Shown: positions 1 through 64,000 of the stretch, in pieces
How the letters are laid out: the number at the start of each line of letters is the position of its first letter
Numbering within the stretch: position 1 is the stretch's first letter
Source: Escherichia coli
GTDB lineage: Bacteria; Pseudomonadota; Gammaproteobacteria; Enterobacterales; Enterobacteriaceae
Strand: one strand, 5' to 3'
Length of the DNA: 64,000 nucleotides
NCBI RefSeq assembly: GCF_024502345.1
Contig: NZ_JALDNN010000001.1
Position numbers and translations under genes: made by a program
The notes under the pieces: generated by a model
What the model saw: the letters and a program-made list of their open reading frames with translations, nothing else
The model's database searches: none
Told to the model about the DNA's origin: nothing

Positions 1-31
1 GGGCAATCGTTAATGGACGCTGTTCAGTCAT
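1..31 (-). CDS. lpxB: lipid-A-disaccharide synthase LpxB, N-terminal 10 codons only (gene continues past the window start)
   Basis: Minus-strand ATG at 31..29 followed by codons [10 protein letters not shown]; the ATG overlaps the lpxA stop by 1 nt, as at the known lpxA-lpxB junction. Confidence 0.6.
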   Translation of the reverse strand, partial: MTEQRPLTIA

Positions 32-819
32 TAACGAATCAGACCGCGCGTTGAGCGTGCAAAGAAATCGGTAAAGGCTTTCACTTCCGGATATGTTTCC
101 GCCAGTTCAGCAATTTCCGGTTTCACTTCATCGAGCGTTTTACCGCTACGATAAATCAGCTTATACGCATTGCGGATAGCGGTAATCGCCTCACGGCTGA
201 ATCCGCGGCGCTTCAGCCCTTCGATATTGACACCGAACGGCGTTGCGTGGTTACCCTGCGCAATGACATAAGGAGGGACGTCCTGCGCCACACCGGAGCA
301 GCCGCCAACCATCACGTGCGCACCAATGATGCAGAACTGATGGACTGCGGTCATGCCGCCGATGATCGCGAAGTCGTCAACCGATACGTGACCCGCCAGC
401 GTTGCGTTGTTGGCGAGAATACAGCGGTTACCTACCGTACAATCGTGCGCAATGTGCGCGTTGATCATCAGTAAGTTGTCGCTGCCCACCTTCGTCAATC
501 CACCGCCCTGGACTGTGCCACGATGAATGGTGACGCTTTCGCGAATGCGGTTACGATCGCCGATTTCCACACGGGTCGGTTCGCCAGCATATTTCAGATC
601 CTGGTTAACTTCGCCGATGGAGGCGAACTGATAAATCTCATTATCGCGGCCAATTTTAGTATGACCATTCACGACAACGTGAGATTTCAGTACGGTACCC
701 TCACCAATTTCGACATGGGGTCCAACGATACAAAAAGGACCAATGTGTGCGTTCGCGCCAATTGACGCGCCCTCTTCCACAATGGCGGTTGGATGCACAA
801 AGGCGGATTTATCAATCAC
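31..819 (-). CDS. lpxA: UDP-N-acetylglucosamine O-acyltransferase LpxA
   Basis: 262-aa ORF with left-handed beta-helix hexapeptide repeats; full-length match to LpxA as recalled; sits in the lpxD-fabZ-lpxA-lpxB cluster. Confidence 0.97.
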
Positions 820-822
820 GTA

Positions 823-1278
823 TCAGGCCTCCCGGCTACGAGCACACATCATCGTTGCTTCGCAAACTACTTTACCATCGACCAGAGCAACCCCTTTAAA
901 ACGGGTCAGGCCGCGGCGCGTTTTTTCGAAAGTGACTTCCATGATCATTTGATCGCCAGGCACGACCGGGCGCTTGAAGCGCGCTTCGTCAATACCAGCG
1001 AAGTAGTACAGCTCACCCGGTTCCAGTTTTCCTACGCTTTTAAACGCCAGAATACCTGTTGCCTGTGCCATTGCTTCCAGAATCAGCACACCCGGGAAAA
1101 TCGGTTTTCCAGGGAAATGGCCCTGGAAGAATGGCTCATTGACAGAGACATTTTTTACTGCGCGCAGAAAACGACCTTCTTCAAAATCCAGCACGCGATC
1201 CACCAGTAAGAACGGGAAACGGTGCGGCAGAAGTTCTAAAATCTCTTCAATCTGCAGAGTATGAGTGTTAGTAGTCAA
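823..1278 (-). CDS. fabZ: 3-hydroxyacyl-ACP dehydratase FabZ (TTG start)
   Basis: ORF-track 182-aa frame trimmed to an internal TTG (plus-strand caa at 1276..1278), giving the 151-aa FabZ product ending MMCARSREA. Confidence 0.93.
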
Positions 1279-1382
1279 GATACTCTTCCTGTCAAAATAT
1301 AAGAAACGACAATAATAACACGGCCTGCCGCAATCGTAAGAATGAGACAGGCCGTAAAGTTTGGCGAACAAAAGATGGAACG

Positions 1383-2408
1383 TTAGTCTTGTTGATTAAC
1401 CTTGCGCTCAAGCGATTTCAGACGCTTGCTCATGTCATCAATGTTCATCACCAGTGCAGCGGTTTTGCGCCAGACTTTGTTGGGTTGCAGCGGAATGCCT
1501 GAGGAATAGACGCCTGGTTCAGTGATGGGACGCATCACCATACCCATGCCCGTAACCGTCACTTTGTCGCATATTTCCATATGCCCGTTGATTACGCTGG
1601 CTCCGCCGATCATGCAGTAACGACCAATTTTCAGGCTGCCCGCCATAATGACGCCACCGGCAACCGCCGTATTGTCGCCAATCACGACGTTATGTGCAAT
1701 CTGGCACTGGTTATCAATGATCACGCCATTGCCAATAACAGTGTCATCCAGCGCGCCGCGATCGATGGTTGTGCAGGCACCGATCTCCACGCGATCGCCA
1801 ATAATTACGCGACCAATCTGTGGGATCTTCACCCAGTTACCACGATCGTTGGCATAACCAAAGCCGTCTGCGCCTACCACTGTTCCGGACTGGATCAGGC
1901 AATTCTGACCGATCTGGATCTCATGGTAAATGGTTACGTTCGCCCAGAGACGCGAACCTGCACCGATTTTGCTGTTTTTACCTACGAAGCAACCGGCACC
2001 GATAATCACGTTATCGCCCAGTTCAACGCCGGACTCAATCACCGCGTTAGCGCCAATCGATACGTTGTTACCCAGCTTCGCCGTCGCGTCGATCACCGCA
2101 CTGGGTGCAATGTTCTGCGCGGGCTGCGGCGTGGTATCTAAAATTTGCGCCATGCGCGCGTAAGTCAGGTAGGGATTCTTCACTACCAGCGCGGCACTTT
2201 TCGCGAAAGGAAGATCGTCCTGGGTCATGACAACCGCGGACGCCTGGCACAAGCCTAAATGCTCACGGTATTTTGGGTTAACCATGAACGTAATGTGACC
2301 TGTTTGTGCAGATTGCATGGACGCAACGCCGGTGATGACGATATCGCCATCACCGTGTAGTTCTGCATCCAACTGCTGCGCTAAATCAGCCAGTCGAATT
2401 GAAGGCAT
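1383..2408 (-). CDS. lpxD: UDP-3-O-(3-hydroxymyristoyl)glucosamine N-acyltransferase LpxD
   Basis: 341-aa ORF starting [13 protein letters not shown] with hexapeptide-repeat acyltransferase architecture; located between skp and fabZ. Confidence 0.97.
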
Positions 2409-2411
2409 TAC

Positions 2412-2897
2412 TTATTTAACCTGTTTCAGTACGTCGGCAGTGATGTCTTTTACATCGCTGCTGTTGTAAGCAACGGCGTTTGCATCAACAACCAGATCGA
2501 TATCCTGGCTGTTGGCAACGGATTTCACAGCAGTCTGGATACGAGTAACCAGTTTGCCGCGTTCTTCGTTGGAACGACGTGCGCGATCCTGCTCAAAAGC
2601 CTGCGCTTTCTGAGCAAAAGTCTGGCGCTGAGCCATCACGTCTTTTTCCAGCTTAGTGCGATCGCTGCCCGCTTTCATGGACTGCAGCTTTTTCATTTTA
2701 GCCTGCAGATCGGTTTCCATACGCTGCAGTTCGCTGGCACGGCCTTTGAACTCATTTTCCAGCGTGTTAGAAACACCGGTTTTCTGCGCTACCTGCTGGA
2801 ACAGGCTGCCCATATTGACGATTGCAATTTTGTCAGCCGCCTGAGCAGAAGTTGCCAGTGCTAAACCGAGACCTGCCGCTAATAACCACTTTTTCAC
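2412..2897 (-). CDS. skp: periplasmic chaperone Skp (OmpH)
   Basis: 161-aa ORF with signal peptide [20 protein letters not shown] and a lysine-rich coiled-coil body; immediately downstream of bamA. Confidence 0.97.
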
Positions 2898-3018
2898 AAT
2901 AAACTCCTTACCATCCCATTTGCACCGGAGGGTGCAGTTCTTTGCGTGGCCCGGCGATCTTATATTGATCGCCTAAAGTCATCGCTACACTACCACTACA
3001 TTCCTTTGTGGAGAACAC

Positions 3019-5469
<2,451 letters not shown>

Positions 5470-5480
5470 CTAACTAACTC

Positions 5481-6833
5481 TCATAACCGAGAGAAATCAT
5501 TGAAAAGTGCAAGCCCCATTAACAGCACCAGCAGAATCGAGCCAATGCGATAACAAAAGTCTTGAACCCGCTCGGATACCGGTCCGCCCTTGATCTTTTC
5601 GATCGCAAGGAACAGCAGATGCCCCCCGTCAAGTACGGGCAACGGAAACAGGTTAATTATCCCTAAGTTCACGCTAATAAGCGCAAGAAACGGCAGGTAA
5701 TAAACTACCCCGAGTTCCGCTGTCATCCCAGCCCCCTTGGCGATAGAGATCGGCCCACTGAGGTTGTTCAGTTTCACATCACCGGTGATCAATTTTCCCA
5801 GCATACTGACCGTCAGCTTCATCAGCTGCCACGTTTTGTCCGTGGCTTCGACGATGGCGTTGAACGGCCCATACTGGCGTACAACTTTATACTCATCTGG
5901 CAAAGGAATGACTTTCGGCTCAATACCGACAAAACCAATCGCTTTACCATTACCCGGTTTACTCTCCGGGATTAATGTCAAAGACAAGGGACTCCCCTGC
6001 CTTTCGATTTCTAACGCTAAGGATTTACCCGGGTTATCCCGGACAAGCATCACAAAGGTCACCCACTGCGTTAAGGGCTGACCATCGACTTTAACGATCC
6101 TGTCGCCTGCTTGCAAACCTGCCTTGCTTGCCGCCGAGTTTGGCTGCACATTTTCCAGTACAGGTTCAATTTGCGGCCCACGAGGACGAATCCCCAGCGA
6201 AGATACCGGATCTTCTTTATCAGGCTCAAACGCCCAGTGACGTAAATCGAGCTTTACATCCCGCCGTTGGTCGCTGCCAAATGGCGCTACTGTAATGGTG
6301 GTGCTTTCATCGCCAATTTTATCGACCAACTGCAAACGCACGGCATCCCAATCAGGCGTTTCGATACCATCTACGGCTTTTAGTTCCGTACCTGGTGCAA
6401 TTTGTGCTTCCGCAGCTATCGAATTGGCTGCTATTTCACCAACCACCGGACGTACGCCAGGCACACCAATAATAAAAACCAGCCAGTAGGCTAAGATAGC
6501 AAAAATGAAGTTTGCAACCGGACCTGCGGCAATAATCGCCGCTCGTTGGCCAACAGATTTATTATTGAAGGCATGGTGGCGGAGTTCCGGAACGACCGGT
6601 TCTGCGCGCTCATCCAGCATTTTGACATAACCGCCCAGCGGGATCAGGGCGATAACATATTCGGTGCCGAGCTTATCAGTTCGCCGCCAGAGCGCCTTAC
6701 CAAACCCTATTGAGAAACGCTCAACGCGAACACCACAACGCCGGGCAACCCAGAAATGACCAAATTCATGCACGGTGATAAGTACACCCAGTGCAACGAT
6801 GAACGAAGCCAAATCCCAGAGAAAACTCAGCAT
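5481..6833 (-). CDS. rseP: regulator of sigma-E protease RseP (site-2 protease)
   Basis: 450-aa product from the internal ATG (plus-strand cat at 6831..6833); HEFGH zinc-metalloprotease motif near the N-terminus; PDZ-containing membrane protease. Confidence 0.95.
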
Positions 6834-6844
6834 ATTACCTTCCG

Positions 6845-7702
6845 TTAAAGCGTCCTGAATACCAGTAACAACAAGCAAGCAAAGACCGGTACCGCAGCCG
6901 TCAGGCTATCAATACGATCTAAAATACCACCGTGTCCTGGAATTAAATGACCGCTGTCCTTAATTCCTGCTTCACGCTTAAACATACTCTCGGTCAGATC
7001 GCCGAGCACTGAGGCTAACGCTGCGACAATAGAGCAAATGAGTAAGGTGACGGGAGCGACGTCGAGATTCGCCCACATGCCATAACCCCATGAGATTACC
7101 GCTGCGGTCGCTAGTCCACCTATAAAGCCTTGCCAGGTTTTACCCGGAGAAACCTTCGGTGCCAGCTTATGTTTACCAAACAATTTGCCAAACATATATG
7201 CGCCGGAGTCAGCGCCCCATACCAGGATCATGACATAGAGCAGCCATATTGCGCCACTGTAATGATTCTCGTCATAGTGCCAGGCCCGTAACGCCAGCAT
7301 GCCCCAGAAGAAGGGAACAATGGTTAGCACGCCAAAAATAAGGCGCAATGTTTTAGAGTTACGCCAGATTGCTGCGGAACCTGGGTAAAACAGCACCAGC
7401 AATAGCGCGACAATCCACCAACCCAACGAAGCCCAAAGTGAGATTTCAACCAGCGGTTGATGAATATTTCGGTGATATTCCGGCAACAGAAAAAGCATCA
7501 GCGCCAACAATAACCCGCATAACACCGCCAACCATACTCGCTGCGAACGAGTGGTAAAACCGCTAAGCTGTCCCCATTCCCACGCTGCCAGCATGCAGAC
7601 CACCAGCGTTACGATGGCGAACCCCACCGGCGGCAACAGAAACAACGCCGCGATGACGACGGGTATTAACACAAAAGCAGATATCAGGCGATACTTCAGC
7701 AA
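6845..7702 (-). CDS. cdsA: CDP-diglyceride synthase (phosphatidate cytidylyltransferase) CdsA
   Basis: 285-aa multi-pass hydrophobic ORF between uppS and rseP, the conserved position of cdsA. Confidence 0.93.
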
Positions 7703-7714
7703 AAGCGACCCCCA

Positions 7715-8476
7715 TCAGGCTGTTTCATCACCGGGCTCGGTGCCGCCGAAACGACGCTCTCGATTAGCAAAGGCATTTAACGCCCCTTCAAAGTCTTGTT
7801 CATCGAAATCGGGCCAGAGAACATCTGTAAAGTAAAGTTCGGCATAGGCAATTTGCCAAAGCAAAAAGTTACTAATGCGATGCTCCCCCCCAGTCCTAAT
7901 TACTAAATCTACAGGGGCCAGTTCATGCATACAGACATGCTGGTTTAGCATCTCTTCATCTATCTGATCTGGTTGCAGGTTTCCTTGCTGCACCTTTTCA
8001 GCCAGTTGCCTGACTCCCTGGACTATATCCCAACGTCCACCGTAGTTCGCCGCAATATTCAGCGTCAGACCGGTATTCCCGGCTGTTAGCGCTTCAGATT
8101 TACGAATACGTTCTTGCAAACGCGAGTTAAAGCGACTGGTATCGCCAATAATACGCAGACGCACGTTATGTCGGTGCAGACTTTTTACTTCGCTATCGAG
8201 CGCCCACACAAACAGTTCCATTAACGCACTGACTTCCTGCGCTGGTCGGTTCCAGTTTTCACTACTAAAGGCATACAGCGTTAACGCCTCAATACCGTTG
8301 TTGGCCGCAAAAGAGACAGCCCGGCGGACGGATTTTGCCCCGGCTTTATGCCCAAAGGCACGAATCTTCCCTTGCTTTTTTGCCCAGCGACCATTGCCGT
8401 CCATAATGATCGCAACATGACGGCAGCCATGCGCTGGCAATTTTTCGCTAAGTGGTTGAGTAGCAGACAACATCAC
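7715..8476 (-). CDS. uppS: undecaprenyl-diphosphate synthase UppS (IspU)
   Basis: 253-aa ORF with the cis-prenyltransferase motif HVAIIMDGNGRWA. Confidence 0.95.
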   Translation of the reverse strand: MMLSATQPLSEKLPAHGCRHVAIIMDGNGRWAKKQGKIRAFGHKAGAKSVRRAVSFAANNGIEALTLYAFSSENWNRPAQEVSALMELFVWALDSEVKSLHRHNVRLRIIGDTSRFNSRLQERIRKSEALTAGNTGLTLNIAANYGGRWDIVQGVRQLAEKVQQGNLQPDQIDEEMLNQHVCMHELAPVDLVIRTGGEHRISNFLLWQIAYAELYFTDVLWPDFDEQDFEGALNAFANRERRFGGTEPGDETA

Positions 8477-8531
8477 GCGTTTTTTATTCCCTGACAGGGT
8501 TTACGGTACTCAGGAATACTGAAGCCTATAC

Positions 8532-8556
8532 AAAAAAAAGCCGTGTAAAACCACGG
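8532..8556 (-). terminator. putative intrinsic terminator downstream of dxr
   Basis: Minus-strand hairpin CCGTGG-TTTTA-CACGG followed by a run of T (plus-strand caaaaaaaag ccgtgtaaaaccacgg). Confidence 0.5.
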
Positions 8557-8661
8557 CATACCTGACCTTATAAAGCCAACTACTTACGATCAGATGGCGC
8601 AGACTATATCACTGAAGCCCTACGCTAACAAATAGCGCGACTCTCTGTAGCCGGATTATCC

Positions 8662-9858
8662 TCAGCTTGCGAGACGCATCACCTCTTTTCTGGCGACTTC
8701 ACGCGCGTTCGCATCAACAGATAACACATCGTCCACACATTGTGGTTCGCGCATATCCATTTTTTCCAGTACCGATAAATTCAACGCAGCGATATCCGTA
8801 AAGCGGATTTGTTGCGCAAGAAAAGCAGCAACGGTGATTTCGTTTGCGGCATTCAATGCTGTCGTCGCTGCCTGACCTTGTTCGAACGCCTCCATCGCCA
8901 GTTTCAGGCATGGATAACGATCATAATCCGGTGCGGCAAATGTCAACGCACTTAGTTTGCAAAAATCGAGCGGCTTCACGCCAGAGTTCACGCGATTCGG
9001 CCATGCCATGGTGTGGGCAATTGGCGTACGCATATCCGGTTCCCCCAGCTGCGCCAGAACACTGCCGTCCTGATAGCGCACCATTGAGTGAATCACTGAC
9101 TGCGGGTGAATCAGCACTTCCATCTGGCTGGCGCTGGCGTTAAACAGCCAACGCGCTTCAATGTATTCCAGACCTTTGTTCATCATGGTAGCCGAATCGA
9201 CAGAAATTTTACGCCCCATCGACCAGTTCGGATGACGGCAGGCTTGATCCGGCGTCATTGTTGCCAAATCGCGCAATGGCGTCTCACGGAAAGGGCCACC
9301 AGACCCGGTAAGTAAAATGGACACCACGCCATTTTGCTCAAGGTCAGCGTATCCCAGATTATGCTGGATAGGTTGCGGTAAACTCTGAAAAATGGCGTTA
9401 TGTTCGCTATCGACCGGTAACAATTGCGCTTTGCTCTGCTTTACGGCGTCCATAAACAGACGTCCGCAGGTAACCAGTGATTCTTTATTGGCCAGCAAAA
9501 TGGTTTTACCCGCGCGGATCGCAGCAAGCGTAGGTAACAGCCCAGCAGCGCCAACAATGGCTGCCATCACCTGATCAACATCCTCAAGCGCTGCCATATC
9601 GCAAGCGGCTTGTTGCCCACTTAAGACTTCGGTGCGGCTACCCTGTTGCTGTAGCATCGTTTTAAGAAGTTTCGCACTCGCTTCATCGTCCATTACGGCA
9701 TAGCGGGGAGAGAATTCCAGGCACTGTTCTACCATGCGAGTGACATTTTTGCCTGCCACCAGCGCAACTACGCGGAAGTGTTCGGGATTATGGCGCACCA
9801 CGTCCAGCGTGCTGCAACCAATCGAGCCGGTCGAGCCCAGAATGGTGAGTTGCTTCAT
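8662..9858 (-). CDS. dxr: 1-deoxy-D-xylulose-5-phosphate reductoisomerase Dxr (IspC)
   Basis: 398-aa ORF starting [21 protein letters not shown] (NADPH-binding N-terminus). Confidence 0.97.
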
Positions 9859-9890
9859 GAAACATCCAGAGTTGAGACAGAATAAAAAGC

Positions 9891-9936
9891 AAAACGCCGC
9901 CAGCCGATCCGCAAGGATCTACTGAGCGGCGTTTTT
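9891..9936 (-). terminator. intrinsic terminator downstream of frr
   Basis: GC stem CGCCGC/GCGGCG enclosing an inner GATCC/GGATC hairpin, flanked by T-runs on both strands, immediately 3' of the frr stop. Confidence 0.6.
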
Positions 9937-9949
9937 GTCGTTCAAGAAA

Positions 9950-10507
9950 TCAGAACTGCATCAGTTCTGCTTCTTTGTCTGCCAGCGCCGCTTCAATTTT
10001 CTTGATTGCAGCATCAGTCAGTTTCTGTACATCGTCCTGAGAACGGCGATCGTCGTCTTCGCTGATCTCTTTATCTTTCAACAGTGCTTTCACTTTGTCG
10101 TTCGCGTCACGACGCACGTTACGTACTGCAACACGCGCTTGTTCTGCTTCACCACGAACGATTTTGGTCAGATCTTTACGACGTTCTTCCGTCAGCGGCG
10201 GCAGCGGAACACGGATGTCGCTACCCGCAGAGTTCGGGTTCAGGCCAAGATCGGACGCCATAATCGCTTTTTCAACGGCCGGAGACATTGAACGATCAAA
10301 CACGTTGATTTTCAGAGTACGGGAATCTTCTACCGTTACGCTTGCCAGCTGACGCAGCGGCGTCGGCGTGCCGTAATATTCCACGACAATGCCATCCAGC
10401 AGGCTGGGAGAAGCACGACCCGTGCGTATTTTGCTGATTTGGGTTTTGAACGCTTCTACGCATTTGTCCATGCGTACTTCAGCATCTTTTCTGATATCGC
10501 TAATCAC
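9950..10507 (-). CDS. frr: ribosome recycling factor
   Basis: 185-aa ORF matching Frr end to end as recalled ([20 protein letters not shown]…). Confidence 0.97.
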
Positions 10508-10798
10508 GTTACGAATCCTTGAAAACTTGTCTCAGTCAGACCAGACAGTCACACACAGTGGAAGTGTGCTAAGTATAGCCCTGATTAAACATATTACGGG
10601 TAATCGTCTGGATTATTAGGCTATTTTATTTGCCATTTTGGCCCCGGGCAGTGCTCGCCATCCTCACGTACTTGTGTACGCACCGGTTGCTGCGCGCTGG
10701 CCGTGACCAAACTGCCTGCAACAATAACGCCTTATAACCAGACTTACGCCCCCGCGATACTTACGCGGAATCTTACCCTTATTTATCCATCACGGGAA

Positions 10799-11524
10799 TT
10801 ATTCCGTGATTAAAGTCCCTTCTTTTTCACCCATTACCACACGGCGCAGCGCACCCGGTTTGTTCATATTGAAAACACGAATCGGTAATTTATGGTCACG
10901 AGCCAGCGTGAAGGCCGCCAGGTCCATGACTTTCAGCTCTTTTTCCAGCACTTCGCTGTAAGTCAGTTGCTCGTACATGGTTGCGGTTGGATCTTTCGCC
11001 GGATCAGCGGTAAACACGCCGTCAACTTTGGTTGCTTTCAGCACCACATCGGCTTCAATTTCGATACCACGCAGGCAAGCTGCTGAGTCGGTGGTAAAGA
11101 ACGGGTTACCTGTACCGGCGGAGAGGATCACCACACGGTTGTTGCGCAACAGGCTGATAGCTTCTGCCCAGCTGTAGCTGTCGCACACGCCATTCAATGG
11201 AATAGCGGACATCAGACGAGCGTTCACATAGGCGCGGTGCAGTGCATCACGCATTGCCAGGCCGTTCATTACGGTCGCCAGCATCCCCATGTGGTCGCCC
11301 ACAACGCGGTTCATACCCGCTTTCGCCAGACCAGCGCCACGGAACAGGTTACCCCCACCAATCACCACACCAACCTGAATACCCAGTTCAACCAGTTCTT
11401 TGATTTCCTGAGCCATACGATCCAGTATGCTTGCATCAATACCGAAGCCTTCAGTGCCCTGCAGAGCTTCGCCACTCAACTTAAGCAGAATGCGTTTATA
11501 GACGGGTTTTGCATTGGTAGCCAT
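10799..11524 (-). CDS. pyrH: UMP kinase PyrH
   Basis: 241-aa ORF with the amino-acid-kinase fold signature KLSGEAL. Confidence 0.97.
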
Positions 11525-11633
11525 GTTTCTTTCCTGAGACTGTCAACGATTGAAATGAATTAATACTAGCGACATTGTACGTCGCTTTTCAGCGCAGCCC
11601 CACAAGGGTTAGCTGAATTTACAAGATGGGCAC

Positions 11634-11660
11634 AAAAAGAAGCCGCCCTCAGGCGGCTCC
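11634..11660 (-). terminator. intrinsic terminator downstream of tsf
   Basis: Minus-strand hairpin GGAGCCGCC-TGAG-GGCGGCTTC followed by TTTTT, directly after the tsf stop. Confidence 0.7.
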
Positions 11661-11670
11661 TTTTTGATAA

Positions 11671-12522
11671 TTAAGACTGCTTGGACATCGCAGCAACTTC
11701 TGCTGCAAAGTCAGTCTCAACTTTCTCGATGCCTTCACCCACTTCGAAGCGGATGAAGCCAGTCACTTCAGCGTTATGCTCTTTCAGCAGCTGACCAACA
11801 GTTTTGCTTGGTTCCATAACGAACGGCTGACCGGTCAGAGAAACTTCGCCGGTGAATTTCTTCATGCGGCCTTCAACCATTTTCTCTGCGATTTCTTTCG
11901 GCTTACCAGACTGCATCGCGATATCCAGCTGTACCTGGTATTCTTTTTCTACCACTTCAGCGGATACGTCTTCTGGTTTGATGAATTCTGGCTTGCTTGC
12001 AGCAACGTGCATAGCGATGTGTTTAACCAGCTCTTCGTCAGCGCCTTTAGCAGCAACCAGAACGCCGATACGCGCACCGTGCTGATAAGAACCCAGAACG
12101 TCGCCTTCCAGCGCAGCAACGCGGCGAATGTTGATGTTTTCACCAATTTTCGCTACCAGCGCAACACGTTCTTCTTCGAACTGTGCTTTCAGAACTTCAA
12201 CGTCAGTGATTTTGCCAGCAACAGCTGCGTCCAGAACTTTGTCTGCGAACGCCTGGAAACCAGCGTCTTTTGCAACGAAGTCAGTCTGGCAGTTAACTTC
12301 CAGAATGATGCCGTAGTTGCCGTCGATTTTGGTTTTGATCACGCCGTCAGCAGCAACGTTGCCTGCTTTTTTCGCTGCTTTAATAGCACCGGACTTACGC
12401 ATGTTTTCGATTGCCAGCTCGATGTCGCCGTTAGCTTCAGTCAGTGCTTTTTTGCAATCCATCATGCCTGCGCCAGTACGCTCACGCAGCTCTTTTACCA
12501 GGGATGCGGTAATTTCAGCCAT
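11671..12522 (-). CDS. tsf: elongation factor Ts
   Basis: 283-aa ORF starting [27 protein letters not shown]. Confidence 0.97.
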
Positions 12523-12779
12523 TCTAAAATCCTCGGAGATGTGATCTGCCCGGCATTAAACCGCACAGATATAAAAGTGAAAAAGGGGGCCATATGCAGG
12601 CCCCCTAACCAAACGTGTACTACCTGGTCTATAAGGGCTCTCCCCCTTCATATTTCGCGCCGCAGATGCGTTATCTTCGCTCGCTCATCCCGGTCACTTA
12701 CTGATGTAAGCTCCCGGGAATTCTCGAGCTTGCCGCCTTTCTGCAACTCGAACTATTTTGGGGGAGTTATCAAGCCTTA

Positions 12780-13727
<948 letters not shown>

Positions 13728-13872
13728 TCAGACGTTGAATTTTCTATTATAGAAAACGTTCAGTGGCACGTTTGGCGAAATTCAGAATGATTCTCAATTT
13801 GCCCGGGTGTGATACCATTGACGGCACTTACATATATATTGTCGGTATCACCGACGCTGATGGACAGAATTA

Positions 13873-14667
13873 ATGGCTATCTCAATCAAGACCCCAGAAG
13901 ATATCGAAAAAATGCGCGTCGCTGGCCGACTGGCTGCCGAAGTGCTGGAGATGATCGAACCGTATGTTAAACCGGGCGTCAGCACCGGCGAGCTGGATCG
14001 CATCTGTAATGATTACATTGTTAATGAACAACACGCGGTTTCTGCCTGCCTCGGCTATCACGGCTATCCGAAATCCGTTTGCATCTCTATTAATGAAGTG
14101 GTGTGCCACGGTATCCCGGACGATGCGAAGCTGCTGAAAGATGGCGATATCGTTAACATTGATGTCACCGTAATCAAAGATGGTTTCCACGGCGATACCT
14201 CGAAAATGTTTATCGTCGGTAAGCCGACCATCATGGGCGAACGTCTGTGCCGCATCACGCAAGAAAGCCTGTACCTGGCGCTGCGCATGGTCAAACCAGG
14301 CATTAATCTGCGCGAAATCGGTGCGGCGATTCAGAAATTTGTCGAAGCAGAAGGCTTCTCCGTCGTTCGTGAATATTGCGGACACGGTATTGGTCGCAGC
14401 TTCCATGAAGAACCGCAGGTGCTGCACTATGACTCCCGTGAAACCAACGTCGTACTGAAACCTGGGATGACGTTCACCATCGAGCCAATGGTCAACGCGG
14501 GTAAAAAAGAGATCCGCACCATGAAAGATGGCTGGACGGTAAAAACCAAAGATCGCAGCTTGTCTGCACAATATGAGCATACTATTGTGGTGACTGATAA
14601 CGGCTGCGAAATTCTGACGCTACGCAAGGATGACACCATCCCGGCGATAATCTCGCACGACGAATAA
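13873..14667 (+). CDS. map: methionine aminopeptidase
   Basis: 264-aa ORF starting MAISIKTPEDIEKMRVAGRLAAEVLE with the pita-bread fold metal-ligand pattern. Confidence 0.97.
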   Translation: MAISIKTPEDIEKMRVAGRLAAEVLEMIEPYVKPGVSTGELDRICNDYIVNEQHAVSACLGYHGYPKSVCISINEVVCHGIPDDAKLLKDGDIVNIDVTVIKDGFHGDTSKMFIVGKPTIMGERLCRITQESLYLALRMVKPGINLREIGAAIQKFVEAEGFSVVREYCGHGIGRSFHEEPQVLHYDSRETNVVLKPGMTFTIEPMVNAGKKEIRTMKDGWTVKTKDRSLSAQYEHTIVVTDNGCEILTLRKDDTIPAIISHDE

Positions 14668-14672
14668 GATGA

Positions 14673-14696
14673 AGCCGGCGAATGCCGGCTTTTTTA
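14673..14696 (+). terminator. intrinsic terminator downstream of map
   Basis: Hairpin GCCGGCG-AAT-GCCGGC followed by TTTTTT. Confidence 0.7.
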
Positions 14697-14710
14697 ATGC
14701 GATAATTTAA

Positions 14711-17401
<2,691 letters not shown>

Positions 17402-17431
17402 TGTGTTTACTGATATGAAAAGAGTTTAACA

Positions 17432-18256
17432 ATGCAGCAGTTACAGAACATTATTGAAACCGCTTTTGAACGCCGTGCCGAGATCACGCCAGCCAACGCA
17501 GACACCGTTACCCGCGAAGCGGTAAATCAGGTGATCGCCCTGCTGGATTCCGGCGCACTGCGTGTAGCGGAAAAAATTGACGGTCAGTGGGTGACGCATC
17601 AGTGGTTGAAAAAAGCGGTGCTGCTCTCTTTCCGTATTAATGATAATCAGGTGATCGAAGGGGCAGAAAGCCGCTACTTCGACAAAGTGCCGATGAAATT
17701 CGCCGACTACGACGAAGCACGTTTCCAGAAAGAAGGCTTCCGCGTTGTACCACCTGCGGCGGTACGTCAGGGTGCGTTTATTGCCCGTAACACCGTGCTG
17801 ATGCCGTCTTACGTCAACATCGGCGCATATGTTGATGAAGGCACCATGGTTGATACCTGGGCGACCGTCGGTTCCTGTGCGCAGATTGGTAAAAACGTCC
17901 ACCTTTCCGGTGGCGTGGGCATCGGCGGTGTGCTGGAACCGCTGCAGGCTAACCCAACCATCATTGAAGATAATTGCTTCATCGGCGCGCGCTCTGAAGT
18001 GGTTGAAGGGGTGATTGTCGAAGAAGGTTCCGTCATTTCCATGGGCGTATACATTGGTCAGAGCACCCGTATTTACGACCGTGAAACCGGCGAAATCCAC
18101 TACGGTCGCGTTCCGGCGGGGTCTGTGGTTGTTTCAGGTAATCTGCCGTCGAAAGATGGCAAATACAGCCTCTACTGTGCGGTTATCGTTAAGAAAGTTG
18201 ACGCGAAAACTCGCGGCAAAGTCGGCATTAACGAACTGCTGCGTACCATCGACTAA
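17432..18256 (+). CDS. dapD: 2,3,4,5-tetrahydropyridine-2,6-dicarboxylate N-succinyltransferase DapD
   Basis: 274-aa ORF with hexapeptide repeats in the C-terminal half. Confidence 0.97.
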
Positions 18257-18569
18257 AAGTATGCACACGGGCAGCACGACGCTGCCCGATTGCTTTCTGG
18301 TTCAGAATAATTCGTCCTACTCATTCTTCCTCCCCCTTTTTTAAATACTTTTTCATCTTGTTTCGGACTGTCATGTAATTCGCAAAACGAAGATAAATGT
18401 GCTAATCCATCCCATGGAATATCGCCACAATAAAGCAGGTAATTTTTTGATTTTTACGCCATGATAGAAGTCTGGAAGAAAAAGGCTTTCTGCGATCACA
18501 GTCGAGCCGGGCGGGCCAGGCCAAATGCTAAAATAAGCACAATTTACTGACTCATTTTGAGGTAACGCT

Positions 18570-18956
18570 ATGTACGACAATCTGAAAAGTCTGGGTATTA
18601 CCAATCCTGAAGAAATTGATCGTTACAGCCTCCGGCAGGAAGCCAACAACGATATTCTGAAAATCTATTTCCAGAAAGACAAAGGCGAGTTTTTCGCCAA
18701 GAGCGTTAAGTTTAAATATCCGCGTCAGCGTAAAACGGTCGTCGCTGATGGTGTGGGTCAGGGTTATAAAGAAGTCCAGGAAATCAGCCCGAATCTACGG
18801 TATATCATTGATGAGCTTGATCAAATCTGCCAGCGTGACCGCAGCGAAGTTGATCTTAAGCGTAAGATCCTCGACGACTTACGTCACCTGGAGTCAGTCG
18901 TAACCAATAAGATCAGCGAGATTGAAGCCGATCTGGAAAAACTAACGCGTAAATAA
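18570..18956 (+). CDS. yaeH: UPF0325 family protein YaeH
   Basis: 128-aa ORF starting [35 protein letters not shown]. Confidence 0.9.
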
Positions 18957-19044
18957 TCCCGAATTGACGGTTAACTCGGGCATTCCCCTCTCCCCTTCGG
19001 GCTGAGGGGAATGAGCCAGCGCCGCCTCAACCTTAACGCATAAT

Positions 19045-20202
19045 CTACCGCTCTTCATCCAGTTGTAACGCCACATACAGCAGCAACCTGTCATCAAAAT
19101 TGCCCAAATCAAGCCCGGTCAGTTCCGATATACGATTAAGCCGATACTCCAGGGTATTACGATGAATAAACAGCGCCTTTGACGTAGCCAGCGGTTGCAC
19201 ATTGTGGCGAAACCACGCCGCCAGCGTTCGTCGCAGCAAGCCGTTATTGTCCATCGCTTTCAGCCGCGCCAGCGGTCGCGCCAGTTCGTTGGCCTGCCAG
19301 TCGCCACGCAAACTGTCGAGTAACACAGGTAACATCAGATCCTGATAAAAATAGCAGCGACTTTCTGGCATCCGCTGTTTACCCACCACCATCGTCGTTT
19401 TCGCCGTACGATAGGATCGGGCAATACTGCCAGGACCGGTAAAATAGTTGCCCAGCGAAACGCGAAAACGCAGCTGGCCGTACTCTTTCATGCGGGTAAT
19501 CAGTTGTTCAACTCGCTTACGATGATCTTCTGCATCCCAGCGCCCAAAAGAGTTCAACGCCGGTTTCAACACCACCATTTCGGTCAGCGAGACAATTGCC
19601 ACCAGATTATTACGCTCGGGCGTAGTCAGCGCGTTTTGCAGTTGCTGTAACTCCGCCATTGCGCTGTCCACGCCAAGCTGACCGCTGTCGACCTCAACAA
19701 TAGCCACCACTCGCGGTTGATTGAGATCGATCCCCAGCCGTTGCGCCCATTCCGTAAGTGCGGGAGTATTTTCCTCAGCCTGAATCAGGTTCATCACCAG
19801 TTCTTCCCGCAAACGGCTATCCTGCGCCAACAGGTGCATCAACCGCGACTGTTCCAGCATCATTTCAGCCGTCATGCAGACCAGTTCGCCATATTTACGC
19901 AGATTCTCTGGTTCACCTGTCAGGCCAATTACGCCGACAATTTCACCTTCCAGCCGTAACGGTAGATTAATCCCCTGCCGCACACCGTGCAGATGGCGTG
20001 CCACCGCGTCATCGATATCGACGACTCGTCCCTGTGAAAGTACCAGCAATGCACCTTCGTGCAATTCACCAATACGCTCACGATCGCCGCTGCCGATAAT
20101 TCGCCCGCGGGCATCCATTACGTTGATATTGGTATCGATGATGCGCATGGTACGTGCCACGATATCCTGCGCCATTTTGGTATCAAGATGCCAGCCAGCC
20201 AT
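19045..20202 (-). CDS. cdaR: carbohydrate diacid regulator CdaR (SdaR)
   Basis: 385-aa product from the ATG at 20202..20200 (MAGWHLDTKMAQ…); C-terminal helix-turn-helix; an upstream in-frame ATG at 20220 is a possible alternative. Confidence 0.9.
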   Translation of the reverse strand: MAGWHLDTKMAQDIVARTMRIIDTNINVMDARGRIIGSGDRERIGELHEGALLVLSQGRVVDIDDAVARHLHGVRQGINLPLRLEGEIVGVIGLTGEPENLRKYGELVCMTAEMMLEQSRLMHLLAQDSRLREELVMNLIQAEENTPALTEWAQRLGIDLNQPRVVAIVEVDSGQLGVDSAMAELQQLQNALTTPERNNLVAIVSLTEMVVLKPALNSFGRWDAEDHRKRVEQLITRMKEYGQLRFRVSLGNYFTGPGSIARSYRTAKTTMVVGKQRMPESRCYFYQDLMLPVLLDSLRGDWQANELARPLARLKAMDNNGLLRRTLAAWFRHNVQPLATSKALFIHRNTLEYRLNRISELTGLDLGNFDDRLLLYVALQLDEER

Positions 20203-20356
20203 AAGTCCTCCGTTATGCACGGCTTAGCATAAGGAAGTACGTAACGTACGGCATTGTGCAAATGCCCAAAGGATGATGAAGATGTATGGAGTTGTGGTGA
20301 AGTTCACAGATTGTAAGGAGAACCCCTTCCCGTTTTCAGGAAGGGGTTGAGGGAGA

Positions 20357-21781
20357 TTACTGCATTAACAGGTAGATGGTGCTGTCGCCGCGCTGAATGT
20401 TCAGTGCCAGCACAGACGGTTTGCTGTCGAGAACTTTACGCAGTTCAGCGATGTTTTTCACTGCCTGCTGGTTCGCGCCAATAATCACATCACCTTTCTT
20501 CAGGCCGATCTGCGCAGCCGGAGTGCCCGTTTTCACGTTGTTCACTACCACGCCCTGATCTTTGCCTTTGTTGCTCATTTCAGCACCTTCAATGCCGTTG
20601 AAGATGGAGCTGGAATCAACCTGATTCTGGCTGCTCTGCTGCAGTTCCAGATTCACGTTGACCTGCTTACCGTCGCGCAGCAAGCCCAGGGTCAGTTTGC
20701 TGCCCACCGGCATAGTACCCACCTGAGCACGCAGTGCGGCAAAGCTGCTGATTGGCTTACCGTTCAGTGAGGTGATCACATCACCCGCTTTAATGCCCGC
20801 TTTTGCAGCGGAGGAATTAGGCAGAACCTGGCTTACGAAAGCACCGCGCTGGGTGTCAACTTTCATCGCTTTCGCCAGTTCGGAATTCAGCTCAGTCCCC
20901 ATAATACCCAGCTCACCGCGTTTCACCTGGCCGTATTCCACCATCTGCGAGGTCAGGTTTTTCACCATGTTGCTCGGGATAGCAAAACCGATACCGATGT
21001 TGCCGCCGTCCGGTGCGAGGATCGCGGTGTTGATACCGATCAGTTCGCCGTTCAGGTTAACCAGCGCACCACCGGAGTTACCACGGTTGATCGCTGCATC
21101 GGTCTGGATGAAGTTTTCGTAGTTTTCGGCATTCAGGCCGCTACGCCCCAGCGCAGAGACAATCCCGGAAGTTACCGTCTCTCCCAGGCCAAACGGGTTA
21201 CCAATCGCTACGGTGTAATCACCCACGCGCAGTGCATCAGAATCCGCCATCTTAATTGCGGTCAGGTTTTTCGGGTTCTGGATCTGAATCAGCGCGATAT
21301 CAGAGCGCGGATCTTTGCCAACCATCTTCGCGTCGAACTTACGACCATCGCTCAGCTGGACTTTAATCACCGTCGCGTTATCAACAACGTGGTTGTTGGT
21401 GACGACATAGCCTTTATCGGCATCAATGATGACGCCGGAACCCAGCGCCATGAATTTCTGTTGCTGGCCGCCGCCATTACCGCCCTGGCCCCCCTGGCAG
21501 AACGGAGAGCTCTGGAACGGTGAACCTTCCTGGCAGAACGGAGAATCATCACCGAAGAACTGCTGGAAATTACGCGGCATACGCGGCGTATTAACGGTTG
21601 TGCTACCTTCTACGTTAATGCTGACCACTGAAGGCATCACCTTTTCGAGCATCGGTGCAAGGCTTGGCATCTGCTGGGCTGTCGTTGCTGAAGAAGTCTC
21701 AGCCGCCGTTGCAGAGAGCGGAGATAACGCCAAACCTAAACTCAGAGCCAGTGCACTCAGTGCTAATGTGTTTTTTTTCAT
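20357..21781 (-). CDS. degP: periplasmic serine endoprotease/chaperone DegP (HtrA)
   Basis: 474-aa ORF with signal peptide, trypsin-like catalytic motif GNSGGAL and two PDZ regions. Confidence 0.97.
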   Translation of the reverse strand: MKKNTLALSALALSLGLALSPLSATAAETSSATTAQQMPSLAPMLEKVMPSVVSINVEGSTTVNTPRMPRNFQQFFGDDSPFCQEGSPFQSSPFCQGGQGGNGGGQQQKFMALGSGVIIDADKGYVVTNNHVVDNATVIKVQLSDGRKFDAKMVGKDPRSDIALIQIQNPKNLTAIKMADSDALRVGDYTVAIGNPFGLGETVTSGIVSALGRSGLNAENYENFIQTDAAINRGNSGGALVNLNGELIGINTAILAPDGGNIGIGFAIPSNMVKNLTSQMVEYGQVKRGELGIMGTELNSELAKAMKVDTQRGAFVSQVLPNSSAAKAGIKAGDVITSLNGKPISSFAALRAQVGTMPVGSKLTLGLLRDGKQVNVNLELQQSSQNQVDSSSIFNGIEGAEMSNKGKDQGVVVNNVKTGTPAAQIGLKKGDVIIGANQQAVKNIAELRKVLDSKPSVLALNIQRGDSTIYLLMQ

Positions 21782-21826
21782 GTATTTCAGTCTCGATTAA
21801 CAGATAACGCAAAATTGCTGTGTTCT

Positions 21827-21854
21827 TCAGATTCGTTTTATAGCGCGAAGTTCC
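21827..21854 (-). promoter_or_regulatory. sigma-E dependent degP promoter
   Basis: Minus strand reads GGAACTT, 16-bp spacer, TCTGA, about 45 nt upstream of the degP ATG; matches the sigma-E -35/-10 consensus. Confidence 0.7.
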
Positions 21855-21910
21855 GAACTAAAGTTTCTGCAAAAGGTAAAAATTTATTGTTCGTCTTTAC
21901 AAAAGCCTGG

Positions 21911-23428
21911 TTATTGTTCTACGGCCATCAGACGTCGGTATTCATCCCACGCATAGAGGTCGGTCATACCGCTGATATAATCCTGCAGCAGGCGGCAACG
22001 GTAATAATATTCCCATAGCGGAAACTCAGGAGAATCTGACGGTAATTTACTGACAGCCTCGACATAGGCCAGCCGATGGCGCGTCGAGAGTTTGCGGAAT
22101 AAGCGCGACTCAATAGGGAAACGTTTCACCCGTTCTTTTTCTACCAGTTCAGTAAAGTCTGATAACGACAGGCTTAATAAAGGACGATAAATCTCTAATA
22201 ATCCGCTAATGACCCGATAGCCCTGCAATTCAAGCTGCTCGACATCCGGATGGCTAAACACATGTTTTACAGCGACATTTTTATATAGCTTAAGAAGATC
22301 GCTGCATTCGCTGGCATCTTCCAATAATGCATGATTAAACGTTCCGGCGAAAATCGCAGGCAGATTATCAATAAATCGTTGTGCCGCGTAGGGTACCAGT
22401 TTATTTAGGGTGTTTACCCGTAAATACATAAAAAACTGATCTTCCGTACTGCGGCTTAAACTATTTGAGCGTGATTTTTCCCAGGCATTTTCAACCACCA
22501 GCGAAAAGAGCGAACCTTTCTCATGCTGACCCCACGCCTCGTGCAAATGATGATAAAGCTGCTCAACGGTAAATATTCTTTTCTCTACCGCATCTTCAAG
22601 GTCTGCCACACAATAGGAGATGTCGTCGGCAGCTTCCATAATCCACGTTAATGGAAAACGACTGTAAAGCGCCAAATTAAGTTCTTTACGCAACCGGGCA
22701 ATATAGGCTTCTTCAGAAAGATAATAACCCGGCTTTTTCATTAAATAGTGATGTGTCTCAGGCGTTTCGCCACGCCACCACGCCGGACGGGTATATTTTA
22801 AAATACCGCCAACCTGTGCCCAGGTGAGATTCATCCGCATCAATGTATGCACCAGACGAATGCCTTGTGCATTCCCCTCAAAATGACATAAGTCCTGACG
22901 AATCTTGCGCCGCAGCTCGTTAAGCGGTTCTTCCCCGTCCCGTAAACGTAGTGCCGCCACGCTGCAGCGATCGTCAGTCAGAGGCTGGCTTTCGGCATCT
23001 TCCGGGTGCAAACGTTGGCGAAACCAGTCATTTATCGCTGCTTCGCCAAAATGACCAAACGGCGGATTGCCGATATCGTGCATCAGGCATGACATCTCAA
23101 CAATGCTTTCAAAAGGTCCGGTCAGTTCATCCAGGCCGTATGCTTCCAGCAATTTAAGCTCTTTCAGACGGCTTAAAATTTCTTTGGCGATGTAGCGCCC
23201 CACCTGCTGGACTTCCATCGAGTGGGTAAGACGCGTGCGCACGGCGGCATTGCGCTCCAGTGGAAAAACCTGCGTCTTTTGTTGCAGACGACGAATTGCC
23301 GGAGAGTTGATGATACGCCCGCGATCGCTCTCGAAGATCCGCAGGATCTCATGTTCGGTTTTAACGCCCTGCGGTGAACGGTAACGACGATGCCAGTTTA
23401 TTTTTTTTCGGAAATCAATCTGTGCCAT
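21911..23428 (-). CDS. dgt: dGTP triphosphohydrolase
   Basis: 505-aa ORF with HD-domain motif (…[13 protein letters not shown]…). Confidence 0.97.
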
Positions 23429-23511
23429 GTCCTCTCCCGCGTGAGAAATACGCTTCCCCGTAAGCGCATGGTAAACTATGCCTTCAAATCGGGCTTATCG
23501 CGAGTAAATCT

Positions 23512-24210
23512 ATGAAAATCGGCATCATTGGTGCAATGGAAGAAGAAGTTACGCTGCTGCGTGACAAAATCGAAAACCGTCAAACTATCAGTCTCGGCGG
23601 TTGCGAAATCTATACCGGCCAACTGAATGGAACCGAGGTTGCGCTTCTGAAATCGGGCATCGGTAAAGTCGCTGCGGCGCTGGGTGCCACTTTGCTGTTG
23701 GAACACTGCAAGCCAGATGTGATTATTAACACCGGTTCTGCCGGTGGCCTGGCACCAACGTTGAAAGTGGGCGATATCGTTGTCTCGGACGAAGCACGTT
23801 ATCACGACGCGGATGTCACGGCATTTGGTTATGAATACGGTCAGTTACCAGGCTGTCCGGCAGGCTTTAAAGCTGACGATAAACTGATCGCTGCCGCTGA
23901 GGCCTGCATTGCCGAACTGAATCTTAACGCTGTACGTGGCCTGATTGTTAGCGGCGACGCTTTCATCAACGGTTCTGTTGGTCTGGCGAAAATCCGCCAC
24001 AACTTCCCACAGGCCATTGCTGTAGAGATGGAAGCGACGGCAATCGCCCATGTCTGCCACAATTTCAACGTCCCGTTTGTTGTCGTACGCGCCATCTCCG
24101 ACGTGGCCGATCAACAGTCTCATCTTAGCTTCGATGAGTTCCTGGCTGTTGCCGCTAAACAGTCCAGCCTGATGGTTGAGTCACTGGTGCAGAAACTTGC
24201 ACATGGCTAA
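23512..24210 (+). CDS. mtn: 5'-methylthioadenosine/S-adenosylhomocysteine nucleosidase
   Basis: 232-aa ORF starting [25 protein letters not shown]. Confidence 0.97.
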
Positions 24211-25003
24211 GTCACTGTTCAGGGCGCTGGTCGCCCTGTCTTTTCTTGCGCCACTGTGGCTCAACGCCGCGCCGCGCGTCATCACGCTTTCTCCCGCCAA
24301 CACTGAACTTGCCTTTGCCGCCGGGATCACGCCGGTTGGGGTCAGCAGCTATTCCGACTATCCTCCACAAGCGCAAAAGATTGAGCAGGTTTCCACCTGG
24401 CAGGGGATGAATCTGGAACGCATTGTCGCGCTGAAACCCGATCTGGTGATTGCCTGGCGTGGAGGTAATGCCGAGCGGCAGGTTGACCAGCTGGCTTCGC
24501 TGGGAATAAAAGTGATGTGGGTCGATGCGACAAGCATTGAACAAATTGCCAATGCGTTACGTCAACTGGCCCCCTGGAGTCCGCAACCAGACAAGGCCGA
24601 ACAAGCCGCGCAATCCCTGCTGGATCAGTACGCGCAATTGAAAGCGCAATATGCTGATAAACCTAAAAAACGTGTTTTTCTGCAATTCGGCATTAATCCG
24701 CCATTTACCAGTGGAAAAGAGTCGATTCAGAACCAGGTACTCGAAGTTTGTGGCGGAGAAAACATCTTTAAAGACAGCCGGGTTCCCTGGCCGCAAGTTA
24801 GCCGCGAACAGGTGTTAGCACGCTCGCCACAGGCGATTGTCATTACAGGCGGACCGGACCAAATTCCTAAAATCAAACAATACTGGGGTGAACAGCTCAA
24901 AATTCCCGTTATTCCTCTCACGAGTGACTGGTTTGAACGTGCAAGCCCACGTATTATCCTCGCTGCACAACAGCTCTGTAATGCGCTTTCACAGGTAGAT
25001 TAG
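24203..25003 (+). CDS. btuF: vitamin B12 ABC transporter periplasmic binding protein BtuF
   Basis: 266-aa product from the ATG at 24203 ([22 protein letters not shown] signal peptide); overlaps the mtn stop by 8 nt. Confidence 0.93.
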
Positions 25004-25040
25004 CGCCTGACCTTTTCAGGTGCTCAGTGGGGATTGAACA

Positions 25041-25664
25041 ATGCTCGTCTATTGGCTGGATATAGTCGGCACAGCGGTATTTGCCATCTCCGGCGTTTTG
25101 TTAGCCGGAAAATTGCGTATGGACCCTTTTGGTGTTCTGGTACTGGGCGTGGTAACCGCAGTAGGCGGCGGGACAATTCGCGACATGGCGCTGGATCACG
25201 GCCCGGTATTTTGGGTGAAAGATCCCACCGATCTGGTCGTTGCAATGGTCACCAGCATGCTGACCATCGTGCTGGTGCGCCAGCCAAGACGCTTACCAAA
25301 ATGGATGTTGCCGGTGCTGGACGCCGTTGGTCTGGCGGTGTTTGTCGGCATTGGCGTGAATAAAGCCTTTAATGCGGAAGCCGGTCCGTTAATCGCGGTT
25401 TGCATGGGCGTCATTACTGGCGTTGGCGGCGGGATCATTCGTGATGTACTGGCCCGCGAGATCCCCATGATTTTACGTACAGAAATCTACGCAACTGCCT
25501 GTATTATCGGCGGTATTGTCCACGCTACGGCTTATTACACATTTTCCGTACCACTGGAAACAGCCAGTATGATGGGCATGGTCGTGACGCTATTGATTCG
25601 GCTGGCGGCTATTCGTTGGCATCTTAAGCTACCGACGTTTGCGCTGGATGAGAATGGGCGTTGA
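25041..25664 (+). CDS. yadS: UPF0126 inner membrane protein YadS
   Basis: 207-aa hydrophobic ORF with two internal repeats each containing GGG(T/I)IRD. Confidence 0.9.
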   Translation: MLVYWLDIVGTAVFAISGVLLAGKLRMDPFGVLVLGVVTAVGGGTIRDMALDHGPVFWVKDPTDLVVAMVTSMLTIVLVRQPRRLPKWMLPVLDAVGLAVFVGIGVNKAFNAEAGPLIAVCMGVITGVGGGIIRDVLAREIPMILRTEIYATACIIGGIVHATAYYTFSVPLETASMMGMVVTLLIRLAAIRWHLKLPTFALDENGR

Positions 25665-25710
25665 AGAGAGAAGATGTGCCGGATAGTTTATCCGGCACAT
25701 GAACAACAGA

Positions 25711-26055
25711 TTAGATGCTAAAGGAAGAACCGCAACCGCAGGTGCTTTTCGCGTTCGGGTTGGTCACGATGAAACGAGAACCTTCCAGTCCTTCGGTGTA
25801 GTCAACGGAACCGCCGACCAGATATTGCAGGCTCATCGGATCAACCACCAGGCCAACGCCCTGTTTTTCGATGGTCATATCGCCTTCGTTCACCTGATCA
25901 TCAAAGGTGAAACCATACTGGAAGCCGCTGCAACCGCCACCGGTGATATACACGCGTAATTTCAGATTCGGGTTATCTTCGTCAGCGATCAGGCTTTTAA
26001 CTTTGTTGGCTGCTGCGTCGGTAAACTCCAGCGGCAGTGCTACGTCATCACTCAT
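25711..26055 (-). CDS. erpA: iron-sulfur cluster insertion protein ErpA
   Basis: 114-aa product from the ATG at 26055..26053 ([11 protein letters not shown]…); A-type carrier with C-terminal CGCGSSF. Confidence 0.95.
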
Positions 26056-26136
26056 ATTTTGCTCCAAACGACATCGGCAATTGGGCAAATTCTAACCCAA
26101 TAATAATCGCCATTATCTAATACCCTGGTATTTCGT

Positions 26137-27576
<1,440 letters not shown>

Positions 27577-27782
27577 TCATACAAATAAGATGACGGCATT
27601 TTACTCGCACGTTCCATGAAAATCCTTTGCAAAGCGTAATGTTTCAAATGCACAAAACTTTTATACTCTAAGAAATCAGGATTGCACCAGTACAAGCAGC
27701 CTGATGTTTGACGAGTATTTAACTTGTTATGAATAACATAGAATAGCAGCCATTCACTTTTTCTACGAATCAGGAACCCTCC

Positions 27783-29063
27783 ATGAGTAAGTCTGAAAAT
27801 CTTTACAGCGCAGCGCGCGAGCTGATCCCTGGCGGTGTGAACTCCCCTGTTCGCGCCTTTACTGGCGTGGGCGGCACTCCACTGTTTATCGAAAAAGCGG
27901 ACGGCGCTTATCTGTACGATGTTGATGGCAAAGCCTATATCGATTATGTCGGTTCCTGGGGGCCGATGGTGCTGGGCCATAACCATCCGGCAATCCGCAA
28001 TGCCGTGATTGAAGCCGCCGAGCGTGGTTTAAGCTTTGGTGCACCAACCGAAATGGAAGTGAAAATGGCGCAACTGGTGACCGAACTGGTCCCGACCATG
28101 GATATGGTGCGCATGGTGAACTCCGGCACCGAGGCGACGATGAGCGCCATCCGTCTGGCCCGTGGTTTTACCGGTCGCGACAAAATCATTAAATTTGAAG
28201 GGTGTTACCACGGTCACGCTGACTGCCTGCTGGTGAAAGCCGGTTCTGGCGCACTCACGTTAGGCCAGCCAAACTCGCCGGGCGTTCCGGCAGATTTCGC
28301 CAAACATACCTTAACCTGTACTTATAACGATCTGGCTTCTGTACGCGCCGCGTTTGAGCAATACCCGCAAGAGATTGCCTGTATTATCATCGAGCCGGTG
28401 GCAGGCAATATGAACTGTGTTCCACCGCTGCCAGACTTCCTGCCAGGTCTGCGTGCGCTGTGCGACGAATTTGGCGCATTGCTGATCATCGATGAAGTAA
28501 TGACCGGCTTCCGCGTGGCACTGGCTGGCGCACAGGATTATTACGGTGTGGAACCGGATCTCACCTGCCTGGGCAAAATCATCGGCGGTGGAATGCCGGT
28601 AGGCGCATTCGGTGGTCGTCGTGATGTAATGGATGCGCTGGCCCCGACGGGTCCGGTCTATCAGGCGGGTACGCTTTCCGGTAACCCAATTGCGATGGCA
28701 GCCGGTTTCGCCTGTCTGAATGAAGTCGCGCAACCGGGCGTTCACGAAACGTTGGATGAGCTGACAACACGTCTGGCAGAAGGTCTGCTGGAAGCGGCAG
28801 AAGAAGCCAGAATTCCGCTGGTCGTTAACCACGTTGGCGGCATGTTCGGTATTTTCTTTACCGACGCCGAGTCCGTGACGTGCTATCAGGATGTGATGGC
28901 CTGTGACGTGGAACGCTTTAAGCGTTTCTTCCATATGATGCTGGACGAAGGTGTTTACCTGGCACCGTCAGCGTTTGAAGCGGGCTTTATGTCCGTGGCG
29001 CACAGCATGGAAGATATCAATAACACCATCGATGCTGCACGTCGGGTGTTTGCGAAGTTGTGA
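27783..29063 (+). CDS. hemL: glutamate-1-semialdehyde 2,1-aminomutase HemL
   Basis: 426-aa ORF starting [26 protein letters not shown] (class III aminotransferase). Confidence 0.97.
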
Positions 29064-29070
29064 TGATTTT

Positions 29071-29091
29071 GCCTCGCCCACCGGGCGAGGC
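29071..29091 (+). terminator. hairpin terminator between convergent hemL and fhuB
   Basis: Perfect inverted repeat GCCTCGCCC-ACCG-GGCGAGGC followed by a T-rich run on the plus strand. Confidence 0.5.
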
Positions 29092-29097
29092 ATTCTA

Positions 29098-31080
29098 TTA
29101 ACGGCTCTGCTTTCTCAACAAATAGATAAAATATGGCGCGCCGATAAAGGTCGACAGCAGCCCTGCCGGGATCTGGAATGGAAACAGCACCATCCGCCCA
29201 CACCAGTCAGCGAACACCAGCAGTAAACCACCCACCAGCGCCGAAATTACGATGTGTGGCATCGTCCGTCGAAAGCCCATCATCCGCGCAATATGCGGTG
29301 CCATTAAACCAACAAAACTCAACGGTCCAATAGTCATCGTCGCGGTCGCCGTCAGGCAAGCCGCTAACAGCAGCAGCGCAATTCGCGTCGGCGTCAGCGC
29401 CATTCCTACGGCTCGGGCGGTATCACCACCCAGCGGTAAAATGGTCAGCCAGCGGCGGCACAGCGGGGTAATCGCCAGCAAAATCACCATCACAATTCCG
29501 GTGCGCCAGACCTGCGCATCGGTCGCGTTGTAGGTCGAACCGGAAATCCAGGTCAGCACTTGCGCCATTCGCGGGTCACCACTTGCCTGCAACATCATCA
29601 AAAGCATGGTGAACGCGGTGCTTAACGCCATCCCCGCCAGTAACATGCGGTGTGGGGAAAATCCACCGCGGCCGGCGGCGATCATAATGATCAACAGCGT
29701 CACCGCCGCGCCGAGACTGCCTGCAGGTAACAGCCAGCCAAAGGCATTACCCGGCACCAGAAACAGCATCAACACCACGCCAAACGCCGCGCCGGAGCTA
29801 ATCCCCAGCACTTCCGGGCTTGCCATCGGGTTTCCGGTCAGCCGCTGAATAATACAGCCCGCCACCGCCAGCATGACGCCCGCAAACAGCGCCGCCATAA
29901 TTCGCGGCCAGCGCCAGGGCATTAAATCCTCGAGCAACGCCCCGCTCGCCCACGTCCAGCCGTGCGCATCACGACCAAACGACAGCGCCACTACCACAGC
30001 CATCAACAGCAGCACGCCGCCCGCGAGGGCAAACGCCAGCACATGTTGGCGTTCAGTCGCGACACGATCGTTGACCTTCATATCCGGCGCGCTAATGCTG
30101 CGTAAACGCGGCAGCAGCCACAGTAGCAGCGGCGCACCGATCAACGCAGTGACCGAACCGGTGGAAACTTCCATCCACACGCGAGTCAGCCAGAGGATGA
30201 TTTGATCAGAAAGCCACAGAATTAACGCACCAATCAGCGACGCCAGCATCAACCGTGGCAACAAACGCCGCGCCCCCAGCATTTTTGCCAGCAGTGGCGC
30301 GAACAACCCGATAAAGCCGATAATCCCCACTGCGTTCACCAGCAGCGCACTGATGACTATCGCCAGCGACAGCGCCGCCAGACGCGCGAGCGACAAGGCC
30401 AGCCCGAGATTGCGCGCCACGCCATCATCAAGCCCCATCAGGGTTAACGGGCGAAGTAGCAATAACGTCAACATCACGCCGCCCAGCAACTGCGGCCATA
30501 AACGCTCAACGCCGCCCCAGTTGGTTTGCGTCAGCGTTCCGGTGCTCCACAGGAACATGCTTTGCAGCTGGTCGTGATGGAAGATAACCAGTAGCTGATT
30601 AATTGCCCCGCAATAAAGGCTCACCACCAGCCCCGCGAGAATAAGCGTAACCGGCGAAAGCCGTTTCCCCCACGCGACGCCAAAGACGATTAAGCCAACG
30701 ACACAAGCGCCCACCAGTGCGGCAAACTGGCTCGCCATAGCACCTGGGATCGCCCAAAGTGTGGTGACGGTAATTCCCAGTTGCGCGCCTGTAGCAACGC
30801 CAAGTGTCGTCGGTTCCGCCAGCGGATTACGCAGCACTTGCTGAAACAGCACGCCCACCAGCCCCAGGCCTGCGCCCACCAGCAGCGAAATCGCCAGACG
30901 CGGCAACAAGCTGTAGTGAAAAATCATCTGCTCGATGACGTCAATATCCGGCGACCAGGCGGCCTGCGCCCACTGACTGCGCGGCAGCGCCTGTGAGAAG
31001 TTCATCCAGGTTAGCGCCGTAGCGACAATCACTAACAGCGCCAGCAATAACGCCGGGAAAAGCGCAATTCGTTTCCTCAC
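29098..31080 (-). CDS. fhuB: ferric hydroxamate ABC transporter permease FhuB
   Basis: 660-aa double-permease ORF; start overlaps the fhuD stop by 4 nt. Confidence 0.97.
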   Translation of the reverse strand: MRKRIALFPALLLALLVIVATALTWMNFSQALPRSQWAQAAWSPDIDVIEQMIFHYSLLPRLAISLLVGAGLGLVGVLFQQVLRNPLAEPTTLGVATGAQLGITVTTLWAIPGAMASQFAALVGACVVGLIVFGVAWGKRLSPVTLILAGLVVSLYCGAINQLLVIFHHDQLQSMFLWSTGTLTQTNWGGVERLWPQLLGGVMLTLLLLRPLTLMGLDDGVARNLGLALSLARLAALSLAIVISALLVNAVGIIGFIGLFAPLLAKMLGARRLLPRLMLASLIGALILWLSDQIILWLTRVWMEVSTGSVTALIGAPLLLWLLPRLRSISAPDMKVNDRVATERQHVLAFALAGGVLLLMAVVVALSFGRDAHGWTWASGALLEDLMPWRWPRIMAALFAGVMLAVAGCIIQRLTGNPMASPEVLGISSGAAFGVVLMLFLVPGNAFGWLLPAGSLGAAVTLLIIMIAAGRGGFSPHRMLLAGMALSTAFTMLLMMLQASGDPRMAQVLTWISGSTYNATDAQVWRTGIVMVILLAITPLCRRWLTILPLGGDTARAVGMALTPTRIALLLLAACLTATATMTIGPLSFVGLMAPHIARMMGFRRTMPHIVISALVGGLLLVFADWCGRMVLFPFQIPAGLLSTFIGAPYFIYLLRKQSR

Positions 31081-31967
31081 GCTTTACCTCCGATGGCGTT
31101 ATCCAGAACACGCACAAAGTGCATTGCCGAAAGCGTTGCACCATAAAACCAGACTGCGGGTACGTGCTGAAAGCGCCCTGTACGGACAAACGGCATGGCC
31201 TGCCACAGCGGGGTCGCCATTAGCGCATCCATGTCTTTGCTGTTGTCGTGATCAAAACAGAGCACATCAACGTCTTTATACGCCGCCAGACGATCGATAC
31301 TGACGGCGGTACTGCCCCAGAAGTTGGTTTCCCCTTGCCAGGCATTTGGGATGCCGTACTCATCGAGAATTTCCTGGAACAAGCTGTTTGGACCGAAGAC
31401 CAGCATATGGCGCGGATCGATAAGCGTCGTCAGCAGTAACGGGCGTGCACCACGCTTCACAAAGCGGGGTTTCATGCTGCGGATAAAGTCTTCGTATTGC
31501 GCTAAATGCGTTTCCGCTGCGCTTTGCAGGTTAAGTAAATCTGCCATTTCCGTCAGCGATTTACGCGCCATCGCCAACGGCTGTTTGCCGTCACTGAAGT
31601 TAAATCCGCGCCCCGGCGCAATACGTGCCAGCATTTCTGATGAAGGGCCATATCCTGCCGACCAGACCATAAACGACGGTTTCATTTCGGTCAGCAGTTC
31701 AAGGTTAGGTTCTGTACGCAAACCGACGTCAATCACTGAGTCCGGCAATGGTGGTTCGCTGACCCACAGGCGATAGTTGATGGTATCCGCCACGCCGTAA
31801 GGCACGATGCCGAGCGCCAGCAGTAATTCCACCGGCAACCACTCCAGCGCCACAATACGATTGGGGTCAATAGCCGCCGCGTGGGCGGTATTCATCTGCC
31901 ATAACAACGGAGAAAGCGCCATCGCCGTTAACAGTCGACGGCGCGAAATAAGAGGTAAGCCGCTCAT
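31077..31967 (-). CDS. fhuD: ferric hydroxamate periplasmic binding protein FhuD
   Basis: 296-aa product from the second ATG (MSGLPLISRRRLLTAMALSPLLW… Tat-like signal); its ATG overlaps the fhuC stop by 1 nt. Confidence 0.95.
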   Translation of the reverse strand: MSGLPLISRRRLLTAMALSPLLWQMNTAHAAAIDPNRIVALEWLPVELLLALGIVPYGVADTINYRLWVSEPPLPDSVIDVGLRTEPNLELLTEMKPSFMVWSAGYGPSSEMLARIAPGRGFNFSDGKQPLAMARKSLTEMADLLNLQSAAETHLAQYEDFIRSMKPRFVKRGARPLLLTTLIDPRHMLVFGPNSLFQEILDEYGIPNAWQGETNFWGSTAVSIDRLAAYKDVDVLCFDHDNSKDMDALMATPLWQAMPFVRTGRFQHVPAVWFYGATLSAMHFVRVLDNAIGGKA

Positions 31968-32764
31968 CAATAAACAAAACTCACAGGTGCAGCACCCGCC
32001 GGATGCGGCAAAATACCCATCGGGATGCCATAAATCATTTCGAGGGTTTCGCCGCGCATAATTTCCGCAGGCGTTCCCTGAGCAATCATTTCACCACCGC
32101 GCAGGGCGACCAGATAATCACAGTAGCGTGCCGCCATATTGATATCGTGCAGCACGGCAATGACCGTCAGGCCACGTTCCTGACTTAAACGGTGCACCAG
32201 CGCCAGCACATCAACCTGGTGGGCGATATCCAGCGCCGAAGTCGGTTCGTCGAGCAACAGACAACGGCTATCCTGCGCCACCAGCATGGCGATCCACGCC
32301 CGCTGACGTTCGCCGCCAGAGAGACTATCGACCAGCCGATGCGCCAGCGGTTTTAAGCCAACCAGCGAGATAGCTTCCTCGACCTTTTCGCGATCTGCCG
32401 CACCAAAGCGCCCCAGCGCGCCATGCCACGGGTAACGACCAATCGCCACCAGTTCACGCACGGTCATCCCTTCTGCCGGAGGAAGCTGCTGCGGCAAATA
32501 AGCCACTTTGCGGGCAAACGCTTTGCTGCTCCAGCTTTCCAGCGGCTGGGCATCAAGAAGAATCTCCCCTTCTGACGGAGGCTGATGACGGCCAAGCATT
32601 TTGAGCAGAGTGGATTTACCAGAACCGTTGTGACCAATCAGACCGGTCACTTTCCCGGTAGGAAAGGTTAACGACAGCGGATGCAAAAGCGTGCGCCCGG
32701 GCACACGAAAGGAGATATTACGCAGTGCAAAAGTGGTATCGGAATGATTCGTGTATTCCTGCAT
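31967..32764 (-). CDS. fhuC: ferric hydroxamate ABC transporter ATPase FhuC
   Basis: 265-aa product from the ATG at 32764..32762 (MQEYTNHSDTTFALRNISF…); Walker A GHNGSGKST and ABC signature LSGGERQR. Confidence 0.95.
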   Translation of the reverse strand: MQEYTNHSDTTFALRNISFRVPGRTLLHPLSLTFPTGKVTGLIGHNGSGKSTLLKMLGRHQPPSEGEILLDAQPLESWSSKAFARKVAYLPQQLPPAEGMTVRELVAIGRYPWHGALGRFGAADREKVEEAISLVGLKPLAHRLVDSLSGGERQRAWIAMLVAQDSRCLLLDEPTSALDIAHQVDVLALVHRLSQERGLTVIAVLHDINMAARYCDYLVALRGGEMIAQGTPAEIMRGETLEMIYGIPMGILPHPAGAAPVSFVY

Positions 32765-32814
32765 AACAGCCAACTTGTGAAATGGGCACGGAAATCCGTG
32801 CCCCAAAAGAGAAA

Positions 32815-35004
32815 TTAGAAACGGAAGGTTGCGGTTGCAACGACCTGACGTTCTGCGCCCCAGAAGCAGCCATAAGTCTGGAAGCAACTGGCAACATACT
32901 CACGATCGAGCAAATTGTTGACGTTCACAGCAAGGCTGGATCCCGCCATACCAAAGCGTGCCAGATCATATTTTACAACAGCATCCATTACAGCTGCGCT
33001 ACCCACTTTAAAAGTGTTTGCCGGATCACCATAGCTGGAACCAATAAAACGACCACCTGTTCCCAATGTTAAACCAGAAAGCGGCCCTTCATTGAAGGTA
33101 TAATCCCCCCAGAGAGATGCCATATGCTCCGGTACTTGTTCTGGAGTTTTACCTTTGAGATTGGTGTCTTTGGTGTATTCCGCATCGGTGTAGGTATAAG
33201 AAGCCGTCAAGTTAATATTGGCATTTAACGCCGCTTTTGCTTCAAGTTCCACACCACGAGCGCGAATCTCACCTGCTGGGACTTGCGCTAATGGGTTTGT
33301 TGGGTCTGCTGTCAGGTTATTTGTTTTCGTCAATTGATAGACTGCGCCCGTAACAACGACCGGCATATCATTCGGAACATATTTTACGCCAGCTTCATAC
33401 TGTTCACCTTTCGATGGCTTATAGGAAATGCGCGGGTTGCTCCACAGATCGAAAGCACTCGGTTCAAAGGACTGGCTATAGCTAAAGTAAGGTGAAATAC
33501 CATTATCGAATAAGTAATTTACACCACCGCGCCAGGTGAACTGATGATCATTGCGCTCAATATAACCTTCAGTCGGCGTATAAGAGTTTTCACGAACAGT
33601 GGTCGCTTGCTTAGACCAATCGTAGCGTCCCCCCAGAGTGAATACCCATTTATTCCATTCCGCCTGATCCTGAACATAAATACCTGTTTGTTTGCTTTCA
33701 TTCATCTGGTATGGCTCTGCGCTACCAAATGCAAAGTATTCAGGGTGATATTTGTTATAAAGATCGATGGATGGTGCGGATCCAAAGCTGGCATTGATAT
33801 CATTACGCATCCGCATGAAGTCTACCCCTGTCAGCAAAGTATGCTCGACGTCACCTGTAGCAAACTTACTTTCAAGTTGGGTATCAACGCTAAAGTTTTG
33901 TAGACGCTCATTATCCACCACTGTCCCGCGGTTTAGGGTATGACCATCACCAGCAATCCCTGTGCCATAAACACTTTTCTGTGAGGTTTTCATTTCACTG
34001 AAACGCAGATTCTGACGCACGGTGAAGGTGTCATTAAAACCATGTTCAAAACTATATCCCACCATTTTCTGGTTACGGGAGTATGTATTATTCGATGCAC
34101 CTTCATTGAAGTCAGTCGGTAGACGCTTACCATTAGGCAATGGCTCAACGGTCCCCTCTTTCGGCAACCAACCGTAATAACCCGTTTCTGGTTCATTCTG
34201 GAAATAGGACAGGAAAGTAAAATTGGTTTTGTCGTCTGGACGCCATGAGAATGATGGAGCAATGGTATAACGCTGAGATTCAGAGTTTTTCTGCTGTTCG
34301 TTTGTTGAGCGAGCGAGGCCCGTCAAACGGTAAGAGAACTCACCGTTATCATCCAGTGCATCACTGAAATCGAATCCGGTCTGAAACAGATTATCCGTCC
34401 CCATTTTAAACTGAATTTCTTTCAGGGGTTCAGTGGTCGGACGTTTACTCACCATAGAAATAATCCCACCAGGATTACTTTTTCCATAGAGAACAGACGT
34501 CGGCCCACGCATCAGTTCAACCCTCTCGAGCATGTAAGGATCAATCACAGCATCGTTATAAAAGTTGCCCTGAAGTTTTAGTCCATCAAGGTAATTATTT
34601 TGATTCAGACCAACAGATGAGAAACCACGAATGATAACAAAATCATATGTATTAGAAGCACCACGACTGCTAACCGTAACGCCAGGTGTATAACCTAATG
34701 CTTCTTTTACAGACTGAAATTGATGCATCTGCATCTCTTCATTTGTCACAACCGAAATAGACTGCGGCGTTTTTTCAATTGGTGTATCCGTTTTAGTCGC
34801 AGTAGCAGAGTGCTTCGCCGCAATAGTTGCAGCAGGCCCCCATGCGCTTTCTTGCGGCGCAGGTGCAGCGGTAACGGTGATAGTGTCTTCTTTCGGTTCA
34901 ACCGCTGCCTGTGCATAAACAGACATGCCGCTAACCGCTGTGGCTACTACAACTGCGATTTTACGCAGTGAGTGTTTTGGCTGAGCAGTTTTGGAACGCG
35001 CCAT
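32815..35004 (-). CDS. fhuA: ferrichrome outer membrane transporter FhuA, divergent mosaic allele (729 aa)
   Basis: TonB-dependent receptor with signal peptide and C-terminal …VVATATFRF; the N-terminal ~60 and C-terminal ~30 residues match the K-12 protein as recalled, while the central plug/barrel/loop region is substituted throughout and shorter. Confidence 0.93.
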   Translation of the reverse strand: MARSKTAQPKHSLRKIAVVVATAVSGMSVYAQAAVEPKEDTITVTAAPAPQESAWGPAATIAAKHSATATKTDTPIEKTPQSISVVTNEEMQMHQFQSVKEALGYTPGVTVSSRGASNTYDFVIIRGFSSVGLNQNNYLDGLKLQGNFYNDAVIDPYMLERVELMRGPTSVLYGKSNPGGIISMVSKRPTTEPLKEIQFKMGTDNLFQTGFDFSDALDDNGEFSYRLTGLARSTNEQQKNSESQRYTIAPSFSWRPDDKTNFTFLSYFQNEPETGYYGWLPKEGTVEPLPNGKRLPTDFNEGASNNTYSRNQKMVGYSFEHGFNDTFTVRQNLRFSEMKTSQKSVYGTGIAGDGHTLNRGTVVDNERLQNFSVDTQLESKFATGDVEHTLLTGVDFMRMRNDINASFGSAPSIDLYNKYHPEYFAFGSAEPYQMNESKQTGIYVQDQAEWNKWVFTLGGRYDWSKQATTVRENSYTPTEGYIERNDHQFTWRGGVNYLFDNGISPYFSYSQSFEPSAFDLWSNPRISYKPSKGEQYEAGVKYVPNDMPVVVTGAVYQLTKTNNLTADPTNPLAQVPAGEIRARGVELEAKAALNANINLTASYTYTDAEYTKDTNLKGKTPEQVPEHMASLWGDYTFNEGPLSGLTLGTGGRFIGSSYGDPANTFKVGSAAVMDAVVKYDLARFGMAGSSLAVNVNNLLDREYVASCFQTYGCFWGAERQVVATATFRF

Positions 35005-35026
35005 TGGTATATCTCTGATGTAAAGT

Positions 35027-35077
35027 GAATGATAACGTAAACGAGAATGATTATTATAAAGATAAGATAATATTCGA
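35027..35077 (-). promoter_or_regulatory. Fur-box region in the fhuA promoter
   Basis: Overlapping GATAAT/ATTATC hexamers (gaatgattattataaagataagataatattc) 25-75 nt upstream of the fhuA ATG. Confidence 0.6.
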
Positions 35078-35223
35078 AACGCTGGCGGGTTCGCAAGCGG
35101 TACGCAATCTGAGCGTTCCTGAAGGGTTAATAAACAACCAGATGAAAAGAAAGGGTTAATATCTTAGATGGGATGTTATTTTACCGGATGGCAACTCGCC
35201 ATCCGGTATTTCACGCTTAGATG

Positions 35224-37758
35224 TTAATTACTACCAAACATATCCTTGATCCAACCGGCTACACCGTCTCTGTCTTTCTGCTCTTGCTGAGCAGGTTGCT
35301 GTTGCGGCTGTTGCTGCGGCTGAGAAGACTGATCAAACGGATTGCCTGACGGCTGCTGCTGCATCTCACTCTGCTGGCACAGCGATTGCGGATCGCTGGT
35401 CCAGACCGGCAAGACACGCATGCCACCGCTGCAAACAAAGTTGCCGTCGTAGTCCACGCCCATATCTGCAATATCTTCTGGCGGAACAAGATTCAGCGGC
35501 GTTGGCGTCTGGTTAGCCAGATAACGCTGATAAATCGACATTGCCCCGCTGGCTCCATACAGTTTGGTCGGCTGGTTGTTATCACGGCCTACCCAGGTGA
35601 TGGTCACCGTGCTGCCGTCAATGCCTGCAAACCAGGTATCTACGTTATTGTTGGTAGTCCCTGTTTTCCCTGCCAGATGCAGGTTCGGGTATTTCGCCCC
35701 AAGCTGACGACCCGTACCACGTTGTACCACCTGCTGCATGGTCCATAGTGTCAGATACGCCGCCTGCGCCGGAACAGCGCGTTCTGCCTGCGGGAAGCTC
35801 TGATACAGCACCTTGCCATCTTCCGCGATTACCGAACGCAGTGCAGAAAGCGGTGCACGGTTACCACCGCTGGCGATGGTCTGGAACGCCTGCGCCACTT
35901 CGATTGGCGTTAAGTTCAACGCCCCCAGCAGCATCGCCGGAACCGGATGCAGCTGATCTTTCGGTACGCCCAGTTTGATCCAGGTATCCGTAACTGCAGG
36001 CAGCCCCAGCGCCATCCCCAGATTTACCGTCGGCACGTTCATCGAACGGGTCAACGCATCCACCAGCATCACTCTGCCGCTTTCGCTATAACGACGGTCA
36101 TCGTTCTGCGGTGACCAGACCTGGCCATTCGGCTGACGCAGCGCGATTGGCGCATCGGCAATCCACGTGTTCAGGCGATAGATTTTCGGCTGGCTTAAAG
36201 CCGTCAGATAAGTCGCTGGTTTTGCAAGGGAACCAATCGAACGACGCGCCTGCATCGCACGGTTGTAGCCCGCAAACTGCGGCTCAGAACCTCCGACCAT
36301 CGCACGAACTTCACCACTAAAGCGGTCGACGACCACAATCGCAGTTTCAAGATCGCTCAACTTACGCTGTTTCTTCAGTGCCGGAATGCCTTCCACGGCG
36401 GCTTTTTCTGCCGCGTCCTGGGCCACCGAGTCAAAGGTAGTGAAGATCTTCACGCCGGAGAGATCTTTTACCTTATCGCCCAGTTTTGCCTGCAGCTCCT
36501 GACGCACCAGTTGCATAAAGGCTGGCTGAGGAGAGATCACCCCACCGCGCGGCTGAACCCCCAGCGGACGGGCACTCAACATGTCATAGAGTTCTTGATC
36601 AATAATCTGTTGCTGTTGCAGCAGACGCAGCACCAGATTACGTCGCTCCAGCGCCAGTTTTGGGTTACGCCACGGGTTGTAGATGGACGCCCCTTTCACC
36701 ATACCGACTAACAGCGCCTGCTGGTCGAGGCTTAGCTCTTCTACCGGGCGACCAAAGTAATACAAGCTTGCCAGCGGGAAGCCGCGGATTTCGTTGTCGC
36801 CGCTCTGACCGAGATACACCTCGTTCATATACAGCTCAAGAATACGGTCTTTGCTGTAACGCGCGTCCATGATCAGCGCCATGTAAGCTTCGTTCGCTTT
36901 ACGCCAGTAAGAACGCTCGCTGGAGAGGAACAGGTTTTTCACCAGCTGTTGCGTCAGCGTACTCGCACCCTGTACCGTGCGACCTGCGGTCAGGTTTGCC
37001 AGCACCGCACGTCCGATGGAGTAGAGGCTGATGCCGTCATGCTCGTAAAAATGACGGTCTTCTGTCGCCAGCAAAGTATCCACCAGCAAATCCGGGAAAC
37101 CACTGCGCGGCACAAACAGACGCTGCTCACCGTTTGGCGAAGAGATCATGGTGATCAGACGCGGATCAAGACGGAAAAAGCCGAACTGACGGTTGTTCTC
37201 CATATTGACGATCGTCGCCAGATGATCACCATCAAAGGTCAGACGCGCACGCACCTGCCCTTCTTTACTGTCCGGGAAATCAAACGGACGGCGGATCATC
37301 TCAATGCTGTTGGCCTGCACGGTAAATTCGCCAGGACGGGTCATTTTCGACACCTGGCGATACTGGGTCGCCTCCAGCAGCTTCACCATCTCGTTCTTGC
37401 TGATGGTCATGTCTGGCTCAAGGTTGACCATTCGGCCATAAACTGCCGCAGGCAGTTGCCAGACCTTGCCATCAATACGGCTACGAATTTTTTGATCGAG
37501 ATAAACGCCGTAAATGGCGATCAGCACGGCAAAAACGATAGCCAGTTTTAACAGCAGCCATAGCCAGCCGCGTTTGCCACGAGGCTTACGCCCTTTGCCT
37601 TTGCCCTTACCTTTGCGCGGCATCGGTTCTTCATCCTCATAGTCATCATAATCGTCGTAATCATCGTCATCTTCGTAACGACGACGGCTTACCTTTTGTT
37701 TGACCGGACGCGTCGGTTTCCCTTTGCGTCCAATTGGCTCGCGGTCATTCCCGGCCAT
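35224..37758 (-). CDS. mrcB: penicillin-binding protein 1B (bifunctional glycosyltransferase/transpeptidase)
   Basis: 844-aa product from the ATG at 37758..37756 ([15 protein letters not shown]…); acidic and lysine-rich cytoplasmic tail, transglycosylase then transpeptidase regions. Confidence 0.95.
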
Positions 37759-37855
37759 GCTTTTTCTCCGCAATATTCAGGCGCAAAAGCCCGATTTTCT
37801 GTTCTTCTGTTGCAAGACAGAAGAAGATATCTCTCAAAATTTGTGCTCGATCGGT

Positions 37856-37941
37856 CCCCTCTCCCTTGAGGGAGAGGGTTAGGGTGAGGGTGAACGTGCG
37901 CGCTGATGCCCTCACCCCGGCCCTCTCCCACAGGGAGAGGG
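37856..37941. repeat. GC-rich nested palindromic element in the hrpB-mrcB intergenic region
   Basis: Three consecutive GC hairpins: CCCTCTCCC-ttga-GGGAGAGGG (37857..37878), GGGTGAGGG…CCCTCACCC (37882..37917), CCCTCTCCC-aca-GGGAGAGGG (37921..37941); the outer arms can also pair with each other. Confidence 0.5.
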
Positions 37942-37953
37942 AGAAAACCAACC

Positions 37954-40383
37954 TTACGAATACTTTTTCGTCCGTCGCGTCGGTGCCGTGTTTGCCGGGT
38001 CGTCCGGCCAGACGTGTTTGGGATAACGCCCTTTCATCTCCTTTTGCACCTCACGATACGCCCCTTTCCAGAAGGCCCCCAAATCACGCGTGATTTGCAG
38101 CGGCCTTTGGGCAGGGGAAAGCAACTCCAGCACCAGCGGCACGCGCCCCTGGGCGATCGTCGGATTGGTGGCCTCACCAAACATCTCCTGCATTCTCACC
38201 GCCAGCGCGGGCGGGTTATCTTCATGATAACGAATGGCGATCCGGCTTCCCGTCGGCACAGTGTAATGCGCAGGCAATTCACTATCCAGACGTTGCTGCA
38301 TTCCCCAATCAAGTAATCCGCGTAGTGCCTGATAAATGTCGAGTGATTTCAGGCCGCGTAGTGAATGCACGCCGGTCATATGTGGCAGCAGCCACGTTTC
38401 CAGCGTCGCCAACAAACTTTCATTATCAACCGCAGGCCAGTCATATTCCGGCAACCACTTTGCGGCGCATAACAAACGCAAGCGTAGCTGTTCCGCTTCC
38501 GCCGTCCAGTTGAGCATGCTTAAACCTTTATCACGAATGCCATTAAGCATCGCCTGATGCAACTCGTCTTCCGAGGGTTTCGCCAGCGGCTGCACTTTCA
38601 CCGTCAGCAGACCGATTTGCAGCCGACGCCAGGCTTTCAGCGTACCTTGCGCGTCATCCCACTCCACAGTGTCAGACTGCTGTACCAGCTGCGGGCAGCG
38701 TTGTACTAACTCATCAATATCGACCGGCAGCGCCAGTAAAATCCGCGCATCCGGCGAGGCGCTGCCCTGCAATAATAACGGTGCGATCAACCATTCGTGG
38801 CGGCTTAGCGCGTCGTCGGCATCGAGCATCGCTCCCATGCCGTTTGCCAGTTGATAGCGTCCATTTTGCCCACGGCGATGAGCAATGCGATCGGCAAACG
38901 CCCCGGCAAGTAGCGGCGCGATAAGCGAACTGTCTGCCTCACCGCCGCGTACGTTTAAGCGTTTTAACAGTTGCTGACTACGTTGCTGCCAGGCTGGTTG
39001 ATTGCGCGAAAACGCCACGCCCAGGTCACTATTGCCCATCCGTGGCGGCTCTTCGAGAATGGCGGCAATTTTTGCCGCGGTAGCAGCTTCGTCGTCGTTC
39101 TTCGCGCTAACCAGCATTGCCGCTAAACGCGGATCGTTACCCAGCGCTGCCATTTTTTGCCCTTGCGCACTAAGCCGTTCACCCTCCAGTGCCCCCAGCA
39201 TTTGTAACAGACGTTTCGCGGCCAGTAGATTCACTACTGGCGGTTGATCCAGCCAGCTCATCTGCGCCGGATCGCTGCATCCCCATTGCAGTAATTCCAT
39301 CAGCAAACCGGAAAGATCGCTTTGTAAGATCTCCGGTTCACTTTGCGCCGCGGCGCGTTCTGCTTGTTCTTTGGCGATTAAATGCAGGCTGATACCCGGC
39401 TCCAGACGCCCGGCGCGCCCGGCACGCTGCGTCATGGATGCCTGGCTAACGCGTTGAGTAATCAGTCGCGTAAGCCCCGTGCGCGGATCAAAACGCGCCA
39501 CACGCTCCTGGGCACAATCCACCACCAGACGAATACCTTCAATGGTTAAACTGGTTTCAGCAATATTGGTCGCCAGCACCACTTTGCGCATCCCTTGCGG
39601 TGCCGGGAGGATCGCTTTTCGCTGATCGTTCAGCGACAACGCGCCATACAGCGGGCAGAGCAACACATCACTGCCGATGCGCGAAGCCAGTTGTTCCTGC
39701 ACACGCTGAATTTCTCCGACGCCAGGTAAAAATAACAGTAATGATCCGCTTTCCTGACGCAGCATTTCGGCGGTGGCTACCGCAACGGCTTCGTCAAAAC
39801 GCTGATGCGCGGGCAGCGGTAAATAATGGCGTTCAACCGGAAACGAGCGCCCTTCTGAGATGACGACGGGCGCTTCTGGCAGCATTTGCTGCAAGCGGTC
39901 GTTATCCAGCGTAGCCGACATAATCAGCAGTTTAAGGTCATCACGCAGACCTTGTTGCACATCGAGTAACAGCGCCAACGCCAAATCCGCCTGCAAGCTG
40001 CGCTCATGAAATTCATCGAGGATCACCAATCCAACACCGCTCAGTTCCGGGTCACGCTGGATCATGCGCGTCAGCACGCCTTCGGTAACCACTTCCAGGC
40101 GGGTATTCGGCCCGACGCAGTTTTGCGCACGCATCCGGTAGCCAACGGTATCGCCTGGCTTTTCGTTAAGCAGCTCCGCCAGTCGTTGCGCGACGTTACG
40201 CGCCGCCAGACGACGCGGCTCCAGCAGGATAATTTTCCCGTTAATGCCGGGATGCGCCAGCAGTTGCAGCGGCAGCCAGGTTGATTTCCCGGCCCCGGTC
40301 GGCGCACTTAATAATACCTGCGGCGCACAATCGAGAGCGGTAAGTAATTCAGGTAAGACGGCAGCAACGGGCAACGACGACAC
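37954..40383 (-). CDS. hrpB: ATP-dependent RNA helicase HrpB (DEAH-box), GTG start
   Basis: 809-aa product from a GTG (plus-strand cac at 40381..40383) giving MSSLPVAAVLPELL…; Walker A GAGKST and DEFH motif. Confidence 0.9.
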   Translation of the reverse strand: MSSLPVAAVLPELLTALDCAPQVLLSAPTGAGKSTWLPLQLLAHPGINGKIILLEPRRLAARNVAQRLAELLNEKPGDTVGYRMRAQNCVGPNTRLEVVTEGVLTRMIQRDPELSGVGLVILDEFHERSLQADLALALLLDVQQGLRDDLKLLIMSATLDNDRLQQMLPEAPVVISEGRSFPVERHYLPLPAHQRFDEAVAVATAEMLRQESGSLLLFLPGVGEIQRVQEQLASRIGSDVLLCPLYGALSLNDQRKAILPAPQGMRKVVLATNIAETSLTIEGIRLVVDCAQERVARFDPRTGLTRLITQRVSQASMTQRAGRAGRLEPGISLHLIAKEQAERAAAQSEPEILQSDLSGLLMELLQWGCSDPAQMSWLDQPPVVNLLAAKRLLQMLGALEGERLSAQGQKMAALGNDPRLAAMLVSAKNDDEAATAAKIAAILEEPPRMGNSDLGVAFSRNQPAWQQRSQQLLKRLNVRGGEADSSLIAPLLAGAFADRIAHRRGQNGRYQLANGMGAMLDADDALSRHEWLIAPLLLQGSASPDARILLALPVDIDELVQRCPQLVQQSDTVEWDDAQGTLKAWRRLQIGLLTVKVQPLAKPSEDELHQAMLNGIRDKGLSMLNWTAEAEQLRLRLLCAAKWLPEYDWPAVDNESLLATLETWLLPHMTGVHSLRGLKSLDIYQALRGLLDWGMQQRLDSELPAHYTVPTGSRIAIRYHEDNPPALAVRMQEMFGEATNPTIAQGRVPLVLELLSPAQRPLQITRDLGAFWKGAYREVQKEMKGRYPKHVWPDDPANTAPTRRTKKYS

Positions 40384-40456
40384 AAAACGCTCCAGAGGGT
40401 TAACATTCTTCGCGCCACATTGTAGCATCGCGGTAATTCATAACCGAGTGCCTCAC

Positions 40457-41706
<1,250 letters not shown>

Positions 41707-41883
41707 TAAAGTAAGTAACTGGTTAATTTACATTCTGGTCGCGTGCGCAAATACGCTTTTCCTCACACAGTTGTCAAGTGTTACGTTTAGATAATTGCTA
41801 TCCGGAAAAGCATCTGCTATTTATAGCGGCCTCATTTTTCCCCCGAACATGGGGATCGATAGTGCGTGTTAAGGAGAAGCAAC

Positions 41884-42339
41884 ATGCAAGAAGGGCAAAA
41901 CCGTAAAACATCGTCCCTGAGTATTCTCGCCATCGCTGGGGTGGAACCATATCAGGAGAAGCCGGGCGAAGAGTATATGAATGAAGCCCAGCTGGCGCAC
42001 TTCCGTCGTATTCTGGAAGCATGGCGTAATCAACTCAGGGATGAAGTCGATCGCACCGTTACACATATGCAGGATGAAGCAGCCAACTTCCCGGACCCGG
42101 TAGACCGTGCAGCCCAGGAAGAAGAGTTCAGCCTCGAACTGCGTAACCGCGATCGCGAGCGTAAGCTGATCAAAAAGATCGAGAAGACGCTGAAAAAAGT
42201 GGAAGACGAAGATTTCGGCTACTGCGAATCCTGCGGTGTTGAAATTGGTATTCGCCGTCTGGAAGCGCGCCCGACAGCCGATCTGTGCATCGACTGCAAA
42301 ACGCTGGCTGAAATTCGCGAAAAACAGATGGCTGGCTAA
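41884..42339 (+). CDS. dksA: RNA polymerase-binding transcription factor DksA
   Basis: 151-aa product from the ATG at 41884 ([15 protein letters not shown]…); C4 zinc finger [25 protein letters not shown]. Confidence 0.97.
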
Positions 42340-42367
42340 TTACAGCCGTTCCATCACGTTTACCACA

Positions 42368-42395
42368 GGCGGGAAATGCTCCCGCCTTATTTTTT
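42368..42395 (+). terminator. intrinsic terminator downstream of dksA
   Basis: Hairpin GGCGGGA-aatgc-TCCCGCC followed by TTATTTTTT; the first in-frame ATG of the gluQ ORF lies in its loop. Confidence 0.7.
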
Positions 42396-43302
42396 GTTCA
42401 AAGAGATGACAGACACACAGTATATTGGCCGCTTCGCCCCCTCTCCTTCCGGCGAGCTTCATTTTGGCTCTCTGATCGCCGCGCTCGGCAGCTATTTGCA
42501 GGCTCGCGCCCGGCAAGGTCGCTGGCTGGTACGCATAGAAGATATCGACCCGCCTCGTGAAGTTCCCGGTGCCGCAGAAACTATCCTGCGCCAGCTGGAA
42601 CATTACGGTCTGCACTGGGACGGCGATGTTCTCTGGCAATCGCAACGTCACGACGCCTATCGTGAAGCACTCGCCTGGTTACATGAACAAGGACTAAGTT
42701 ATTACTGCACCTGTACGCGTGCGCGTATTCAAAGCATTGGCGGTATTTACGACGGTCATTGCCGGGTGTTGCATCATGGACCAGACAATGCCGCAGTGCG
42801 TATCCGCCAGCAGCATCCGGTCACGCAATTTACTGACCAGCTGCGCGGCATTATTCACGCCGACGAAAAACTGGTACGGGAAGATTTTATCATTCATCGC
42901 CGTGATGGGTTGTTCGCCTACAACCTGGCTGTTGTGGTTGATGATCATTTCCAGGGCGTTACAGAAATAGTGCGTGGGGCTGATCTGATTGAACCAACAG
43001 TAAGGCAAATCTCGCTGTACCAGCTTTTTGGCTGGAAAGTGCCAGATTACATTCATCTGCCGCTGGCGCTTAATCCACAAGGCGCTAAACTTTCCAAGCA
43101 GAATCATGCGCCTGCGTTGCCGAAAGGCGATCCACGCCCGGTACTAATCGCGGCACTTCAATTTCTGGGGCAGCAGGCAGAAGCACACTGGCAGGATTTC
43201 AGCGTCGAGCAAATCCTTCAGTCAGCCGTCAAAAACTGGACGCTGACCGCCGTGCCCGAGTCGGCAATTGTAAATTCAACATTCTCAAATGCGTCATGCT
43301 GA
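42376..43302 (+). CDS. gluQ: glutamyl-Q tRNA(Asp) synthetase GluQ (YadB)
   Basis: Truncated GluRS-like catalytic domain without an anticodon-binding domain; longest ORF is 308 aa from 42376; a downstream ATG at 42406 ([10 protein letters not shown]…, 298 aa) lies outside the dksA terminator and may be the real start. Confidence 0.88.
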
Positions 43303-43361
43303 GCTATGATTAGCCGCTATTTTTTTGTCCTGAATGATGTTTGACACTACCGAGGTGTACT

Positions 43362-44759
43362 ATTTTTACCCGAGTCGCTAATTTTTGCCGCAAGGTGCTA
43401 AGCCGCGAGGAAAGCGAGGCTGAACAGGCAGTCGCCCGTCCACAGGTGACGGTGATCCCGCGTGAGCAGCATGCTATTTCCCGCAAAGATATCAGTGAAA
43501 ATGCCCTGAAGGTAATGTACAGGCTCAACAAAGCGGGATACGAAGCCTGGCTGGTTGGCGGCGGCGTGCGCGACCTGTTACTTGGCAAAAAGCCGAAAGA
43601 TTTTGACGTAACCACTAACGCCACGCCTGAGCAGGTGCGCAAACTGTTCCGTAACTGCCGCCTGGTGGGTCGCCGTTTCCGTCTGGCTCATGTAATGTTT
43701 GGCCCGGAGATTATCGAAGTTGCGACCTTCCGTGGACACCACGAAGGTAACGTCAGCGACCGCACGACCTCCCAACGCGGGCAAAACGGCATGTTGCTGC
43801 GCGACAACATTTTCGGCTCCATCGAAGAAGACGCCCAGCGCCGCGATTTCACTATCAACAGCCTCTATTACAGCGTAGCGGATTTTACCGTCCGTGATTA
43901 CGTTGGCGGTATGAAGGATCTGAAGGACGGCGTTATCCGTCTGATTGGTAACCCGGAAACGCGCTACCGTGAAGATCCGGTACGTATGCTGCGCGCGGTA
44001 CGTTTTGCCGCCAAATTGGGTATGCGCATCAGCCCGGAAACCGCAGAACCGATCCCTCGCCTCGCTACCCTGTTGAACGATATCCCACCGGCACGCCTGT
44101 TTGAAGAATCGCTTAAACTGCTACAAGCGGGCTACGGTTACGATACCTATAAGCTGTTGTGTGAATATCATCTGTTCCAGCCGCTGTTCCCGACCATTAC
44201 CCGCTACTTCACGGAAAATGGCGACAGCCCGATGGAGCGGATCATTGAACAGGTGCTGAAGAATACCGATACGCGTATCCATAACGATATGCGCGTGAAC
44301 CCGGCGTTCCTGTTTGCCGCCATGTTCTGGTACCCACTGCTGGAGACGGCACAGAAGATTGCCCAGGAAAGCGGCCTGACCTATCACGACGCTTTCGCGC
44401 TGGCGATGAACGACGTGCTGGACGAAGCCTGCCGTTCACTGGCAATCCCGAAACGTCTGACGACGTTAACCCGCGATATCTGGCAGTTGCAGTTGCGTAT
44501 GTCCCGTCGTCAGGGTAAACGCGCATGGAAACTGCTGGAGCATCCTAAGTTCCGTGCGGCTTATGACCTGTTGGCCTTGCGAGCTGAAGTTGAACGTAAC
44601 GCTGAACTGCAGCGTCTGGTGAAATGGTGGGGTGAGTTCCAGGTTTCCGCGCCACCAGATCAAAAAGGGATGCTTAACGAGTTGGATGAAGAGCCGTCAC
44701 CGCGTCGCCGTACTCGTCGTCCACGCAAACGCGCACCGCGTCGTGAGGGTACCGCATGA
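43362..44759 (+). CDS. pcnB: poly(A) polymerase I, AUU (ATT) initiation codon
   Basis: 465-aa product if initiation is at ATT 43362..43364 ([11 protein letters not shown]…), the start reported for K-12 pcnB; the ORF track begins at an upstream TTG (43341); stop overlaps the folK start by 4 nt. Confidence 0.88.
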
Positions 44760-45238
44760 CAGTTGCGTATATTGCCATAGGCAGCAATCTGGCCTCTCCG
44801 CTGGAGCAGGTCAATGCTGCCCTGAAAGCATTAGGCGATATCCCTGAAAGCCACATTCTTACCGTTTCTTCGTTTTACCGCACCCCACCGCTGGGGCCGC
44901 AAGATCAACCCGATTACTTAAACGCAGCCGTGGCGCTGGAAACAACACTTGCGCCTGAAGAATTACTTAATCACACACAGCAAATAGAGTTGCAGCAAGG
45001 TCGCGTTCGTAAAGCAGAACGCTGGGGACCGCGCATACTCGATCTTGATATCATGTTGTTTGGTAATGAAACCATTAATACCGAACGACTCACCGTCCCG
45101 CATTACGATATGAAGAATCGCGGCTTTATGCTGTGGCCGCTGTTTGAGATTGCCCCGGAACTCGTGTTTCCTGATGGGGAGACATTACGTGAAATACTCA
45201 CTTCGCTAGCAGTACTACAACCTGCCATCTGGTATTAG
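44756..45238 (+). CDS. folK: 6-hydroxymethyl-7,8-dihydropterin pyrophosphokinase FolK, variant C-terminus
   Basis: 160-aa ORF matching HPPK through about residue 140 (…[13 protein letters not shown]) and then diverging from the K-12 tail as recalled. Confidence 0.9.
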
Positions 45239-45519
45239 CTGTATTATTTTATTTTCTTATCTTACTCCTCACTTCCCCTCTTACAGATTAAATATACTTA
45301 ATTTACATTTTAGTTTTTTTTAATTAATTCATGAAATAGCACTTCATGCAAATAGATTAGGCATTTTTTGTTTAAAAAACCTAGAATAACAACAATTCAA
45401 TACACCACGTAAATATATTCACACAAGTGATACCTCTCCCCCTATTACATCCTTCCCCGACTTTAAGTAATATCCGCTCGCAATATTAATTTCGTATAAT
45501 TTTTGTAAGGATGCATGTA

Positions 45520-46116
45520 ATGAAAAAAGCACTTCTCGCAGCCGCTTTAGTAATGGCTTCTGGTTCCGCCTTGGCTGTAGATGGTGGTCATATCGACTTT
45601 AACGGTATGGTACAGTCCGGTACCTGTAAAGTGGGTGTGGTAGATACCGGTATGCACAGCGTTACCACTGATGGCGTGGTTACCCTGGATACTGCGAATG
45701 TTACTGATACTTTTACTGAAGTAAGTGCAACTGCTGTTGGTTTACTGCCGAAAGAGTTCATGATTTCTGTTGAGTGTGATCCAGGTGCTCCGAAGAATGC
45801 TGAGTTGACTATGGGTTCTGCAAGCTACGCGAACACCAGCGGTACCCTGAATAACAATATGAACATCACTGTTAACGGTATTGCACCGGCTCAGAACGTG
45901 AACATTGCAGTTCATAACATGAAAAACAAAGCTGGCGCTGCTGAAATTAAGCAGGTCCATATGAACAACTCTTCTGAAGTTCAGGAACTGACATTAGACG
46001 CAGAAGGTAAAGGTCAGTACGTGTTTAACGCATCTTACGTTAAAGCACCGAACAGCCCGGCTGTTACTGCTGGTCATGTAACCACTAACGCACTGTACAC
46101 CATTGCTTATAAATAA
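45520..46116 (+). CDS. yadN: fimbrial major subunit (YadN-like, chaperone-usher pilin)
   Basis: 199-aa product from the ATG at 45520 (signal peptide MKKALLAAALVMASGSALA; an SD-like TAAGG lies 9 nt upstream); C-terminal pilin strand …YTIAYK; first gene of the operon. Confidence 0.8.
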   Translation: MKKALLAAALVMASGSALAVDGGHIDFNGMVQSGTCKVGVVDTGMHSVTTDGVVTLDTANVTDTFTEVSATAVGLLPKEFMISVECDPGAPKNAELTMGSASYANTSGTLNNNMNITVNGIAPAQNVNIAVHNMKNKAGAAEIKQVHMNNSSEVQELTLDAEGKGQYVFNASYVKAPNSPAVTAGHVTTNALYTIAYK

Positions 46117-46202
46117 TTAATGGTGTGTTGAGCATAAGGTTTGCCGCCAGGCAGACCTTATTTTCGCTAATTTAATCTTTCTACAGACAGCAAGGAGTGC
46201 TT

Positions 46203-46928
46203 ATGTTTCCCTTGGTTAAAAAAACGGTTAGTGCATTATTTGTAAGTACTCTGTTAGCCAGTGCGCCTGCATTCGCTGACATTATTATTTCCGGAACTCG
46301 TATCATTTATAACGCTGATAAAAAAGATGTTAACGTTCGTCTGGAAAATAAAGGGAATCGCCCCTTACTGATTCAGAACTGGTTGGATACTGGCGACGAC
46401 AATGCCGATCCCAGCCAGATCAAAGTGCCATTTACCTCTACGCCGCCTGTTTCACGCGTTGAGCCAAAACGCGGTCAAACCGTAAAAGTGATGTACACCG
46501 GTGCAACAGCCCTGCCTAAAGACCGGGAAAGTGTCTACTGGTTTAACGTGCTGGAAGTGCCGCCTAAGCCGAAAGATGCTGAGTCTGACAAAAACTTATT
46601 ACAATTGGCTTTCCGCACACGCATCAAACTCTTTTATCGCCCGAGCGGTTTACAGGGAGAACCGGCTGAAGCACCGGCGAAAATCACCTGGAAATTAAAC
46701 AACGCTCAGTTACAGGCAAATAACCCAACGCCATATTACGTGTCCTTTAATGAGGTCAAGCTGGAAAGTGGCGGCAAAACCTACAACGTCAATTCCAGCA
46801 TGGTCGCGCCGTTCAGCCAGGCAAGCTTTCGCGTAACCGGTCTACCAGGAAGCGTTTCATCCGGGAAAGTGATCTTTAAAGCGATCAACGACTTTGGCGG
46901 CAACATCGATGGTTCCGCAACATTGTAA
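46203..46928 (+). CDS. yadV: fimbrial periplasmic chaperone (PapD-like; EcpD/YadV-like)
   Basis: ATG at 46203 preceded by AAGGAG at 5-nt spacing; PapD-like chaperone sequence with the conserved block WFNVLEVPPKP…LLQLAFRTRIKLFYRP. Confidence 0.85.
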   Translation: MFPLVKKTVSALFVSTLLASAPAFADIIISGTRIIYNADKKDVNVRLENKGNRPLLIQNWLDTGDDNADPSQIKVPFTSTPPVSRVEPKRGQTVKVMYTGATALPKDRESVYWFNVLEVPPKPKDAESDKNLLQLAFRTRIKLFYRPSGLQGEPAEAPAKITWKLNNAQLQANNPTPYYVSFNEVKLESGGKTYNVNSSMVAPFSQASFRVTGLPGSVSSGKVIFKAINDFGGNIDGSATL

Positions 46929-46969
46929 AAAATAAACGGATTCTTTTTAACATCGCCAGGAATGCAACC

Positions 46970-49570
46970 TTGTACCAGTTTACTCATCAAATAAGCCGTA
47001 TCCCGAAAAAAACGCTACTTGCGGCCTGTTGTGCCCTGTTTTATAGCAGCAACGGTGCTGCGGCAGACACGGTGGAATATGACAGTTCCTTCTTAATGGG
47101 AACTGGCGCATCAACGATTGATGTTAAACGTTATGCTCAAGGCAACCCGACACCCCCGGGCCTCTATAATGTCCGCGTGTTTGTAAACGGTCAGGCGACG
47201 TCCAGCTTAGAAATTCCGTTTGTGGATATTGGCGAAGCCAGCGCAGCGGCCTGTATTACCCACAAAAACCTGGCGCAACTCCACATAAAGCAACCTGAAC
47301 AGCCTGTCACTTTACTCGCCAGAGAAGGTGAAGAAGAGGATTGTCTGGATTTGGCAAAGTCATACGAAAAGGCGGATGTGCGCTTTGACGGCAGTGACCA
47401 GTTTCTCGATCTGACTATTCCTCAGGCCTATGTTCTGAAAAACTACGGTGGTTATGTCGACCCCTCACTGTGGGAGTCAGGGATTAACGCTGCCACACTG
47501 GCATATACCCTGAACGCCTATCATACAAGTTCAAATAACGACAATAGTGACAGCGCCTATGGCGCATTTAACTCAGGTATCAATTTAGGAGCCTGGCACT
47601 TCCGTGCGCGCGGTAACTATAACTGGACAACAGATAACGGCAGCGATTTCGATTTCCAGGATCGTTACTTACAGCGTGACATTCCGGCAATCCGTTCACA
47701 GATAATTATGGGTGATGCCTATACCACCGGTGAAACATTTGACTCTGTCAACGTCCGCGGCGTTCGCCTGTACAGCGATAGCCGTATGCTGCCTTCGGCG
47801 CTGGCCAGTTACGCTCCGACCATCCGCGGTGTAGCAAACTCCAACGCCAAAGTCACCGTGACGCAAAGCGGTTATAAAATCTATGAAACCACCGTACCAC
47901 CCGGTGAATTTGTTATAGACGACATTAGCCCCTCCGGCTTTGGTAGCGAACTGGTCGTGACCATTGAAGAAGCGGATGGTTCCAAACGCACCTTTACGCA
48001 ACCCTTCTCGTCGGTTGTACAAATGCAACGTCCTGGTGTGGGCCGTTGGGATTTCAGCGCGGGTAAAGTCATTGATGACAGTCTGCGATCCGAACCCAAT
48101 ATGGGACAAGCCTCTTATTACTATGGTCTGAATAACCTCTTCACGGGTTATACCGGTATTCAGTTCACCGATAATAACTATCTTGCCGGGCTGTTAGGTG
48201 TGGGTATCAACACCAGCATCGGTGCCTTTGCGGTAGACGTTACCCATTCCCGTGCTGAAATTCCGGATGATAAAACCTACCAGGGGCAAAGTTATCGCGT
48301 GACCTGGAACAAATTATTCCAGGATACCGGGACATCATTTAACCTCGCGGCGTACCGCTATTCCACCCAAGATTACCTGGGCCTGCATGATGCGTTAGTC
48401 CTCATTGACGACGCCAAACATTTGTCTGCCGATGAAGACAAAAACACCATGCAGACGTACTCACGTATGAAAAACCAGTTTACCGTCAGCATCAACCAGC
48501 CGCTGAAAACGACTTACGAAGATTACGGTTCACTGTTTATTTCTGGTAGCTGGACGGATTACTGGGCGGCGAACAATAGCCGCACTGAATATAATGTTGG
48601 TTACAGTAAAAGCGTTTCGTGGGGCAGTTTCAGCGTCAACCTGCAACGTAGCTGGAATGAAGACGGCGAGAAAGATGACGCGATGTACGTCAGCGTTAGC
48701 GTACCTATTGAGAATATTTTAGGTGGCAAACGTAAGTCTTCTGGTTTCCGCAATTTAAATACTCAGCTCAATACCGATTTCGATGGTTCACATCAGTTGA
48801 ATGTTAACAGTTCCGGTAACACTGAAAACAATCTGGTGAACTACAGTGTCAACGCAGGTTATAGCCTCGATAAAAACTCCGGCGATTTAGCCTCTGTTGG
48901 TGGTTATCTCAACTATGAATCAGGGTTAGGCGGTATTTCCGCTTCGGCCTCGGCCACTTCGGATAACAGCCAACAGTACTCCATCTCCACCGATGGAGGC
49001 TTTGTATTACACAGTGGTGGTTTAACGTTCACTAACAACAGTTTCAGCAGTAACGACACGCTGGTGTTAATCAACGCCCCAGGTGCTAAAGGCGCACGAA
49101 TCAATAACAGTAATAACGAAATCGATCGCTGGGGATATGCCGTGACGTCCTCTGTCAGCCCCTACCGTGAAAACCGGGTAGGTCTGAACATTGAAACACT
49201 GGAAAACGATGTTGAACTGAAAAGTACCAGCGCCACCACCGTACCACGTAGCGGCTCCGTTGTTTTGACCCGGTTCGAAACTGACGAGGGGCGTTCTGTC
49301 GTGCTGAATATTACTGCCGCCAATGGCAAATCTATTCCGTTTGCTGCGGAGGTTTACCAGGATGACGTGATGATCGGCAGCATGGGCCAGGGTGGTCAGG
49401 CATTTGTGCGCGGTATTAACGACAGCGGGGAATTAATCGTGCGTTGGTATGAAAACAACCAAACCATTGACTGTAAGTTGCACTACCAGTTCCCGGCCCA
49501 GCCACAAACGCTGGGAAGTACCAACACCTTATTACTTAATAATCTTACCTGTCAGGTAGCAAATCACTAA
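46970..49570 (+). CDS. htrE: fimbrial outer membrane usher (HtrE-like)
   Basis: 866-aa ORF, TTG start, usher-family length and sequence blocks (…RMLPSALASYAPTIRGVANSNAKVTVTQSGYKIYETTVPPG…). Confidence 0.88.
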   Translation: MYQFTHQISRIPKKTLLAACCALFYSSNGAAADTVEYDSSFLMGTGASTIDVKRYAQGNPTPPGLYNVRVFVNGQATSSLEIPFVDIGEASAAACITHKNLAQLHIKQPEQPVTLLAREGEEEDCLDLAKSYEKADVRFDGSDQFLDLTIPQAYVLKNYGGYVDPSLWESGINAATLAYTLNAYHTSSNNDNSDSAYGAFNSGINLGAWHFRARGNYNWTTDNGSDFDFQDRYLQRDIPAIRSQIIMGDAYTTGETFDSVNVRGVRLYSDSRMLPSALASYAPTIRGVANSNAKVTVTQSGYKIYETTVPPGEFVIDDISPSGFGSELVVTIEEADGSKRTFTQPFSSVVQMQRPGVGRWDFSAGKVIDDSLRSEPNMGQASYYYGLNNLFTGYTGIQFTDNNYLAGLLGVGINTSIGAFAVDVTHSRAEIPDDKTYQGQSYRVTWNKLFQDTGTSFNLAAYRYSTQDYLGLHDALVLIDDAKHLSADEDKNTMQTYSRMKNQFTVSINQPLKTTYEDYGSLFISGSWTDYWAANNSRTEYNVGYSKSVSWGSFSVNLQRSWNEDGEKDDAMYVSVSVPIENILGGKRKSSGFRNLNTQLNTDFDGSHQLNVNSSGNTENNLVNYSVNAGYSLDKNSGDLASVGGYLNYESGLGGISASASATSDNSQQYSISTDGGFVLHSGGLTFTNNSFSSNDTLVLINAPGAKGARINNSNNEIDRWGYAVTSSVSPYRENRVGLNIETLENDVELKSTSATTVPRSGSVVLTRFETDEGRSVVLNITAANGKSIPFAAEVYQDDVMIGSMGQGGQAFVRGINDSGELIVRWYENNQTIDCKLHYQFPAQPQTLGSTNTLLLNNLTCQVANH

Positions 49571-49571
49571 T

Positions 49572-50132
49572 ATGGAAAATTCTATGAAAAGGATACTACT
49601 AACATCCGCGTTAATAGGCCTGGGTTTACCGGCGGTTGGCTCTGCAACAGATCTTAATGTCGATTTTACGGCCACCGTATTAGCCACCACCTGCACGATA
49701 ACTATCGTACAAGATGGTGGCCCAGTAGTGACGGGTAGTAACGGTGAATATAGCCTGACAATTCCCGATGTTGGCCTGGATAAAGTTATAACTGGAGATG
49801 TTGCAGCTCAAGCCAACTTTAAATTACTGGCTTCCGATTGCAGCAATGGTTACTCAAAGATTTTTACCACACTTACAGGTGCATCTGTTTCAGGTAAGTT
49901 GATTGTCAATGAAGCAAGCTCTGGCGCTACTGGTGTGGGTATGGGGATTAAGCGTAGAGATACCGCAGACTCAACTTTCTTTACACCCAATAATACTGAC
50001 AAATTTGAATGGACCACCGATGAGAAAGCTAACGGTGTGCCTCTAACCGTAGCACTGCGCGAAACAACGGCGGGAGCAGGACGCACCGGTGCGTTTCAGG
50101 CAAAAGCCACCTTTAACTTCACCTACGAATAA
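49572..50132 (+). CDS. yadM: fimbrial minor subunit (YadM-like)
   Basis: 186-aa ORF with signal peptide, a Cys pair and C-terminal …ATFNFTYE pilin donor-strand motif; second ATG at 49584 possible. Confidence 0.78.
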   Translation: MENSMKRILLTSALIGLGLPAVGSATDLNVDFTATVLATTCTITIVQDGGPVVTGSNGEYSLTIPDVGLDKVITGDVAAQANFKLLASDCSNGYSKIFTTLTGASVSGKLIVNEASSGATGVGMGIKRRDTADSTFFTPNNTDKFEWTTDEKANGVPLTVALRETTAGAGRTGAFQAKATFNFTYE

Positions 50133-50146
50133 CAGGGACAGCCACC

Positions 50147-50758
50147 ATGAAATTAAAAGTCATCGCTACACTGATTGCCACTGTTGCCGTGGGTGCCAGC
50201 GTTAGCAACAATCTCGCTTATGCGGGTACGACATCCGCCTCTTTAACCGTAAACAGTAACCTGACTATGGGTACCTGTAGTGCGAAGATACTGGATACCA
50301 GTGATACCGTGACCGATACCGTTGCCTTTAACAATGTTTATATTTCTGAACTGGCAGCCAAAAGCAAGGTACAACCATTTAAAATCCGTTTCAGCGATTG
50401 CGCCGGTCTTCCAGGAAAAAGTGCTCAACTCGTATTGGCACCCAAAGGTATCGGTTGCGCTGGCGGCATGTCTAACACTGCCGGCTTTGCAAATAAACTT
50501 AACTCCACCACCGAAGGTGGTTCAAGCGGAGCAGCTGTCGAAGTATGGACGACTACGACCCCCGGGGGAAGTGGCAGTAAGCAATTCAGTTGCATTCAGC
50601 GAAACGTCGTCAATGTCGATCTTTCTAATGCCAGCACAACACAGCCTTATGATTTCGATTTAAGCGCGCGGATGATTCTCGCTGAAGGGAGAACGGTTAA
50701 TGATGCATTACCGGGTAGTTTCCTCTCTCCTACGACTTTCACAATCACTTATCAGTAA
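50147..50758 (+). CDS. yadL: fimbrial minor subunit (YadL-like)
   Basis: 203-aa ORF with signal peptide and C-terminal …TTFTITYQ. Confidence 0.78.
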   Translation: MKLKVIATLIATVAVGASVSNNLAYAGTTSASLTVNSNLTMGTCSAKILDTSDTVTDTVAFNNVYISELAAKSKVQPFKIRFSDCAGLPGKSAQLVLAPKGIGCAGGMSNTAGFANKLNSTTEGGSSGAAVEVWTTTTPGGSGSKQFSCIQRNVVNVDLSNASTTQPYDFDLSARMILAEGRTVNDALPGSFLSPTTFTITYQ

Positions 50759-50778
50759 TAGCGGATAAGGATATTAGA

Positions 50779-51369
50779 ATGCTATGCAGGCATCATAAAT
50801 TTGTACGCTTTTTGGGGCTGGTAACAGCCCTCGTTACGCCTTTTGCCTATGCTGGCCAGGATGTGAATCTCACCGCGCAGATTGTGGCCAGTACCTGTCA
50901 GGTTGAAGTCAGTAATAATGGCGTTGTCGATCTCGGCACAGTGACGCTGGACTATTTTGCTGACAATGTGACCCCGACAACGGATTATGCGGGTGGCAAA
51001 ACGTTTAATGTTAATGTGGTCTCTTGCGATAACATTCAAACGACACAGTCGCAAATGAAATTAGATTTTCAGCCGCAGGCGGGATCGCTTGCGCAGGTGA
51101 ATAATCAAATTTTTAGTAATGAATATGAACAGCAGGCTACCGGGGCGAAAAACGTCGGCATTGTGATATTTTCGGCCCAGCCGAATCAGCAGACATTTAA
51201 CGTGCGAGGAACGGATGGTTCCTCAACAGCAATTTATTCGGTCGCGCCTGGCAACGCTGCTCCCTCAACCTGGACCTTTTATTCCCGTATGCAACGGGTG
51301 AATAATGCCCTTCCTCCTGAATCGGGAATGGTGAGAAGCCAGGTTATTGTTAATGTATCTTATGAATAA
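50779..51369 (+). CDS. yadK: fimbrial minor subunit (YadK-like)
   Basis: 196-aa ORF; SD-like TAAGGA 7 nt upstream; C-terminal …VIVNVSYE. Confidence 0.78.
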   Translation: MLCRHHKFVRFLGLVTALVTPFAYAGQDVNLTAQIVASTCQVEVSNNGVVDLGTVTLDYFADNVTPTTDYAGGKTFNVNVVSCDNIQTTQSQMKLDFQPQAGSLAQVNNQIFSNEYEQQATGAKNVGIVIFSAQPNQQTFNVRGTDGSSTAIYSVAPGNAAPSTWTFYSRMQRVNNALPPESGMVRSQVIVNVSYE

Positions 51370-51380
51370 TAAGGATAATT

Positions 51381-52493
51381 ATGCAAAGGAAAGGCAATAA
51401 ACTGTTAATTCAGTTATGCAGTGCGATACTGCTATTTTTTACCACATCCTGGTATGCATTGGCGACTGAATGTTATATAGAGAGCAATGCTGCAGGGGCT
51501 TATGATATTGTTATAAACCCAACTCCCTTCAGTATACAGTCAGCGATGGTCACAGTCCCGGAGGAAATATCTTTCGCGGCCTCGGATGTTCATATTGACC
51601 TTCGAGGGGATAAGATTGGCTGTAAATCCTTAGGTAGTAACACAAGCGCGGTACATTTTCTTAATACTGCTGATGCCAGTAACATATCTACCTACACTGA
51701 CAGTCACGGTAATGGTTTATTGAAAACAACCGTTACGGGTATTGTTTATTCAGTAGAATTACAATGTAGAAATTGTGGAGCCGCGGAGGATCTTAGTTTG
51801 ATGCTTCCAGCACAAAGCGGTGGAGATAATCATACAAGCAACTCTGATACAAAGTGGGCCTATGAGTATAGTGACGATAGCTGGTATTTACGATTTCGTT
51901 TTTTCTGGACCCCGGAATATAAACCCCAAAATGGGGTTTCAGAAGGATTTGCGATACCAGGTAAAATAGCCTCCTGGTATATAGGCAATGAGAATCAACC
52001 ATGGATAAATTTTTTCGTTGATACAAGCTCCCTGCATTTTTACGTGGAGGAACCCACCTGTCAAACAGTTGCCCTGGCACAAGATCAGGGTAATGTCAGC
52101 GGCAACCAGGTAACGCTTGGGAACAACTATGTTTCGGAAGTGAAAAATGGGCTTACGCGGGAAATTCCTTTTGCCATCCGCGCTGAATACTGTTATGCCA
52201 GTAAGATTACGGTTAAGTTGAAAGCGGCAAATAAGCCCAGCGACGCCACTCTGGTAGGTAAAACAACGGGCTCTGCTTCAGGCGTGGCTGTAAAAGTGCA
52301 TTCAACTTACGAAGACAGCAAAGTATTGTTAAAAGCAGATGGTAGCAACACGGTTGACTACAACTTCGCAATCTGGTCAAACAACCTGCTGAATTTGCCC
52401 TTTACGGCACAGTTGGTACCGGATGGCAGTGGTAATGCAGTCGGTGTTGGAACATTTTCAGGAAACGCGACCTTCTCCTTTACCTACGAATAA
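51381..52493 (+). CDS. yadC: fimbrial tip adhesin (YadC-like, two-domain)
   Basis: 370-aa ORF: N-terminal Cys-containing putative receptor-binding domain plus C-terminal pilin domain ending …ATFSFTYE; last gene of the operon. Confidence 0.75.
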   Translation: MQRKGNKLLIQLCSAILLFFTTSWYALATECYIESNAAGAYDIVINPTPFSIQSAMVTVPEEISFAASDVHIDLRGDKIGCKSLGSNTSAVHFLNTADASNISTYTDSHGNGLLKTTVTGIVYSVELQCRNCGAAEDLSLMLPAQSGGDNHTSNSDTKWAYEYSDDSWYLRFRFFWTPEYKPQNGVSEGFAIPGKIASWYIGNENQPWINFFVDTSSLHFYVEEPTCQTVALAQDQGNVSGNQVTLGNNYVSEVKNGLTREIPFAIRAEYCYASKITVKLKAANKPSDATLVGKTTGSASGVAVKVHSTYEDSKVLLKADGSNTVDYNFAIWSNNLLNLPFTAQLVPDGSGNAVGVGTFSGNATFSFTYE

Positions 52494-52516
52494 GTAAAAC
52501 GTCATTCCCTCCTCAT

Positions 52517-52550
52517 CGCACCAGAGTTCTGCTCTGGTGCGAACGTTTTC
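52517..52550 (+). terminator. putative terminator after the fimbrial operon
   Basis: Hairpin CGCACCAGAG-ttct-GCTCTGGTGCG followed by AACGTTTTC. Confidence 0.45.
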
Positions 52551-52627
52551 CCCCACGAAAAGCCATTGCCCCCTTGTTTTCGGCTGTTAGAATGCGATCA
52601 ATCTGACTTTAGCCATCAGGATACGTT

Positions 52628-53422
52628 ATGAAACCGACCACTATTGCTTCACTACAGAAATATAAGCAGGAAAAAAAACGCTTCGCCACCATCACCGCCT
52701 ATGACTACAGCTTCGCCAAACTGTTTGCTGATGAAGGGCTGAATGTGATGCTGGTGGGCGACTCGCTGGGCATGACGGTTCAGGGGCACGACTCCACCCT
52801 GCCAGTTACCGTTGCTGATATCGCCTACCACACTGCCGCCGTACGTCGCGGCGCACCAAACTGCCTGTTGTTGGCTGACCTGCCGTTTATGGCGTATGCC
52901 ACGCCGGAACAAGCCTTTGAAAACGCCGCAACGGTTATGCGTGCCGGTGCTAACATGGTCAAAATTGAAGGCGGTGAGTGGCTGGTCGAAACCGTAAAAA
53001 TGTTGACCGAACGTGCCGTTCCTGTATGTGGTCACTTAGGTTTAACCCCACAGTCAGTGAATATTTTCGGTGGCTACAAAGTTCAGGGGCGCGGCGATGA
53101 AGCGAGCGATCGACTGCTTAGCGATGCATTAGCCTTAGAAGCCGCTGGTGCACAGTTGCTGGTGCTGGAGTGCGTGCCGGTTGAACTGGCAAAACGTATT
53201 ACCGAAGCACTGGCGATCCCGGTGATTGGCATTGGCGCAGGTAACGTCACCGACGGACAAATTCTTGTGATGCATGACGCCTTTGGTATTACAGGCGGTC
53301 ACATCCCTAAATTTGCCAAAAATTTCCTCGCAGAAACGGGCGACATCCGCGCGGCGGTGCGGCAGTATATGGCTGAAGTGGAGTCCGGCGTTTACCCGGG
53401 CGAAGAACACAGTTTCCATTAA
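52628..53422 (+). CDS. panB: 3-methyl-2-oxobutanoate hydroxymethyltransferase PanB
   Basis: 264-aa ORF starting [33 protein letters not shown]. Confidence 0.97.
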
Positions 53423-53433
53423 GGAGTAACGTT

Positions 53434-63865: not shown

Positions 63866-64000
63866 TTATACCGTAAACCCTAACATCATCCCCGTATCTT
63901 CATGCTCCAGCAGATGGCAGTGCGCCATATAAGCATGTTCTTTCGGTGCGTCGTGATTAAACTTCACCAGCACTTCACTGACATTGCCTTCTACCTTAAC
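63866..64000 (-). CDS. cueO: multicopper oxidase CueO, C-terminal ~44 codons only (gene continues past the window end)
   Basis: Minus-strand translation ends …[32 protein letters not shown] with the HCH copper-ligand motif; stop at 63868..63866. Confidence 0.8.

Follow-up and report, generated by a model that had tools for sequence, protein, structure and literature searches.

Our main finding is that the 313-bp interval between dapD and yaeH in the window—the whole 64-kb stretch of Escherichia coli DNA that was analysed—is probably a deletion scar left by a small accessory cassette that contained yaeI and a second gene, termed X here. This corrects the usual picture in three ways: K-12 is in the minority at this locus, the yaeI-less state would be a derived scar, and K-12 yaeI would be the survivor of a two-gene cassette whose other member, X, was lost from essentially all E. 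coli. That yaeI is absent from O157:H7-like and many other E. coli is already known and visible in public annotation and pan-genome tables, and a pan-genome study places it among the orthologous groups that are enriched in phylogroup A (PMC5422975). What is added here is the polarity, the majority frequency, the age across a species boundary and the lost partner gene X. The features of the locus, in window coordinates, are the following.

14729..17401: glnD, left of dapD
17432..18256, plus strand: dapD (tetrahydrodipicolinate N-succinyltransferase), left core flank, a 274-aa ORF annotated as dapD in matching genomes
18268..18288, plus strand: hairpin, cassette "head" and predicted dapD terminator stem (terminator-like site, fold z = -4.4)
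18292..18399, no strand given: scar core, 108 bp without K-12 counterpart
18400..18450, plus strand: X 3' remnant (tblastn match and conserved C terminus)
18451..18569, plus strand: cassette "tail" and yaeH upstream region, conserved in both E. coli allele classes
18526..18534, plus strand: putative extended -10, TGCTAAAAT, read by eye from the sequence
18559..18562, plus strand: putative Shine-Dalgarno sequence GAGG before yaeH, read by eye from the sequence
18570..18956, plus strand: yaeH (DUF3461), right core flank, a 128-aa ORF (NF010213 at 244 bits)
beyond yaeH, opposite strand: cdaR, degP and dgt

The interval itself spans 18257..18569, and the absence of yaeI from it, first noticed in a sequence-only reading of this DNA, is confirmed. 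A tblastn search with K-12 YaeI (which scores 531 bits against NCBIfam NF008460, phosphodiesterase YaeI) gave a best E value of 1.7 in the whole 64-kb window, no YaeI-like ORF of about 270 codons lies between dapD and yaeH, and the program-made list holds no ORF of at least 60 codons contained in the interval, which agrees with the earlier remark that the plus strand has none. The same reading was right about a hairpin immediately after dapD (18268..18288) and about an otherwise syntenic core region: the flanks are ~99.5% identical to K-12, with dapD at 99.5% and yaeH at 100%. Two longer frames that extend beyond the interval were set aside as not gene-like, a 109-aa TTG ORF on the plus strand (18015..18344) that begins within dapD in another frame and a minus-strand TTG ORF of 77 aa (18371..18604) that extends over the start of yaeH. 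We conclude from the sequence that 18257..18569 is, in all likelihood, non-coding and now plain intergenic DNA, which would terminate dapD and promote yaeH. The neighbouring yaeH-cdaR spacer (18957..19044) is also dimorphic, with an 88-bp version containing a CCCCTC..GAGGGG hairpin in the window, K-12 and Escherichia sp. E1V33 (L007), and an unrelated 53-bp version in L094, L095, L102, IAI39 and E. albertii L003.

Comparison with K-12 defines what has changed. In MG1655, yaeH (b0163), yaeI (b0164, 813 bp) and dapD (b0166) follow each other on one strand, as the sequence-only reading had stated; yaeI of MG1655 thus maps to this very site, and not elsewhere with a K-12 interval that is also about 300 bp long. 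When window positions 17900-18900 were compared with the K-12 region by sensitive blastn, homology (~99.5%) fell into a left block (17900-18291) and a right block (18420-18900), separated by 128 bp in the window and by 842 bp in K-12, the latter consisting of yaeI with 18 bp upstream and 11 bp downstream. Sensitive blastn found no alignment between these two segments. On the left, homology is lost within the U-tract of the dapD terminator, which reads CCCGATTTTTTTG in K-12 and CCCGATTGCTTTCT in the window. No direct or inverted repeats were found at the junctions in the window interval, and none bracket the cassette in Escherichia sp. MOD1-EC7003 (L013) or K-12. Hallmarks of an insertion sequence, transposon or integrase island were likewise not found: there are no flanking repeats, and the cassette loci examined hold only yaeI and X between dapD and yaeH. 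Since the 842-bp and 128-bp inserts do not align and lack flanking direct repeats, the difference from K-12 is a replacement rather than a clean indel. The clean loss of yaeI suggested earlier does not fit this pattern, and of the alignment proposed to examine it, the junctions could be placed (18291/18420) but the short direct repeats that it was to look for were not found. A microhomology, ATTTT, at both K-12 breakpoints was considered and rejected: it would predict a clean deletion, and the window does not have the product of one.

The nature of the missing DNA is indicated by genomes that carry more of it. In MOD1-EC7003, a 1.7-kb gap holds yaeI, 14 bp and then a 236-aa ORF, X (3172..3882 of that locus). 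The same pair occupies the same site in E. coli GF43 (L082; WP_096983567 and WP_157916455), several E. albertii (L084-87), Pseudocitrobacter cyperus (L088), two metagenomic Enterobacteriaceae (L103 and L106) and a contig, L091, whose flanks are 98-99% identical to P. vendiensis (dapD 98.9%, cdaR 97.8%). Because the P. vendiensis type strain (L022) has an "empty" 112-bp site, the cassette would segregate within that species too. Enterobacter sp. kpr-6 (L089) has X without yaeI. For X, a fold is confidently predicted, without a relative of solved structure, and the protein is one of a widespread ~230-aa family that lacks annotation; its C terminus, EPVPWGIA(K/R)IKQVIF, is kept in the ten closest of twelve aligned homologues, which are 55-94% identical. 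A distant homologue (38% identity; 3501..4214 of L105, JGI 3300043788 contig) adjoins relaxase, NikA-like and HTH_17 genes, a mobile-element context, and has no yaeI partner. At all cassette loci, a hairpin 3' of dapD and ~120 bp 3' of X are homologous to the hairpin and tail of the window, which argues that head and tail are parts of the cassette and not of the ancestral intergenic region.

The window therefore retains both ends of the cassette. At its left end, the hairpin has an 8-bp stem (CGGGCAGC/GCTGCCCG) and a 5-nt loop, and folds at -23 kcal/mol in a 54-nt context (z = -4.4 versus shuffles). In K-12, E. albertii, the cryptic clades and Pseudocitrobacter, this hairpin stands before yaeI, and it is also found in Enterobacter sp. 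It is predicted to be the Rho-independent terminator of dapD. The U-tract that follows is broken in the window (ATTGCTTTCT), whereas yaeI-bearing alleles have ATTTTTTTG; a simple scan still called the hairpin with its ATTGCTTTCT tail terminator-like, with a tail weaker than the ATTTTTTTG of K-12.

At the right end, tblastn with residues 221-236 of GF43 X matches 18400..18447 (16 codons, 75% identity, E = 0.001), the sole significant hit in the window. An in-frame TAA (18403..18405) is followed by codons for S-I-P-W-N-I-A-T-I-K-Q-V-I-F (18406..18447) and by the X stop codon, TGA (18448..18450). K-12 retains the last ~10 X codons too, so an X remnant is present in all E. coli. The remnants differ in extent: in the 23 nt that precede TATCGCC, 14 positions agree with X alleles in the window and 5 in K-12, the latter being chance level. 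Since the window keeps more of X than K-12 does, the scar would not be a further deletion of a K-12-type allele, and both would be independent derivatives of a yaeI+X ancestor. The X 3' end and tail of GF43 are almost identical to those of the window, which points to a GF43-like parent. Breakpoints are approximate: positions 18402-18419 have two possible alignments, one with the very 3' end of X and one with a site inside X, where 12 nt match exactly (ATCCATCCCATG).

Between the E. coli allele classes, the tail is 98.7-100% identical; its identity to the post-X tail of the Pseudocitrobacter, Enterobacter sp. and metagenomic cassettes is 71-80%, and it is absent from genera in which the site is "empty". 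Taken together with the end of X, interval positions 144-313 align at 71-96% to the corresponding part of L013, L082, L085, L091, L103 and L106. A constitutive RpoD (sigma-70) promoter has been mapped to the K-12 yaeI-yaeH spacer (PMC3946193). That spacer corresponds to the tail of the window, where the yaeH promoter would then lie; a consensus scan found no canonical -35/-10 pair in the interval.

What lies between the two ends is the most difficult part of the interval to interpret. The 108-bp core is present in one copy per genome, at this locus only. No further copies were found in E. coli genomes or plasmids; the few hits among plasmid records come from this locus, in chromosomal-looking entries of 0.4-4.9 Mb. 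Plain Smith-Waterman alignment of both strands of the core with the yaeI/X alleles of ten loci scored at the level of dinucleotide shuffles, and z did not exceed 2 in an initial global spliced alignment with the cassette. A later test used spliced local alignment with a flat penalty for skipped target bases and the whole yaeI-X interior as target. Here, the collinear score was 28 against GF43 (18.4 +/- 2.5 for shuffles, with 0/1000 reaching it) and 26 against L013 (reached by 11/1000 shuffles); the maximum over three targets, 28, was reached by 6/1000 shuffles. The reverse complement of the core scored 17-19, which is the shuffle mean, and among GC-matched natural 128-mers from the window the observed score was reached by 3/652 for GF43 and 7/652 for L013. 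The resulting p of ~0.005-0.01 is somewhat optimistic, since both the scoring scheme and the target were changed after the earlier negative tests. The best single piece of the core is the 12-nt exact match ATCCATCCCATG to the internal X site, and individual blocks are not trustworthy. We take this similarity as weak but real evidence that the core is, most likely, a multiply deleted, diverged yaeI-X interior. Two more specific matches, one to the yaeI "PPFKILF" codons and an inverted one between the left half of the core and the yaeI-stop/X-start junction (TTTAAAGGGAGAG..ATG), proved to be at chance level in local alignment tests and were discarded. The diagnostic strings of the core include TTTCGGACTGTCATGTAATTCGC. 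Its TTCTTCCTCCCCC tract (18322..18336) varies in length among scar alleles (5-6 C in the poly-C run; a 3- or 5-bp deletion of TC repeats), and O157:H7 and the window are one base apart in it (129 versus 128 bp).

A different history of the core is a single illegitimate recombination event in which yaeI was lost together with most of X, and ~108 bp of unrelated filler DNA, or what is left of a cassette variant outside our sample, was picked up. In keeping with this, none of the sampled yaeI or X alleles aligns convincingly with any part of the core, and the dapD/yaeH site does take other inserts, in Enterobacter wuhouensis and Enterobacter sp. BIGb0383. We nevertheless consider this history unlikely, because the collinear similarity to the GF43/L013 interior is strand-specific and falls within the top 0.5-1% of shuffled as well as natural controls, and because E. 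coli chromosomes carry the core nowhere else, the few hits among plasmid records being the same locus.

The core might instead have been kept for a function of its own, either as a small RNA or as part of a 23-aa peptide encoded on the minus strand from an ATG at 18327 to the dapD stop. The peptide has in its favour a strong Shine-Dalgarno-like purine run (GGGGGAGGAAGA) 4 nt before the ATG and a frame that is open in the divergent alleles examined, including L007. However, no part of the interval varies more by indels than that purine/pyrimidine tract, with a 5-bp deletion in L094/L102 that removes GGAGG, substitutions in the ORF between alleles are ~4 non-synonymous to 3 synonymous by manual count, with no sign of purifying selection, and half of the ORF is the dapD terminator stem. 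For a small RNA, a search of 17000-20000 at a permissive threshold gave no Rfam hit, the only candidate being sroE on the hairpin, whose 21 bits (E = 0.13) fall short of the gathering threshold of 51. A scan for promoter-like sites found none, and the scar diverges faster than its flanks (~94.5% versus 97.4% identity in B2 strains). We therefore rejected the 23-aa ORF as a gene on the grounds of its indel-variable Shine-Dalgarno tract and lack of purifying selection, and regard retention of the core for a peptide or small RNA as very unlikely.

The second important finding concerns polarity. The sequence-only reading had left open that the window shows an ancestral, never-occupied site into which K-12 gained yaeI by insertion. 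This would be in keeping with the absence of yaeI from the site in most Enterobacteriaceae and with yaeI-less alleles being the E. coli majority. A scan for YaeH with one genome per species gave 80 loci, with E. fergusonii, E. marmotae, E. ruysiae and Salmonella outside this set, so that the genus-level ancestral state is drawn from incomplete sampling. In ~70 species loci outside Escherichia, including Citrobacter, Klebsiella, Enterobacter, Raoultella, Kluyvera and Cedecea, the dapD-yaeH gap is ~110-125 bp, which is what we call "empty". These intergenic regions are mutually conserved, with a terminator (AAAAAGCGGG-loop-CCCGCTTTTTTT) followed by the motif TTTTTCGTTAATTATTCA upstream of yaeH. 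Both elements are absent from the window, and only the last ~10 bp before the yaeH ATG can be aligned with it. An ancestral site thus looks different, at ~110 bp and with another terminator and yaeH upstream region, and it would not be expected to contain the hairpin, the tail and the conserved C-terminal codons of X that are specific to the cassette. As the window carries all three and the "empty" genera do not, the yaeI-less state would be a scar derived by deletion and not an ancestral empty site, a possibility that we now regard as highly improbable.

Within Escherichia, yaeI is present in the E. albertii type strain, E. whittamii, a divergent "E. coli" (L004) and MOD1-EC7003. In Escherichia sp. 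E1V33 (L007), which represents a separate species-level clade, we found a scar that is 94.5% identical to that of the window and has the same junctions, with flanks 90-93% identical. The scar therefore appears to be old, since it is common to E. coli and another species-level clade. The same dapD/yaeH site holds a 762-aa oxidoreductase-like ORF on the minus strand in E. wuhouensis (L054 1461..3749) and, in Enterobacter sp. BIGb0383 (L062 3352..4000), 646 bp of inserted DNA that include a 57-aa lipoprotein-like ORF; it looks like a recurrent insertion hotspot.

The third important finding is how common the scar is. Among 5426 complete RefSeq E. coli genomes, 5424 of which have the dapD-yaeH flanks, the 128-bp segment was found in 3338 (one copy each, 90-100% identity), with at least 80% of it covered at this identity in 3337. 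This is about 60-61%, a share of a set that is biased to clinical lineages and not a population frequency. yaeI is present in 2084 (about 38%) and full X in one, GF43. The scar and yaeI classes together account for 5422 of the genomes with flanks, so the locus is essentially dimorphic among complete E. coli, and K-12 has the minority form. The survey of presence and absence thus contradicts the earlier description of the difference as strain-specific, all the more as the scar also occurs in the L007 clade, and an identical arrangement in 3338 independent complete genomes leaves practically no room for the missing yaeI to be an artefact of assembly or sequencing.

Scar carriers include O157:H7, CFT073, 536, IAI1 (phylogroup B1) and IAI39 (phylogroup F), and yaeI carriers include K-12, HS, BL21 and O111 (B1) strains. 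The distribution is mosaic, since phylogroup B1 holds both states: IAI1 lacks yaeI and the O111 strains have it. Over 1 kb, strain 88-3493 matches the window at 100% identity and O157:H7 strains match it at 99.6%. In an alignment of ten scar alleles, the junctions are shared—on the left after CCCGATT, on the right before TATCGCC—and the window fits this allele class. Scar divergence exceeds flank divergence, as noted above for B2 strains.

yaeI itself is unusually divergent within E. coli. Its identity to K-12 is at least 99% in 1440 genomes, 95-99% in 308, 90-95% in 261 (BL21 94.2%) and 80-90% in 75, while dapD and yaeH beside the divergent alleles remain ~97-100% identical, a disparity that suggests several old allele lineages or introgression from the cryptic clades. 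In NZ_CP059288.1 (strain 1506), an IS1-family element interrupts yaeI, which matches in two pieces. Strain BS-04 (L083) has a garbled 297-bp version of the interval, which was taken as assembly noise or a private variant.

These findings can be combined into a model for the history of the locus. In an Escherichia ancestor, a cassette would have replaced the ordinary enterobacterial dapD-yaeH region. When intact, it would begin with the terminator hairpin, followed by yaeI, which encodes a metallophosphoesterase with a Tat-type leader, and, after 14 bp, by X (uncharacterised, ~236 aa); a ~120-bp tail supplying the yaeH promoter region would come last. Three derivative classes would now circulate in Escherichia. 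The yaeI+X class is rare; its carriers are cryptic clades, a part of E. albertii and, in E. coli, GF43. In the yaeI-only class of K-12 and others, X would have been deleted to its last ~10 codons by a separate deletion. In the scar class, both genes would have been lost, leaving the head hairpin, 108 bp of eroded interior, the last 16 X codons and the tail. The scar may have arisen from a GF43-like full cassette, probably by pseudogene decay with several deletions and independently of the K-12 X deletion, and may have spread between lineages by homologous recombination in the conserved dapD/yaeH flanks. The allele counts, the junctions, the X remnant and the cassette-specific head and tail are observed directly; the order and number of the deletion events, the recombinational spread and the promoter position are what we infer from them.

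A more speculative extension, to which we give little credence, is that the three states (yaeI+X, yaeI only and scar) form an ancient polymorphism, crossing Escherichia species boundaries and paralleled by the cassette and empty states in Pseudocitrobacter, that is kept by selection and not by drift. YaeI would then work with X, possibly in an envelope or LPS module that alters phage or stress susceptibility. If this extension were true, the orphan yaeI of K-12 would be one half of a broken two-gene system. The practical weight of our findings is low, since yaeI is a non-essential accessory gene whose patchiness is visible in annotated pan-genomes; for studies of YaeI function, it would be worth testing the protein together with X from GF43 or E. 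albertii. YaeI is reported to be a hit in a T7 transposon screen and is listed in the sigma-E regulon (PMC7414163 and PMC5105897).

Comparison of the window with the other states of the locus highlights important similarities and differences. The K-12 dapD-yaeI-yaeH locus has flanks 99.5-100% identical to those of the window, the same hairpin, the last ~10 codons of X and the ~120-bp tail. The difference is that K-12 keeps the 813-bp yaeI and a full U-tract, in place of which the window has 128 bp and ~23 nt more of X. Genomes with the full cassette (GF43, MOD1-EC7003, some E. albertii and P. cyperus) share the insertion site, the head hairpin and the tail, and GF43 is nearly identical to the window in the X 3' end and the tail (99.3% over the tail). 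Unlike the window, which has only the scar, they carry ~1.7 kb in which both genes are intact, co-directional and separated by 14 bp. The "empty" enterobacterial region resembles the window in having no gene between dapD and yaeH, but it is ~110 bp long instead of 313 bp and has its own terminator and TTTTTCGTTAATTATTCA.

Two more general phenomena offer parallels. Bacterial pseudogenes decay by deletional bias, and the process proposed here is similar in that an accessory gene pair would have shrunk stepwise to a short, unrecognisable remnant of which only the ends can be aligned. It differs in that the sampled alleles include no frameshifted or partly deleted intermediates, so the stepwise path is itself part of the model. 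The other parallel is with genome comparisons of K-12 and O157:H7, which Perna and colleagues reportedly described in 2001 in terms of K-12-specific "K-islands" and O157-specific segments. As in K-islands, a short K-12 segment is swapped for a shorter, unrelated one in O157:H7-like genomes on a collinear backbone. The dapD-yaeH scar differs in that a polarity and an origin have been worked out for it, and in that the variant is species-wide and not a peculiarity of O157.

Follow-up and report, generated by a model that had tools for sequence, protein, structure and literature searches.

The site at positions 21827..21854 of the window, by which we mean the whole stretch of 64000 nucleotides of Escherichia coli DNA that was analysed, is almost certainly the long-known sigma-E (RpoE, ECF group IV) promoter of degP (htrA), and a reading of the sequence turns up nothing that opposes this explanation. 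The degP sigma-E promoter is already a textbook element. What is added here is small, namely the observation that the window has the majority spacer allele and not that of K-12, and a list of the regulatory parts in window coordinates (Table 1). The original prediction had placed GGAACTT-N16-TCTGA on the minus strand of the window and had described it as an expected element useful as a positional landmark. Its coordinates, strand and letters proved exact by direct sequence reading and pattern search, and we agree with the description, as the site is present, intact and ordinary. Its importance lies mainly in annotation: as a landmark, it settles the strand, the register and the identity of the genes along the series dgt, CpxR box, sigma-E promoter, fourU leader and degP.

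Table 1 Features of the dgt-degP region in window coordinates; negative positions are counted from the transcription start at 21821.
Feature	Position	Strand	Details
CpxR box degP2, GTAAATTACCGTCAG	22036..22050	-	Within the 3' portion of dgt; single exact match in the window
Weak secondary start inside dgt	21996	-	K-12 180669; Cappable-seq relative score 1.8 vs 41.6 for the main start
CpxR box degP1, GTAAAGACGAACAAT	21886..21900	-	-79..-65, centre near -72; exact, unique match in the window
Conserved A/T-rich block, ATAAATTTTTACCTTTT	21871..21887	-	-66..-50; 0.8-2.0 bits per column over 99 orthologous promoters
Sigma-E -35 element, GGAACTT	21848..21854	-	-33..-27; 7/7 vs the consensus of Rhodius et al.
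Spacer, CGCGCTATAAAACGAA, 16 nt	21832..21847	-	Contains the sole intergenic difference from K-12
Sigma-E -10 element, TCTGA	21827..21831	-	-10..-6; sequence read and pattern search
Discriminator, AGAAC, 5 nt	21826..21822	-	Between TCTGA and the start A
Transcription start +1, A	21821	-	Transferred from K-12 180844; ungapped alignment
HtrA fourU RNA thermometer (Rfam RF02700)	21776..21821	-	40-nt degP leader and first two codons
degP (htrA) CDS	20357..21781	-	474 aa; ORF list; RefSeq annotation in E. coli genomes of identical or nearly identical sequence

A search of both strands of the 64-kb window with GGAACTT-N16-TCTGA returned this single match, and the pattern appeared in none of 100 dinucleotide-preserving shuffles of the sequence (0/100). 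For 12 specified bases, simple arithmetic gives a chance expectation of about 2 x 64000 / 4^12 = 0.008 matches. A looser version of the pattern, GAACTT-N15-17-TCNNA, has a chance expectation of about one match (mean 1.14), yet in the window it matched only at the degP site. The motif sits inside the 129-bp gap between dgt and degP, with the degP ATG (21781) 45 nt downstream and, on the dgt side of the gap, a 505-aa ORF that ends at 21911; no intrinsic terminator was recognisable behind dgt when 21600..22100 was scanned. The segment 21700..22000 is 100% identical to the RefSeq-annotated strain AH04, where the ORF is annotated as degP. When used as a query against 5426 complete E. coli genomes, the 301-bp sequence spanning the site was found at an identity of at least 95% in 5424 genomes and of at least 99% in 5380, and the features annotated beneath the matches were dgt and degP. 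The gene order in the K-12 and AH04 records is btuF-mtn-dgt-degP-cdaR-yaeH. Judged by these matches, the window is E. coli chromosome and the gene downstream of the motif is degP, so that the predicted position upstream of degP is borne out by both the ORF list and the RefSeq annotation of matching genomes.

The elements were compared with what has been described for sigma-E promoters in general. According to Rhodius et al., these promoters combine GGAACTT with a TCAAA-type -10 element, a discriminator of 5 or 6 nt and a purine at the start; their spacers range from 15 to 19 nt with a strong preference for 16, and A/T-rich UP positions occur near -48/-49 and -57/-58. The degP spacer has the preferred length of 16 nt. 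The TCTGA element agrees with the later TCAAA consensus at 3/5 positions (T, C and the final A), and the C that has been reported as invariant in the -10 element of sigma-E promoters is kept. degP has been assigned to the conserved sigma-E core regulon (Rhodius et al.), its promoter is an active member of a published library of 60 sigma-E promoters, and htrA/degP was the second gene found to be transcribed by RpoE. From this literature we infer that the degP promoter depends on sigma-E.

The transcription start was located with two independent genome-wide K-12 datasets, K-12 differing from the window by two spacer bases. The supplement of Kim et al. (2012) lists a degP start at K-12 position 180844, with a 40-nt leader and an upstream sequence ending in ...GGAACTTCAGGCTATAAAACGAATCTGAAGAACA, and the Cappable-seq supplement supports the same position (relative score 41.6) and lists no further start between 180669 and 181771. 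Transferred to the window, this start lies 6 nt past the last base of TCTGA, with 5 intervening bases. The start had been predicted about 7 nt downstream of TCTGA, and as a 5-nt discriminator is within the 5/6-nt range of sigma-E promoters, we regard the mapped distance as close enough to the predicted one.

Comparison with the K-12 degP promoter, by alignment and by an ungapped comparison, revealed that the dgt-degP gap of the window is identical to that of K-12 MG1655 save for two adjacent spacer bases at 21846-21845, which are GC in the window and AG in K-12 (CGCG vs CAGG). The comparison with the published promoter that had been proposed for this site thus finds both core elements identical and two spacer bases different. 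The two promoters share the -35 element, the spacer length, the -10 element, the discriminator, the start base, the 40-nt leader and the upstream CpxR boxes; they differ in the spacer allele, K-12 having the minority CAGG and the window CGCG, which prevails in E. coli and is also the cross-species state. Exact 40-nt probes centred on the spacer variant found the CGCG allele in 4028 and the CAGG allele in 1388 of the 5426 complete E. coli genomes. Both alleles together account for 5416/5426 genomes, so that at least this many have the -35 and -10 elements unaltered. CGCG is also the consensus among 99 anchored orthologous sites of Enterobacterales, so that, by this sequence comparison, the K-12 allele looks derived. 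That the laboratory reference K-12 has the minority spacer allele of a textbook promoter is a mildly useful by-product of the analysis. A further difference from K-12 lies in degP itself, where codon 4 (21770..21772, minus strand) reads AAC (Asn) instead of the ACC (Thr) of K-12; the change falls in the DegP signal peptide, and the AH04 sequence is the same as that of the window.

Conservation beyond E. coli was assessed on 120 loci from species-representative genomes, which were retrieved with a degenerate DNA pattern for the DegP peptide PMLEKVMPSVV and span Enterobacteriaceae, Erwiniaceae, Yersiniaceae, Hafniaceae, Pectobacteriaceae and others. The scan set comprised the 112 loci whose sequence reached 150 nt or more upstream of the ATG, and a site was defined by at least 6/7 positions of GGAACTT, a spacer of 15-17 nt and TC..A. 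Such a site was found at most 200 nt from the ATG in 102/112 species, with a spacer of 16 in 99 cases, compared to 11/2240 shuffled controls (0.5%) that reached the site score. The apparent lack of a site in three Yersinia species was rejected as an artefact of the 200-nt limit, their sites being located 183-195 nt upstream of the ATG. In total, 105/112 species have a (G/T)GAACTT-N16/17-TC..A site upstream of degP, so that the claimed conservation holds in E. coli and in Enterobacterales alike. In the remainder, which consists of one Dickeya species, one Pantoea MAG (metagenome-assembled genome), one Enterobacteriaceae MAG, a Cedecea-like group and one Sodalis species, no site or a degenerate one was found. 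The Cedecea-like group (loci L026, L043 and L088) has GGAACTA-N16-TCTAT, and the Sodalis species has TGAACTA-N16-TCTTA. Within 400 nt upstream, the motif was altered or undetected in Dickeya undicola (L047), the Pantoea MAG (L059), and Cedecea and relatives; one altered example among these exceptional degP orthologues reads AAAACTT without TC..A. The upstream GTAAA block is kept in most of the orthologues with an altered or undetected sigma-E motif.

Among the 99 anchored sites, the -10 element takes the form TCT(G/C/T)A, with T at the third position in 97/99 and G (44), C (31) or T (24) at the fourth, while T, C and the final A are fixed by the selection criterion. The conservation of the -35 and -10 columns is circular, as these columns were selected for, whereas the upstream columns were unselected. 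Two conserved blocks stand out among the latter: GTAAA at 21900..21896 and the A/T-rich ATAAATTTTTACCTTTT (21887..21871). The spacer shows partial conservation between species, with its centre above the neighbouring non-motif columns.

The original prediction also stated that degP is further activated by CpxR. The boxes degP1 and degP2 are both listed as known CpxR sites (PMC9600279, Table S1), and both are present in the window. Compared with GTAAA-N5-GTAAA, degP1 matches in the first half-site only (GTAAA ... ACAAT); it coincides with the first conserved block, and its GTAAA is kept across species. The A/T-rich block contains TTTAC (-59..-55), the reverse complement of the CpxR half-site GTAAA, and overlaps the positions where sigma-E promoters have A/T-rich UP sequences. 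It is probably a UP-element and/or a second CpxR contact. By qPCR, degP was induced 26.6-fold in cpxA24 and 32.4-fold with pNlpE (NlpE overproduction), and the induction with pNlpE dropped to 6.4-fold in a cpxR deletion (PMC9600279). The presence of the two curated boxes and this published Cpx-dependent induction support the predicted activation, and we infer from the literature that CpxR activates degP in the window's strain as well.

Farther upstream, the weak secondary start inside dgt gives a leader of 215 nt, which is the length of the Salmonella htrAp1 leader. The degP2 box is located at -54..-40 from this start, with an adjoining TATTAT hexamer at -13..-8. Start 21996 and degP2 may together represent a CpxR-dependent upstream promoter.

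Downstream of the start, the leader matched the covariance model of the HtrA fourU RNA thermometer over its full length (model 1-46 of 46) with 77 bits, compared to a gathering score of 52, and the first base of the model, which was built on the transcript, coincides with the start site at 21821. The UUUU stretch (21814..21811) is placed opposite the Shine-Dalgarno GAGA (21794..21791). At one stem position, 21790, the leader has C in place of the U of the RF02700 consensus. Folding of the leader gave a weak minimum-energy structure (-3 kcal/mol, z = 0.77), which is no better in energy than shuffles and was not used as support. Weak folding is expected of a thermometer. For the Salmonella orthologue, the function of the fourU thermometer has been demonstrated in the literature by SHAPE and reporter assays, and by extension the E. 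coli degP leader would be expected to function in the same way.

DegP is a protease-chaperone required for envelope protein quality control and virulence. Taken together, the elements suggest a mechanism in which misfolded outer-membrane proteins or heat would free sigma-E from RseA. The sigma-E polymerase would then contact GGAACTT through sigma region 4 and TCTGA through sigma region 2, elements that it would prefer 16 bp apart, and the holoenzyme would begin transcription from the A at window position 21821. Phosphorylated CpxR at the GTAAA box near -72, and possibly also on the A/T block at -66..-50, would raise promoter output. In the transcript, the fourU hairpin of the 40-nt leader would mask the Shine-Dalgarno sequence at low temperature. 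With sigma-E and Cpx acting at the promoter and a fourU leader on the transcript, DegP synthesis would be controlled at two levels, that is, at transcription by sigma-E and Cpx and at translation by temperature, and the strain would keep the full three-layer control of DegP.

An alternative explanation is that the effective degP promoter is a sigma-70 promoter overlapping the motif, which would use TATAAA or TAAAAC of the spacer as its -10 element, with CpxR replacing the -35 element and GGAACTT and TCTGA being of secondary importance. We consider this very unlikely, even though related species offer some arguments for it. In Klebsiella pneumoniae, a second and stronger degP start (207608; 25 reads vs 11) maps to the G inside TCTGA, with a TAAAAT spacer hexamer 7 nt upstream, and for Salmonella htrA, leaders of 47 nt and 40 nt have been reported in the literature, the 47-nt one being constitutive. 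The conservation of the central spacer would also fit such an element. However, neither K-12 dataset has a start at 180837, both having only 180844, and the E. coli spacer hexamer TAAAAC is without the final T. TAnnnT is present at the hexamer position in just 16/99 orthologous promoters, on which count the idea that the spacer holds a sigma-70 -10 element conserved in all species was rejected. A consensus scan of 21600..22100 found no passing sigma-70-like promoter, which argues against an independent housekeeping promoter. Where a second start is present, it joins the sigma-E start and does not take its place. The overlapping second start is a lineage-specific addition and no alternative reading of the E. 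coli site. It is even less probable, to the point of being negligible, that the motif is a chance resemblance without promoter function. Promoter motifs are generally low in information, and the window contains 6 one-mismatch variants of the motif vs 3.2 expected; yet the exact 12-base pattern was absent from all shuffles, the motif is on the right strand and at the right distance from degP, the mapped K-12 start lies just downstream of it, and it is conserved in 105/112 species vs 0.5% of shuffles. Chance resemblance is already refuted by the start-site data and the conservation, and the shuffles also speak against it.

The Salmonella enterica htrAp3 and Klebsiella degP promoters have the same GGAACTT-N16-TCTGA motif and a fourU leader; the stress-induced htrA transcript of Salmonella has a 40-nt leader like that of E. 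coli degP, and Klebsiella has a sigma-E-compatible start at 207617. Unlike E. coli, both have a second start 7-9 nt upstream, within the -10 element, that fits the spacer hexamer TAAAAT, whereas E. coli has TAAAAC (21835..21840, minus strand) and no such second start. This difference is consistent with TAAAAT being, in Salmonella and Klebsiella, the -10 element of an overlapping sigma-70 promoter that is missing from E. coli. The P3 promoter of rpoH, the other founding sigma-E promoter, is of the same class and likewise used by sigma-E, and presumably has the GAACTT-N16-TCTGA signature, as degP does. It differs in driving the gene of the cytoplasmic heat-shock sigma factor, and neither CpxR boxes nor a fourU leader are known to us at rpoH P3.

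A correlation between the sequence of the spacer and the strength of sigma-E promoters has been described in the literature. It is conceivable, if rather unlikely in our view, that the spacer dinucleotide polymorphism measurably alters the strength of the degP promoter; we hold the linked idea, that the TAAAAT/TAAAAC difference in the spacer explains the single proximal start of E. coli, to be equally doubtful. If strength does differ between the two spacer alleles, measurements made on the K-12 degP promoter would be unrepresentative of most E. coli (~74% CGCG, ~26% CAGG).

Elsewhere in the window, a sigma-E-like site with one mismatch, GGAACTA-N16-TCGAA, was noted inside rseP (6360..6387, minus strand), in the orientation of rseP and bamA. 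It could be an internal sigma-E promoter already known to serve the bamA-skp-lpxD cluster, or simply a chance resemblance, given the 6 one-mismatch sites found vs 3.2 expected. Two Rfam matches above threshold were also recorded on the minus strand, the CssrA sRNA at 12585..12694 (136 bits) and the t44 RNA at 13533..13619 (83.5 bits).

Follow-up and report, generated by a model that had tools for sequence, protein, structure and literature searches.

Start and stop codon overlaps at seven operon junctions of the Escherichia coli lpxA–gcd region and their likely role in translational coupling

The window analyzed here, a stretch of 64,000 nucleotides from contig NZ_JALDNN010000001.1 (assembly GCF_024502345.1), corresponds to the lpxA–gcd region of E. 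coli. The gene map was carried across from the PGAP annotation of NZ_CP062901.1, with frame, start and stop verified for each CDS, and the junction overlaps were taken base by base from the window sequence with both reading frames validated. A first-pass annotation had listed overlapping start and stop codons at fhuC/fhuD, fhuD/fhuB, lpxA/lpxB, yadG/yadH, pcnB/folK and mtnN/btuF, and all six were found in the sizes it gave. The interval it assigned to them, 31960-31972, holds one junction only (fhuC/fhuD), and the window has a seventh overlap beyond its six, at yadW/erpA. The junctions and the elements next to them are as follows.

29..33, minus strand: lpxA stop TAA (33-31) and lpxB start ATG (31-29), TAATG, spacing -1, 1-nt overlap
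24203..24210, plus strand: btuF start ATG (from 24203) and mtnN stop TAA (24208-24210), ATGGCTAA, spacing -8, 8-nt overlap
26048..26055, minus strand: erpA start within the small ORF yadW, spacing -8, 8-nt overlap
31077..31080, minus strand: fhuB start GTG and fhuD stop TGA, GTGA, spacing -4, 4-nt overlap
31087..31091, minus strand: fhuB Shine-Dalgarno (SD) sequence GGAGG, within the C-terminal Gly-Gly codons of FhuD, 6 nt before the GTG
31965..31969, minus strand: fhuC stop TGA (31969-31967) and fhuD start ATG (31967-31965), TGATG, spacing -1, 1-nt overlap
43362..43364, plus strand: non-canonical pcnB start ATT, to which the PGAP start maps, with SD GAGG at 43352-43355
44745..44749, plus strand: SD-like GAGGG of folK, inside the pcnB CDS
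44756..44759, plus strand: folK start and pcnB stop, ATGA, spacing -4, 4-nt overlap
58794..58797, minus strand: yadH start and yadG stop, ATGA, spacing -4, 4-nt overlap
58805..58810, minus strand: yadH SD AAGGAG, inside the yadG CDS

Overlapping junctions make up 7 of the 47 same-strand junctions in the window (15%, lpxA/lpxB counted in). The published figure for the whole genome is likewise ~15% (PMC5318159, PMC6728339), so overlaps show no enrichment in the window. By codon logic, NTG starts and TAA, TAG or TGA stops should permit overlaps of 1, 4, 7, 8, 10 or 11 nt only; all seven in the window are of 1, 4 or 8 nt, which corresponds to the three spacing classes (-1, -4 and -8) reported to be enriched across all prokaryotes (PMC12548453, PMC10666635). 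Each junction is thus a member of the -1/-4/-8 co-directional overlap class and lies within the TeRe spacing range of -8 to +10 nt. The K-12 MG1655 annotation has the same overlaps at the four junctions checked (yadG/yadH, pcnB/folK, fhuC/fhuD and fhuD/fhuB), and NZ_CP062901.1 likewise carries the 1-nt overlap at lpxA/lpxB, where lpxB extends past the window edge with its first 10 codons inside. These are ordinary, previously annotated operon junctions of the E. coli chromosome and are already known. Of the seven pairs, three encode ABC transporter subunits (fhuC/D, fhuD/B and yadG/H, the last an ATPase followed by a permease), consistent with the finding that heteromeric complexes are enriched 4.5-fold in pairs spaced -8 to +10 (PMC10666635).

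The fhu junctions were surveyed in the genomes of 80 Enterobacteriaceae species. On the minus strand the fhuC/fhuD junction of the window reads ...TTATTGATGAGC, and its spacing of -1 is found in 80/80 species, as TGATG in 55 and TAATG in 25. The fhuD/fhuB spacing of -4 is equally invariant, as ATGA in 45 species and GTGA in 35. Across the same genomes the FhuD N-terminal octapeptide takes 60 distinct forms with the junction spacing unchanged, and the fhuA-fhuC spacer has 12 different lengths. We have toned down our reading of this invariance as proof of selection: the fhuA-fhuC spacer, of ~50 nt, has changed in length ~11 or more times, from which we estimate that only ~0.2-0.5 indels would be expected at one junction site, which makes 80/80 weaker evidence than it seems at first sight. 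The two downstream genes differ in their SD signals. The fhuD start has no upstream SD in the window (-2.2 kcal/mol) or in any of the 80 species (median -3.1 kcal/mol), while the SD of fhuB (duplex energy -10.9 kcal/mol in the window) is always present, with a median of -10.2 kcal/mol and a range of -15.4 to -5.5.

Two candidate RNA elements at these junctions did not hold up. A terminator-like hairpin with a U-tract (31999-31983, minus strand), 13 nt before the fhuD ATG, was rejected as a conserved element, as two wobble-position pairs are kept in only 32 and 31 of 72 distinct orthologous sequences and the invariant pairs fall at constrained codon positions. A conserved hairpin that would mask the SD and GUG of fhuB was likewise unsupported. 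RNAalifold gave no consensus structure at fhuD/fhuB over the 80 species, and the E. coli-type hairpin behaves like column shuffles, both in pairing (72.9% of cells paired versus 73.0% shuffled) and in covariation (0.129 versus 0.128).

Taking all seven downstream genes together, an SD inside the upstream gene is present at four: fhuB, yadH (-8.5 kcal/mol), folK (-6.2 kcal/mol) and erpA (GGAG, -5.6 kcal/mol). At the other three it is absent or too weak to be usable (fhuD; lpxB, -2.9 kcal/mol; btuF, -5.1 kcal/mol). Opening energy was predicted for positions -20 to +12 around each start codon, and in this comparison, based on a single window and just seven overlapped starts, the median was 14.9 kcal/mol against 9.3 kcal/mol for the 52 other starts (one-sided Mann-Whitney p=0.004; p=0.017 against the 14 starts whose gap is 0-30 nt). 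The three starts with no usable SD are predicted to be poorly accessible, at 11.5-16.7 kcal/mol with btuF the highest, and folK stands at 14.9 kcal/mol, yadH at 9.5 kcal/mol and erpA at an average value. The starts of lpxB (its AUG in a hairpin), fhuB, folK and btuF are placed in stems by both the MFE and centroid folds. The idea that the 129-nt junction segments (-99 to +30) are exceptionally stable was unsupported (z against shuffles -1.9 to +0.5). A promoter consensus scan found promoter-like sites in the same numbers as shuffled sequence and no coding-strand site just upstream of fhuD, fhuB or folK, which is weak evidence either way.

Expression data from K-12 bear on some of these pairs. 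The published table of Burkhardt (2017) holds lpxA/lpxB as its sole complete pair (pcnB and mtn appear there without their partners, and fhu and yadGH were not measured), and the in vivo translation efficiencies (TE) of the two genes are close, at 0.185 for lpxA and 0.205 for lpxB. Their mRNA levels are 6.7-fold apart (1240 versus 186), so the outputs are unequal and are not set by coupling alone. The erpA gene is highly translated (TE 1.58) and sits behind the 21-codon yadW. FhuD, FhuB and BtuF are undetected in the proteome tables of Mori (2021).

The first-pass annotation had singled out pcnB-folK on the grounds that pcnB itself initiates weakly. That remark is partly right. The non-canonical start of pcnB is real: Salmonella, Citrobacter and Pseudocitrobacter keep the ATT and its SD but not the upstream TTG (43341), and an AUU start for pcnB is credited to Binns and Masters (2002) in a passage of PMC2939334. 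Against it, folK has its own SD-like GAGGG, although this element is poorly conserved in other genera, where GAGGG, GAAGG and GAGAG variants occur. The NTGA junction itself is found as ATGA in Salmonella and Pseudocitrobacter and as GTGA in Citrobacter. We found nothing on polarity of pcnB toward folK in TraDIS and CRISPRi papers.

We consider it fairly likely, at a probability of roughly 70%, that these ordinary -1/-4/-8 junctions carry translational coupling whose extent varies from junction to junction. The earlier description of "tightly coupled operons" is right to the extent that the geometry suits coupling and that fhuACDB and pcnB-folK are known operons, treated in the literature as having polar effects (for fhu, in a statement of bioRxiv 10.1101/320069 that cites Mademidis and Koster 1998), but "tightly" goes beyond the evidence. 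Coupling is reported to be most efficient at spacings between -4 and +3 (PMC12548453), and premature-stop tests of native overlapping E. coli pairs found 4 of 5 coupled (PMC6728339). In the same work bioBF is uncoupled in spite of its overlap; overlap alone is therefore not diagnostic. The literature searched contained no coupling experiment on any of the gene pairs described here, nothing specific on coupling of lpxA/lpxB and nothing relevant on the mtn/btuF overlap. The fhu, lpx and accessibility analyses lend the coupling reading circumstantial support.

Mechanistically, a ribosome ending the upstream gene would halt on the next start codon or a few bases past it. There it could melt local mRNA structure that would otherwise hide the downstream start, and/or it could re-initiate while still on the mRNA. 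Dependence on the upstream gene would then be strongest for fhuC->fhuD, lpxA->lpxB and mtnN->btuF, where there is no usable SD and the start is predicted to be poorly accessible. It would be intermediate for fhuD->fhuB and pcnB->folK, which have an SD and a sequestered start, and weakest for yadG->yadH and yadW->erpA, whose downstream start is accessible and is preceded by an SD.

A narrower version of this, which we regard as possible though tentative, is that coupling occurs specifically by termination-reinitiation, with the same 70S ribosome or its 30S subunit starting the downstream gene and holding the proteins at fixed ratios. How coupling works is contested in the literature, with use of the same ribosome on both cistrons argued by PMC6728339 and PMC10666635 and opposed by PMC7538156. 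Re-initiation has been proposed for junctions from -8 to +10, with short fragments being sufficient (PMC6728339, PMC10666635), and it would suit the fhuD, lpxB and btuF junctions, which lack signals to recruit free 30S subunits, as well as the equal TE of lpxA and lpxB. However, depletion of the ribosome recycling factor RRF left both reporter coupling and the genome-wide ribosome-density ratios of overlapping pairs unchanged. Additionally, SD removal strongly cut reinitiation in 4 of the 5 pairs of Huber et al. (PMC6728339), and junctions with no SD should therefore be inefficient by this route.

Somewhat less probable again is that genome compaction and mutation produced the overlaps as by-products with no function, and that free 30S subunits initiate each downstream gene de novo, whether or not the upstream gene is translated. 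NTGA and TRATG arise easily because the start codon already provides most of the stop codon, and overlaps in the window are no more frequent than in the genomic background. The uncoupled bioBF, the SDs at 4/7 downstream genes, the high TE of erpA behind so short an ORF and the lack of any occluding structure backed by covariation all agree with this explanation, as does the finding that TE ratios are about equally variable in 73 overlapping and 253 non-overlapping pairs (p=0.06, PMC5318159). It sits poorly with the fhuD, lpxB and btuF junctions, which lack both an SD and an accessible start, so that initiation there that is efficient and independent would be difficult to explain. The higher opening energy of overlapped starts, the matching TE of lpxA and lpxB and the 4 of 5 tested E. 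coli overlaps that proved coupled also speak against it, and so does the fixed fhu junction geometry in 80 species in which the codons beside it and the spacer nearby do change.

That some overlaps are annotation artefacts with the true downstream start elsewhere, such as a later ATG or TTG in fhuD or btuF, is very improbable: ORF calling does offer TTG at 31970 (fhuD), 24176 (btuF) and 43341 (pcnB), and a few species have extra in-frame ATG or TTG codons 11-17 nt downstream in fhuD, but the fhuD ATG at -1 is kept in 80/80 species with its alternatives sporadic (TTG at -4 in just 31/80), the fhuB NTG at -4 is kept in 80/80 and is the sole candidate in nearly all, PGAP agrees with the curated K-12 annotation at the four junctions checked, and the annotated starts yield standard N-termini (signal peptides of FhuD, MSGLPLISRRRL, and BtuF; MTEQRPL of LpxB). 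The folK NTG is kept in 3 further genera, and for the remaining downstream starts the PGAP and K-12 annotations are our source.

Returning to coupling as the preferred reading, one extension of it is that the two fhu junctions act together as a ratio-setting device, and likewise that the ATT start of pcnB caps FolK synthesis through the conserved NTGA. We consider this doubtful. If it were true, hand-over would be poor from fhuC to fhuD, where there is no SD, and efficient from fhuD to fhuB, where an SD assists it, which would bring FhuC:FhuD:FhuB near 2:1:1, and the importer is FhuC2:FhuB1:FhuD1 (PMC8660799); folate synthesis would be tied to expression of poly(A) polymerase through the pcnB/folK junction. 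The significance of the junctions is otherwise modest, as they belong to the textbook picture of an E. coli operon. In practice, effects on the downstream gene are to be expected when fhuC, fhuD, lpxA, pcnB, mtnN or yadG is engineered or knocked out, and it is advisable to leave the final codons of the altered gene in place. The SD-less junctions fhuC/fhuD, lpxA/lpxB and mtnN/btuF would offer clean native cases for distinguishing reinitiation from RNA unfolding.

Compared with the spatially coupled ORFs described across prokaryotes (Huber et al. 2019/2023; Brown and Wade 2025), the pairs in the window have the same strand arrangement, spacings and motifs, likewise carry an SD inside the upstream gene at some pairs, share the enrichment for subunits of one complex (here fhuCDB and yadGH) and occur at an equal frequency (15%); we see no structural difference between them. 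The experimentally coupled E. coli pairs trpB-trpA, galT-galK, prfA-prmC, rplK-rplA, hyfHI, astDB, ydbH/ynbE as well as menDH likewise have stop and start codons that lie close together or overlap, and they also have predicted structure near the downstream start and a variable SD contribution. The difference is that upstream dependence was measured in those pairs (PMC6728339, PMC7538156), whereas for the pairs in the window we infer it. Most of the tested E. coli pairs also relied on an SD, unlike the fhuD, lpxB and btuF junctions. A further parallel to these three is bioB-bioF, where start and stop codons likewise overlap and the SD is very weak, but there the junction is predicted to lack structure (PMC6728339), whereas the SD-less junctions of the window are predicted to be poorly accessible.

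The six start/stop overlaps named in the first-pass annotation are all real and can be read in the window sequence, and yadW/erpA, absent from its list, is a seventh. Genes were placed by carrying the PGAP annotation of the reference genome NZ_CP062901.1 onto the window by BLAST, and frame, start and stop were intact in all 58 of 58 CDS. The overlapping junctions are:

31969-31967 (TGA) and 31967-31965 (ATG), minus strand, fhuC/fhuD, reading ...TTATTGATGAGC, 1-nt overlap, the sole junction inside 31960-31972
31080-31077, minus strand, fhuD/fhuB, GTGA
33-29, minus strand, lpxA/lpxB, TAATG, with lpxB exiting the window after ten codons
58797-58794, minus strand, yadG/yadH, ATGA
44756-44759, plus strand, pcnB/folK, ATGA
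24203-24210, plus strand, mtnN/btuF, ATGGCTAA
26048-26055, minus strand, yadW/erpA, with the erpA start 8 nt within the small ORF yadW

Overlap was found at 7 of 47 same-strand junctions (15%, lpxA/lpxB counted in), in line with the ~15% published for E. coli as for most prokaryotes (PMC5318159, PMC6728339); the frequency in the window is typical, without enrichment. By codon logic only overlaps of 1, 4, 7, 8, 10 or 11 nt should be permitted, and all seven are 1, 4 or 8 nt, the three spacings enriched across bacteria and archaea (PMC12548453, PMC10666635). The lpxA/lpxB overlap is identical in the NZ_CP062901.1 annotation, and that of K-12 MG1655 has the same overlaps at yadG/yadH, pcnB/folK, fhuC/fhuD and fhuD/fhuB. 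The overlaps are already on record and are an ordinary feature. Tight same-strand junctions without overlap also occur at fabZ/lpxA (+3, 820-822), skp/lpxD (+3, 2409-2411) and a fimbrial usher and the next subunit (+1, 49571), with another seven at +11 to +14. The small ORF yadW (21 codons, 26048-26113) shares 8 nt with erpA, and 11 nt separate the end of yadX (15 codons, 27570-27617) from clcA; both are possibly upstream-ORF arrangements.

The window covers lpxA...gcd of E. coli, reversed relative to K-12. Of 5,426 complete E. coli genomes, 5,424 contain a match to the 6.1-kb stretch around 31960-31972, and NZ_CP062901.1 ranks first at 99.0%. Non-ATG starts are common window-wide (lpxA, skp, frr, fhuB, hrpB and panC GTG; fabZ and cdsA TTG; pcnB ATT). 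yaeI is absent, with a 128-nt unrelated stretch at 18292-18419 instead of the 841 nt that carry it in the dapD-yaeH interval of NZ_CP062901.1, and directly downstream of rpnC lies a ~170-nt fragment (54389-54558) 75-84% like the rpnC 3′ end. Strong terminator-like hairpins stand between dksA and gluQRS (42367-42387, 8 pairs, then a T-run) and between convergent hemL and fhuB (29070-29092, 10 pairs). Among 5,424 E. coli genomes, only 6 match the fhuB-fhuA stretch (29098-35004) at 99% identity or more and 4,545 match it at 90-95%, and FhuA is 729 aa compared with 747 aa in K-12; both are consistent with the mosaic exchange that has been reported for fhuA alleles.

Conservation was followed with a FhuD scan of one genome per species. 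It yielded 80 loci from Enterobacteriaceae, 71-97% identical, with Escherichia, Citrobacter, Salmonella, Klebsiella, Enterobacter, Kosakonia, Kluyvera and Raoultella among the genera. All 80 species carry T(G/A)ATG at fhuC/fhuD (TGATG 55, TAATG 25) and NTGA at fhuD/fhuB (ATGA 45, GTGA 35). An alternative fhuD TTG start at -4 is kept in only 31, and the eight codons 3′ of the fhuD ATG take 60 forms, length changes included. The fhuA-fhuC spacer of these genomes, taken as a control, comes in 12 lengths (44-56 nt, one of 512 nt). This invariance is consistent with constraint but falls short of proof, because the at least ~11 length changes in ~50 nt of spacer lead to an expectation of only ~0.2-0.5 events at a single site.

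Opening energy was defined as the predicted free energy to open -20 to +12 of a start folded in its -100 to +50 context. Across the seven overlapped starts its median reaches 14.9 kcal/mol, compared with 9.3 across the 52 other window starts (one-sided Mann-Whitney p = 0.004), and the difference persists (p = 0.017) when the comparison is limited to the 14 starts that follow a gap of 0-30 nt. When the -99 to +30 segments are folded (MFE and centroid), the lpxB AUG is predicted to sit in an 11-bp hairpin formed with codons 5-9 of the same gene; a 9-bp hairpin takes in both the Shine-Dalgarno sequence (SD) and the GUG of fhuB, and the starts of folK and btuF also fall in stems. Start sequestration is a single-sequence prediction without conserved covarying structure, since the 129-nt junction segments showed no extra stability over dinucleotide shuffles (z -1.9 to +0.5), RNAalifold found no consensus at fhuD/fhuB across the 80 species, pairing in the E. 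coli-type fhuD/fhuB hairpin was no better than in shuffled columns (72.9% vs 73.0%), and a terminator-like hairpin immediately 5′ of fhuD was rejected as a conserved element, its wobble positions not being maintained. SD pairing in the window is strong at fhuB (-10.9 kcal/mol; GGAGG within FhuD Gly-Gly codons) and yadH (-8.5), moderate at folK (-6.2) and erpA (-5.6), and weak or absent at btuF (-5.1), lpxB (-2.9) and fhuD (-2.2). The contrast between fhuD and fhuB is kept across the 80 species (median -3.1 vs -10.2 kcal/mol).

Weak initiation of pcnB, also proposed from sequence, stands: the annotated start is ATT (43362), and PMC2939334 cites Binns & Masters 2002 for the demonstration that pcnB starts at AUU and that this start is limiting. 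The ATT and its SD (GAGG) are kept in Salmonella, Citrobacter and Pseudocitrobacter, where an upstream TTG is not, and these genera also have the pcnB/folK NTGA (GTGA in Citrobacter). The weak pcnB start could conceivably cap FolK output. folK has its own SD-like GAGGG, poorly conserved, and its start is predicted to be hard to open (14.9 kcal/mol). K-12 similarity stops ~43 nt upstream of the folK stop (divergent stretch 45195-52493) and the 160-aa FolK shares only ~90% identity with the form common in E. coli. A divergent allele of the fimbrial operon follows (45511-52493), with 67-72% nucleotide identity to yadV/htrE of NZ_CP062901.1 and no hit for the other yad genes. Together these suggest a recombination breakpoint within folK. 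Pseudocitrobacter likewise has a fimbrial operon 3′ of folK; in Salmonella and Citrobacter panB-panC follows folK directly, with none between.

In K-12, translation efficiency (TE) is nearly equal for lpxA (0.185) and lpxB (0.205) (Burkhardt et al. 2017, Supplementary file 1), which is what coupling at about 1:1 would give. The same study puts lpxA mRNA at 1240 and lpxB mRNA at 186, 6.7-fold apart, and ribosome density therefore differs six-fold. Such a drop, in spite of the gene overlap and equal TE, suggests that the mRNA itself undergoes processing, decay or partial termination at or close to the junction (window 31-819 and the lpxB edge). TE is 0.50 for pcnB, 1.60 for mtn and 1.58 for erpA in that table, which lacks folK and btuF. 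The proteome tables of Mori 2021, in which FhuD, FhuB and BtuF are undetected, added no information.

The first-pass annotation read these overlaps as tightly coupled operons, and this is partly supported: the likeliest reading, at a probability of about 0.7, is that most of the seven junctions are coupled to some degree, while "tightly" is established for no pair. The strongest dependence would be expected at fhuD, lpxB and btuF, with SD-less and poorly accessible starts, and the weakest at yadH and erpA, with a good SD and average accessibility. Independent internal promoters and no polarity would speak against coupling. Consensus scans turned up nothing promoter-like in the immediate upstream region of fhuD, fhuB or folK, fhu polar effects are on record (bioRxiv 10.1101/320069, where it cites Mademidis & Koster 1998), and pcnB-folK is regarded as an operon prone to polar effects (PMC11954867), which together argue weakly against that alternative.

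Premature-stop reporters on native overlapping E. coli pairs showed coupling in four of five, bioBF being uncoupled, and an SD mostly aided coupling without being needed in every case (PMC6728339). TE ratios are about equally variable in overlapping and non-overlapping pairs (PMC5318159). Coupling was unchanged on ribosome recycling factor depletion, therefore favouring RNA unfolding and de novo initiation over reinitiation (PMC7538156), and the mechanism is still disputed (PMC12548453). Subunits of heteromeric complexes are 4.5-fold enriched among pairs spaced -8 to +10 (PMC10666635), and fhuC/D/B, whose products assemble as FhuC2:FhuB1:FhuD1 (PMC8660799), and yadG/H fit this enrichment.

Follow-up and report, generated by a model that had tools for sequence, protein, structure and literature searches.

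A chimeric fhuA of the E3 class in Escherichia coli, with ordinary E. coli ends, a deeply divergent core and a phage and bacteriocin receptor surface that is likely altered

The window, a 64,000-nucleotide stretch of E. coli contig NZ_JALDNN010000001.1 (assembly GCF_024502345.1), contains the locus mrcB-fhuACDB-hemL, in which fhuA is the first gene of fhuACDB; the same context is annotated in K-12 and in strain AL.H8. The features that matter for the argument are as follows.

31967..32764, minus strand: fhuC, which opens the downstream fhuCDB transport genes; 98.6% nucleotide identity to K-12, E. coli backbone
32815..35004, minus strand: fhuA coding sequence, 729 aa, intact, allele class E3, RefSeq WP_000124381.1
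32815..32877, minus strand: 3' E. coli-backbone segment, the last 20 codons and stop; 63 of 63 nucleotides as in K-12
32866..32886, minus strand: cysteine pair C707/C713, aligned with K-12 C692/C698, in loop 11
32878..34815, minus strand: divergent core, codons 64-709 (1,938 nt), comprising the entire barrel, every surface loop and the greater part of the cork
33268..33324, minus strand: loop 8, residues 561-579; 53% identical to K-12 and the same as L8 of S. Typhimurium
33412..33465, minus strand: loop 7, residues 514-531; 2 aa longer than in K-12 (Indel 6 of Wang et al.)
33568..33594, minus strand: loop 6, residues 471-479; 5-aa insertion relative to K-12 at TPTEGYIE (Indel 5 of Wang et al.)
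33706..33780, minus strand: loop 5 region, residues 409-433; shorter than in K-12 by a net 8 aa, modelled loop 415-430
33940..33960, minus strand: tip of loop 4, residues 349-355 (GIAGDGH) by alignment, modelled as a tight turn at 351-355
33945/33946, minus strand: junction, between D353 and G354, of a 17-aa deletion in L4 seen in the alignment with K-12
34816..35004, minus strand: 5' E. coli-backbone segment, the 33-aa signal peptide and mature residues 1-30; 189 of 189 nucleotides as in K-12
34873..34887, minus strand: TonB box, DTITV, mature residues 7-11; the stretch EDTITVT is as in K-12
35005..35223, minus strand: mrcB-fhuA intergenic region, the same as in K-12, with 100 of 100 matches in all sliding windows across 35005-35254

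The protein is exactly RefSeq WP_000124381.1, which is labelled MULTISPECIES, and the DNA of the gene is 100% identical to the fhuA of AL.H8 and of O152:H23 Res13-Lact-ER01-35, both annotated with that accession. Against the NCBIfam FhuA equivalog NF007465 the protein scores 1409.4 bits (cutoff 803), profile positions 1-726 being covered by residues 1-729; FoxA, which comes next, scores 592 against a cutoff of 1300. FhuA chains in the PDB are matched at E=0 over residues 34-729, and an AF2 model of moderate quality (mean pLDDT 65, with the cork/plug and several loops poorly modelled) has TM-scores of 0.83-0.87 to 1BY5, 8B14 and 8A8C. Sequence matches and model together give the plug and 22-stranded beta-barrel of FhuA; the model serves here only to show the fold and the hairpin of L4, as it is too weak for residue-level contact mapping. 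The iron-regulated promoter of fhuA presumably lies in the intergenic region between mrcB and fhuA, and because that region is identical to the K-12 one, regulation of fhuA is presumably unchanged.

The likeness to K-12 breaks off inside the gene. In the alignment with K-12 the first mismatch is at window position 34815 and the last at 32878. The 5' segment that is identical to K-12 is just 72-87% identical in other genera, and at the other end the last 20 residues are identical, with two differences among the last 34. Between these ends the core has about 70% nucleotide identity to K-12, with pS 0.78 and pN 0.17, and the whole protein is 77% identical in an alignment of 722 residues that has 32 columns with gaps. 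The flanking genes hrpB, mrcB, fhuC, fhuD, fhuB and hemL are 97-100% identical to K-12, with pS of only 0.04-0.10, so the divergence is limited to the fhuA core and has sharp edges, a pattern well outside what chance would give. An initial annotation of this gene, made from the letters alone, had described a K-12-like signal peptide, a K-12-like stretch of about 30 mature residues after it and a K-12-like C-terminal end of about 30 residues around a middle substituted throughout, and it had called for a sliding-window comparison; that comparison and the alignment bear the description out, with the core at 32878-34815. The same annotation saw DNA richer in AT than its neighbours, as is the case: window fhuA is 45.8% GC, K-12 fhuA 51.2%, and the flanking mrcB and fhuC 55-60%. 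At third codon positions the values are 0.41 for window fhuA and its core, 0.53 for K-12 fhuA and 0.58-0.62 for mrcB and fhuC. The window fhuA is thus a chimera in which E. coli ends, codons 1-63 and the last 20, surround a deeply divergent core. Two sharp junctions around codons 64-709 are the signature of homologous recombination inside fhuA, and intragenic recombination of this kind would have joined the divergent core to ordinary E. coli ends.

What has the exchange done to the cell surface? K-12 FhuA, which is 747 aa long as the initial annotation stated, has cysteines at mature positions 318, 329, 692 and 698. Its long L4, with Cys318-Cys329 and Tyr325, is absent from the window protein, in which ...SQKSVYGTGIAGDGHTLNRGTVVDNERLQNFSVDTQ... 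aligns to ...SQNSVYGYGVCSDPANAYSKQCAALAPADKGHYLARKYVVDDEKLQNFSVDTQ... of K-12 and a 17-aa gap takes out both loop-4 cysteines. The annotation was therefore right that the Cys-pair segment is missing, and that the 729-aa ORF has only two cysteines, both in SCFQTYGC: these are C707 and C713, there is no cysteine before residue 707, and the pair is invariant across 65 orthologues. In the model the L4 turn at 351-355 joins strands 327-350 and 356-383. Residue 352 (33949-33951), within that turn, is G, N or S in the E3 class and A in other genera. Identity to K-12 is 14% in L4, 23% in L5 (over K-12 394-419), 33% in L6, 38% in L7, where the two extra residues lie in SAFDLWSNPRISY, and 53% in L8; S428N in L5 and I526V in L7 are polymorphic within the class. 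In L8 the K-12 residue D552 is kept, and E554 is replaced by T, F557 by L and F558 by A. The window protein accordingly lacks both marks of the K-12-type (E1) receptor surface, the long disulfide-bonded L4 and an L8 with E554, F557 and F558.

The remainder of the protein is far closer to K-12, with identities of 100% in the TonB box, 97% in L3 and 91% in L11, and the plug-barrel salt-bridge residues are kept. The elements that bind ferrichrome are L3, L11, the plug apices and aromatic residues of beta7-beta9. Eleven residues reportedly form the ferrichrome pocket (Ferguson/Locher 1998); nine of them are kept (R81, G99, F115, Y116, Y244, W246, Y313, F391 and F693), and Q100L and Y315T differ. 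Unchanged affinity for ferrichrome is not guaranteed. By alignment, then, the parts that would handle ferrichrome (TonB box, L3, L11 and most pocket residues) appear conserved, and the putative docking loops L4-L8 are replaced; the roles of FhuA loops in ferrichrome binding and in phage use are taken from PMC10373560. The window protein would import ferrichrome via TonB and FhuCDB.

The allele is already known: it is common, it is a named RefSeq protein and its class has been published. Wang et al. 2018 (bioRxiv 10.1101/320069; Infect Immun 86:e00573-18) described cluster E3 by a short L4 and L5 and a longer L6 and L7, and paired it with Salmonella cluster S2. The window protein has no Indel 3 (L4) or Indel 4 (L5) insert, unlike E1, S1 and E2, and it has Indel 5 (L6) and Indel 6 (L7); it is 93-95% identical to the proteins of S. 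enterica and S. diarizonae, versus 77% to those of K-12, O157, CFT073 and ST131. The divergence is concentrated in the phage and bacteriocin loops, L4-L8, and the allele is not an unusual or strain-specific one: complete E. coli genomes with the E3 class number 562 out of 5,426 (about 10%), HS, ST410 and ST38 among them. Nor is the missing L4 disulfide a peculiarity of this allele, since a short, Cys-free L4 is the commonest FhuA state across the Enterobacteriaceae and the long disulfide L4 occurs only in some types, K-12 included. To the published record the present analysis adds the exact breakpoints, the allele frequency, and evidence for the DNA-level antiquity and unusual AT-richness of the core.

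Within the class, WP_000124383.1, which Feng 2019 named, is the allele of HS and of the ST410 strain 020032 (WCHEC020032); Feng et al. 2019 reported replacement of fhuA by recombination in ST410. That protein resembles the window protein in having 729 aa, two cysteines, short L4 and L5, long L6 and L7 and the same junctions to the E. coli backbone, with 98.6-98.8% nucleotide and 99.5% amino acid identity. The window allele and the HS allele differ at G352N (L4 tip), D385E, S428N (L5) and I526V (L7). WP_000124381.1 is the rarer sub-variant, since matches at 99% or better number only 12-16 among the 562 genomes. Hybrids that are half E3 and half another class were sought with the 5', middle and 3' thirds of the core; each third matches the same 562 genomes at 95% or better, so none were found. 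Identical fhuA genes do occur in different flanking haplotypes. The E3 core is inherited as one block, and it has moved between E. coli lineages by recombination. In E. coli Br_112_kylling the E3 allele is split into two partial matches.

A close counterpart outside Escherichia is the S2 type of S. enterica (S. Typhimurium LT2, UniProt Q8ZRQ2; S. diarizonae), which has the same length of 729 aa and the same cysteine pattern and falls in the same 90% cluster. The S. Typhimurium protein is 95% identical to that of the window; L8 is identical, and L4, L5, L6 and L7 are each one or two residues apart. Salmonella S2 differs in that the N-terminal 63 residues and the DNA are species-specific, the core has about 80% nucleotide identity with pS 0.80, core GC3 is 0.55 rather than 0.41, and a periplasmic turn reads IDH where the window has VEH (the 'Sub1' marker of Wang et al.). 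K-12 FhuA (E1; 1BY3, 2FCP, 8A8C, 8B14) shares with the window the locus, operon, promoter region, first 63 and last 20 residues and fold; it differs in its 17-aa L4 segment with Cys318-Cys329 and Tyr325, an L5 longer by 8 aa, an L6 shorter by 5 and an L7 shorter by 2. We take the window fhuA to be functional and to belong to cluster E3, the second major FhuA class of E. coli, and put the probability of this explanation as a whole, chimera and altered surface included, at roughly 0.8.

Where did the core come from? Its pS to every sampled genus is 0.74-0.81, versus 0.51-0.62 for the flanking genes, values near saturation that limit what can be resolved about the direction of import. The K-12 and CFT073 cores match their flanks (0.58-0.63 versus 0.54-0.62), and the K-12 core against C. 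braakii gives 0.60, about equal to the flanks. Composition is likewise set apart: the E3 core has a GC3 of 0.41, against 0.49-0.67 for every relative and 0.53-0.55 for the remaining E. coli classes, and synonymous sites that differ show a 2:1 excess of A/T. We lean, without great conviction, towards an old import of the E3 core from an unsampled donor richer in AT. The import would be old in E. coli as well, since diversity within the E3 class (dS 0.055, with dN about 0.003) is as large as in the K-12 class (dS 0.045), a sign of long residence.

Might the E3 core instead be the resident Escherichia allele, with the K-12 and CFT073-type cores (E1 and E2) as imports that replaced it in most lineages? 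We at first favoured this on plain nucleotide identity, because the E3 core is 80-82% identical to those of Pseudocitrobacter, Salmonella and Citrobacter, just as the flanking mrcB and fhuC are. A short, Cys-free L4 is also the family's usual state, E3 is as diverse within its class as E1, and the E3 core is present in a divergent Escherichia lineage (L003) too. The synonymous-site analysis weakened the case, since E3 is more diverged from its same-type relatives than the flanks are and it is the K-12 and CFT073 cores that keep pace with theirs; the GC3 of the E3 core is moreover atypical of E. coli, that of E1 and E2 typical, and E3 is a minority allele at 10%. All E. coli classes share a 5' end whose GC3 is 0.41 (over 63 codons only), the same as the E3 core, and this was considered as a sign that E3 is native; it was set aside because fhuA of many other genera generally starts with a low GC3 too, which makes the value uninformative on this point. 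We consider residence of E3 unlikely, though it deserves to be kept in mind.

The initial annotation's broader proposal, a recombinant or horizontally acquired allele, divides at this point. Mosaicism by recombination stands, on the identical ends, saturated core, sharp junctions and foreign composition; the core was not, however, recently acquired from any sampled genus, because against every one of them it is saturated at synonymous sites. A recent move into E. coli from Salmonella S2 or another sampled enterobacterial genus would fit the 93-96% protein identity to S. enterica, S. diarizonae and Pseudocitrobacter within one 90% cluster, and Wang et al. took the short branches of the protein tree for recent acquisition (bioRxiv 10.1101/320069). 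At the DNA level identity to these relatives is just 80-82%, pS exceeds that of the flanking genes, as it does between every pair of genera that share the type, and among 100,044 species representatives scanned none outside Escherichia had DNA with more than 82% nucleotide identity to the core; such a move is very improbable. Slightly less probable still is divergence in place, with point mutations accumulating faster under positive selection and recombination playing no part: Chen 2006 and Petersen 2007, to judge from papers that cite them, reported positive selection on fhuA in E. coli, and the G/N/S hotspot at residue 352 would suit local diversifying selection, but saturated synonymous sites stand directly beside identical codons and genes across sharp junctions, the shift in composition runs over the whole 1.9 kb with multiple indels, and the same protein type occurs in at least eight genera. 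Equally slight is the chance of a decaying, non-functional receptor that persists because loss of FhuA gives phage resistance, a fate that fhuA pseudogenes in some Salmonella serovars and the split copy in Br_112_kylling might suggest, for all six translated E3-class sequences have an intact ORF, pN across genera is 0.02-0.05, the TonB box, salt bridges, L3 and L11 are conserved, the protein matches the curated FhuA model over its full length, and a dN/dS of about 0.04-0.06 within the class shows that E3 is under purifying selection in E. coli.

Returning to an old import from an AT-rich donor, a wider reading may be considered, tentatively and at somewhat less than even odds. The E3/S2-like types could be an ancient trans-generic balanced polymorphism under frequency-dependent pressure from phages and bacteriocins, the E. 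coli copy having come from an unsampled AT-rich lineage and exchanging K-12-type enemies for Typhimurium-type ones. The reasoning is that the types have about 95% protein identity across genera, yet at the DNA level they are saturated at synonymous sites and have diverged further than the genes beside them. If so, FhuA types outlast enterobacterial genera, and frequent recent exchange, the view drawn from the protein tree, is not the cause.

What would the replaced loops mean for the phages and toxins that use FhuA? K-12 FhuA is the receptor of T1, T5, phi80, colicin M, MccJ25 and albomycin. EL4 and EL5 account for 16 of the 27 hydrogen bonds of T5 pb5, and no loop is needed more than EL8 (PMC9586334, where EL7 is Glu501-Ser516 and EL8 is Thr546-Glu564); L8 is the loop most required by SO1-like phages as well as by T5 (PMC9586334, PMC10373560). 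Colicin M requires L3, L7 and L8, and import of MccJ25 fails via S. Typhimurium FhuA. T5 is not adsorbed by S. Typhimurium, a result obtained on whole cells with O-antigen; the FhuA type of the strain is uncertain, as the Salmonella T5 preprint calls the FhuA of its own strains 96-100% identical to that of E. coli, which misfits a Typhimurium-type protein. ES18 has FhuA as its receptor. Since docking loops L4-L8 have been exchanged for versions almost the same as those of S. Typhimurium, the window allele is likely to have altered phage and bacteriocin sensitivity. S. typhimurium FhuA reportedly confers sensitivity to ES18 and not to T1, T5 or colicin M (Killmann et al. 1998; Graham & Stocker 1977), a finding given no weight here. 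With the changed docking surface, T5 pb5, T1/phi80-type phages, colicin M and MccJ25 should bind poorly or not at all, and phages fitted to the Typhimurium-type surface, such as those like ES18, may be able to use E3 FhuA. The literature searched holds no phenotype data for the E3 class: Wang et al. 2018 (bioRxiv 10.1101/320069) left the effect of FhuA clusters on susceptibility for future testing, and the BASEL paper, a 2026 receptor-prediction preprint, Olivenza 2020 and a Salmonella Tequintavirus preprint contain no FhuA allele-class data.

FhuA is not alone among E. coli surface proteins in this kind of variation. The genes ompC, ompF, ompA and lamB (bioRxiv 10.1101/2021.09.21.461324) resemble fhuA in having conserved loci, divergent classes that do not follow strain phylogeny, and variation concentrated in phage-bound surface loops. 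They differ in that short hypervariable regions are shuffled, where in fhuA nearly the whole core is exchanged as one block. Most plausibly, the FhuA polymorphism is kept up by phage and bacteriocin pressure. The initial annotation's proposals, that selection by phages or bacteriocins formed the allele and that susceptibility has changed, are inferences.

The allele itself is no discovery; its phenotype is an easily testable question. FhuA is the point of entry for T1, T5, phi80, many recently isolated siphophages, colicin M, MccJ25 and siderophore-antibiotic conjugates such as albomycin, and about one in ten E. coli genomes carries the E3 surface, among them commensal HS, the clinically important ST38 and most of ST410. 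With an alternative FhuA that frequent, results obtained with K-12 FhuA may not carry over to E3 strains, and this would bear on phage host range, receptor prediction, the design of phage cocktails, and the spectrum of bacteriocins and 'Trojan horse' antibiotics.

The fhuA gene of the window is a minus-strand ORF (32815-35004) of 729 aa, and as judged from its sequence and predicted fold its product is a bona fide FhuA. The protein matches the NCBIfam FhuA equivalog end to end (score 1409 bits, cutoff 803) and solved FhuA chains at E=0; an AlphaFold model of moderate quality (pLDDT 65, 80-88 in the barrel) gives TM-scores of 0.83-0.87 to FhuA structures; and the gene lies in the normal order, mrcB-fhuACDB-hemL. 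The 90%-identity protein cluster that contains this FhuA (window:32818-35004:-) also has 265-aa FhuC members, presumably a clustering artefact in which, for example, fused fhuA-fhuC gene calls serve as a bridge.

How does this receptor differ from that of K-12? The initial annotation had proposed a recombinant allele with conserved ends, a divergent middle and no loop 4 (L4) cysteine pair, a reading that proved largely correct. The gene is identical to K-12 over its first 189 nt and last 63 nt, and the first and last mismatches, at window 34815 and 32878, bound a divergent core of codons 64-709. Sliding windows over 14 kb, run as the annotation had suggested, place an abrupt fall to 60-75% identity inside fhuA only, hrpB, mrcB, the mrcB-fhuA spacer, fhuC, fhuD, fhuB and hemL being 97-100% identical to K-12. 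Alignment with the 747-aa K-12 FhuA leaves only two cysteines, C707 and C713, as had been claimed, against the four of K-12 (mature positions 318, 329, 692 and 698); the K-12 segment PANAYSKQCAALAPADK and both L4 cysteines are lost in a 17-residue gap. The absence of the L4 disulfide is the normal state of this FhuA type and no lesion. The suspected AT-richness also held, the gene having 45.8% GC (GC3 0.41) against 55-60% in the flanks; K-12 fhuA has 51.2% (GC3 0.53).

Short patches of 87-91% identity to K-12 occur in hrpB (window ~38005-38154), fhuB (~30590-30790) and hemL (~28463-28612), the rest of these genes being 97-100% identical; recombination with other E. coli lineages probably left these small tracts. 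The fhuB-hemL spacer (window 29063-29097) is ~34 nt, as it is in strain HS, against 157 nt in K-12, where it holds two REP/BIME-like palindromic repeats; the spacer is thus polymorphic for the presence of a repeat element.

Is the allele new? Wang et al. 2018 (bioRxiv 10.1101/320069; Infect Immun 86:e00573-18) described E. coli FhuA clusters E1-E4 and Salmonella clusters S1 and S2, with E3 grouping with S2, with inserts in L4 and L5 in E1/S1/E2 and in L6 and L7 in E3/S2, and they put the pattern down to recombination that is local and to exchange between enterobacteria. The indels of the window FhuA relative to K-12 (L4 -17, L5 -8, L6 +5, L7 +2) match this pattern exactly, and on that evidence it is an E3 protein. 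The exact protein is RefSeq WP_000124381.1, labelled MULTISPECIES, found on at least 1,000 contigs and shared with AL.H8 and an O152:H23 pig isolate. The alleles of HS and ST410 strain WCHEC020032 (WP_000124383.1) and of ST38 (WP_001545231.1) are 1.2-1.4% in nucleotides and 3-4 residues away. Feng et al. reported that in ST410 WP_000124383.1 was replaced through recombination by a <74%-identical allele, and a 2021 preprint extended the mosaic pattern to ompA, ompC, ompF and lamB. By Megablast at ≥95% identity, the window fhuA is present in 562 of 5,426 complete E. coli genomes. Since this class is ordinary, frequent, annotated and published, the allele is already known. E. coli has at least two further classes, those of K-12/O157 (747 aa) and CFT073/ST131 (752 or 749 aa), both with four cysteines and each 73% identical in nucleotides and 77% in amino acids to the window allele; fhuA of the CFT073/ST131 class is 87% identical in nucleotides to that of K-12.

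Searched one third at a time (5', middle, 3'), the core finds the same 562 genomes each time, which indicates that the core moves as a single block; no E3/K-12 hybrids were seen in these separate searches of the 5,426 genomes. The whole-gene search also placed 77 genomes in an 80-90% identity band that is absent when single thirds are used, and that probably reflects averaging of the identical ends of the gene with pieces of the core that match weakly. The 5' third has matches at ~73% in 91 genomes, which may represent another class, such as E4. In E. coli Br_112_kylling (NZ_CP182371.1) the E3-class allele appears as two partial matches, which cover 52% and 47% of adjacent query thirds and carry no annotation beyond 'TonB-dependent siderophore receptor'; this fhuA is probably interrupted or truncated. 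Contamination or mis-binning most likely explains a fhuA locus 98.4% identical to the window allele on a 2.3-kb contig of a MAG called 'Parasporobacterium sp.' and an Enterobacter-type mrcB-fhuA-fhuC in 'Chryseobacterium sp. 18061'.

What does the exchanged core do to the receptor? The signal peptide, TonB box and plug-barrel salt-bridge residues (R93, R133, E522, E571) are unchanged from K-12, loops 3 and 11 are 97% and 91% identical, and 9 of the 11 ferrichrome-pocket residues that were compared are kept. Identity falls to 14% in L4, 23% in L5, 33% in L6, 38% in L7 and 53% in L8, which carries F557L and F558A. In published work, ferrichrome uses L3, L11 and beta7/beta9; the T5 protein pb5 contacts EL4-EL11, with 16 of 27 hydrogen bonds to EL4 and EL5 and EL8 the most critical loop; and colicin M requires L3, L7 and L8. 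There is thus a clean split, in which nutrient-handling parts are kept but parasite-docking parts are exchanged, and from the sequence we infer that ferrichrome transport would be retained and the spectrum of enemies changed. S. Typhimurium FhuA, also 729 aa and 95% identical, has almost the same surface, its L8 being that of the window protein and its other loops differing by 1-2 residues. Published work reports that it does not import MccJ25, and that FhuA is the receptor of ES18. A preprint reports that S. Typhimurium cells do not adsorb T5, though O-antigen was present and the stated FhuA identities are inconsistent with a Typhimurium-type protein.

Three pairwise comparisons within the class locate the replacement differences at the tip of L4 (G352N/S), in L5 (S428N), in L7 (I526V) and in a periplasmic turn (D385E/E387G). 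The one hypervariable residue of the class is encoded at:

Window 33949-33951, minus strand: codon 352, loop 4 tip

Here the window and HS differ at four adjacent nucleotides (gene nt 1053-1056). The window has G at residue 352; HS and ST410 have N, ST38 and a Citrobacter sp. have S, and most other genera have A. Such loop-tip variation hints at fine-scale diversifying selection.

Byte-identical fhuA genes occur in the window, AL.H8 and O152:H23 Res13-Lact-ER01-35 on differing mrcB and fhuB haplotypes, which differ from those of the window by 1.5-3%, in different segments (window 26815-41004). A divergent Escherichia lineage (L003) has a pS of 0.10 to the window in the core against 0.17-0.24 in fhuC and fhuD. 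Because the same fhuA sits in different haplotypes and the L003 core is closer than its neighbours, these comparisons indicate that the core has moved by recombination within Escherichia. Upstream of position 3812, L003 has 43.6% GC and lacks mrcB; in ST131 strain 4993 (L087, 1-2781) genes for a fimbrial usher and a fimbrial protein, not mrcB, lie directly upstream of fhuA. Across the family, the locus is syntenic in all 85 orthologues examined, and the types cut across genera: Citrobacter has at least four, Buttiauxella three, and Lelliottia nimipressuralis and Trabulsiella odontotermitis have two each; the commonest L4 state is short and Cys-free.

Where did the E3 core come from? No recent donor is seen among the sampled genera. 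Pseudocitrobacter faecalis has the nearest protein (96% over the core), followed by S. diarizonae (94%) and a Citrobacter sp. (93%), yet core DNA identity to these is only 80-82% and core pS, at 0.74-0.81, exceeds that of mrcB and fhuC (0.51-0.62). To K-12, the core has a saturated pS of 0.78 and a pN of 0.17. At odds of about 60:40, we favor an old import from an AT-richer lineage outside those sampled, given the lack of a recent donor, a core GC3 of 0.41 that is below every relative (0.49-0.67) and the other E. coli classes (0.52-0.55), and the flank-like synonymous distances of the K-12 and CFT073 cores to Citrobacter, Buttiauxella and Phytobacter relatives; differing synonymous sites in the core show a 2:1 A/T excess. 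Against import, dS within E. coli is as large for E3 (0.055) as for the K-12 class (0.045). Resolution is limited by the saturation of synonymous sites. The excess of core pS over the flanks, with a pN to relatives of only 0.02-0.05, recurs between any two genera with an E3-like type, which argues that the type is old everywhere and kept by purifying selection. An old type with saturated synonymous sites qualifies the reading of recent acquisition that is drawn from protein trees.

Follow-up and report, generated by a model that had tools for sequence, protein, structure and literature searches.

The fhuA locus and its upstream interval

Is the cluster of GATAAT-like hexamers that lies directly upstream of a strongly divergent fhuA allele in Escherichia coli (contig NZ_JALDNN010000001.1) a genuine Fur operator, and is it the operator already known from K-12? 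We addressed this question in a 64,000-nt stretch of DNA, analyzed at its full length and referred to here as the window. A locus 99.9% identical to the fhuA gene of the window is annotated in RefSeq as encoding ferrichrome porin FhuA, and the gene order on the minus strand, with mrcB (ending at 35224) followed by fhuA and then by fhuC, fhuD, and fhuB, is the K-12 order, reversed. The interval under study, 35027 to 35077, is situated 23 to 73 bp 5' of the fhuA start codon, within the 219-bp spacer between mrcB and fhuA; the gene-strand sequence of the interval with its flanks (35096 to 35002) is TTGCGAACCCGCCAGCGTTTCGAATATTATCTTATCTTTATAATAATCATTCTCGTTTACGTTATCATTCACTTTACATCAGAGATATACCAATG. 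The gene and its translation start were delimited as follows.

32815 to 35004, minus strand: fhuA open reading frame (ORF), from the ATG at 35004 to the end of the stop codon at 32815, 729 amino acids
35012 to 35017, minus strand: Shine-Dalgarno-like CAGAGA, 7 nt before the fhuA ATG, at least 90% conserved across genera

At the other end of the spacer, just past the mrcB stop codon, we observed a perfect 11-bp inverted repeat (TACCGGATGGC / GCCATCCGGTA, 35182 to 35208) with a 5-nt loop, which is found in Escherichia and is missing both from other genera and from the haplotypes with a fimbrial insertion discussed below. Its interpretation as the intrinsic terminator of mrcB was rejected, since there is no T-run on either strand and a terminator scan made no call.

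A degenerate, phased array of Fur-like hexamers

Fur boxes are reportedly viewed by Escolar, de Lorenzo, and co-workers as contiguous arrays of GATAAT-like hexamers. The original prediction, made from the letters alone, was that multiple GATAAT/ATTATC hexamers lie upstream of fhuA, and this stands as the description of a degenerate cluster; taken literally, it does not, as a single exact hexamer is present in the interval. The elements concerned are the following.

35066 to 35071, plus strand (ATTATC on the gene strand): the sole exact GATAAT in the interval, overlapping the -10-like hexamer TATTAT
35025 to 35072, minus strand: eight Fur-like hexamers in a 6-bp register, with 35 of 48 positions matching GATAAT/ATTATC
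35042 to 35056, minus strand: core Fur site TAATAATCATTCTCG, of the 7-1-7 type, matching at 11 of 14 positions and centered on 35049 (K-12 position 167439)

When a single mismatch was allowed, seven hexamers were counted within 51 bp (GATAAC at 35031, GAGAAT at 35043, GATTAT at 35049, ATTATT at 35050, ATTATA at 35053, GATAAG at 35061, and GATAAT at 35066). This count is the maximum for the window, where the mean is 0.51 per 51 bp, and is reached at fhuA only; among Markov shuffles, 1 out of 50 attained seven near-exact hexamers in any 51 bp. Read on the gene strand from 35072 to 35025, the array consists of TATTAT, CTTATC, TTTATA, ATAATC, ATTCTC, GTTTAC, GTTATC, and ATTCAC. Its five-hexamer score (23/30) ranks first in the 64-kb window and was reached by none of 30 shuffles, and its seven-hexamer score (31/42) also ranks first in the window. 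A search with the strict 19-mer, GATAATGATAATCATTATC, returned no match with up to three mismatches anywhere in the 64 kb; the best 19-mer of the array, CTTTATAATAATCATTCTC (35061 to 35043), matches at 14 of 19 positions, tied for the best in the window. The core site, in turn, agrees with the motif TGAnAATnATTcTCA, given by Gao et al. (2023; PMC10164565) for Fur in vivo on the basis of ChIP-exo, at 11 of the 13 specified positions. The resemblance to the Fur consensus that an operator should display is therefore present as a 14/19 match, as an 11/14 match, and as eight phased hexamers. In summary, the hexamer cluster at 35027 to 35077 is real and non-random, and the Fur element of fhuA can be recognized only through its degenerate, phased hexamers.

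Identity to the K-12 promoter and published Fur data

The promoter had further been predicted to be K-12-like, and alignment with MG1655 bore this out to the last base, without a single difference over 35268 to 34816.

34816 to 35268, minus strand: 453-bp block fully identical to K-12 MG1655

This block comprises the end of mrcB, the entire spacer (219/219), and the first 189 nt of fhuA, that is, the 63 codons of the signal peptide and TonB-box region, and window coordinates are converted to those of MG1655 by K-12 = 167484 + (35004 - window). The sequence is by no means specific to these two strains: among 5421 complete E. coli genomes, 2312 matched a 241-bp query, consisting of the spacer and its edges, at 99% identity or more. 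Compared with the K-12 fhuA Fur cluster, the DNA, the distance of -45 from the ATG, and the neighbors (mrcB upstream and fhuCDB downstream) are all the same; the regulatory DNA shows no differences, and only the coding body after codon 63 differs.

Given this identity, the regulatory data obtained with K-12 transfer directly to the strain studied here. Chen et al. (2007, NAR 35:6762; PMC2189734), who reported that Fur sites cluster in 6-bp steps, described a Fur cluster at fhuA with three sites over 31 bp, confirmed it by a gel shift with 150 nM Fur, and listed its strongest site (19.5 bits; their Table 4) at K-12 position 167439, at -45 from the ATG. That position corresponds to 35049 in the window, which is the C in the middle of the 7-1-7 site that we had located independently. 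In the supplement to Gao et al. (2023; PMC10164565), Fur ChIP-exo peaks are given at 167456 to 167466 for MG1655 and at 167456 to 167468 for W3110; on the window, the K-12 peak falls on 35032 to 35022, 10 to 25 bp downstream of the core Fur site. The same study found fhuA to be Fur regulated in 8 of 9 strains, with a log2 fold change upon deletion of fur that was modest in MG1655 (1.09) and amounted to 5.0 in W3110. Moreover, Fur represses a fhuA promoter-lacZ fusion (Beauchene et al. 2015; PMC4676285), and strong derepression of fhuA in a Δfur background has been reported on the basis of both RT-qPCR and a lacZ fusion (Gerken et al. 2020; PMC7315122). The literature examined contained no DNase footprint of Fur on the fhuA promoter.

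The proposed Fur box is thus identical in sequence to a K-12 fhuA promoter with published evidence from gel shift, ChIP-exo, and derepression, and the one outcome that had been named as speaking against it, a lack of Fur-dependent regulation of this promoter, is contradicted by the published results for identical DNA. We put the probability that 35027 to 35077 serves the fhuACDB promoter as its Fur operator and matches the K-12 operator in every base at roughly 0.93; Fur binding and Fur-dependent expression in this strain would be as published for K-12, whose sequence is identical, and are carried over from there. The fhuA Fur operator is already known and, as such, real but ordinary. Like the fhuF, fepA-fes, and fepD-entS clusters (Chen et al. 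2007; PMC2189734), it combines a strong site with weaker, overlapping ones at 6-bp steps, and like those extended operators, it overlaps sigma-70 promoter elements; the fhuA cluster is, however, a short one (31 bp and three sites in the scan by Chen et al.), and its match to the consensus is weaker than that of fhuF.

The alignment with K-12 also revealed differences in length elsewhere in the region. The fhuB-hemL spacer (29009 to 29097 in the window) is approximately 110 bp shorter than in K-12, owing to an indel in the alignment, and the overall distance from fhuA to map is approximately 890 bp longer in K-12 than in the window.

Conservation of the promoter across Enterobacterales

A scan with the FhuA protein of the window, limited to one genome per species, yielded 80 loci; 75 distinct upstream sequences, representing the families Enterobacteriaceae, Erwiniaceae, Yersiniaceae, and Hafniaceae, were aligned. 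In this set of 75, column identity of at least 90% was observed for CTTGC, GTTTCG, TATTAT, ATAATAATnATTcTCGTTTACGTTATCATTCAC (35057 to 35025), and CAGAGA, and the Fur-like core is therefore conserved in orthologous promoters, at 90% or more over 35057 to 35025. The promoter core was conserved among the loci examined regardless of which of the three FhuA classes described below they encode.

While the fhuA promoters of other Enterobacterales, including the genera with an FhuA similar to that of the window, share this core, they differ in what separates it from TATTAT: a GC-rich GCTGCCGTC takes the place of the CTTATCTTT found in Escherichia at 35066 to 35058. The latter supplies an exact ATTATC and a CTTATC, i.e., two additional Fur-like hexamers, and the sole exact GATAAT (35066 to 35071) accordingly is part of an AT-rich stretch peculiar to Escherichia. 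In the alignment, 35077 to 35059 represents an Escherichia-specific extension, covering the -10-like TATTAT, and the two extra hexamers might tighten repression.

An RNA-based explanation was considered for the most tightly conserved part of the core, CGTTTACGTTATCATTCAC, and was dropped because the fhuA 5' leader does not fold into a structure above shuffles (z = -0.12); an Rfam scan of the whole window gave no match at the fhuA leader.

In some E. coli strains, chaperone-usher fimbrial genes (encoding an usher and a fimbrial protein) are located directly upstream of fhuA, in the place that mrcB occupies here. Homology to the window resumes at approximately 35160 in one such strain, 4/0, and at approximately 35083 in another, WL297, while strain SCPM-O-B-8794 combines fimbrial genes upstream with the fhuA allele of the window. 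The fimbrial haplotypes keep the array and the -10 hexamer invariant but for two positions (35065 and 35064). For WL297, the start of the match at approximately 35083 could have reflected an insertion sequence between -35 and -10, an idea that was rejected: the upstream haplotype of this strain is divergent, carrying fimbrial genes and a -35 element of the CTTGCTAT type, as in other genera.

A predicted HypT operator overlapping the array

Fur is not the only regulator reported to bind the fhuA promoter. By DNase I footprinting, Jo et al. (2019, PNAS 116:3740; PMC6397515) localized HypT, a LysR-type hypochlorite sensor of Salmonella, on the fhuA promoter at two sites spaced 102 nt apart, TTACGTTATCATTCA (+7 to +21) and AACCCTTCCTTTTCA (-111 to -97), with the -35 and -10 elements, the transcription start, and the Fur box all located between the two. 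Deletion of hypT raised the levels of fhuA and fhuC mRNA approximately twofold under hypochlorite (HOCl) in Salmonella. Both sites have a counterpart in the window.

35026 to 35040, minus strand: proximal HypT site TTACGTTATCATTCA, an exact match to the Salmonella footprint and unique in the window
35143 to 35157, minus strand: distal HypT site AACCCTTTCTTTTCA, with one mismatch to the Salmonella footprint AACCCTTCCTTTTCA

Relative to the Salmonella Typhimurium fhuA promoter, then, the proximal site is identical, the distal site carries one mismatch, and the spacing of 102 nt is the published one, which together make up the sequence of a two-site operator, two pseudopalindromic 15-mers bracketing the promoter. 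The footprints are those of the Salmonella protein on Salmonella DNA, and their counterpart in the window is a candidate operator recognized by its sequence. On that footing, the downstream third of the interval, with hexamers GTTATC and ATTCAC, would also belong to the published HypT operator, and this strain probably regulates its variant receptor through that operator as K-12 does. The presence of a HypT site may account for the near-invariance of CGTTTACGTTATCATTCAC across genera.

The overlap has consequences for how far Fur itself extends, and a composite operator is the alternative that survives best. In this arrangement, Fur would occupy only about 35072 to 35042, and the segment 35040 to 35026 would be conserved as the proximal HypT site rather than for Fur. 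In addition to its exact 15-nt identity to the Salmonella footprint and the distal partner at 102 nt, the segment is weak as a Fur site (7 to 8 of 14 positions of the 7-1-7 consensus), and the near-absolute conservation of CGTTTACGTTATCATTCAC across genera is tighter than expected of degenerate Fur hexamers. On the other hand, the K-12 Fur ChIP-exo peak falls on this very segment (35032 to 35022), which moreover repeats the ATCATTCnC half-site of the Fur core at a distance of exactly 18 bp, i.e., three hexamers, and clustering in 6-bp steps is what Chen et al. (2007; PMC2189734) described for Fur sites. With the peak on it and the repeated half-site 18 bp away, 35040 to 35026 may well be used by Fur too. 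We consider an exclusive division of the interval between the two regulators quite possible, if somewhat short of an even chance; since the segment could be used by both Fur and HypT, a composite operator would in any case refine the reading of the interval as a Fur operator rather than compete with it.

Further upstream, the alignment revealed another conserved block (35120 to 35161; ATTAACCCTTTCTTTTCATCTGGTTGTTTATTAACCCTTCAGG on the gene strand), which is 70 to 90% conserved across genera and within which TATTAACCCTT (11 bp) is directly repeated without a mismatch, the copies being 29 bp apart (35161 to 35151 and 35132 to 35122). The distal HypT footprint explains only 35157 to 35143 of this block.

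Promoter elements and proposed repression

Two candidate promoters, both on the gene strand, overlap the array.

35067 to 35096, minus strand: predicted sigma-70-like promoter, with -35 TTGCGA (35096 to 35091), an 18-nt spacer, and -10 TATTAT (35072 to 35067)
35053 to 35058, minus strand: perfect -10 hexamer TATAAT, at -12 to -7 relative to a transcription start site (TSS) at 35046

The first of these, TTGCGA-18-TATTAT, scored 9/12 in a promoter scan and has a predicted start at approximately 35060. The second, TATAAT, is preceded by a weak -35 element, GTTTCG (35080 to 35075), with a 16-nt spacer, and its start at 35046 is implied by the positions of both published HypT sites in the numbering of Jo et al. 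In that paper (Jo et al. 2019; PMC6397515), the +1, -10, and -35 positions were taken from a computational study of E. coli promoters by Huerta and Collado-Vides (2003), and our literature searches did not find an experimentally mapped fhuA transcription start. CTTGC, GTTTCG, TATTAT, and ATAAT (the last at 90% or more) are all conserved across genera, as is the spacing between CTTGC and TATTAT. Both predicted -10 hexamers and both candidate starts lie inside the array, which is the sigma-70 overlap expected of a Fur operator. With either predicted promoter, the -10 element and the start are covered, and the proposed mechanism of repression would consequently be independent of the choice between them.

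On the basis of these elements, repression could proceed as follows. Under iron-sufficient conditions, Fe2+-Fur dimers would bind to the core site TAATAATCATTCTCG (35056 to 35042), from where binding would extend in 6-bp steps over the flanking degenerate hexamers, 35072 to 35025. Extended in this manner, Fur would cover TATTAT (35072 to 35067), TATAAT (35058 to 35053), and the starts at approximately 35060 and at 35046, such that RNA polymerase would be either kept off or prevented from opening the DNA. Upon iron limitation, Fur would leave, allowing transcription of the ferrichrome receptor gene and the transport operon. Within the array, 35040 to 35026 would double as the proximal half of the two-site HypT operator, with the distal half at 35157 to 35143. 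The spreading of Fur along the array, the use of one or the other promoter, and the action of HypT in E. coli are what we infer here.

A reading in which the hexamers are nothing more than an AT-rich -10/discriminator region or a nucleoid-protein site, with no specific Fur function in this strain, merits hardly any credence: the two -10-like hexamers in the array (TATTAT and TATAAT) do explain part of its AT-richness, and just one hexamer is exact, but the identical K-12 DNA binds Fur in vitro and in vivo and is derepressed without Fur, the 6-bp phasing and score of the array are unmatched elsewhere in the 64 kb, and the conserved core shares 11 of 13 positions with the motif bound by Fur in vivo.

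The divergent fhuA allele and its recombination junctions

The coding region had been described as mosaic, and the recombination tract had been suggested to be internal to the gene. Both statements proved accurate: core and flanks of the gene differ in their affinity, and differences from K-12 extend from 34815 (codon 64) to 32878, which places both junctions inside the ORF.

32878 to 34815, minus strand: divergent fhuA core, 67.5% nucleotide identity to K-12, with indels

This core specifies residues 64 to 708, which make up most of the plug and the barrel. At 34815, identity to K-12 drops from 100% to 59 to 77% within approximately 100 nt, and it returns just as abruptly at 32877, 63 nt before the end of the stop codon. 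The protein reflects this layout, with its first 63 and last 21 residues identical to K-12 FhuA and an overall identity of 74% (BLASTP; 729 versus 747 amino acids). FhuA is a phage and colicin receptor, and the protein of the window lacks 17 amino acids of K-12 loop L4, including both cysteines; without this stretch and its Cys pair, sensitivity to phages and colicins may differ. The closest relatives at the protein level were found in Citrobacter sp. (93%), Superficieibacter and Lelliottia (91 to 92%), and Kluyvera (89%), compared to only 75% for K-12 and E. whittamii. The genes on either side are ordinary variants of the E. coli genes, at 98.5% identity to K-12 for mrcB and 97.3% for fhuCDB.

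An import of the whole locus with its promoter from another genus, or fast divergence in place, would do without any intragenic junction, and the 89 to 93% protein identity of the receptor body to non-Escherichia genera, as well as the fast evolution that could generally be expected of a phage and colicin receptor, would fit such a history; it is nevertheless highly improbable, given that the sequence is 100% identical to K-12 in the promoter, the spacer, and the opening 189 nt of the gene and carries Escherichia-specific states there, where the look-alike genera differ at many positions, that identity changes abruptly at 34815 and 32877, and that the flanking mrcB and fhuCDB are so close to K-12 (98.5% and 97.3%).

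Recombination inside the ORF thus remains the preferred reading, which leaves the age of the core to be considered. At the nucleotide level, the core is approximately 80% identical to its counterparts in Citrobacter sp., Superficieibacter, Lelliottia, and Kluyvera, a value equal to that of the flanking fhuC, whereas the 5' end of the gene, the promoter, and fhuC are 97 to 100% identical to K-12 and approximately 80% identical to those look-alike genera. Within E. coli, the allele is carried, at 95% identity or more, by 562 of 5424 complete genomes (approximately 10%), most of the others matching at approximately 81%, and its copies differ from each other by approximately 1.5%. In four other E. 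coli strains with the allele, both ends are of the Escherichia type and the divergent tract does not extend any further. A recent import of the core from one of the sampled genera was rejected, with the best nucleotide identity at approximately 80%, as for fhuC, and with approximately 1.5% diversity within E. coli. Because of these two values and of the Escherichia-type ends, the comparison speaks in favor of an allele class that is old and against an import in recent times. While the regulatory block and codons 1 to 63 are of the Escherichia/K-12 type, the receptor body (34815 to 32878) would be an old alternative allele joined to them by intra-ORF recombination, and since that recombination would have taken place inside the ORF, regulation would be unchanged although the receptor surface differs.

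A second published K-12 Fur ChIP-exo peak, at 167641 to 167672 (34816 to 34847 in the window), lies inside the fhuA ORF, and its end falls exactly on the final base shared with K-12 ahead of the divergent tract, which starts at 34815. No Fur-like sequence is visible in 34816 to 34847, and the coincidence of the peak end with the tract start is probably just that.

FhuA classes across genera

Among the loci retrieved, at least three classes of FhuA cut across genera. Proteins of the type found in the window occur in Citrobacter sp., Superficieibacter, Lelliottia, Kluyvera, Trabulsiella, and Kosakonia oryzendophytica; the K-12 type occurs in E. whittamii, C. braakii, C. amalonaticus, C. freundii, and Kosakonia sacchari; and a third, Klebsiella/Enterobacter type occurs in K. 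oxytoca, E. hormaechei, and other strains of Lelliottia and Trabulsiella. Two classes each are therefore represented in Citrobacter and Kosakonia (window and K-12 type) and in Lelliottia and Trabulsiella (window and third type). A limited literature search on natural fhuA allele classes turned up nothing relevant.

We speculate, with considerable reserve, that fhuA might constitute a receptor cassette, in which at least three anciently diverged body classes are exchanged and maintained among genera of the Enterobacteriaceae between two homology arms. One arm would be formed by the deeply conserved Fur/HypT promoter together with the signal-peptide and TonB-box codons, and the other by the last 20 or so codons. 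If such a cassette existed, the identity of the phage and colicin receptor could change without iron or hypochlorite regulation being touched.

The allele is not intact in every strain: E. coli Br_112_kylling has a 673-bp deletion in a window-type fhuA (equivalent to 33186 to 33858 in the window), annotated as a frameshifted pseudogene, which is a natural loss of the receptor.

Beyond annotation, the finding that a variant receptor stands under the same Fur operator as in K-12 is of little importance. Its by-products are, first, a base-level map of the promoter, with the Fur core, the HypT sites, and two candidate promoters, and second, the juxtaposition of a regulatory block conserved over four Enterobacterales families with receptor classes that cross genera. 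The allele classes are relevant to genome-based prediction of sensitivity to phages T1, T5, and phi80, colicin M, and albomycin.

Other features of the window

A further Fur-like site, GAAATTCAGAATGATTCTCAATTTG (13777 to 13801), in which TCAGAATGATTCTCA matches the 7-1-7 consensus at 11 of 14 positions, is located in the spacer that separates the divergently oriented t44 RNA/rpsB leader (Rfam t44, 13533 to 13619, minus strand) and map (13873 to 14667, plus strand). This site corresponds to the ChIP-exo peak (189588 to 189600) that published Fur data for K-12 assign to map. Finally, Rfam matches above the gathering score were obtained for the CssrA small RNA (12585 to 12694, minus strand) and for the HtrA 5' untranslated region thermometer (21776 to 21821, minus strand).

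Follow-up and report, generated by a model that had tools for sequence, protein, structure and literature searches.

The DNA analysed here, referred to throughout as the window, is a 64,000-nucleotide stretch of an Escherichia coli genome (assembly GCF_024502345.1, contig NZ_JALDNN010000001.1). By the reading frames of the window, the hrpB coding sequence (37954-40428) and the mrcB coding sequence (35224-37758, with its ATG at 37758) both lie on the minus strand, and they are separated by a spacer of 195 bp. An earlier note on this DNA, made without database searches, had described a series of palindromes between the hrpB stop and the mrcB start, and this placement was borne out. The note had also proposed a comparison with K-12. 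In K-12 MG1655 the spacer is 195 bp long as well, both halves of the GC-rich element lie at published K-12 coordinates, and the one base that differs in the aligned stretch falls in the loop of an AT-containing hairpin. The MG1655 spacer carries no repeat annotation.

Every AT and GC arm that the earlier note had listed was found in its place. Nearest to mrcB is the AT-containing hairpin (37802-37825, minus strand), whose arms are TTCTTCTGT at 37802-37810 and ACAGAAGAA at 37817-37825; its end had been set at 37826, one base too far. Six 9-nt GC arms follow within window positions 37857-37941. They form a first hairpin of CCCTCTCCC (37857-37865) and GGGAGAGGG (37870-37878), a middle hairpin of GGGTGAGGG (37882-37890) and CCCTCACCC (37909-37917), and a third in which CCCTCTCCC (37921-37929) and GGGAGAGGG (37933-37941) recur.

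Folds and family of the GC-rich element

In addition to the three serial hairpins, an alternative pairing joins 27-nt arms (37864-37890 and 37909-37935) that are 81% complementary. Secondary-structure prediction on both strands, another of the checks proposed earlier, returned stable folds, with z-scores of -7.6 for minus-strand RNA and -5.6 for plus-strand DNA. The most stable fold on either strand is a single hairpin of ~86 nt in which all three arm pairs are nested. As minus-strand RNA this long hairpin reaches -68.6 kcal/mol, compared with -61.0 kcal/mol for three serial hairpins; the corresponding DNA values are -33.6 and -30.2 kcal/mol on the minus strand and -32.5 and -29.7 kcal/mol on the plus strand. 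The gap between the alternatives is ~7.6 kcal/mol as RNA and ~3 kcal/mol as DNA, as computed with ViennaRNA, whose folding covers hairpins only. The two mutually exclusive folds that the earlier note envisaged do both exist, but the nested state is the inner part of the full hairpin and does not stand by itself. A 21-nt core, GGGAGAGGGNNNGGGTGAGGG, has one copy on each strand of the window, and 100 dinucleotide-preserving shuffles yielded no copy of it. The published family pattern given below, allowing at most one error per 9-mer, occurs in the 64 kb only at the hrpB-mrcB pair and in none of 100 mononucleotide shuffles. Together with the folding z-scores, these counts indicate that the GC arrangement is not due to chance.

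Holder et al. 2015 (PMC4666352) described a repeat termed TMECO, with the pattern CCCTCNCCC N3-6 GGGNGAGGG N3 GGGNGAGGG, which is the same as the earlier BoxC and PIT, and both strands of the pair match it. The name BoxC comes from the Bachellier/Hofnung surveys of the 1990s and the name PIT elements from Hoyne/Maher 2000; an earlier survey listed BoxC among the known E. coli families, at 56 bp and 32 copies. On the minus strand, 37908-37941 (CCCTCTCCC-TGT-GGGAGAGGG-CCG-GGGTGAGGG-C) is an exact match to entry 1 in Table 1 of Holder et al., TMECO no. 1, which is of type B and lies at K-12 164547-164580 on the plus strand. On the plus strand, 37857-37891 (CCCTCTCCC-TTGA-GGGAGAGGG-TTA-GGGTGAGGG-T) exactly matches entry 2, TMECO no. 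2, which is of type A and lies at K-12 164631-164597 on the minus strand. The same two halves appear between hrpB and mrcB in Table 1 of Kaplan et al. 2016 (PMC5100583), as HPGQ 5 (HPG2; midpoint 164569) and HPGQ 6 (HPG1; midpoint 164608), and HPG1/HPG2 are there termed a 'G-quadruplex-hairpin-duplex switch'. The exact matches at the K-12 spacer coordinates and this second listing identify the GC element as an inverted pair of BoxC repeats (PIT elements; TMECO no. 1 and no. 2) that was already known. The suggestion of an unclassified small repeat family was thus right as to a repeat family and wrong as to its being unclassified: the element as first described holds nothing new, having been in the literature as BoxC / PIT / TMECO since the 1990s with this very locus tabulated in two papers.

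In each half of the pair, a 9-bp hairpin with a C-rich and a G-rich arm (CCCTCTCCC / GGGAGAGGG) is joined through a 3-nt linker to a third segment, also G-rich (GGGTGAGGG), and each half holds a canonical G3N3G3N3G3N3G3 motif together with a purine-motif triplex pattern. The halves face each other across an 18-nt centre (37891-37908; TGAACGTGCGCGCTGATG on the plus strand), the position taken by the ORF in DUF559 cassettes, and so make up an imperfect palindrome of ~86 bp. The outer flank of the type-A module, GTGCTCGATCGGTC (37843-37856, plus strand), recurs at three other E. coli copies and, in degenerate form, after ycjD. That of the type-B module, GGTTGGTTTTCT on the minus strand (37942-37953), was delimited from the RNA MFE structure and recurs as AGAAAACCA / AGCAAACCA after a type-B module at the 3′ end of two DUF559 genes. 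In the RNA MFE structure the two outer flanks pair with each other (GGTTGGT with ACCGATC), lengthening the stem.

MG1655 carries 23 TMECO copies, and 3610 were found in 262 proteobacterial genomes; five MG1655 loci are inverted pairs, always of one type A and one type B, and the pair 1+2 is among them (Holder et al., PMC4666352). The window follows this rule, reading GGGAGAGGG-TTA-GGGTGAGGG on the plus strand and GGGAGAGGG-CCG-GGGTGAGGG on the minus strand. It also lies between genes, within the 195-bp spacer, and the published E. coli copies are all intergenic (PMC4666352). The copy count by BLASTN that the earlier note had recommended, made with the 89-bp pair as query, found 7 places in the median E. 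coli genome and no more than 14 in any, and copies at gabT-gabP, gcvP-ygfF and beside flgN were inspected directly. In sequence, spacer and inverted A+B arrangement the hrpB-mrcB pair does not differ from the published BoxC/TMECO/HPG element. What we add to this published locus is the frequency of its alleles in 5426 genomes, the polarity of its insertion, a positional link to DUF559 genes and the occurrence of the family outside the Proteobacteria.

Membership in other families was rejected. A degenerate pattern for the REP/BIME (PU) palindrome, of the type GCCGGATGCGGCG...CGCCTTATCCGGCCTAC, had no match in the window, and an ERIC2-core probe for the ~127-bp ERIC/IRU element, used at up to three mismatches, matched only at 12682-12703, outside the spacer; by these two probes the earlier statement that the element is neither REP/PU nor ERIC holds for the spacer. 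Rfam contained no family for the element. In E-value mode it returned only generic long hairpins far below threshold, which were eukaryotic miRNA-precursor models at 15-29 bits against thresholds of 58-105. A classical MITE would share the inverted modules, but the filled and empty alleles described below show no duplicated target.

Filled and empty alleles of the spacer

Among 5426 complete E. coli genomes, 3265 (~60%) have the full spacer with the pair and 1885 (~35%) have an 'empty' allele, with other variants making up the remainder. The empty allele carries 12 nt (GAAGACCAAAGC) in place of 113 nt. Aligned with Salmonella and Citrobacter, the filled and empty alleles place these 113 nt at 37843-37955, corresponding to K-12 164533-164645 and reading AAGGTTGGTTTTCT...GACCGATCGAGCAC on the minus strand. 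The hrpB protein is unchanged in the empty allele. In the filled allele hrpB stops at TAA, and the element provides the last two bases of that codon; in Salmonella enterica and Citrobacter freundii the stop is TGA, as it is in the empty E. coli allele. Because the outgroups share their stop with the empty allele, the alignments show the pair to be a derived insertion within E. coli that lies directly past the hrpB reading frame. These alignments showed no target-site duplication at the insertion. In the two outgroups a REP-like palindrome unlike the E. coli pair occupies the same site, before the conserved region upstream of mrcB. The site past the hrpB stop is one at which different palindromic repeats have settled in different lineages.

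Some of the remaining variants record the loss of the element. In O111:H8 strain TW05614 the interior between two direct copies of GGGAGAGGG is gone and a single hairpin is left, a collapse of the kind called the 'palindrome effect' by Holder et al. (PMC4666352). In O145:H28 strain RM13516, TMECO no. 1 is interrupted by ISEc20 of the IS110 family, and 12 bp are deleted from the other half. These alleles show the element decaying by deletions between its own internal repeats. We considered ISEc20 as a BoxC-specific insertion sequence and rejected this, as its other copies lie at ...GGGG|IS|GGGG... sites (with CCCGGGGG or GGGAAAGGGG on the left) that have no BoxC. Its presence in TMECO no. 1 reflects a short G-rich resemblance to its target.

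The AT-containing hairpin had been grouped with the GC element in the earlier note, and this grouping failed: the hairpin is not part of the repeat. It persists in strains without the GC element, whose empty allele retains it, and in practically every E. coli genome. It is also kept in Salmonella and Citrobacter, where the changes preserve pairing through G.T/G.U. The AT hairpin is a separate feature of the conserved mrcB promoter/leader region, which is itself conserved with or without the element. It overlaps a published sigma-70 mrcB promoter, predicted as TTGAGA-17-TGTAAC in the genomic SELEX table of Shimada et al. 2014, which falls at 37809-37837 on the minus strand (-35 TTGAGA at 37832-37837 and -10 at 37809-37814). 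RpoH, RpoF and RpoE holoenzyme peaks have been placed at K-12 164658, or about window position 37830. The T/C difference in the AT-hairpin loop makes the -10 TGCAAC in the window and TGTAAC in K-12. The sigma-70 assignment is uncertain because the predicted -10 is not conserved in Salmonella. A consensus scan of 37650-38100 called no sigma-70-like promoter, and the published one was also left uncalled because its -10 is non-canonical. For the ends of hrpB and mrcB transcripts, the literature search gave nothing specific beyond the SELEX promoter tables.

BoxC modules and DUF559 genes

The only DUF559 gene of E. coli K-12, ycjD, ends ...TCA CCC TCT CCC TGA inside a module. A degenerate copy and then an intact TMECO follow it before fabI, at what we take to be the place where BoxC was first sighted, next to envM/fabI. 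Enterobacterial DUF559 genes end CCC TCA CCC CGG CCC TCT CCC TGA aagggagaggga(g/a)(c/a)aaacca, a near-identical counterpart of window 37909-37950 (type-B module and flank) that agrees with it in the third segment, in the linker, in both arms and in most of the flank and departs from it only in the loop and at one flank base. Past this type-B module come either a type-A module or tandem arrays of ~10 hairpin units. In Afipia the order is hairpin, third G segment, ORF, complement of the third segment and hairpin, and the hrpB-mrcB pair has the order of the Afipia cassette with 18 nt in the place of the ORF. In loci of the Thiotrichaceae type, the DUF559 ORF stands between two complete pairs. DUF559 genes thus show the layout of REPIN/RAYT systems, in which an enzyme gene is flanked by inverted repeats, as a likeness and not as a sign of membership.

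A profile search returned at least 7998 DUF559 relatives (E <= 1e-5), the only solved one being 3HRL, an uncharacterised structural-genomics protein. Module-derived peptides such as PSPRPSP*, PLTPTLSP* and PHPNPLPxGERE stand directly past the domain in 37 of the best 120 of these at least 7998 homologues and also before it in three of the 120, and many others of the best homologues end in PSP or PPS. Seven homologues chosen for lacking such peptides all had modules within ~140 nt in their DNA, five of them on both sides; many of the DUF559 loci sampled here are closely related, so the independent observations are fewer than these counts. On IMG/VR contigs, C-rich/G-rich hairpins lie 10-141 nt from the ORF in 22 of 23 good homologues. 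They are found on both sides in 16 loci and only upstream in 6, where there is little or no DNA downstream, and within 600-nt flanks no hairpin lies further out save one at 229-244 nt downstream. The sequence of the hairpin arms differs between nuclease lineages on these contigs, and four distant AT-rich IMG/VR matches had no such hairpins. Our literature search, which covered papers available without subscription, found none that links DUF559 or YcjD to BoxC.

Modules are not confined to the Proteobacteria. An exact-pattern scan of species-representative genomes found at least 120 loci within ~14 genomes, and among the matches listed these genomes belong to the Alpha-, Gamma- and Deltaproteobacteria, Verrucomicrobia, Armatimonadota, Nitrospirales and Candidatus Gracilibacteria, with one unclassified MAG. 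The 5′ hairpin arm, which was outside the search pattern, is present within one mismatch in ~5/6 of the matches listed, and the full published pattern was found in several of the phyla listed. One Gracilibacteria genome (28% G+C) has 20 modules, of which ~9 lie well inside long reading frames when its own genetic code is used. By sequence, five of the frames that bear modules there were read as LepA, MiaB-like, SufS-like, IleRS and RlmD-like; only LepA was checked against a solved structure, 2YWE, relative to which a block of ~39 residues has no counterpart, and this block holds a module pair. The RlmD-like gene has the same layout around a DUF559 (Vsr-like) endonuclease domain, so that within this one genome the module layout occurs with an ORF, in the rlmD-like gene, and without one, in lepA.

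The association is asymmetric. A search by tblastn and HMM found DUF559 genes near modules at 2 of the 120 module loci listed in other phyla, which indicates that the link runs from gene to repeat and not from every repeat to a gene. Most modules lie far from any DUF559 gene, which would fit non-autonomous copies and would also fit an unrelated origin. Within E. coli, ycjD is present in 3377 of 5426 genomes. Phylogroups A, B1 and C, along with ST69 and ST182, are reported to carry it; in B2, D, E, F and G the eefRABCD operon is found there instead. With per-strain counts from Holder et al. (PMC4666352), grouped by the phylogroups of the strains, there are 19-30 TMECO copies per strain in A / B1 / C (one strain has 13), 12-15 in D, 10-11 in E, 6-7 in F and 1-2 in B2. 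The highest counts fall in the ycjD phylogroups, which fits the DUF559 link and is confounded by phylogeny. Counting against the link, E. coli O157 keeps the hrpB-mrcB pair even though its phylogroup is reported to be without ycjD.

We suggest, at about even odds, that BoxC/TMECO repeats, including the hrpB-mrcB pair, are non-autonomous partners of YcjD-family DUF559 (Vsr-like) endonuclease genes and would form a second REP/RAYT-like system. This is the only novel lead of the analysis, and it is an inferential one drawn from position and layout. According to this proposal, the hrpB-mrcB pair would be a DUF559 cassette without its ORF, much as REP/REPIN relate to RAYT genes. The system would be spread over the Proteobacteria, Verrucomicrobia, Armatimonadota, Nitrospirales and Candidatus Gracilibacteria, and in the last of these its in-frame insertions may extend to essential genes, lepA, ileS and miaB among them. 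If true, the partnership would explain why a sequence of ~36 nt is conserved across phyla, why the repeats come as inverted pairs at polymorphic loci and why E. coli copy number peaks in the ycjD phylogroups.

The same arrangement could instead arise if BoxC pairs are the landing or recognition site of a mobile DUF559 gene, with the repeats spreading by other means and the nuclease gene homing in. Such a reading would account for an ORF situated exactly where an empty pair has its short centre, for the Thiotrichaceae-type ORF between two complete pairs and for modules greatly outnumbering DUF559 genes. However, the DUF559 frame runs on into the module, with its last 7 codons and stop in the third segment, arm and loop, which points to a long shared history rather than to repeated fresh insertions. 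The tandem hairpin arrays that grow right beside the genes likewise suggest that repeats are produced there. We consider homing into pre-existing pairs unlikely as the explanation of the link, and note that the landing-site and cassette readings are not mutually exclusive.

Role at the locus and relation to known systems

One proposal for the element gives it a function at the 3′ end of hrpB, as either a factor-independent or factor-assisted terminator that insulates mrcB or a stem that shields the mRNA 3′ end from exonucleases. Some REP elements protect mRNA 3′ ends from exonucleases in this way. The element does begin at the hrpB stop codon, its RNA hairpin is strong (-68.6 kcal/mol, z -7.6), and the REP-like palindrome at the same position in Salmonella/Citrobacter suggests that a palindrome is tolerated there and perhaps favoured. 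The hrpB terminator put forward in the earlier note nevertheless found no backing: no intrinsic terminator, defined as a hairpin plus a T run, was detected in 37650-38100 on either strand, and past the stem comes GACCGAUCGAGCAC, with no T/U run. As summarised by Holder et al. (PMC4666352), PIT elements had shown neither promoter nor terminator activity in earlier studies and had left RNA polymerase unaffected. Furthermore, the site is free of any palindrome in 1885 of 5426 E. coli genomes, and copies of the family follow no rule as to where they lie or which way they face with respect to genes (PMC4666352, PMC5100583). Together these observations make a dedicated 3′ structure improbable.

A second proposal, which we hold to be equally doubtful, is that the element acts as a DNA-structure switch between duplex, cruciform, intrastrand triplex and G-quadruplex, regulating the mrcB promoter or being kept for local variability. 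Each half has the G3N3G3N3G3N3G3 motif and triplex pattern noted above, single strands form triplex and G-quadruplex in vitro by CD and NMR (Holder et al., PMC4666352; Kaplan et al., PMC5100583), and the end of the element is 5 bp from the predicted mrcB -35 hexamer. The triplex belongs to the single strand, however, and double-stranded TMECO is plain duplex in vitro, with no sign of the triplex by in vivo DMS footprinting (PMC4666352). TMECO loci also vary more between strains than control loci (PMC4666352), but higher variability is equally expected of any selfish repeat prone to insertion and deletion. Neighbours of TMECO belong to no functional gene class and lie at no fixed distance (PMC4666352), and the mrcB promoter/leader region is conserved whether or not the element is present.

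Nothing indicates that the element terminates hrpB or regulates mrcB, and nothing in the evidence points to the mRNA-stabilising 3′ structure or protein-binding palindrome that the earlier note had offered as further possibilities. We infer that the hrpB-mrcB pair, one copy of a structure-prone repeat family, is most likely carried as a passenger and serves no regulatory purpose of its own. Whatever it does to the locus would then be incidental, consisting of a very stable hairpin in hrpB read-through RNA and local instability of the DNA. Taken as a whole, the best explanation of the element is an inverted BoxC pair that arrived as a derived insertion, persists as a passenger and belongs to a family tied to DUF559, to which we assign a probability of roughly 75%.

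The purpose and spread of BoxC/PIT/TMECO repeats have been a standing question for thirty years, and we know of no transposase for the family. Through the DUF559 link the question can be put to a direct test in E. coli K-12, where a single ycjD stands beside 23 repeats in the genome. The link would also assign a first function to a very large protein family, so far uncharacterised, of at least 7998 relatives (E <= 1e-5).

BoxC resembles several known systems in part. Like the Rickettsia palindromic elements (RPE), ERIC/IRU and Correia, it consists of small palindromic repeats with presence/absence polymorphism. It differs from RPE and MITE-like elements in that the hrpB-mrcB copy has no target-site duplication and the published E. 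coli copies are all intergenic, whereas in Gracilibacteria a BoxC-type module stands in frame inside conserved genes, as RPE do. A link between BoxC and mobile genetic elements was sought by Holder et al. and not found (PMC4666352). There is also a likeness to REP/REPIN and RAYT. The BoxC sequence is unlike REP and has none of the GTAG-type REP features, and the proteins differ, RAYT (TnpA_REP) being an HUH Y1 transposase and the BoxC-associated protein a Vsr-like, PD-(D/E)xK-type DUF559 nuclease with a positional link only. As with REP/REPIN, however, BoxC repeats are short GC-rich hairpins, often in inverted pairs, that lie in intergenic DNA just past stop codons; and as with REP/RAYT, an enzyme gene of low or single copy number is flanked by inverted repeats whose sequence co-varies with the lineage of the enzyme.

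The hrpB-mrcB spacer across lineages

The spacer between hrpB and mrcB carries different repeats in different genera. In both Salmonella enterica (positions 1270-1465 of the retrieved locus L178) and Citrobacter freundii (960-1140 of L179), a REP-like palindrome of the GCCGGATAAGGCG...CGCCATCCGGC type replaces BoxC at the orthologous site, immediately 3′ of the hrpB TGA stop codon. Different lineages have accumulated different repeat families at one spot, just past the hrpB stop.

Variant alleles of the BoxC pair were also found within E. coli. The O111:H8 strain TW05614 carries a collapsed allele (L128, 380-545), where the interior of the pair is missing between two direct copies of GGGAGAGGG and the remnant is a single CCCTCTCCC/GGGAGAGGG hairpin. 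In the spacer of the O145:H28 strain RM13516 (L130, 3222-4672), the IS110-family element ISEc20 lies inside TMECO no. 1, inserted between CCGGGG and GGGCATC, and the type-A half of the pair has a 12-bp deletion. We considered ISEc20 as a BoxC-specific insertion sequence and rejected this possibility because its further copies occupy comparable short G-rich sites outside BoxC.

Other elements in the window

Within window 37802-37837 (minus strand), the AT hairpin overlaps the published predicted mrcB promoter. E. coli, Salmonella and Citrobacter all retain the hairpin, the changes in it being compatible with wobble pairing, and a T/C difference in its loop changes the predicted −10 element from TGTAAC in K-12 to TGCAAC in the window. 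Elsewhere in the window, an ERIC/IRU-like core, GGGAGCTTACATCAGTAAGTGACCGGGATGAGCG, within 12640-12740 (minus strand) is probably a partial ERIC element.

BoxC-type modules in distant genomes and at DUF559 genes

The metagenome-assembled genome (MAG) "bacterium GL140_5" contains two families of ~90-nt repeats, with ~30 copies (L007-L034), that have the BoxC core in common and differ in their family-specific conserved flanks and additional small hairpin (ttgcgggctccgcccgc / ttgtgggcttgcccaca). The Candidatus Gracilibacteria MAG JALNXF01, an AT-rich CPR genome of 28% G+C, holds 20 or more BoxC-type modules (L081-L097; examples are L092 2502-2633, L086 1721-2959, L094 2254-5274 and L093 6113-7993). 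Many of these are in frame within conserved genes, namely those for LepA, IleRS and MiaB-like, SufS-like and RlmD-like proteins, and one module occurrence, inside the RlmD-like gene, encloses a DUF559 endonuclease domain.

Enterobacterial DUF559 genes are followed immediately 3′ by tandem arrays of ~10 units with a period of ~47-48 bp, the units being BoxC-type hairpins in one locus (L176, 864-1300) and a related hairpin repeat in another (L144, 749-1148). In the K-12 fabI-ycjD spacer (L135, 1560-1930, minus strand), the sequence 3′ of ycjD consists of a degenerate duplicate of the final ~40 nt of the gene and a decayed module, followed by an intact TMECO. According to published work, ycjD stands where other phylogroups have the eefRABCD operon.

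Follow-up and report, generated by a model that had tools for sequence, protein, structure and literature searches.

The intra-operon terminator of dksA-gluQ in Escherichia coli and the translation start of GluQRS

Introduction

The terminator T1 of Escherichia coli is an intrinsic intra-operon terminator, situated just 5' of the low-abundance dnaG with its unusual ribosome-binding site, and it keeps the expression of dnaG far below that of the upstream gene. In the recA-recX operon, expression of the second gene also involves a terminator, and we know of no start codon inside the hairpin of that terminator. T1, which precedes dnaG in the rpsU-dnaG-rpoD operon, has been cited as an analogue of the element between dksA and gluQ, and recX has been cited as a gene expressed only via ~10% read-through of the recA terminator (PMC3542578). 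The case of T1 and dnaG concerns other genes and another sequence, and it is likened to dksA-gluQ by description. In recA-recX, the likeness lies in the expression by read-through, although the locus is different. The preQ1 riboswitches of queuosine genes are comparable in another respect, as they place a terminator hairpin directly 5' of a queuosine-linked coding region. Unlike riboswitch or attenuator leaders, however, the dksA-gluQ element lacks an aptamer, a conserved alternative pairing and a match in Rfam.

The closest described system is the dksA/gluQ-rs terminator of Shigella flexneri (PMC3542578). It is the same element as the one described here: an AUG lies in the loop, read-through is partial and the protein has 298 aa. 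The window, by which we mean the whole 64-kb stretch of DNA that was analysed, belongs to an E. coli strain, for which the published evidence is found in PMC7815308 and PMC4909307, whereas the Shigella tests were plasmid-based. The terminator, its effect on gluQ and the true start of the gene are already known from work published between 2012 and 2021. The comparison of 80 species presented here (the best 80 of 300 matches) adds that the second in-frame ATG of gluQ (ATG#2) is present in all 80, that an in-frame ATG in the hairpin loop (ATG#1) is confined to a few Escherichia lineages, and that the stem is near-invariant.

The dksA-gluQ Locus

Positions ~41000-44800 of the window correspond to the sfsA-dksA-gluQ(yadB)-pcnB region of E. 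coli. A 1.8-kb query covering the locus was found in nearly all complete E. coli genomes (5,424 of 5,426). The features are the following:

41884-42339, + strand: dksA coding sequence, 151 aa, with the TAA stop at 42337-42339; from the ORF list and the mapped RefSeq annotation (locus 685-1140)
42340-42391, + strand: 3' UTR of the terminated (major) dksA transcript, 52 nt, bounded by the dksA stop and the Term-seq 3' end
42367-42387, + strand: terminator hairpin, with an 8-bp stem AGGCGGGA / TCCCGCCT and the 5-nt loop AATGC
42368-42374 and 42380-42386, + strand: stem arms GGCGGGA and TCCCGCC, lengthened by the A42367/T42387 pair
42375-42379, + strand: hairpin loop AATGC, by direct reading
42376-42378, + strand: ATG#1, which lies in the hairpin loop and is the legacy start of the 308-aa form (ORF 42376-43302); unused
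42388-42395, + strand: T-tract TATTTTTT, adjoining the stem on its 3' side, 7 of the first 8 nt being T, with the in vivo RNA 3' end (42391) inside
42406-42408, + strand: ATG#2, the next in-frame ATG, 10 nt beyond the T-run, opening a 298-aa ORF
42406-43302, + strand: gluQ (gluQRS/yadB) coding sequence in its translated form, 298 aa from ATG#2; from PGAP, PDB, TetRP ribosome profiling, N-terminal proteomics, Edman sequencing and conservation

An earlier note, made from the sequence alone, had placed the hairpin, the T-tract, ATG#1 in the loop at 42376 and ATG#2 at 42406, with products of 308 and 298 aa, and all of these coordinates proved correct.

The gluQ product is assigned as GluQRS (tRNA glutamyl-Q(34) synthetase, YadB), since it matches curated equivalog models and a solved structure. 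It scores 622.7 bits against NCBIfam model NF004312 (cut-off 453) and 379.5 bits against TIGR03838 (cut-off 276.7). The PDB entries 1nzj and 4a91, which both contain the 298-aa sequence, match residues 11-308 of the long ORF (E = 3.6e-206). The same 298 aa are the NCBI PGAP call for gluQ in current RefSeq records. The K-12 reference NC_000913.3 (b0144), on the other hand, still gives a gluQ of 308 aa starting at the loop ATG, and NF004312 carries the N-terminal extension of this long form, which was judged spurious.

The Terminator Hairpin and Its Conservation

Six of the eight stem pairs are G-C. The isolated hairpin has a predicted stability of -14.5 kcal/mol, and the minimum free energy fold of 42340-42420 includes it (z = -2.74). 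A permissive terminator scan returned 4 sites, against 4.3 expected, and was not discriminating; therefore, a stricter scan was written, covering both strands of the 64 kb and asking for stems of 7 or more pairs, 6 or more of them G-C, with T at 6 or more of the following 8 bases. Under these conditions, the window has 3 sites, whereas 30 dinucleotide shuffles gave 0.1 on average. The exact motif GGCGGGA-N3-8-TCCCGCC has a single copy in the window and occurs in none of 100 shuffles. Being unique in the window, it was rejected as a REP-like repeat. The hairpin was also rejected as a bidirectional terminator, as the minus strand carries no T-run there. On the same strand, an antisense ORF (42340-42651) and a terminator-like site (42347-42330) are at chance level and were discarded. 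With its stem-loop, its U-tract and an RNA 3' end found in vivo, the element is an intrinsic (Rho-independent) terminator.

One genome per species was scanned for the locus, and the best 80 of 300 matches, all from Enterobacteriaceae and with a GluQRS identity of 76-97%, were retained. A hairpin of the form GGCGGGA(G)-loop-(C)TCCCGCC is found in ~75 of these 80 species. Its six core pairs are essentially invariant among the best 80 of 300, whereas the loop differs between species in both length and sequence and the flanks show no conservation. RNAalifold, run on the 80-sequence alignment, placed the helix one register off because of the loop-length gaps, and an explicit structure was used instead. 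In the correct register, 94.9% of the cells of the stem alignment are paired (best 80 of 300 matches). A few compensated changes are visible at the ends of the stem, one being the replacement of A-U by G-C in Citrobacter amalonaticus-like species. As the core of the stem never varies, covariation gives little formal support; its statistics are unremarkable. The structure is thus supported by conservation and a few compensated end pairs rather than by covariation. The T-tract is less constant: in ~30 of the best 80 of 300 species it is weak (at most 4 T among the first 8 nt 3' of the stem), and the stem is still kept. Enterobacter and Lelliottia belong to this type, e.g., with GTTACCGTTGAT followed at once by the ATG.

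Termination and Read-Through

Co-transcription of dksA and gluQ-rs was demonstrated by RT-PCR in S. flexneri by Caballero et al. 2012 (BMC Microbiol 12:226; PMC3542578). The terminator predicted there has a stability of -14.7 kcal/mol; its loop contains the first AUG, and the second follows 27 nt later. Terminators were also reported in Pseudomonas and Vibrio (PMC3542578). Fusions to lacZ were active solely when the dksA promoters were present, the promoterless pVCDT remaining at baseline, and the authors therefore concluded that gluQ-rs is without a promoter of its own (PMC3542578). Removal of the spacer with the terminator resulted in ~10-fold more reporter activity, and mutations disrupting the stem in a more than 2-fold increase in expression, values that were obtained on multicopy plasmids in S. 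flexneri and not on the E. coli chromosome (PMC3542578). As the stem mutants gave just over 2-fold and the deletion 10-fold, another element of the spacer may contribute.

For E. coli MG1655, the Term-seq data of Adams et al. 2021 (eLife 10:e62438; PMC7815308) contain a 3' end at 160097(-), with 3,097,035 reads on average in LB at OD 0.4. By way of the K-12 locus and its alignment, this position maps to 42391 of the window, within the T-tract. The end was scored 1.16 for Rho ('No') and 7.47 as an intrinsic terminator, and read coverage falls from 250 upstream to 62 downstream, or to 72 downstream in the presence of bicyclomycin (PMC7815308). The Term-seq check across dksA-gluQ that the earlier note had called for has, in this sense, already been published, and it places a Rho-independent 3' end where the hairpin predicts one. 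The same table labels the end as 'internal to gluQ, 15 nt from the start codon' (PMC7815308), because the K-12 annotation takes the loop ATG as the start. In a further E. coli Term-seq paper (PMC9023263), dksA is named in the reference list only.

Taken from these two sources, the fraction reading through the terminator would lie between ~10% (lacZ in S. flexneri, PMC3542578) and 25% (62/250 in coverage, PMC7815308), the coverage ratio combining termination with differences in RNA stability. The dependence of gluQ on read-through of the dksA terminator, which the earlier note had proposed, is supported by both the S. flexneri fusions (PMC3542578) and the MG1655 Term-seq data (PMC7815308).

A purely passive terminator does not explain one published observation. 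Spacer-containing RNA increased 20-fold in stationary phase, whereas the dksA and gluQ-rs amplicons changed 1.3-fold, and the authors raise the possibility of a factor binding the terminator (PMC3542578). The hairpin could accordingly be a regulated element, in which growth phase or stress sets the read-through via a stem-binding factor or an alternative structure. The near-invariance of the stem in ~75 of the best 80 of 300 species, next to a variable loop and variable flanks, would agree with this, as would its retention in the ~30 species with a weak T-tract. However, selection for hairpin stability alone would also yield an invariant G-C core, the covariation statistics are unremarkable, and the 20-fold value comes from end-point RT-PCR (PMC3542578). 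No conserved alternative pairing partner is apparent and the flanks are unconserved. With a permissive threshold, Rfam yielded a single chance match to a snoRNA (E = 0.22) for 41600-43500, and no riboswitch was found by Caballero et al. (PMC3542578). A riboswitch or attenuator was rejected on the grounds of the missing Rfam match and of the sequence 5' of the hairpin, which is not conserved across genera. Since selection for a G-C stem of maximal stability suffices as an explanation, regulated read-through is considered unlikely. Its most specific form, in which a protein or an RNA binds the conserved stem sequence-specifically and tunes gluQ read-through with growth phase or stress, is a decidedly long shot. 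If true, such recognition would explain the 20-fold rise of spacer RNA in stationary phase, and tuned read-through would couple the GluQ modification of tRNA-Asp to the operon of the stringent response.

It is improbable that gluQ has an additional promoter of its own in other conditions. A sigma-24 site predicted in RegulonDB is mentioned in PMC3542578, where few growth conditions were tested, and a weak sigma-70-like match is present at 42397-42426 of the window. On the contrary side, the promoterless fusion pVCDT stayed at baseline (PMC3542578), sigma-70-like matches occur at chance level (2 vs. 2.9 expected), and the 14-18 nt that separate ATG#2 from the terminator are too few to hold a promoter. 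The match at 42397-42426 was, hence, rejected: besides being at chance level, it would begin its transcript downstream of ATG#2.

The 3' end at 42391 could also result from 3'-exonuclease trimming of longer RNAs back to a stable hairpin. It lies just 4 nt beyond the 8-bp stem, which suggests some trimming, as intrinsic termination usually leaves 7-9 nt from the stem to the 3' end. Term-seq, moreover, is unable to tell trimming from termination. As the origin of the end, however, trimming instead of termination is very improbable: a canonical U-tract follows the stem and the site has an intrinsic terminator score of its own (PMC7815308), the disruption or deletion of the stem raises downstream lacZ transcription (PMC3542578), and the step in coverage from 250 to 62 is insensitive to bicyclomycin (PMC7815308).

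The Start Codon of gluQ

Edman sequencing of the purified S. flexneri protein gave the N-terminus that follows the second AUG, and it was therefore concluded that GluQRS has 298 aa and that the database start is wrong (PMC3542578). In E. coli, Nakahigashi et al. 2016 (DNA Res 23:193; PMC4909307) assigned yadB a new start at 160082(-), +30 nt from the annotated one, which corresponds to 42406 in the window. In the three samples of their TetRP ribosome profiling, the depth at the +30 ATG was 13.7/72.9/24.8, and at the annotated ATG, 0/0/0 (PMC4909307). COFRADIC N-terminal proteomics detected the peptide TDTQYIGR and no peptide of the long form (PMC4909307); its detection in only one of the six samples is attributed to the scarcity of the protein. 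The N-terminal sequencing suggested by the earlier note had thus been done before, and it identified the 298-aa form (PMC3542578).

The two start sites differ in structure and sequence context. On the read-through RNA, opening of the region from -15 to +12 would cost ~17.4 kcal/mol at AUG#1 vs. ~5.2 at AUG#2. The purines upstream of AUG#1 resemble a Shine-Dalgarno (SD) sequence (anti-SD duplex, -6.3 kcal/mol), but these same purines make up the 5' side of the stem. An SD is practically absent before AUG#2 (-1.7 kcal/mol), and the one of dksA is strong (-9.2 kcal/mol). This is a general trait: an SD-like sequence precedes the gluQ start in none of the 80 species and dksA in 79 of 79 (best 80 of 300 matches). 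SD-independent initiation takes place on unstructured A/U-rich leaders. The unstructured, U-rich leader is probably what permits initiation without SD at AUG#2, the U-rich tail of the terminator doubling, in all likelihood, as a ribosome landing site. On the terminated RNA, only 16 nt are left from the A of AUG#1 to the 3' end. Initiation at AUG#1 would, then, mostly place ribosomes on fragments without a stop codon, a further probable reason for its non-use.

Comparison between species agrees with the downstream start. An ATG is found at the position of ATG#2 in all 80 species (best 80 of 300 matches); in three of them, the position compared had to be moved by a few codons, as the tblastn match began at residue 2, 3 or 6. 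Just two of these best 80 of 300, E. albertii and Escherichia sp. E1V33, carry a loop ATG that is in frame with ATG#2 and open as far as that codon. E. whittamii (loop AATAC) and the divergent E. coli AF16 (loop ATTAC) have lost ATG#1 and kept the stem, and in Escherichia sp. MOD1-EC7003, a tail shorter by 1 nt puts the loop ATG out of frame. Similarly, E. fergusonii has the terminator without the loop methionine (PMC3542578). In-frame stops inside or 3' of the hairpin occur in 10 of the 80 species, and stem and ATG are separated by 10-49 nt, without adherence to multiples of three (best 80 of 300). Together with the loss of ATG#1, these stops and spacer lengths indicate non-coding evolution of the 30 nt that separate the two ATGs. 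Within E. coli, a 66-nt segment shows at least 99% identity in 4,673 of 5,424 genomes; ATG#1 is retained there because the species has diverged little and the hairpin is under selection.

The preference of the earlier note for 42406 over 42376 is, consequently, borne out by Edman sequencing, TetRP, the TDTQYIGR peptide, the PGAP call and the contrast between ATG#2 in 80/80 and the loop ATG in 2/80 species (best 80 of 300). Its other suggestion, that both starts are used depending on read-through, found no support, although minor use is conceivable. That a 308-aa isoform is made beside the 298-aa form on read-through transcripts is scarcely credible: ATG#1 is in frame and open behind its SD-like purines, is kept in nearly all E. 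coli and is still the K-12 RefSeq start, but it lies buried in the -14.5 kcal/mol hairpin, showed no TetRP signal against 13.7-72.9 at ATG#2 (PMC4909307), is without any N-terminus other than the TDTQYIGR type (PMC3542578, PMC4909307), and is absent or out of frame in E. whittamii, E. coli AF16 and Escherichia sp. MOD1-EC7003 and, overall, missing as an open in-frame codon in 78 of the best 80 of 300 species.

Proposed Mechanism

We consider it very probable that the element is the terminator already described within the dksA-gluQ operon, of the Rho-independent type, and that GluQRS is the 298-aa protein translated from AUG 42406. Transcription would start at the dksA promoters, and most RNA polymerases would stop at the hairpin and U-tract (42367-42395), leaving an RNA 3' end at 42391. 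The result would be an abundant monocistronic dksA mRNA, whose 52-nt 3' UTR ends in the hairpin. A minority of the polymerases, roughly 10-25%, an estimate rather than an exact fraction, would read through and carry the promoterless gluQ. On this read-through RNA, ribosomes would begin at AUG 42406, 15 nt past the termination point, in a site that is A/U-rich, weakly structured and without Shine-Dalgarno, and translation into the 298-aa GluQRS would be inefficient. Of this scheme, published experiments and the sequence show the hairpin with its T-tract, the 3' end in vivo, the independence of Rho, the need for the dksA promoters, the consequences of deleting or mutating the terminator and the N-terminus of the protein. 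AUG 42376 would be an Escherichia-specific accident of the loop sequence, unused, with its SD-like purines locked in the stem. The synthesis of GluQRS would thereby be tied to the transcription of dksA, at a much lower level, and the purpose of the terminator is probably to hold the ratio of GluQRS to DksA low.

Significance

The practical value of these observations lies in annotation: the start of b0144 should move to 160082(-). This change would also remove the false 'ORF-internal' label of the 3' end. The locus represents a clean textbook case in which a leaky terminator, combined with a start codon lacking a Shine-Dalgarno sequence, leads to a low expression ratio within an operon.

The dksA-gluQ Spacer in Other Genera

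The dksA-gluQ loci of 80 Enterobacteriaceae species were compared (one genome per species, the best 80 of 300 returned), and the sequences flanking the hairpin are not conserved. Only 10-12 nt, most often GTTACCGTTGAT, separate the conserved hairpin from the gluQ ATG in Enterobacter, Lelliottia and related genera, and the T-tract in this stretch is poor. These short-spacer loci are L031, L043-L047, L059, L061, L062, L064, L066, L070, L071, L073, L078, L079 and L081 (locus positions ~2462-2500). Judged from its sequence, this arrangement looks like a weaker terminator whose hairpin has been retained nonetheless. Across the whole set, four or fewer T residues are present in the 8 nt 3' of the stem in 30 of the 80 species.

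Four Kosakonia loci (L042, L050, L053 and L069) have tandem hairpins in the spacer: just upstream of the conserved hairpin, ~45-70 nt before the gluQ ATG, lies a second strong, G+C-rich one, for example GGCGCACCGC-TAAGGT-GTGGTGCGCC (-20 kcal/mol). A diverged form of the hairpin, GUCGGGGAAAAUUUCCCGUA, is present in L026, L029, L035 and L065 (Phytobacter, Kosakonia sp. S29 and one metagenome-assembled genome); it is weak, at -6.7 to -8.1 kcal/mol, and TATTGTCGGCGTTTCC follows it without a clear T-tract; from these features, the terminator may have been largely lost in these lineages.

The sfsA-dksA Spacer

A sequence scan identified a terminator-like hairpin on the other side of dksA:

41814-41839, sfsA-dksA spacer: hairpin CTGCTATTTATAGCGG followed by CCTCATTTTT

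In the Term-seq data of Adams et al. 2021 (PMC7815308), one condition gave 48,011 reads for an "orphan" 3' end at MG1655 160652(-). This corresponds to window position 41836, which lies within the dksA promoter/leader region, 48 nt before the ATG. The hairpin may terminate sfsA transcripts, or it may halt transcription from the upstream dksA promoters.

Annotation of gluQ and pcnB

The 308-aa form of gluQ is still present in the K-12 reference (NC_000913.3 159186-160112; 687-1613 in the K-12 locus L002). The alignment of NCBIfam model NF004312 (306 positions) begins at residue 5 of this long form of GluQRS; the model was therefore built from sequences carrying the spurious N-terminal extension. 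The alignments of NF004314 and TIGR03838 start at long-form residues 11-16. The GluQRS encoded by the window (42406-43299) shows two residue differences from the K-12/PDB sequence, one in EKL(A/V)RED (A to V) and one in KNW(R/T)LTA (R to T), so the window does not come from K-12. Among the matches listed, strain FDAARGOS_943 is the best (99.9%).

For pcnB, the start annotated by PGAP and in K-12 is an ATT codon at 43362-43364, which we take to be the non-canonical AUU initiation codon documented for poly(A) polymerase I. The ORF listing places it elsewhere, at a TTG at 43341.

Translation Initiation at gluQ

Folding of the read-through RNA, which passes the dksA terminator into gluQ, predicts weak pairing at window 42388-42408 between the U-tract UUAUUUUU and AAAGAGAU(G). 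This pairing covers AUG#2, the start codon at 42406 (probability unpaired 0.12), with an opening cost of only ~5 kcal/mol. The sequence of this terminator tail is not conserved in other genera. In the 18 nt that precede the gluQ start codon (window 42388-42405), an anti-SD duplex of -4.4 kcal/mol or stronger was found in none of the 80 Enterobacteriaceae species (L004-L083), and in the same comparison, the dksA start is preceded by a Shine-Dalgarno sequence in 79 of 79. Judged by these duplex energies, initiation of gluQ without a Shine-Dalgarno sequence is a conserved trait across the 80 species.

Follow-up and report, generated by a model that had tools for sequence, protein, structure and literature searches.

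Where translation of pcnB begins is the question raised by this locus, whose start is annotated inconsistently across public databases. The same protein is held in public collections in three forms, of 472 aa (from a TTG), 465 aa (from an ATT) and 454 aa (from a GTG at codon 12), each on at least 1000 contigs. The 472-aa and 454-aa versions, which are output of gene callers restricted to ATG, GTG and TTG, are both widespread. We analyzed the start region within the window, the whole stretch of 64,000 nucleotides of Escherichia coli DNA to which all coordinates refer. The segment 43362–44759 (+ strand), comprising 465 codons and a stop, is very probably the E. coli gene for poly(A) polymerase I (PAP I), pcnB, initiated at an AUU codon that is positioned by a Shine-Dalgarno sequence and whose inefficiency limits PAP I. 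The practical relevance lies in annotation, the true start being ATT.

The pcnB frame, read on the + strand, is closed on its 5′ side by an in-frame TGA (43335–43337), with TGT as the next codon. Between this stop and the ATT (43362–43364), a TTG (43341–43343) located seven codons 5′ of the ATT is the sole canonical in-frame start, with ATG and GTG absent. The ATT, which forms the eighth codon of the open reading frame (ORF) beginning at TTG, shares its frame and stands directly before the conserved N-terminus, as confirmed from the sequence and the ORF list, and is followed by TTT ACC CGA GTC GCT AAT TTT TGC CGC AAG as codons 2–11. The sequence-only reading had placed both codons in this way and had further claimed that no ATG or GTG lies in frame near the conserved start; this holds for the upstream side and fails downstream, where a GTG (43395–43397, codon 12, hereafter GTG12) lies 11 codons 3′ of the ATT. 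The frame contains two more GTGs, at 43446 and 43452, and reaches its first ATG at codon 52 (43515–43517, ATG52), probably the historical Liu & Parkinson 1989 start. None of the downstream GTGs, nor ATG52, could encode the conserved PcnB N-terminus, and the window's only canonical start upstream of it is the TTG at −7, which has no Shine-Dalgarno sequence and is not conserved.

A Shine-Dalgarno sequence, GAGGTG (43352–43357), precedes the ATT with a 4-nt spacer. The duplex energy of pairing with 16S rRNA before the ATT is −7.2 kcal/mol, against a background in which 4.4% of window positions reach −6 kcal/mol and 1.1% reach −7.5 kcal/mol. Among the tested starts, such pairing is found only at the ATT, with values of +0.4 kcal/mol for TTG, +1.9 kcal/mol for GTG12 and +0.2 kcal/mol for ATG52; a Shine-Dalgarno sequence at functional spacing is therefore a property of the ATT and of none of the other three.

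The encoded protein is assigned by family models and by gene context. The NCBIfam PcnB equivalog NF008634 scores 996.4 bits against a cut-off of 702, with model positions 1–468 of 469 aligned to residues 8–471 of the TTG ORF, placing model position 1 at the ATT codon. PF01743, PF12627 and PF12626, representing the PolyA_pol head, the RNA-binding domain and the arginine-rich C-terminus, all score above their gathering thresholds. The + strand genes around the start are dksA, gluQRS, pcnB, folK and a yadN-type fimbrial gene, and the order gluQRS-pcnB-folK matches that in the K-12 and O121 RefSeq records. Adjacency of pcnB and folK (HPPK) is kept even in distant homologues. According to the ORF list and RefSeq, folK (44756–45238, + strand) begins within the end of pcnB, its start overlapping the pcnB stop by 4 nt. 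This ATGA overlap (44756–44759) is an arrangement typical of translational coupling.

Upstream, gluQRS (tRNA glutamyl-Q34 synthetase; 42406–43302, + strand, from RefSeq mapping and the ORF list) terminates with TGA 43300–43302, and a consensus scan places a sigma-70 promoter-like site, TTCTCA-17 nt-TATGAT (43282–43310, + strand), astride its end. The −10 block TATGATTAGCCGC is conserved in 78 of the 80 species compared below, at a variable distance of 42–183 nt from the ATT. This site is probably the published pB, the major pcnB promoter (PMC2939334). The E. coli YD786 record (NZ_CP013112.1) matches in two separate places, with the break at ~43294, which suggests that the pB-like promoter at the gluQRS end has been interrupted by an insertion or rearrangement. 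Another candidate, TTGACA (43341–43346), is a perfect −35 hexamer and was rejected, since inspection gave no acceptable −10 at 16–18 nt and the scan reported no promoter there. A search for an intrinsic terminator between gluQRS and pcnB found none, and short direct repeats (CTATTTTT in two copies; ATTTTTACC/ATTTTTGCC), at 8–11 nt and two copies only, are probably due to chance.

Comparison with the K-12 5′ region, as the sequence-only reading had proposed, reveals complete identity: 43250–43450 matches E. coli K-12 MG1655 at 201 of 201 bases (100%). A 501-base stretch across the pcnB start likewise has a 100% match in RM8352, an O121 strain of E. coli, and matches of ≥95% identity in 5424 of 5426 complete E. 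coli genomes. In both MG1655 and RM8352, the RefSeq/PGAP coding sequence begins at the ATT (RefSeq locus position 2713, corresponding to window position 43362) and yields the same 465-aa protein, WP_010723084.1. The 30-base stretch from the Shine-Dalgarno region to codon 5 (43348–43377) is exact in 5420/5426 complete genomes; the earlier remark that the non-canonical start is preserved in this strain is thus correct, yet true of essentially every E. coli.

The background given in the sequence-only reading, that E. coli pcnB initiates at AUU and that this keeps expression low, is borne out by published statements on K-12. Initiation at AUU, limiting PAP I synthesis, is attributed to Binns & Masters 2002 in PMC2939334, PMC3561954, PMC4447247, PMC5499595, PMC9410913 and bioRxiv 10.1101/063800. 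Confirmed AUU-initiated E. coli genes number two, infC and pcnB (bioRxiv 10.1101/063800, PMC5499595). PMC3561954 is itself inconsistent, with UUG as the start in the introduction, on the authority of earlier work, and AUU in the discussion, and may be one origin of confusion over the start codon. Our literature search found no mention of pcnB start-site evidence in the main text of ribosome-profiling or N-terminomics papers, and the TRAINSPOTTER N-terminomics supplements contain neither a pcnB entry nor an FTRVANF or other PcnB peptide.

An ATT codon is by itself not beyond chance; its significance comes from its conservation. Scanning one genome per species yielded 80 Enterobacteriaceae loci with 86–99% protein identity, and in every one of the 80 the aligned codon, which opens the conserved protein, is again ATT and so conserved in its own right. 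GAGGTG at −10 to −5 is equally invariant, with fixed spacing (80/80). When metagenomes were scanned with GAGGTG-N7-TTTACCCGAGTCGCTAATTT, a pattern that leaves the start codon free, ATT occurred in at least 120 matches, comprising every one of the 120 matches listed, in 60 distinct sequence contexts. Among the 19 conserved Ile columns of pcnB, codon 1 alone is fixed, and the other 18 alternate between ATT, ATC and ATA.

Variation on the two sides of the ATT differs in kind. Upstream of about −12, the 80 species exhibit divergence, indels and variation that is equal across the three phases, and 43 of them have no canonical in-frame start (ATG, GTG or TTG) between the upstream stop and the ATT. 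Codons 2–11 contain five variable columns, all of them third positions and all synonymous, with 53 minor alleles, none of which falls on position 1 or 2; there are only five because the block is nearly invariant, and the periodicity rests on these few columns, such that part of the conservation could act at the level of RNA rather than protein. The pattern reads as non-coding 5′ of the ATT and coding 3′ of it. Together, the comparative data independently point to the ATT over TTG, GTG12 and ATG52, and provide an experiment-independent confirmation that the ATT and its Shine-Dalgarno sequence are fixed across Enterobacteriaceae. AUU initiation, as the sequence-only reading had it, is accordingly backed by the K-12 identity, the RefSeq start, the NCBIfam model, the literature and this comparison.

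The same data weigh on the other starts that the frame offers. Translation from TTG 43341 would produce the 472-aa protein and make the ATT an ordinary internal Ile codon, a role at odds with its fixation, since none of the 18 conserved internal Ile codons is fixed. No other canonical start of the open frame precedes TTG, and the pB-like promoter would put it within the transcript; it nevertheless has no Shine-Dalgarno pairing, occurs at −7 in only 26 of the 80 species, and belongs to an upstream segment with indels and no codon periodicity. The deposition of the 472-aa form on its many contigs counts in its favor, whereas NF008634 leaves out the seven residues beginning at TTG, and RefSeq and the discussion of PMC3561954 use AUU. 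We regard a TTG start as highly improbable. Still less credible is translation from GTG12, yielding the 454-aa protein and turning the block from ATT to AAG into an untranslated regulatory leader. Here the invariance of GTG12 (80/80 species) and of the block before it, which makes RNA-level conservation plausible, is offset by the absence of Shine-Dalgarno pairing and by the character of the changes that do occur: codons 2–11 vary only synonymously at third positions, and are therefore translated, so that GTG12 cannot be the start. The changes that the block shows in more distant relatives are those expected of a protein (FSQIANFCRK, FTRVSNFYRH), and homologues at 44–48% identity open the homologous N-terminal segment with an ATG or GTG of their own. 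The 454-aa form is widely deposited and is a typical gene-caller output, whereas NF008634 includes the residues 5′ of GTG12.

A third proposal keeps the main start and adds a second one: besides the AUU product, a shorter isoform would arise from ATG52 on transcripts of the internal sigma-S promoter pS1, making this a case of dual initiation. PMC2939334 describes pS1 activity downstream of the ATT with a putative Shine-Dalgarno sequence and AUG, and two bands in anti-PAP I western blots, taken there to suggest a second, shorter isoform, although by the same account pS1 requires special conditions for activity in vivo. AAGG lies immediately 5′ of ATG 43515 and the nearby codons 41–44 are invariant at synonymous sites, whereas codon 52 is Leu in 57 of the 80 species, hence not a conserved start, and its product would be devoid of the 51 N-terminal residues. 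We rate a conditional short pS1 isoform in E. coli as unlikely, if less so than the TTG or GTG12 start; it is not the main product.

Three smaller observations concern other potential starts in the interval. In Salmonella enterica subsp. diarizonae and arizonae, the only two of the 80 representatives with this feature, an in-frame ATG at −7 (21 nt 5′ of the ATT) takes the place of the E. coli TTG, with no obvious Shine-Dalgarno sequence. An out-of-frame ATGATG (43334–43339) opens a 15-codon ORF to a TAA overlapping pcnB codons 6–7; it was rejected, as its ATGs are not conserved outside Escherichia and have no Shine-Dalgarno pairing. Also rejected was a mini-ORF that would run from 43355, where the Shine-Dalgarno sequence contains a GTG, to the same TAA: its codons 2–3 change non-synonymously (positions −4 to −1 vary), and its start has no Shine-Dalgarno pairing.

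The preferred AUU start extends somewhat beyond the 80-species set. GAGGTG-N4-ATT-TTT persists, ahead of codons that differ, in two relatives with protein identities of 62% and 67%, one in a 1.08-Mb genome (GCA_900699015.1) and one in a 5.0-Mb genome (GCA_014218195.1). In GCA_014218195.1, the pcnB homologue (601–2098 of the extracted locus) retains GAGGTG-N4-ATT and is called as two ORFs (316 and 150 aa), so that it may be frameshifted or a pseudogene. Three homologues at 44–48% identity, all adjoining folK, carry a GTG or ATG start at the homologous N-terminal segment, and inspection revealed no evident Shine-Dalgarno sequence before these starts. Because these more distant homologues use GTG or ATG, the pcnB ATT appears, from the two relatives at 62–67% and the three at 44–48%, to be clade-limited and not universal, in agreement with remarks in the literature (bioRxiv 10.1101/063800, PMC3561954). 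The canonical starts of the three distant homologues, with no evident Shine-Dalgarno sequence before them, hint that lineages differ in how they keep pcnB initiation weak.

In the mechanism that we propose, the Shine-Dalgarno GAGGUG would set AUU 43362, four bases 3′ of it, in place as the first pcnB codon, to be decoded by initiator tRNA. Initiation would be inefficient because AUU is a poor start codon and is discriminated against by IF3, restricting each cell to some tens of molecules of PAP I, which is toxic when overproduced. To this account the present analysis contributes the K-12 identity, the invariance of the ATT and Shine-Dalgarno sequence, and the anatomy of the site, and the literature contributes AUU initiation, its low efficiency, IF3 discrimination and toxicity. 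Reporter constructs place AUU initiation at ~1–2% of AUG (bioRxiv 10.1101/063800), IF3 discriminates against AUU in general (PMC4447247, PMC9410913), and PAP I is present at ~30–50 molecules per cell, its overproduction being toxic via tRNA polyadenylation (PMC3561954). By analogy with infC, pcnB translation would respond to IF3, with output rising as IF3 fidelity or level falls.

Three known systems frame this reading. E. coli K-12 pcnB (Binns & Masters 2002, Mol Microbiol 44:1287, as cited in the papers above) has the same 43250–43450 region, ATT, GAGGTG, WP_010723084.1 and gluQRS-pcnB-folK order; with no difference in the start region, the present strain carries this very allele. E. coli infC, encoding IF3, is like pcnB in having a confirmed AUU start that limits expression and is subject to IF3 discrimination. 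It differs in that its AUU serves negative autoregulation by its own product and that AUU or AUC is reported across bacteria (PMC5499595), whereas in pcnB the IF3 dependence is drawn from analogy and the ATT is clade-limited. Enterococcus faecalis ebpA (PMC4447247) likewise has a rare ATT start that attenuates expression and is mis-annotated at a canonical codon in databases, but its product, the pilus tip protein of a Gram-positive host, is unrelated. The finding of an AUU start here is correct, already known and ordinary for any E. coli genome, since such initiation of pcnB has been shown experimentally for E. coli K-12; this start is a textbook oddity, and its reappearance in another E. coli strain adds nothing new.

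The only new item, absent from the descriptions in the literature that we consulted, is a synonymous freeze of the first codons. Across the 80 species, synonymous variation in codons 2–9 (43365–43388) is near zero, the mean synonymous minor-allele fraction being 0.008 where the gene averages 0.284; no other 8-codon window in pcnB is as low. A run of nine synonymously frozen codons (codons 1–9) was never reached in 20,000 column shuffles, and the segment from the Shine-Dalgarno sequence to codon 9 (43352–43388) includes an invariant rare CGA codon. As controls in the same genomes, gluQRS and folK have no 5′ synonymous constraint, and dksA has one. The near-total synonymous conservation of codons 2–9 suggests a constraint on the initiation region at the level of RNA, and the frozen first nine codons offer a minor lead for the study of how weak start codons are tuned.

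A tentative extension of this idea, which we consider rather doubtful, is that 43352–43388 forms an extended RNA-level control element for AUU initiation, either a weak hairpin sequestering the Shine-Dalgarno sequence or a site for a candidate protein or small RNA tuning poly(A) polymerase levels. In the candidate weak hairpin, the Shine-Dalgarno GGUG would pair with UACC at +5 to +8, leaving the AUU in a 9-nt loop. Folding of 43318–43420 is not more stable than that of shuffled sequences (z = +1.0). The RNAalifold consensus is weak (−11.7 kcal/mol), with two pairs in which a one-sided change keeps pairing, and the alignment contains no compensatory (both-sides) changes in the hairpin because the region is almost invariant. 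Rfam has no match in 43200–43500 even at E ≤ 1; its matches above gathering scores lie elsewhere in the window, comprising the CssrA sRNA (12585–12694, − strand), t44 RNA (13533–13619, − strand) and the HtrA 5′ UTR thermometer (21776–21821, − strand).

Two further patches of low synonymous diversity were observed. Codons 41–44 of pcnB (43482–43493, CGC AAA GAT ATC) are invariant or nearly so in the 80 species and, lying just 5′ of the non-conserved ATG 43515, may relate to the published internal promoter pS1. In dksA, codons 1–21 (41884–41946) have almost no synonymous variation, with a fraction of 0.002 in codons 2–9 versus 0.089 in codons 13–40 across 60 species.
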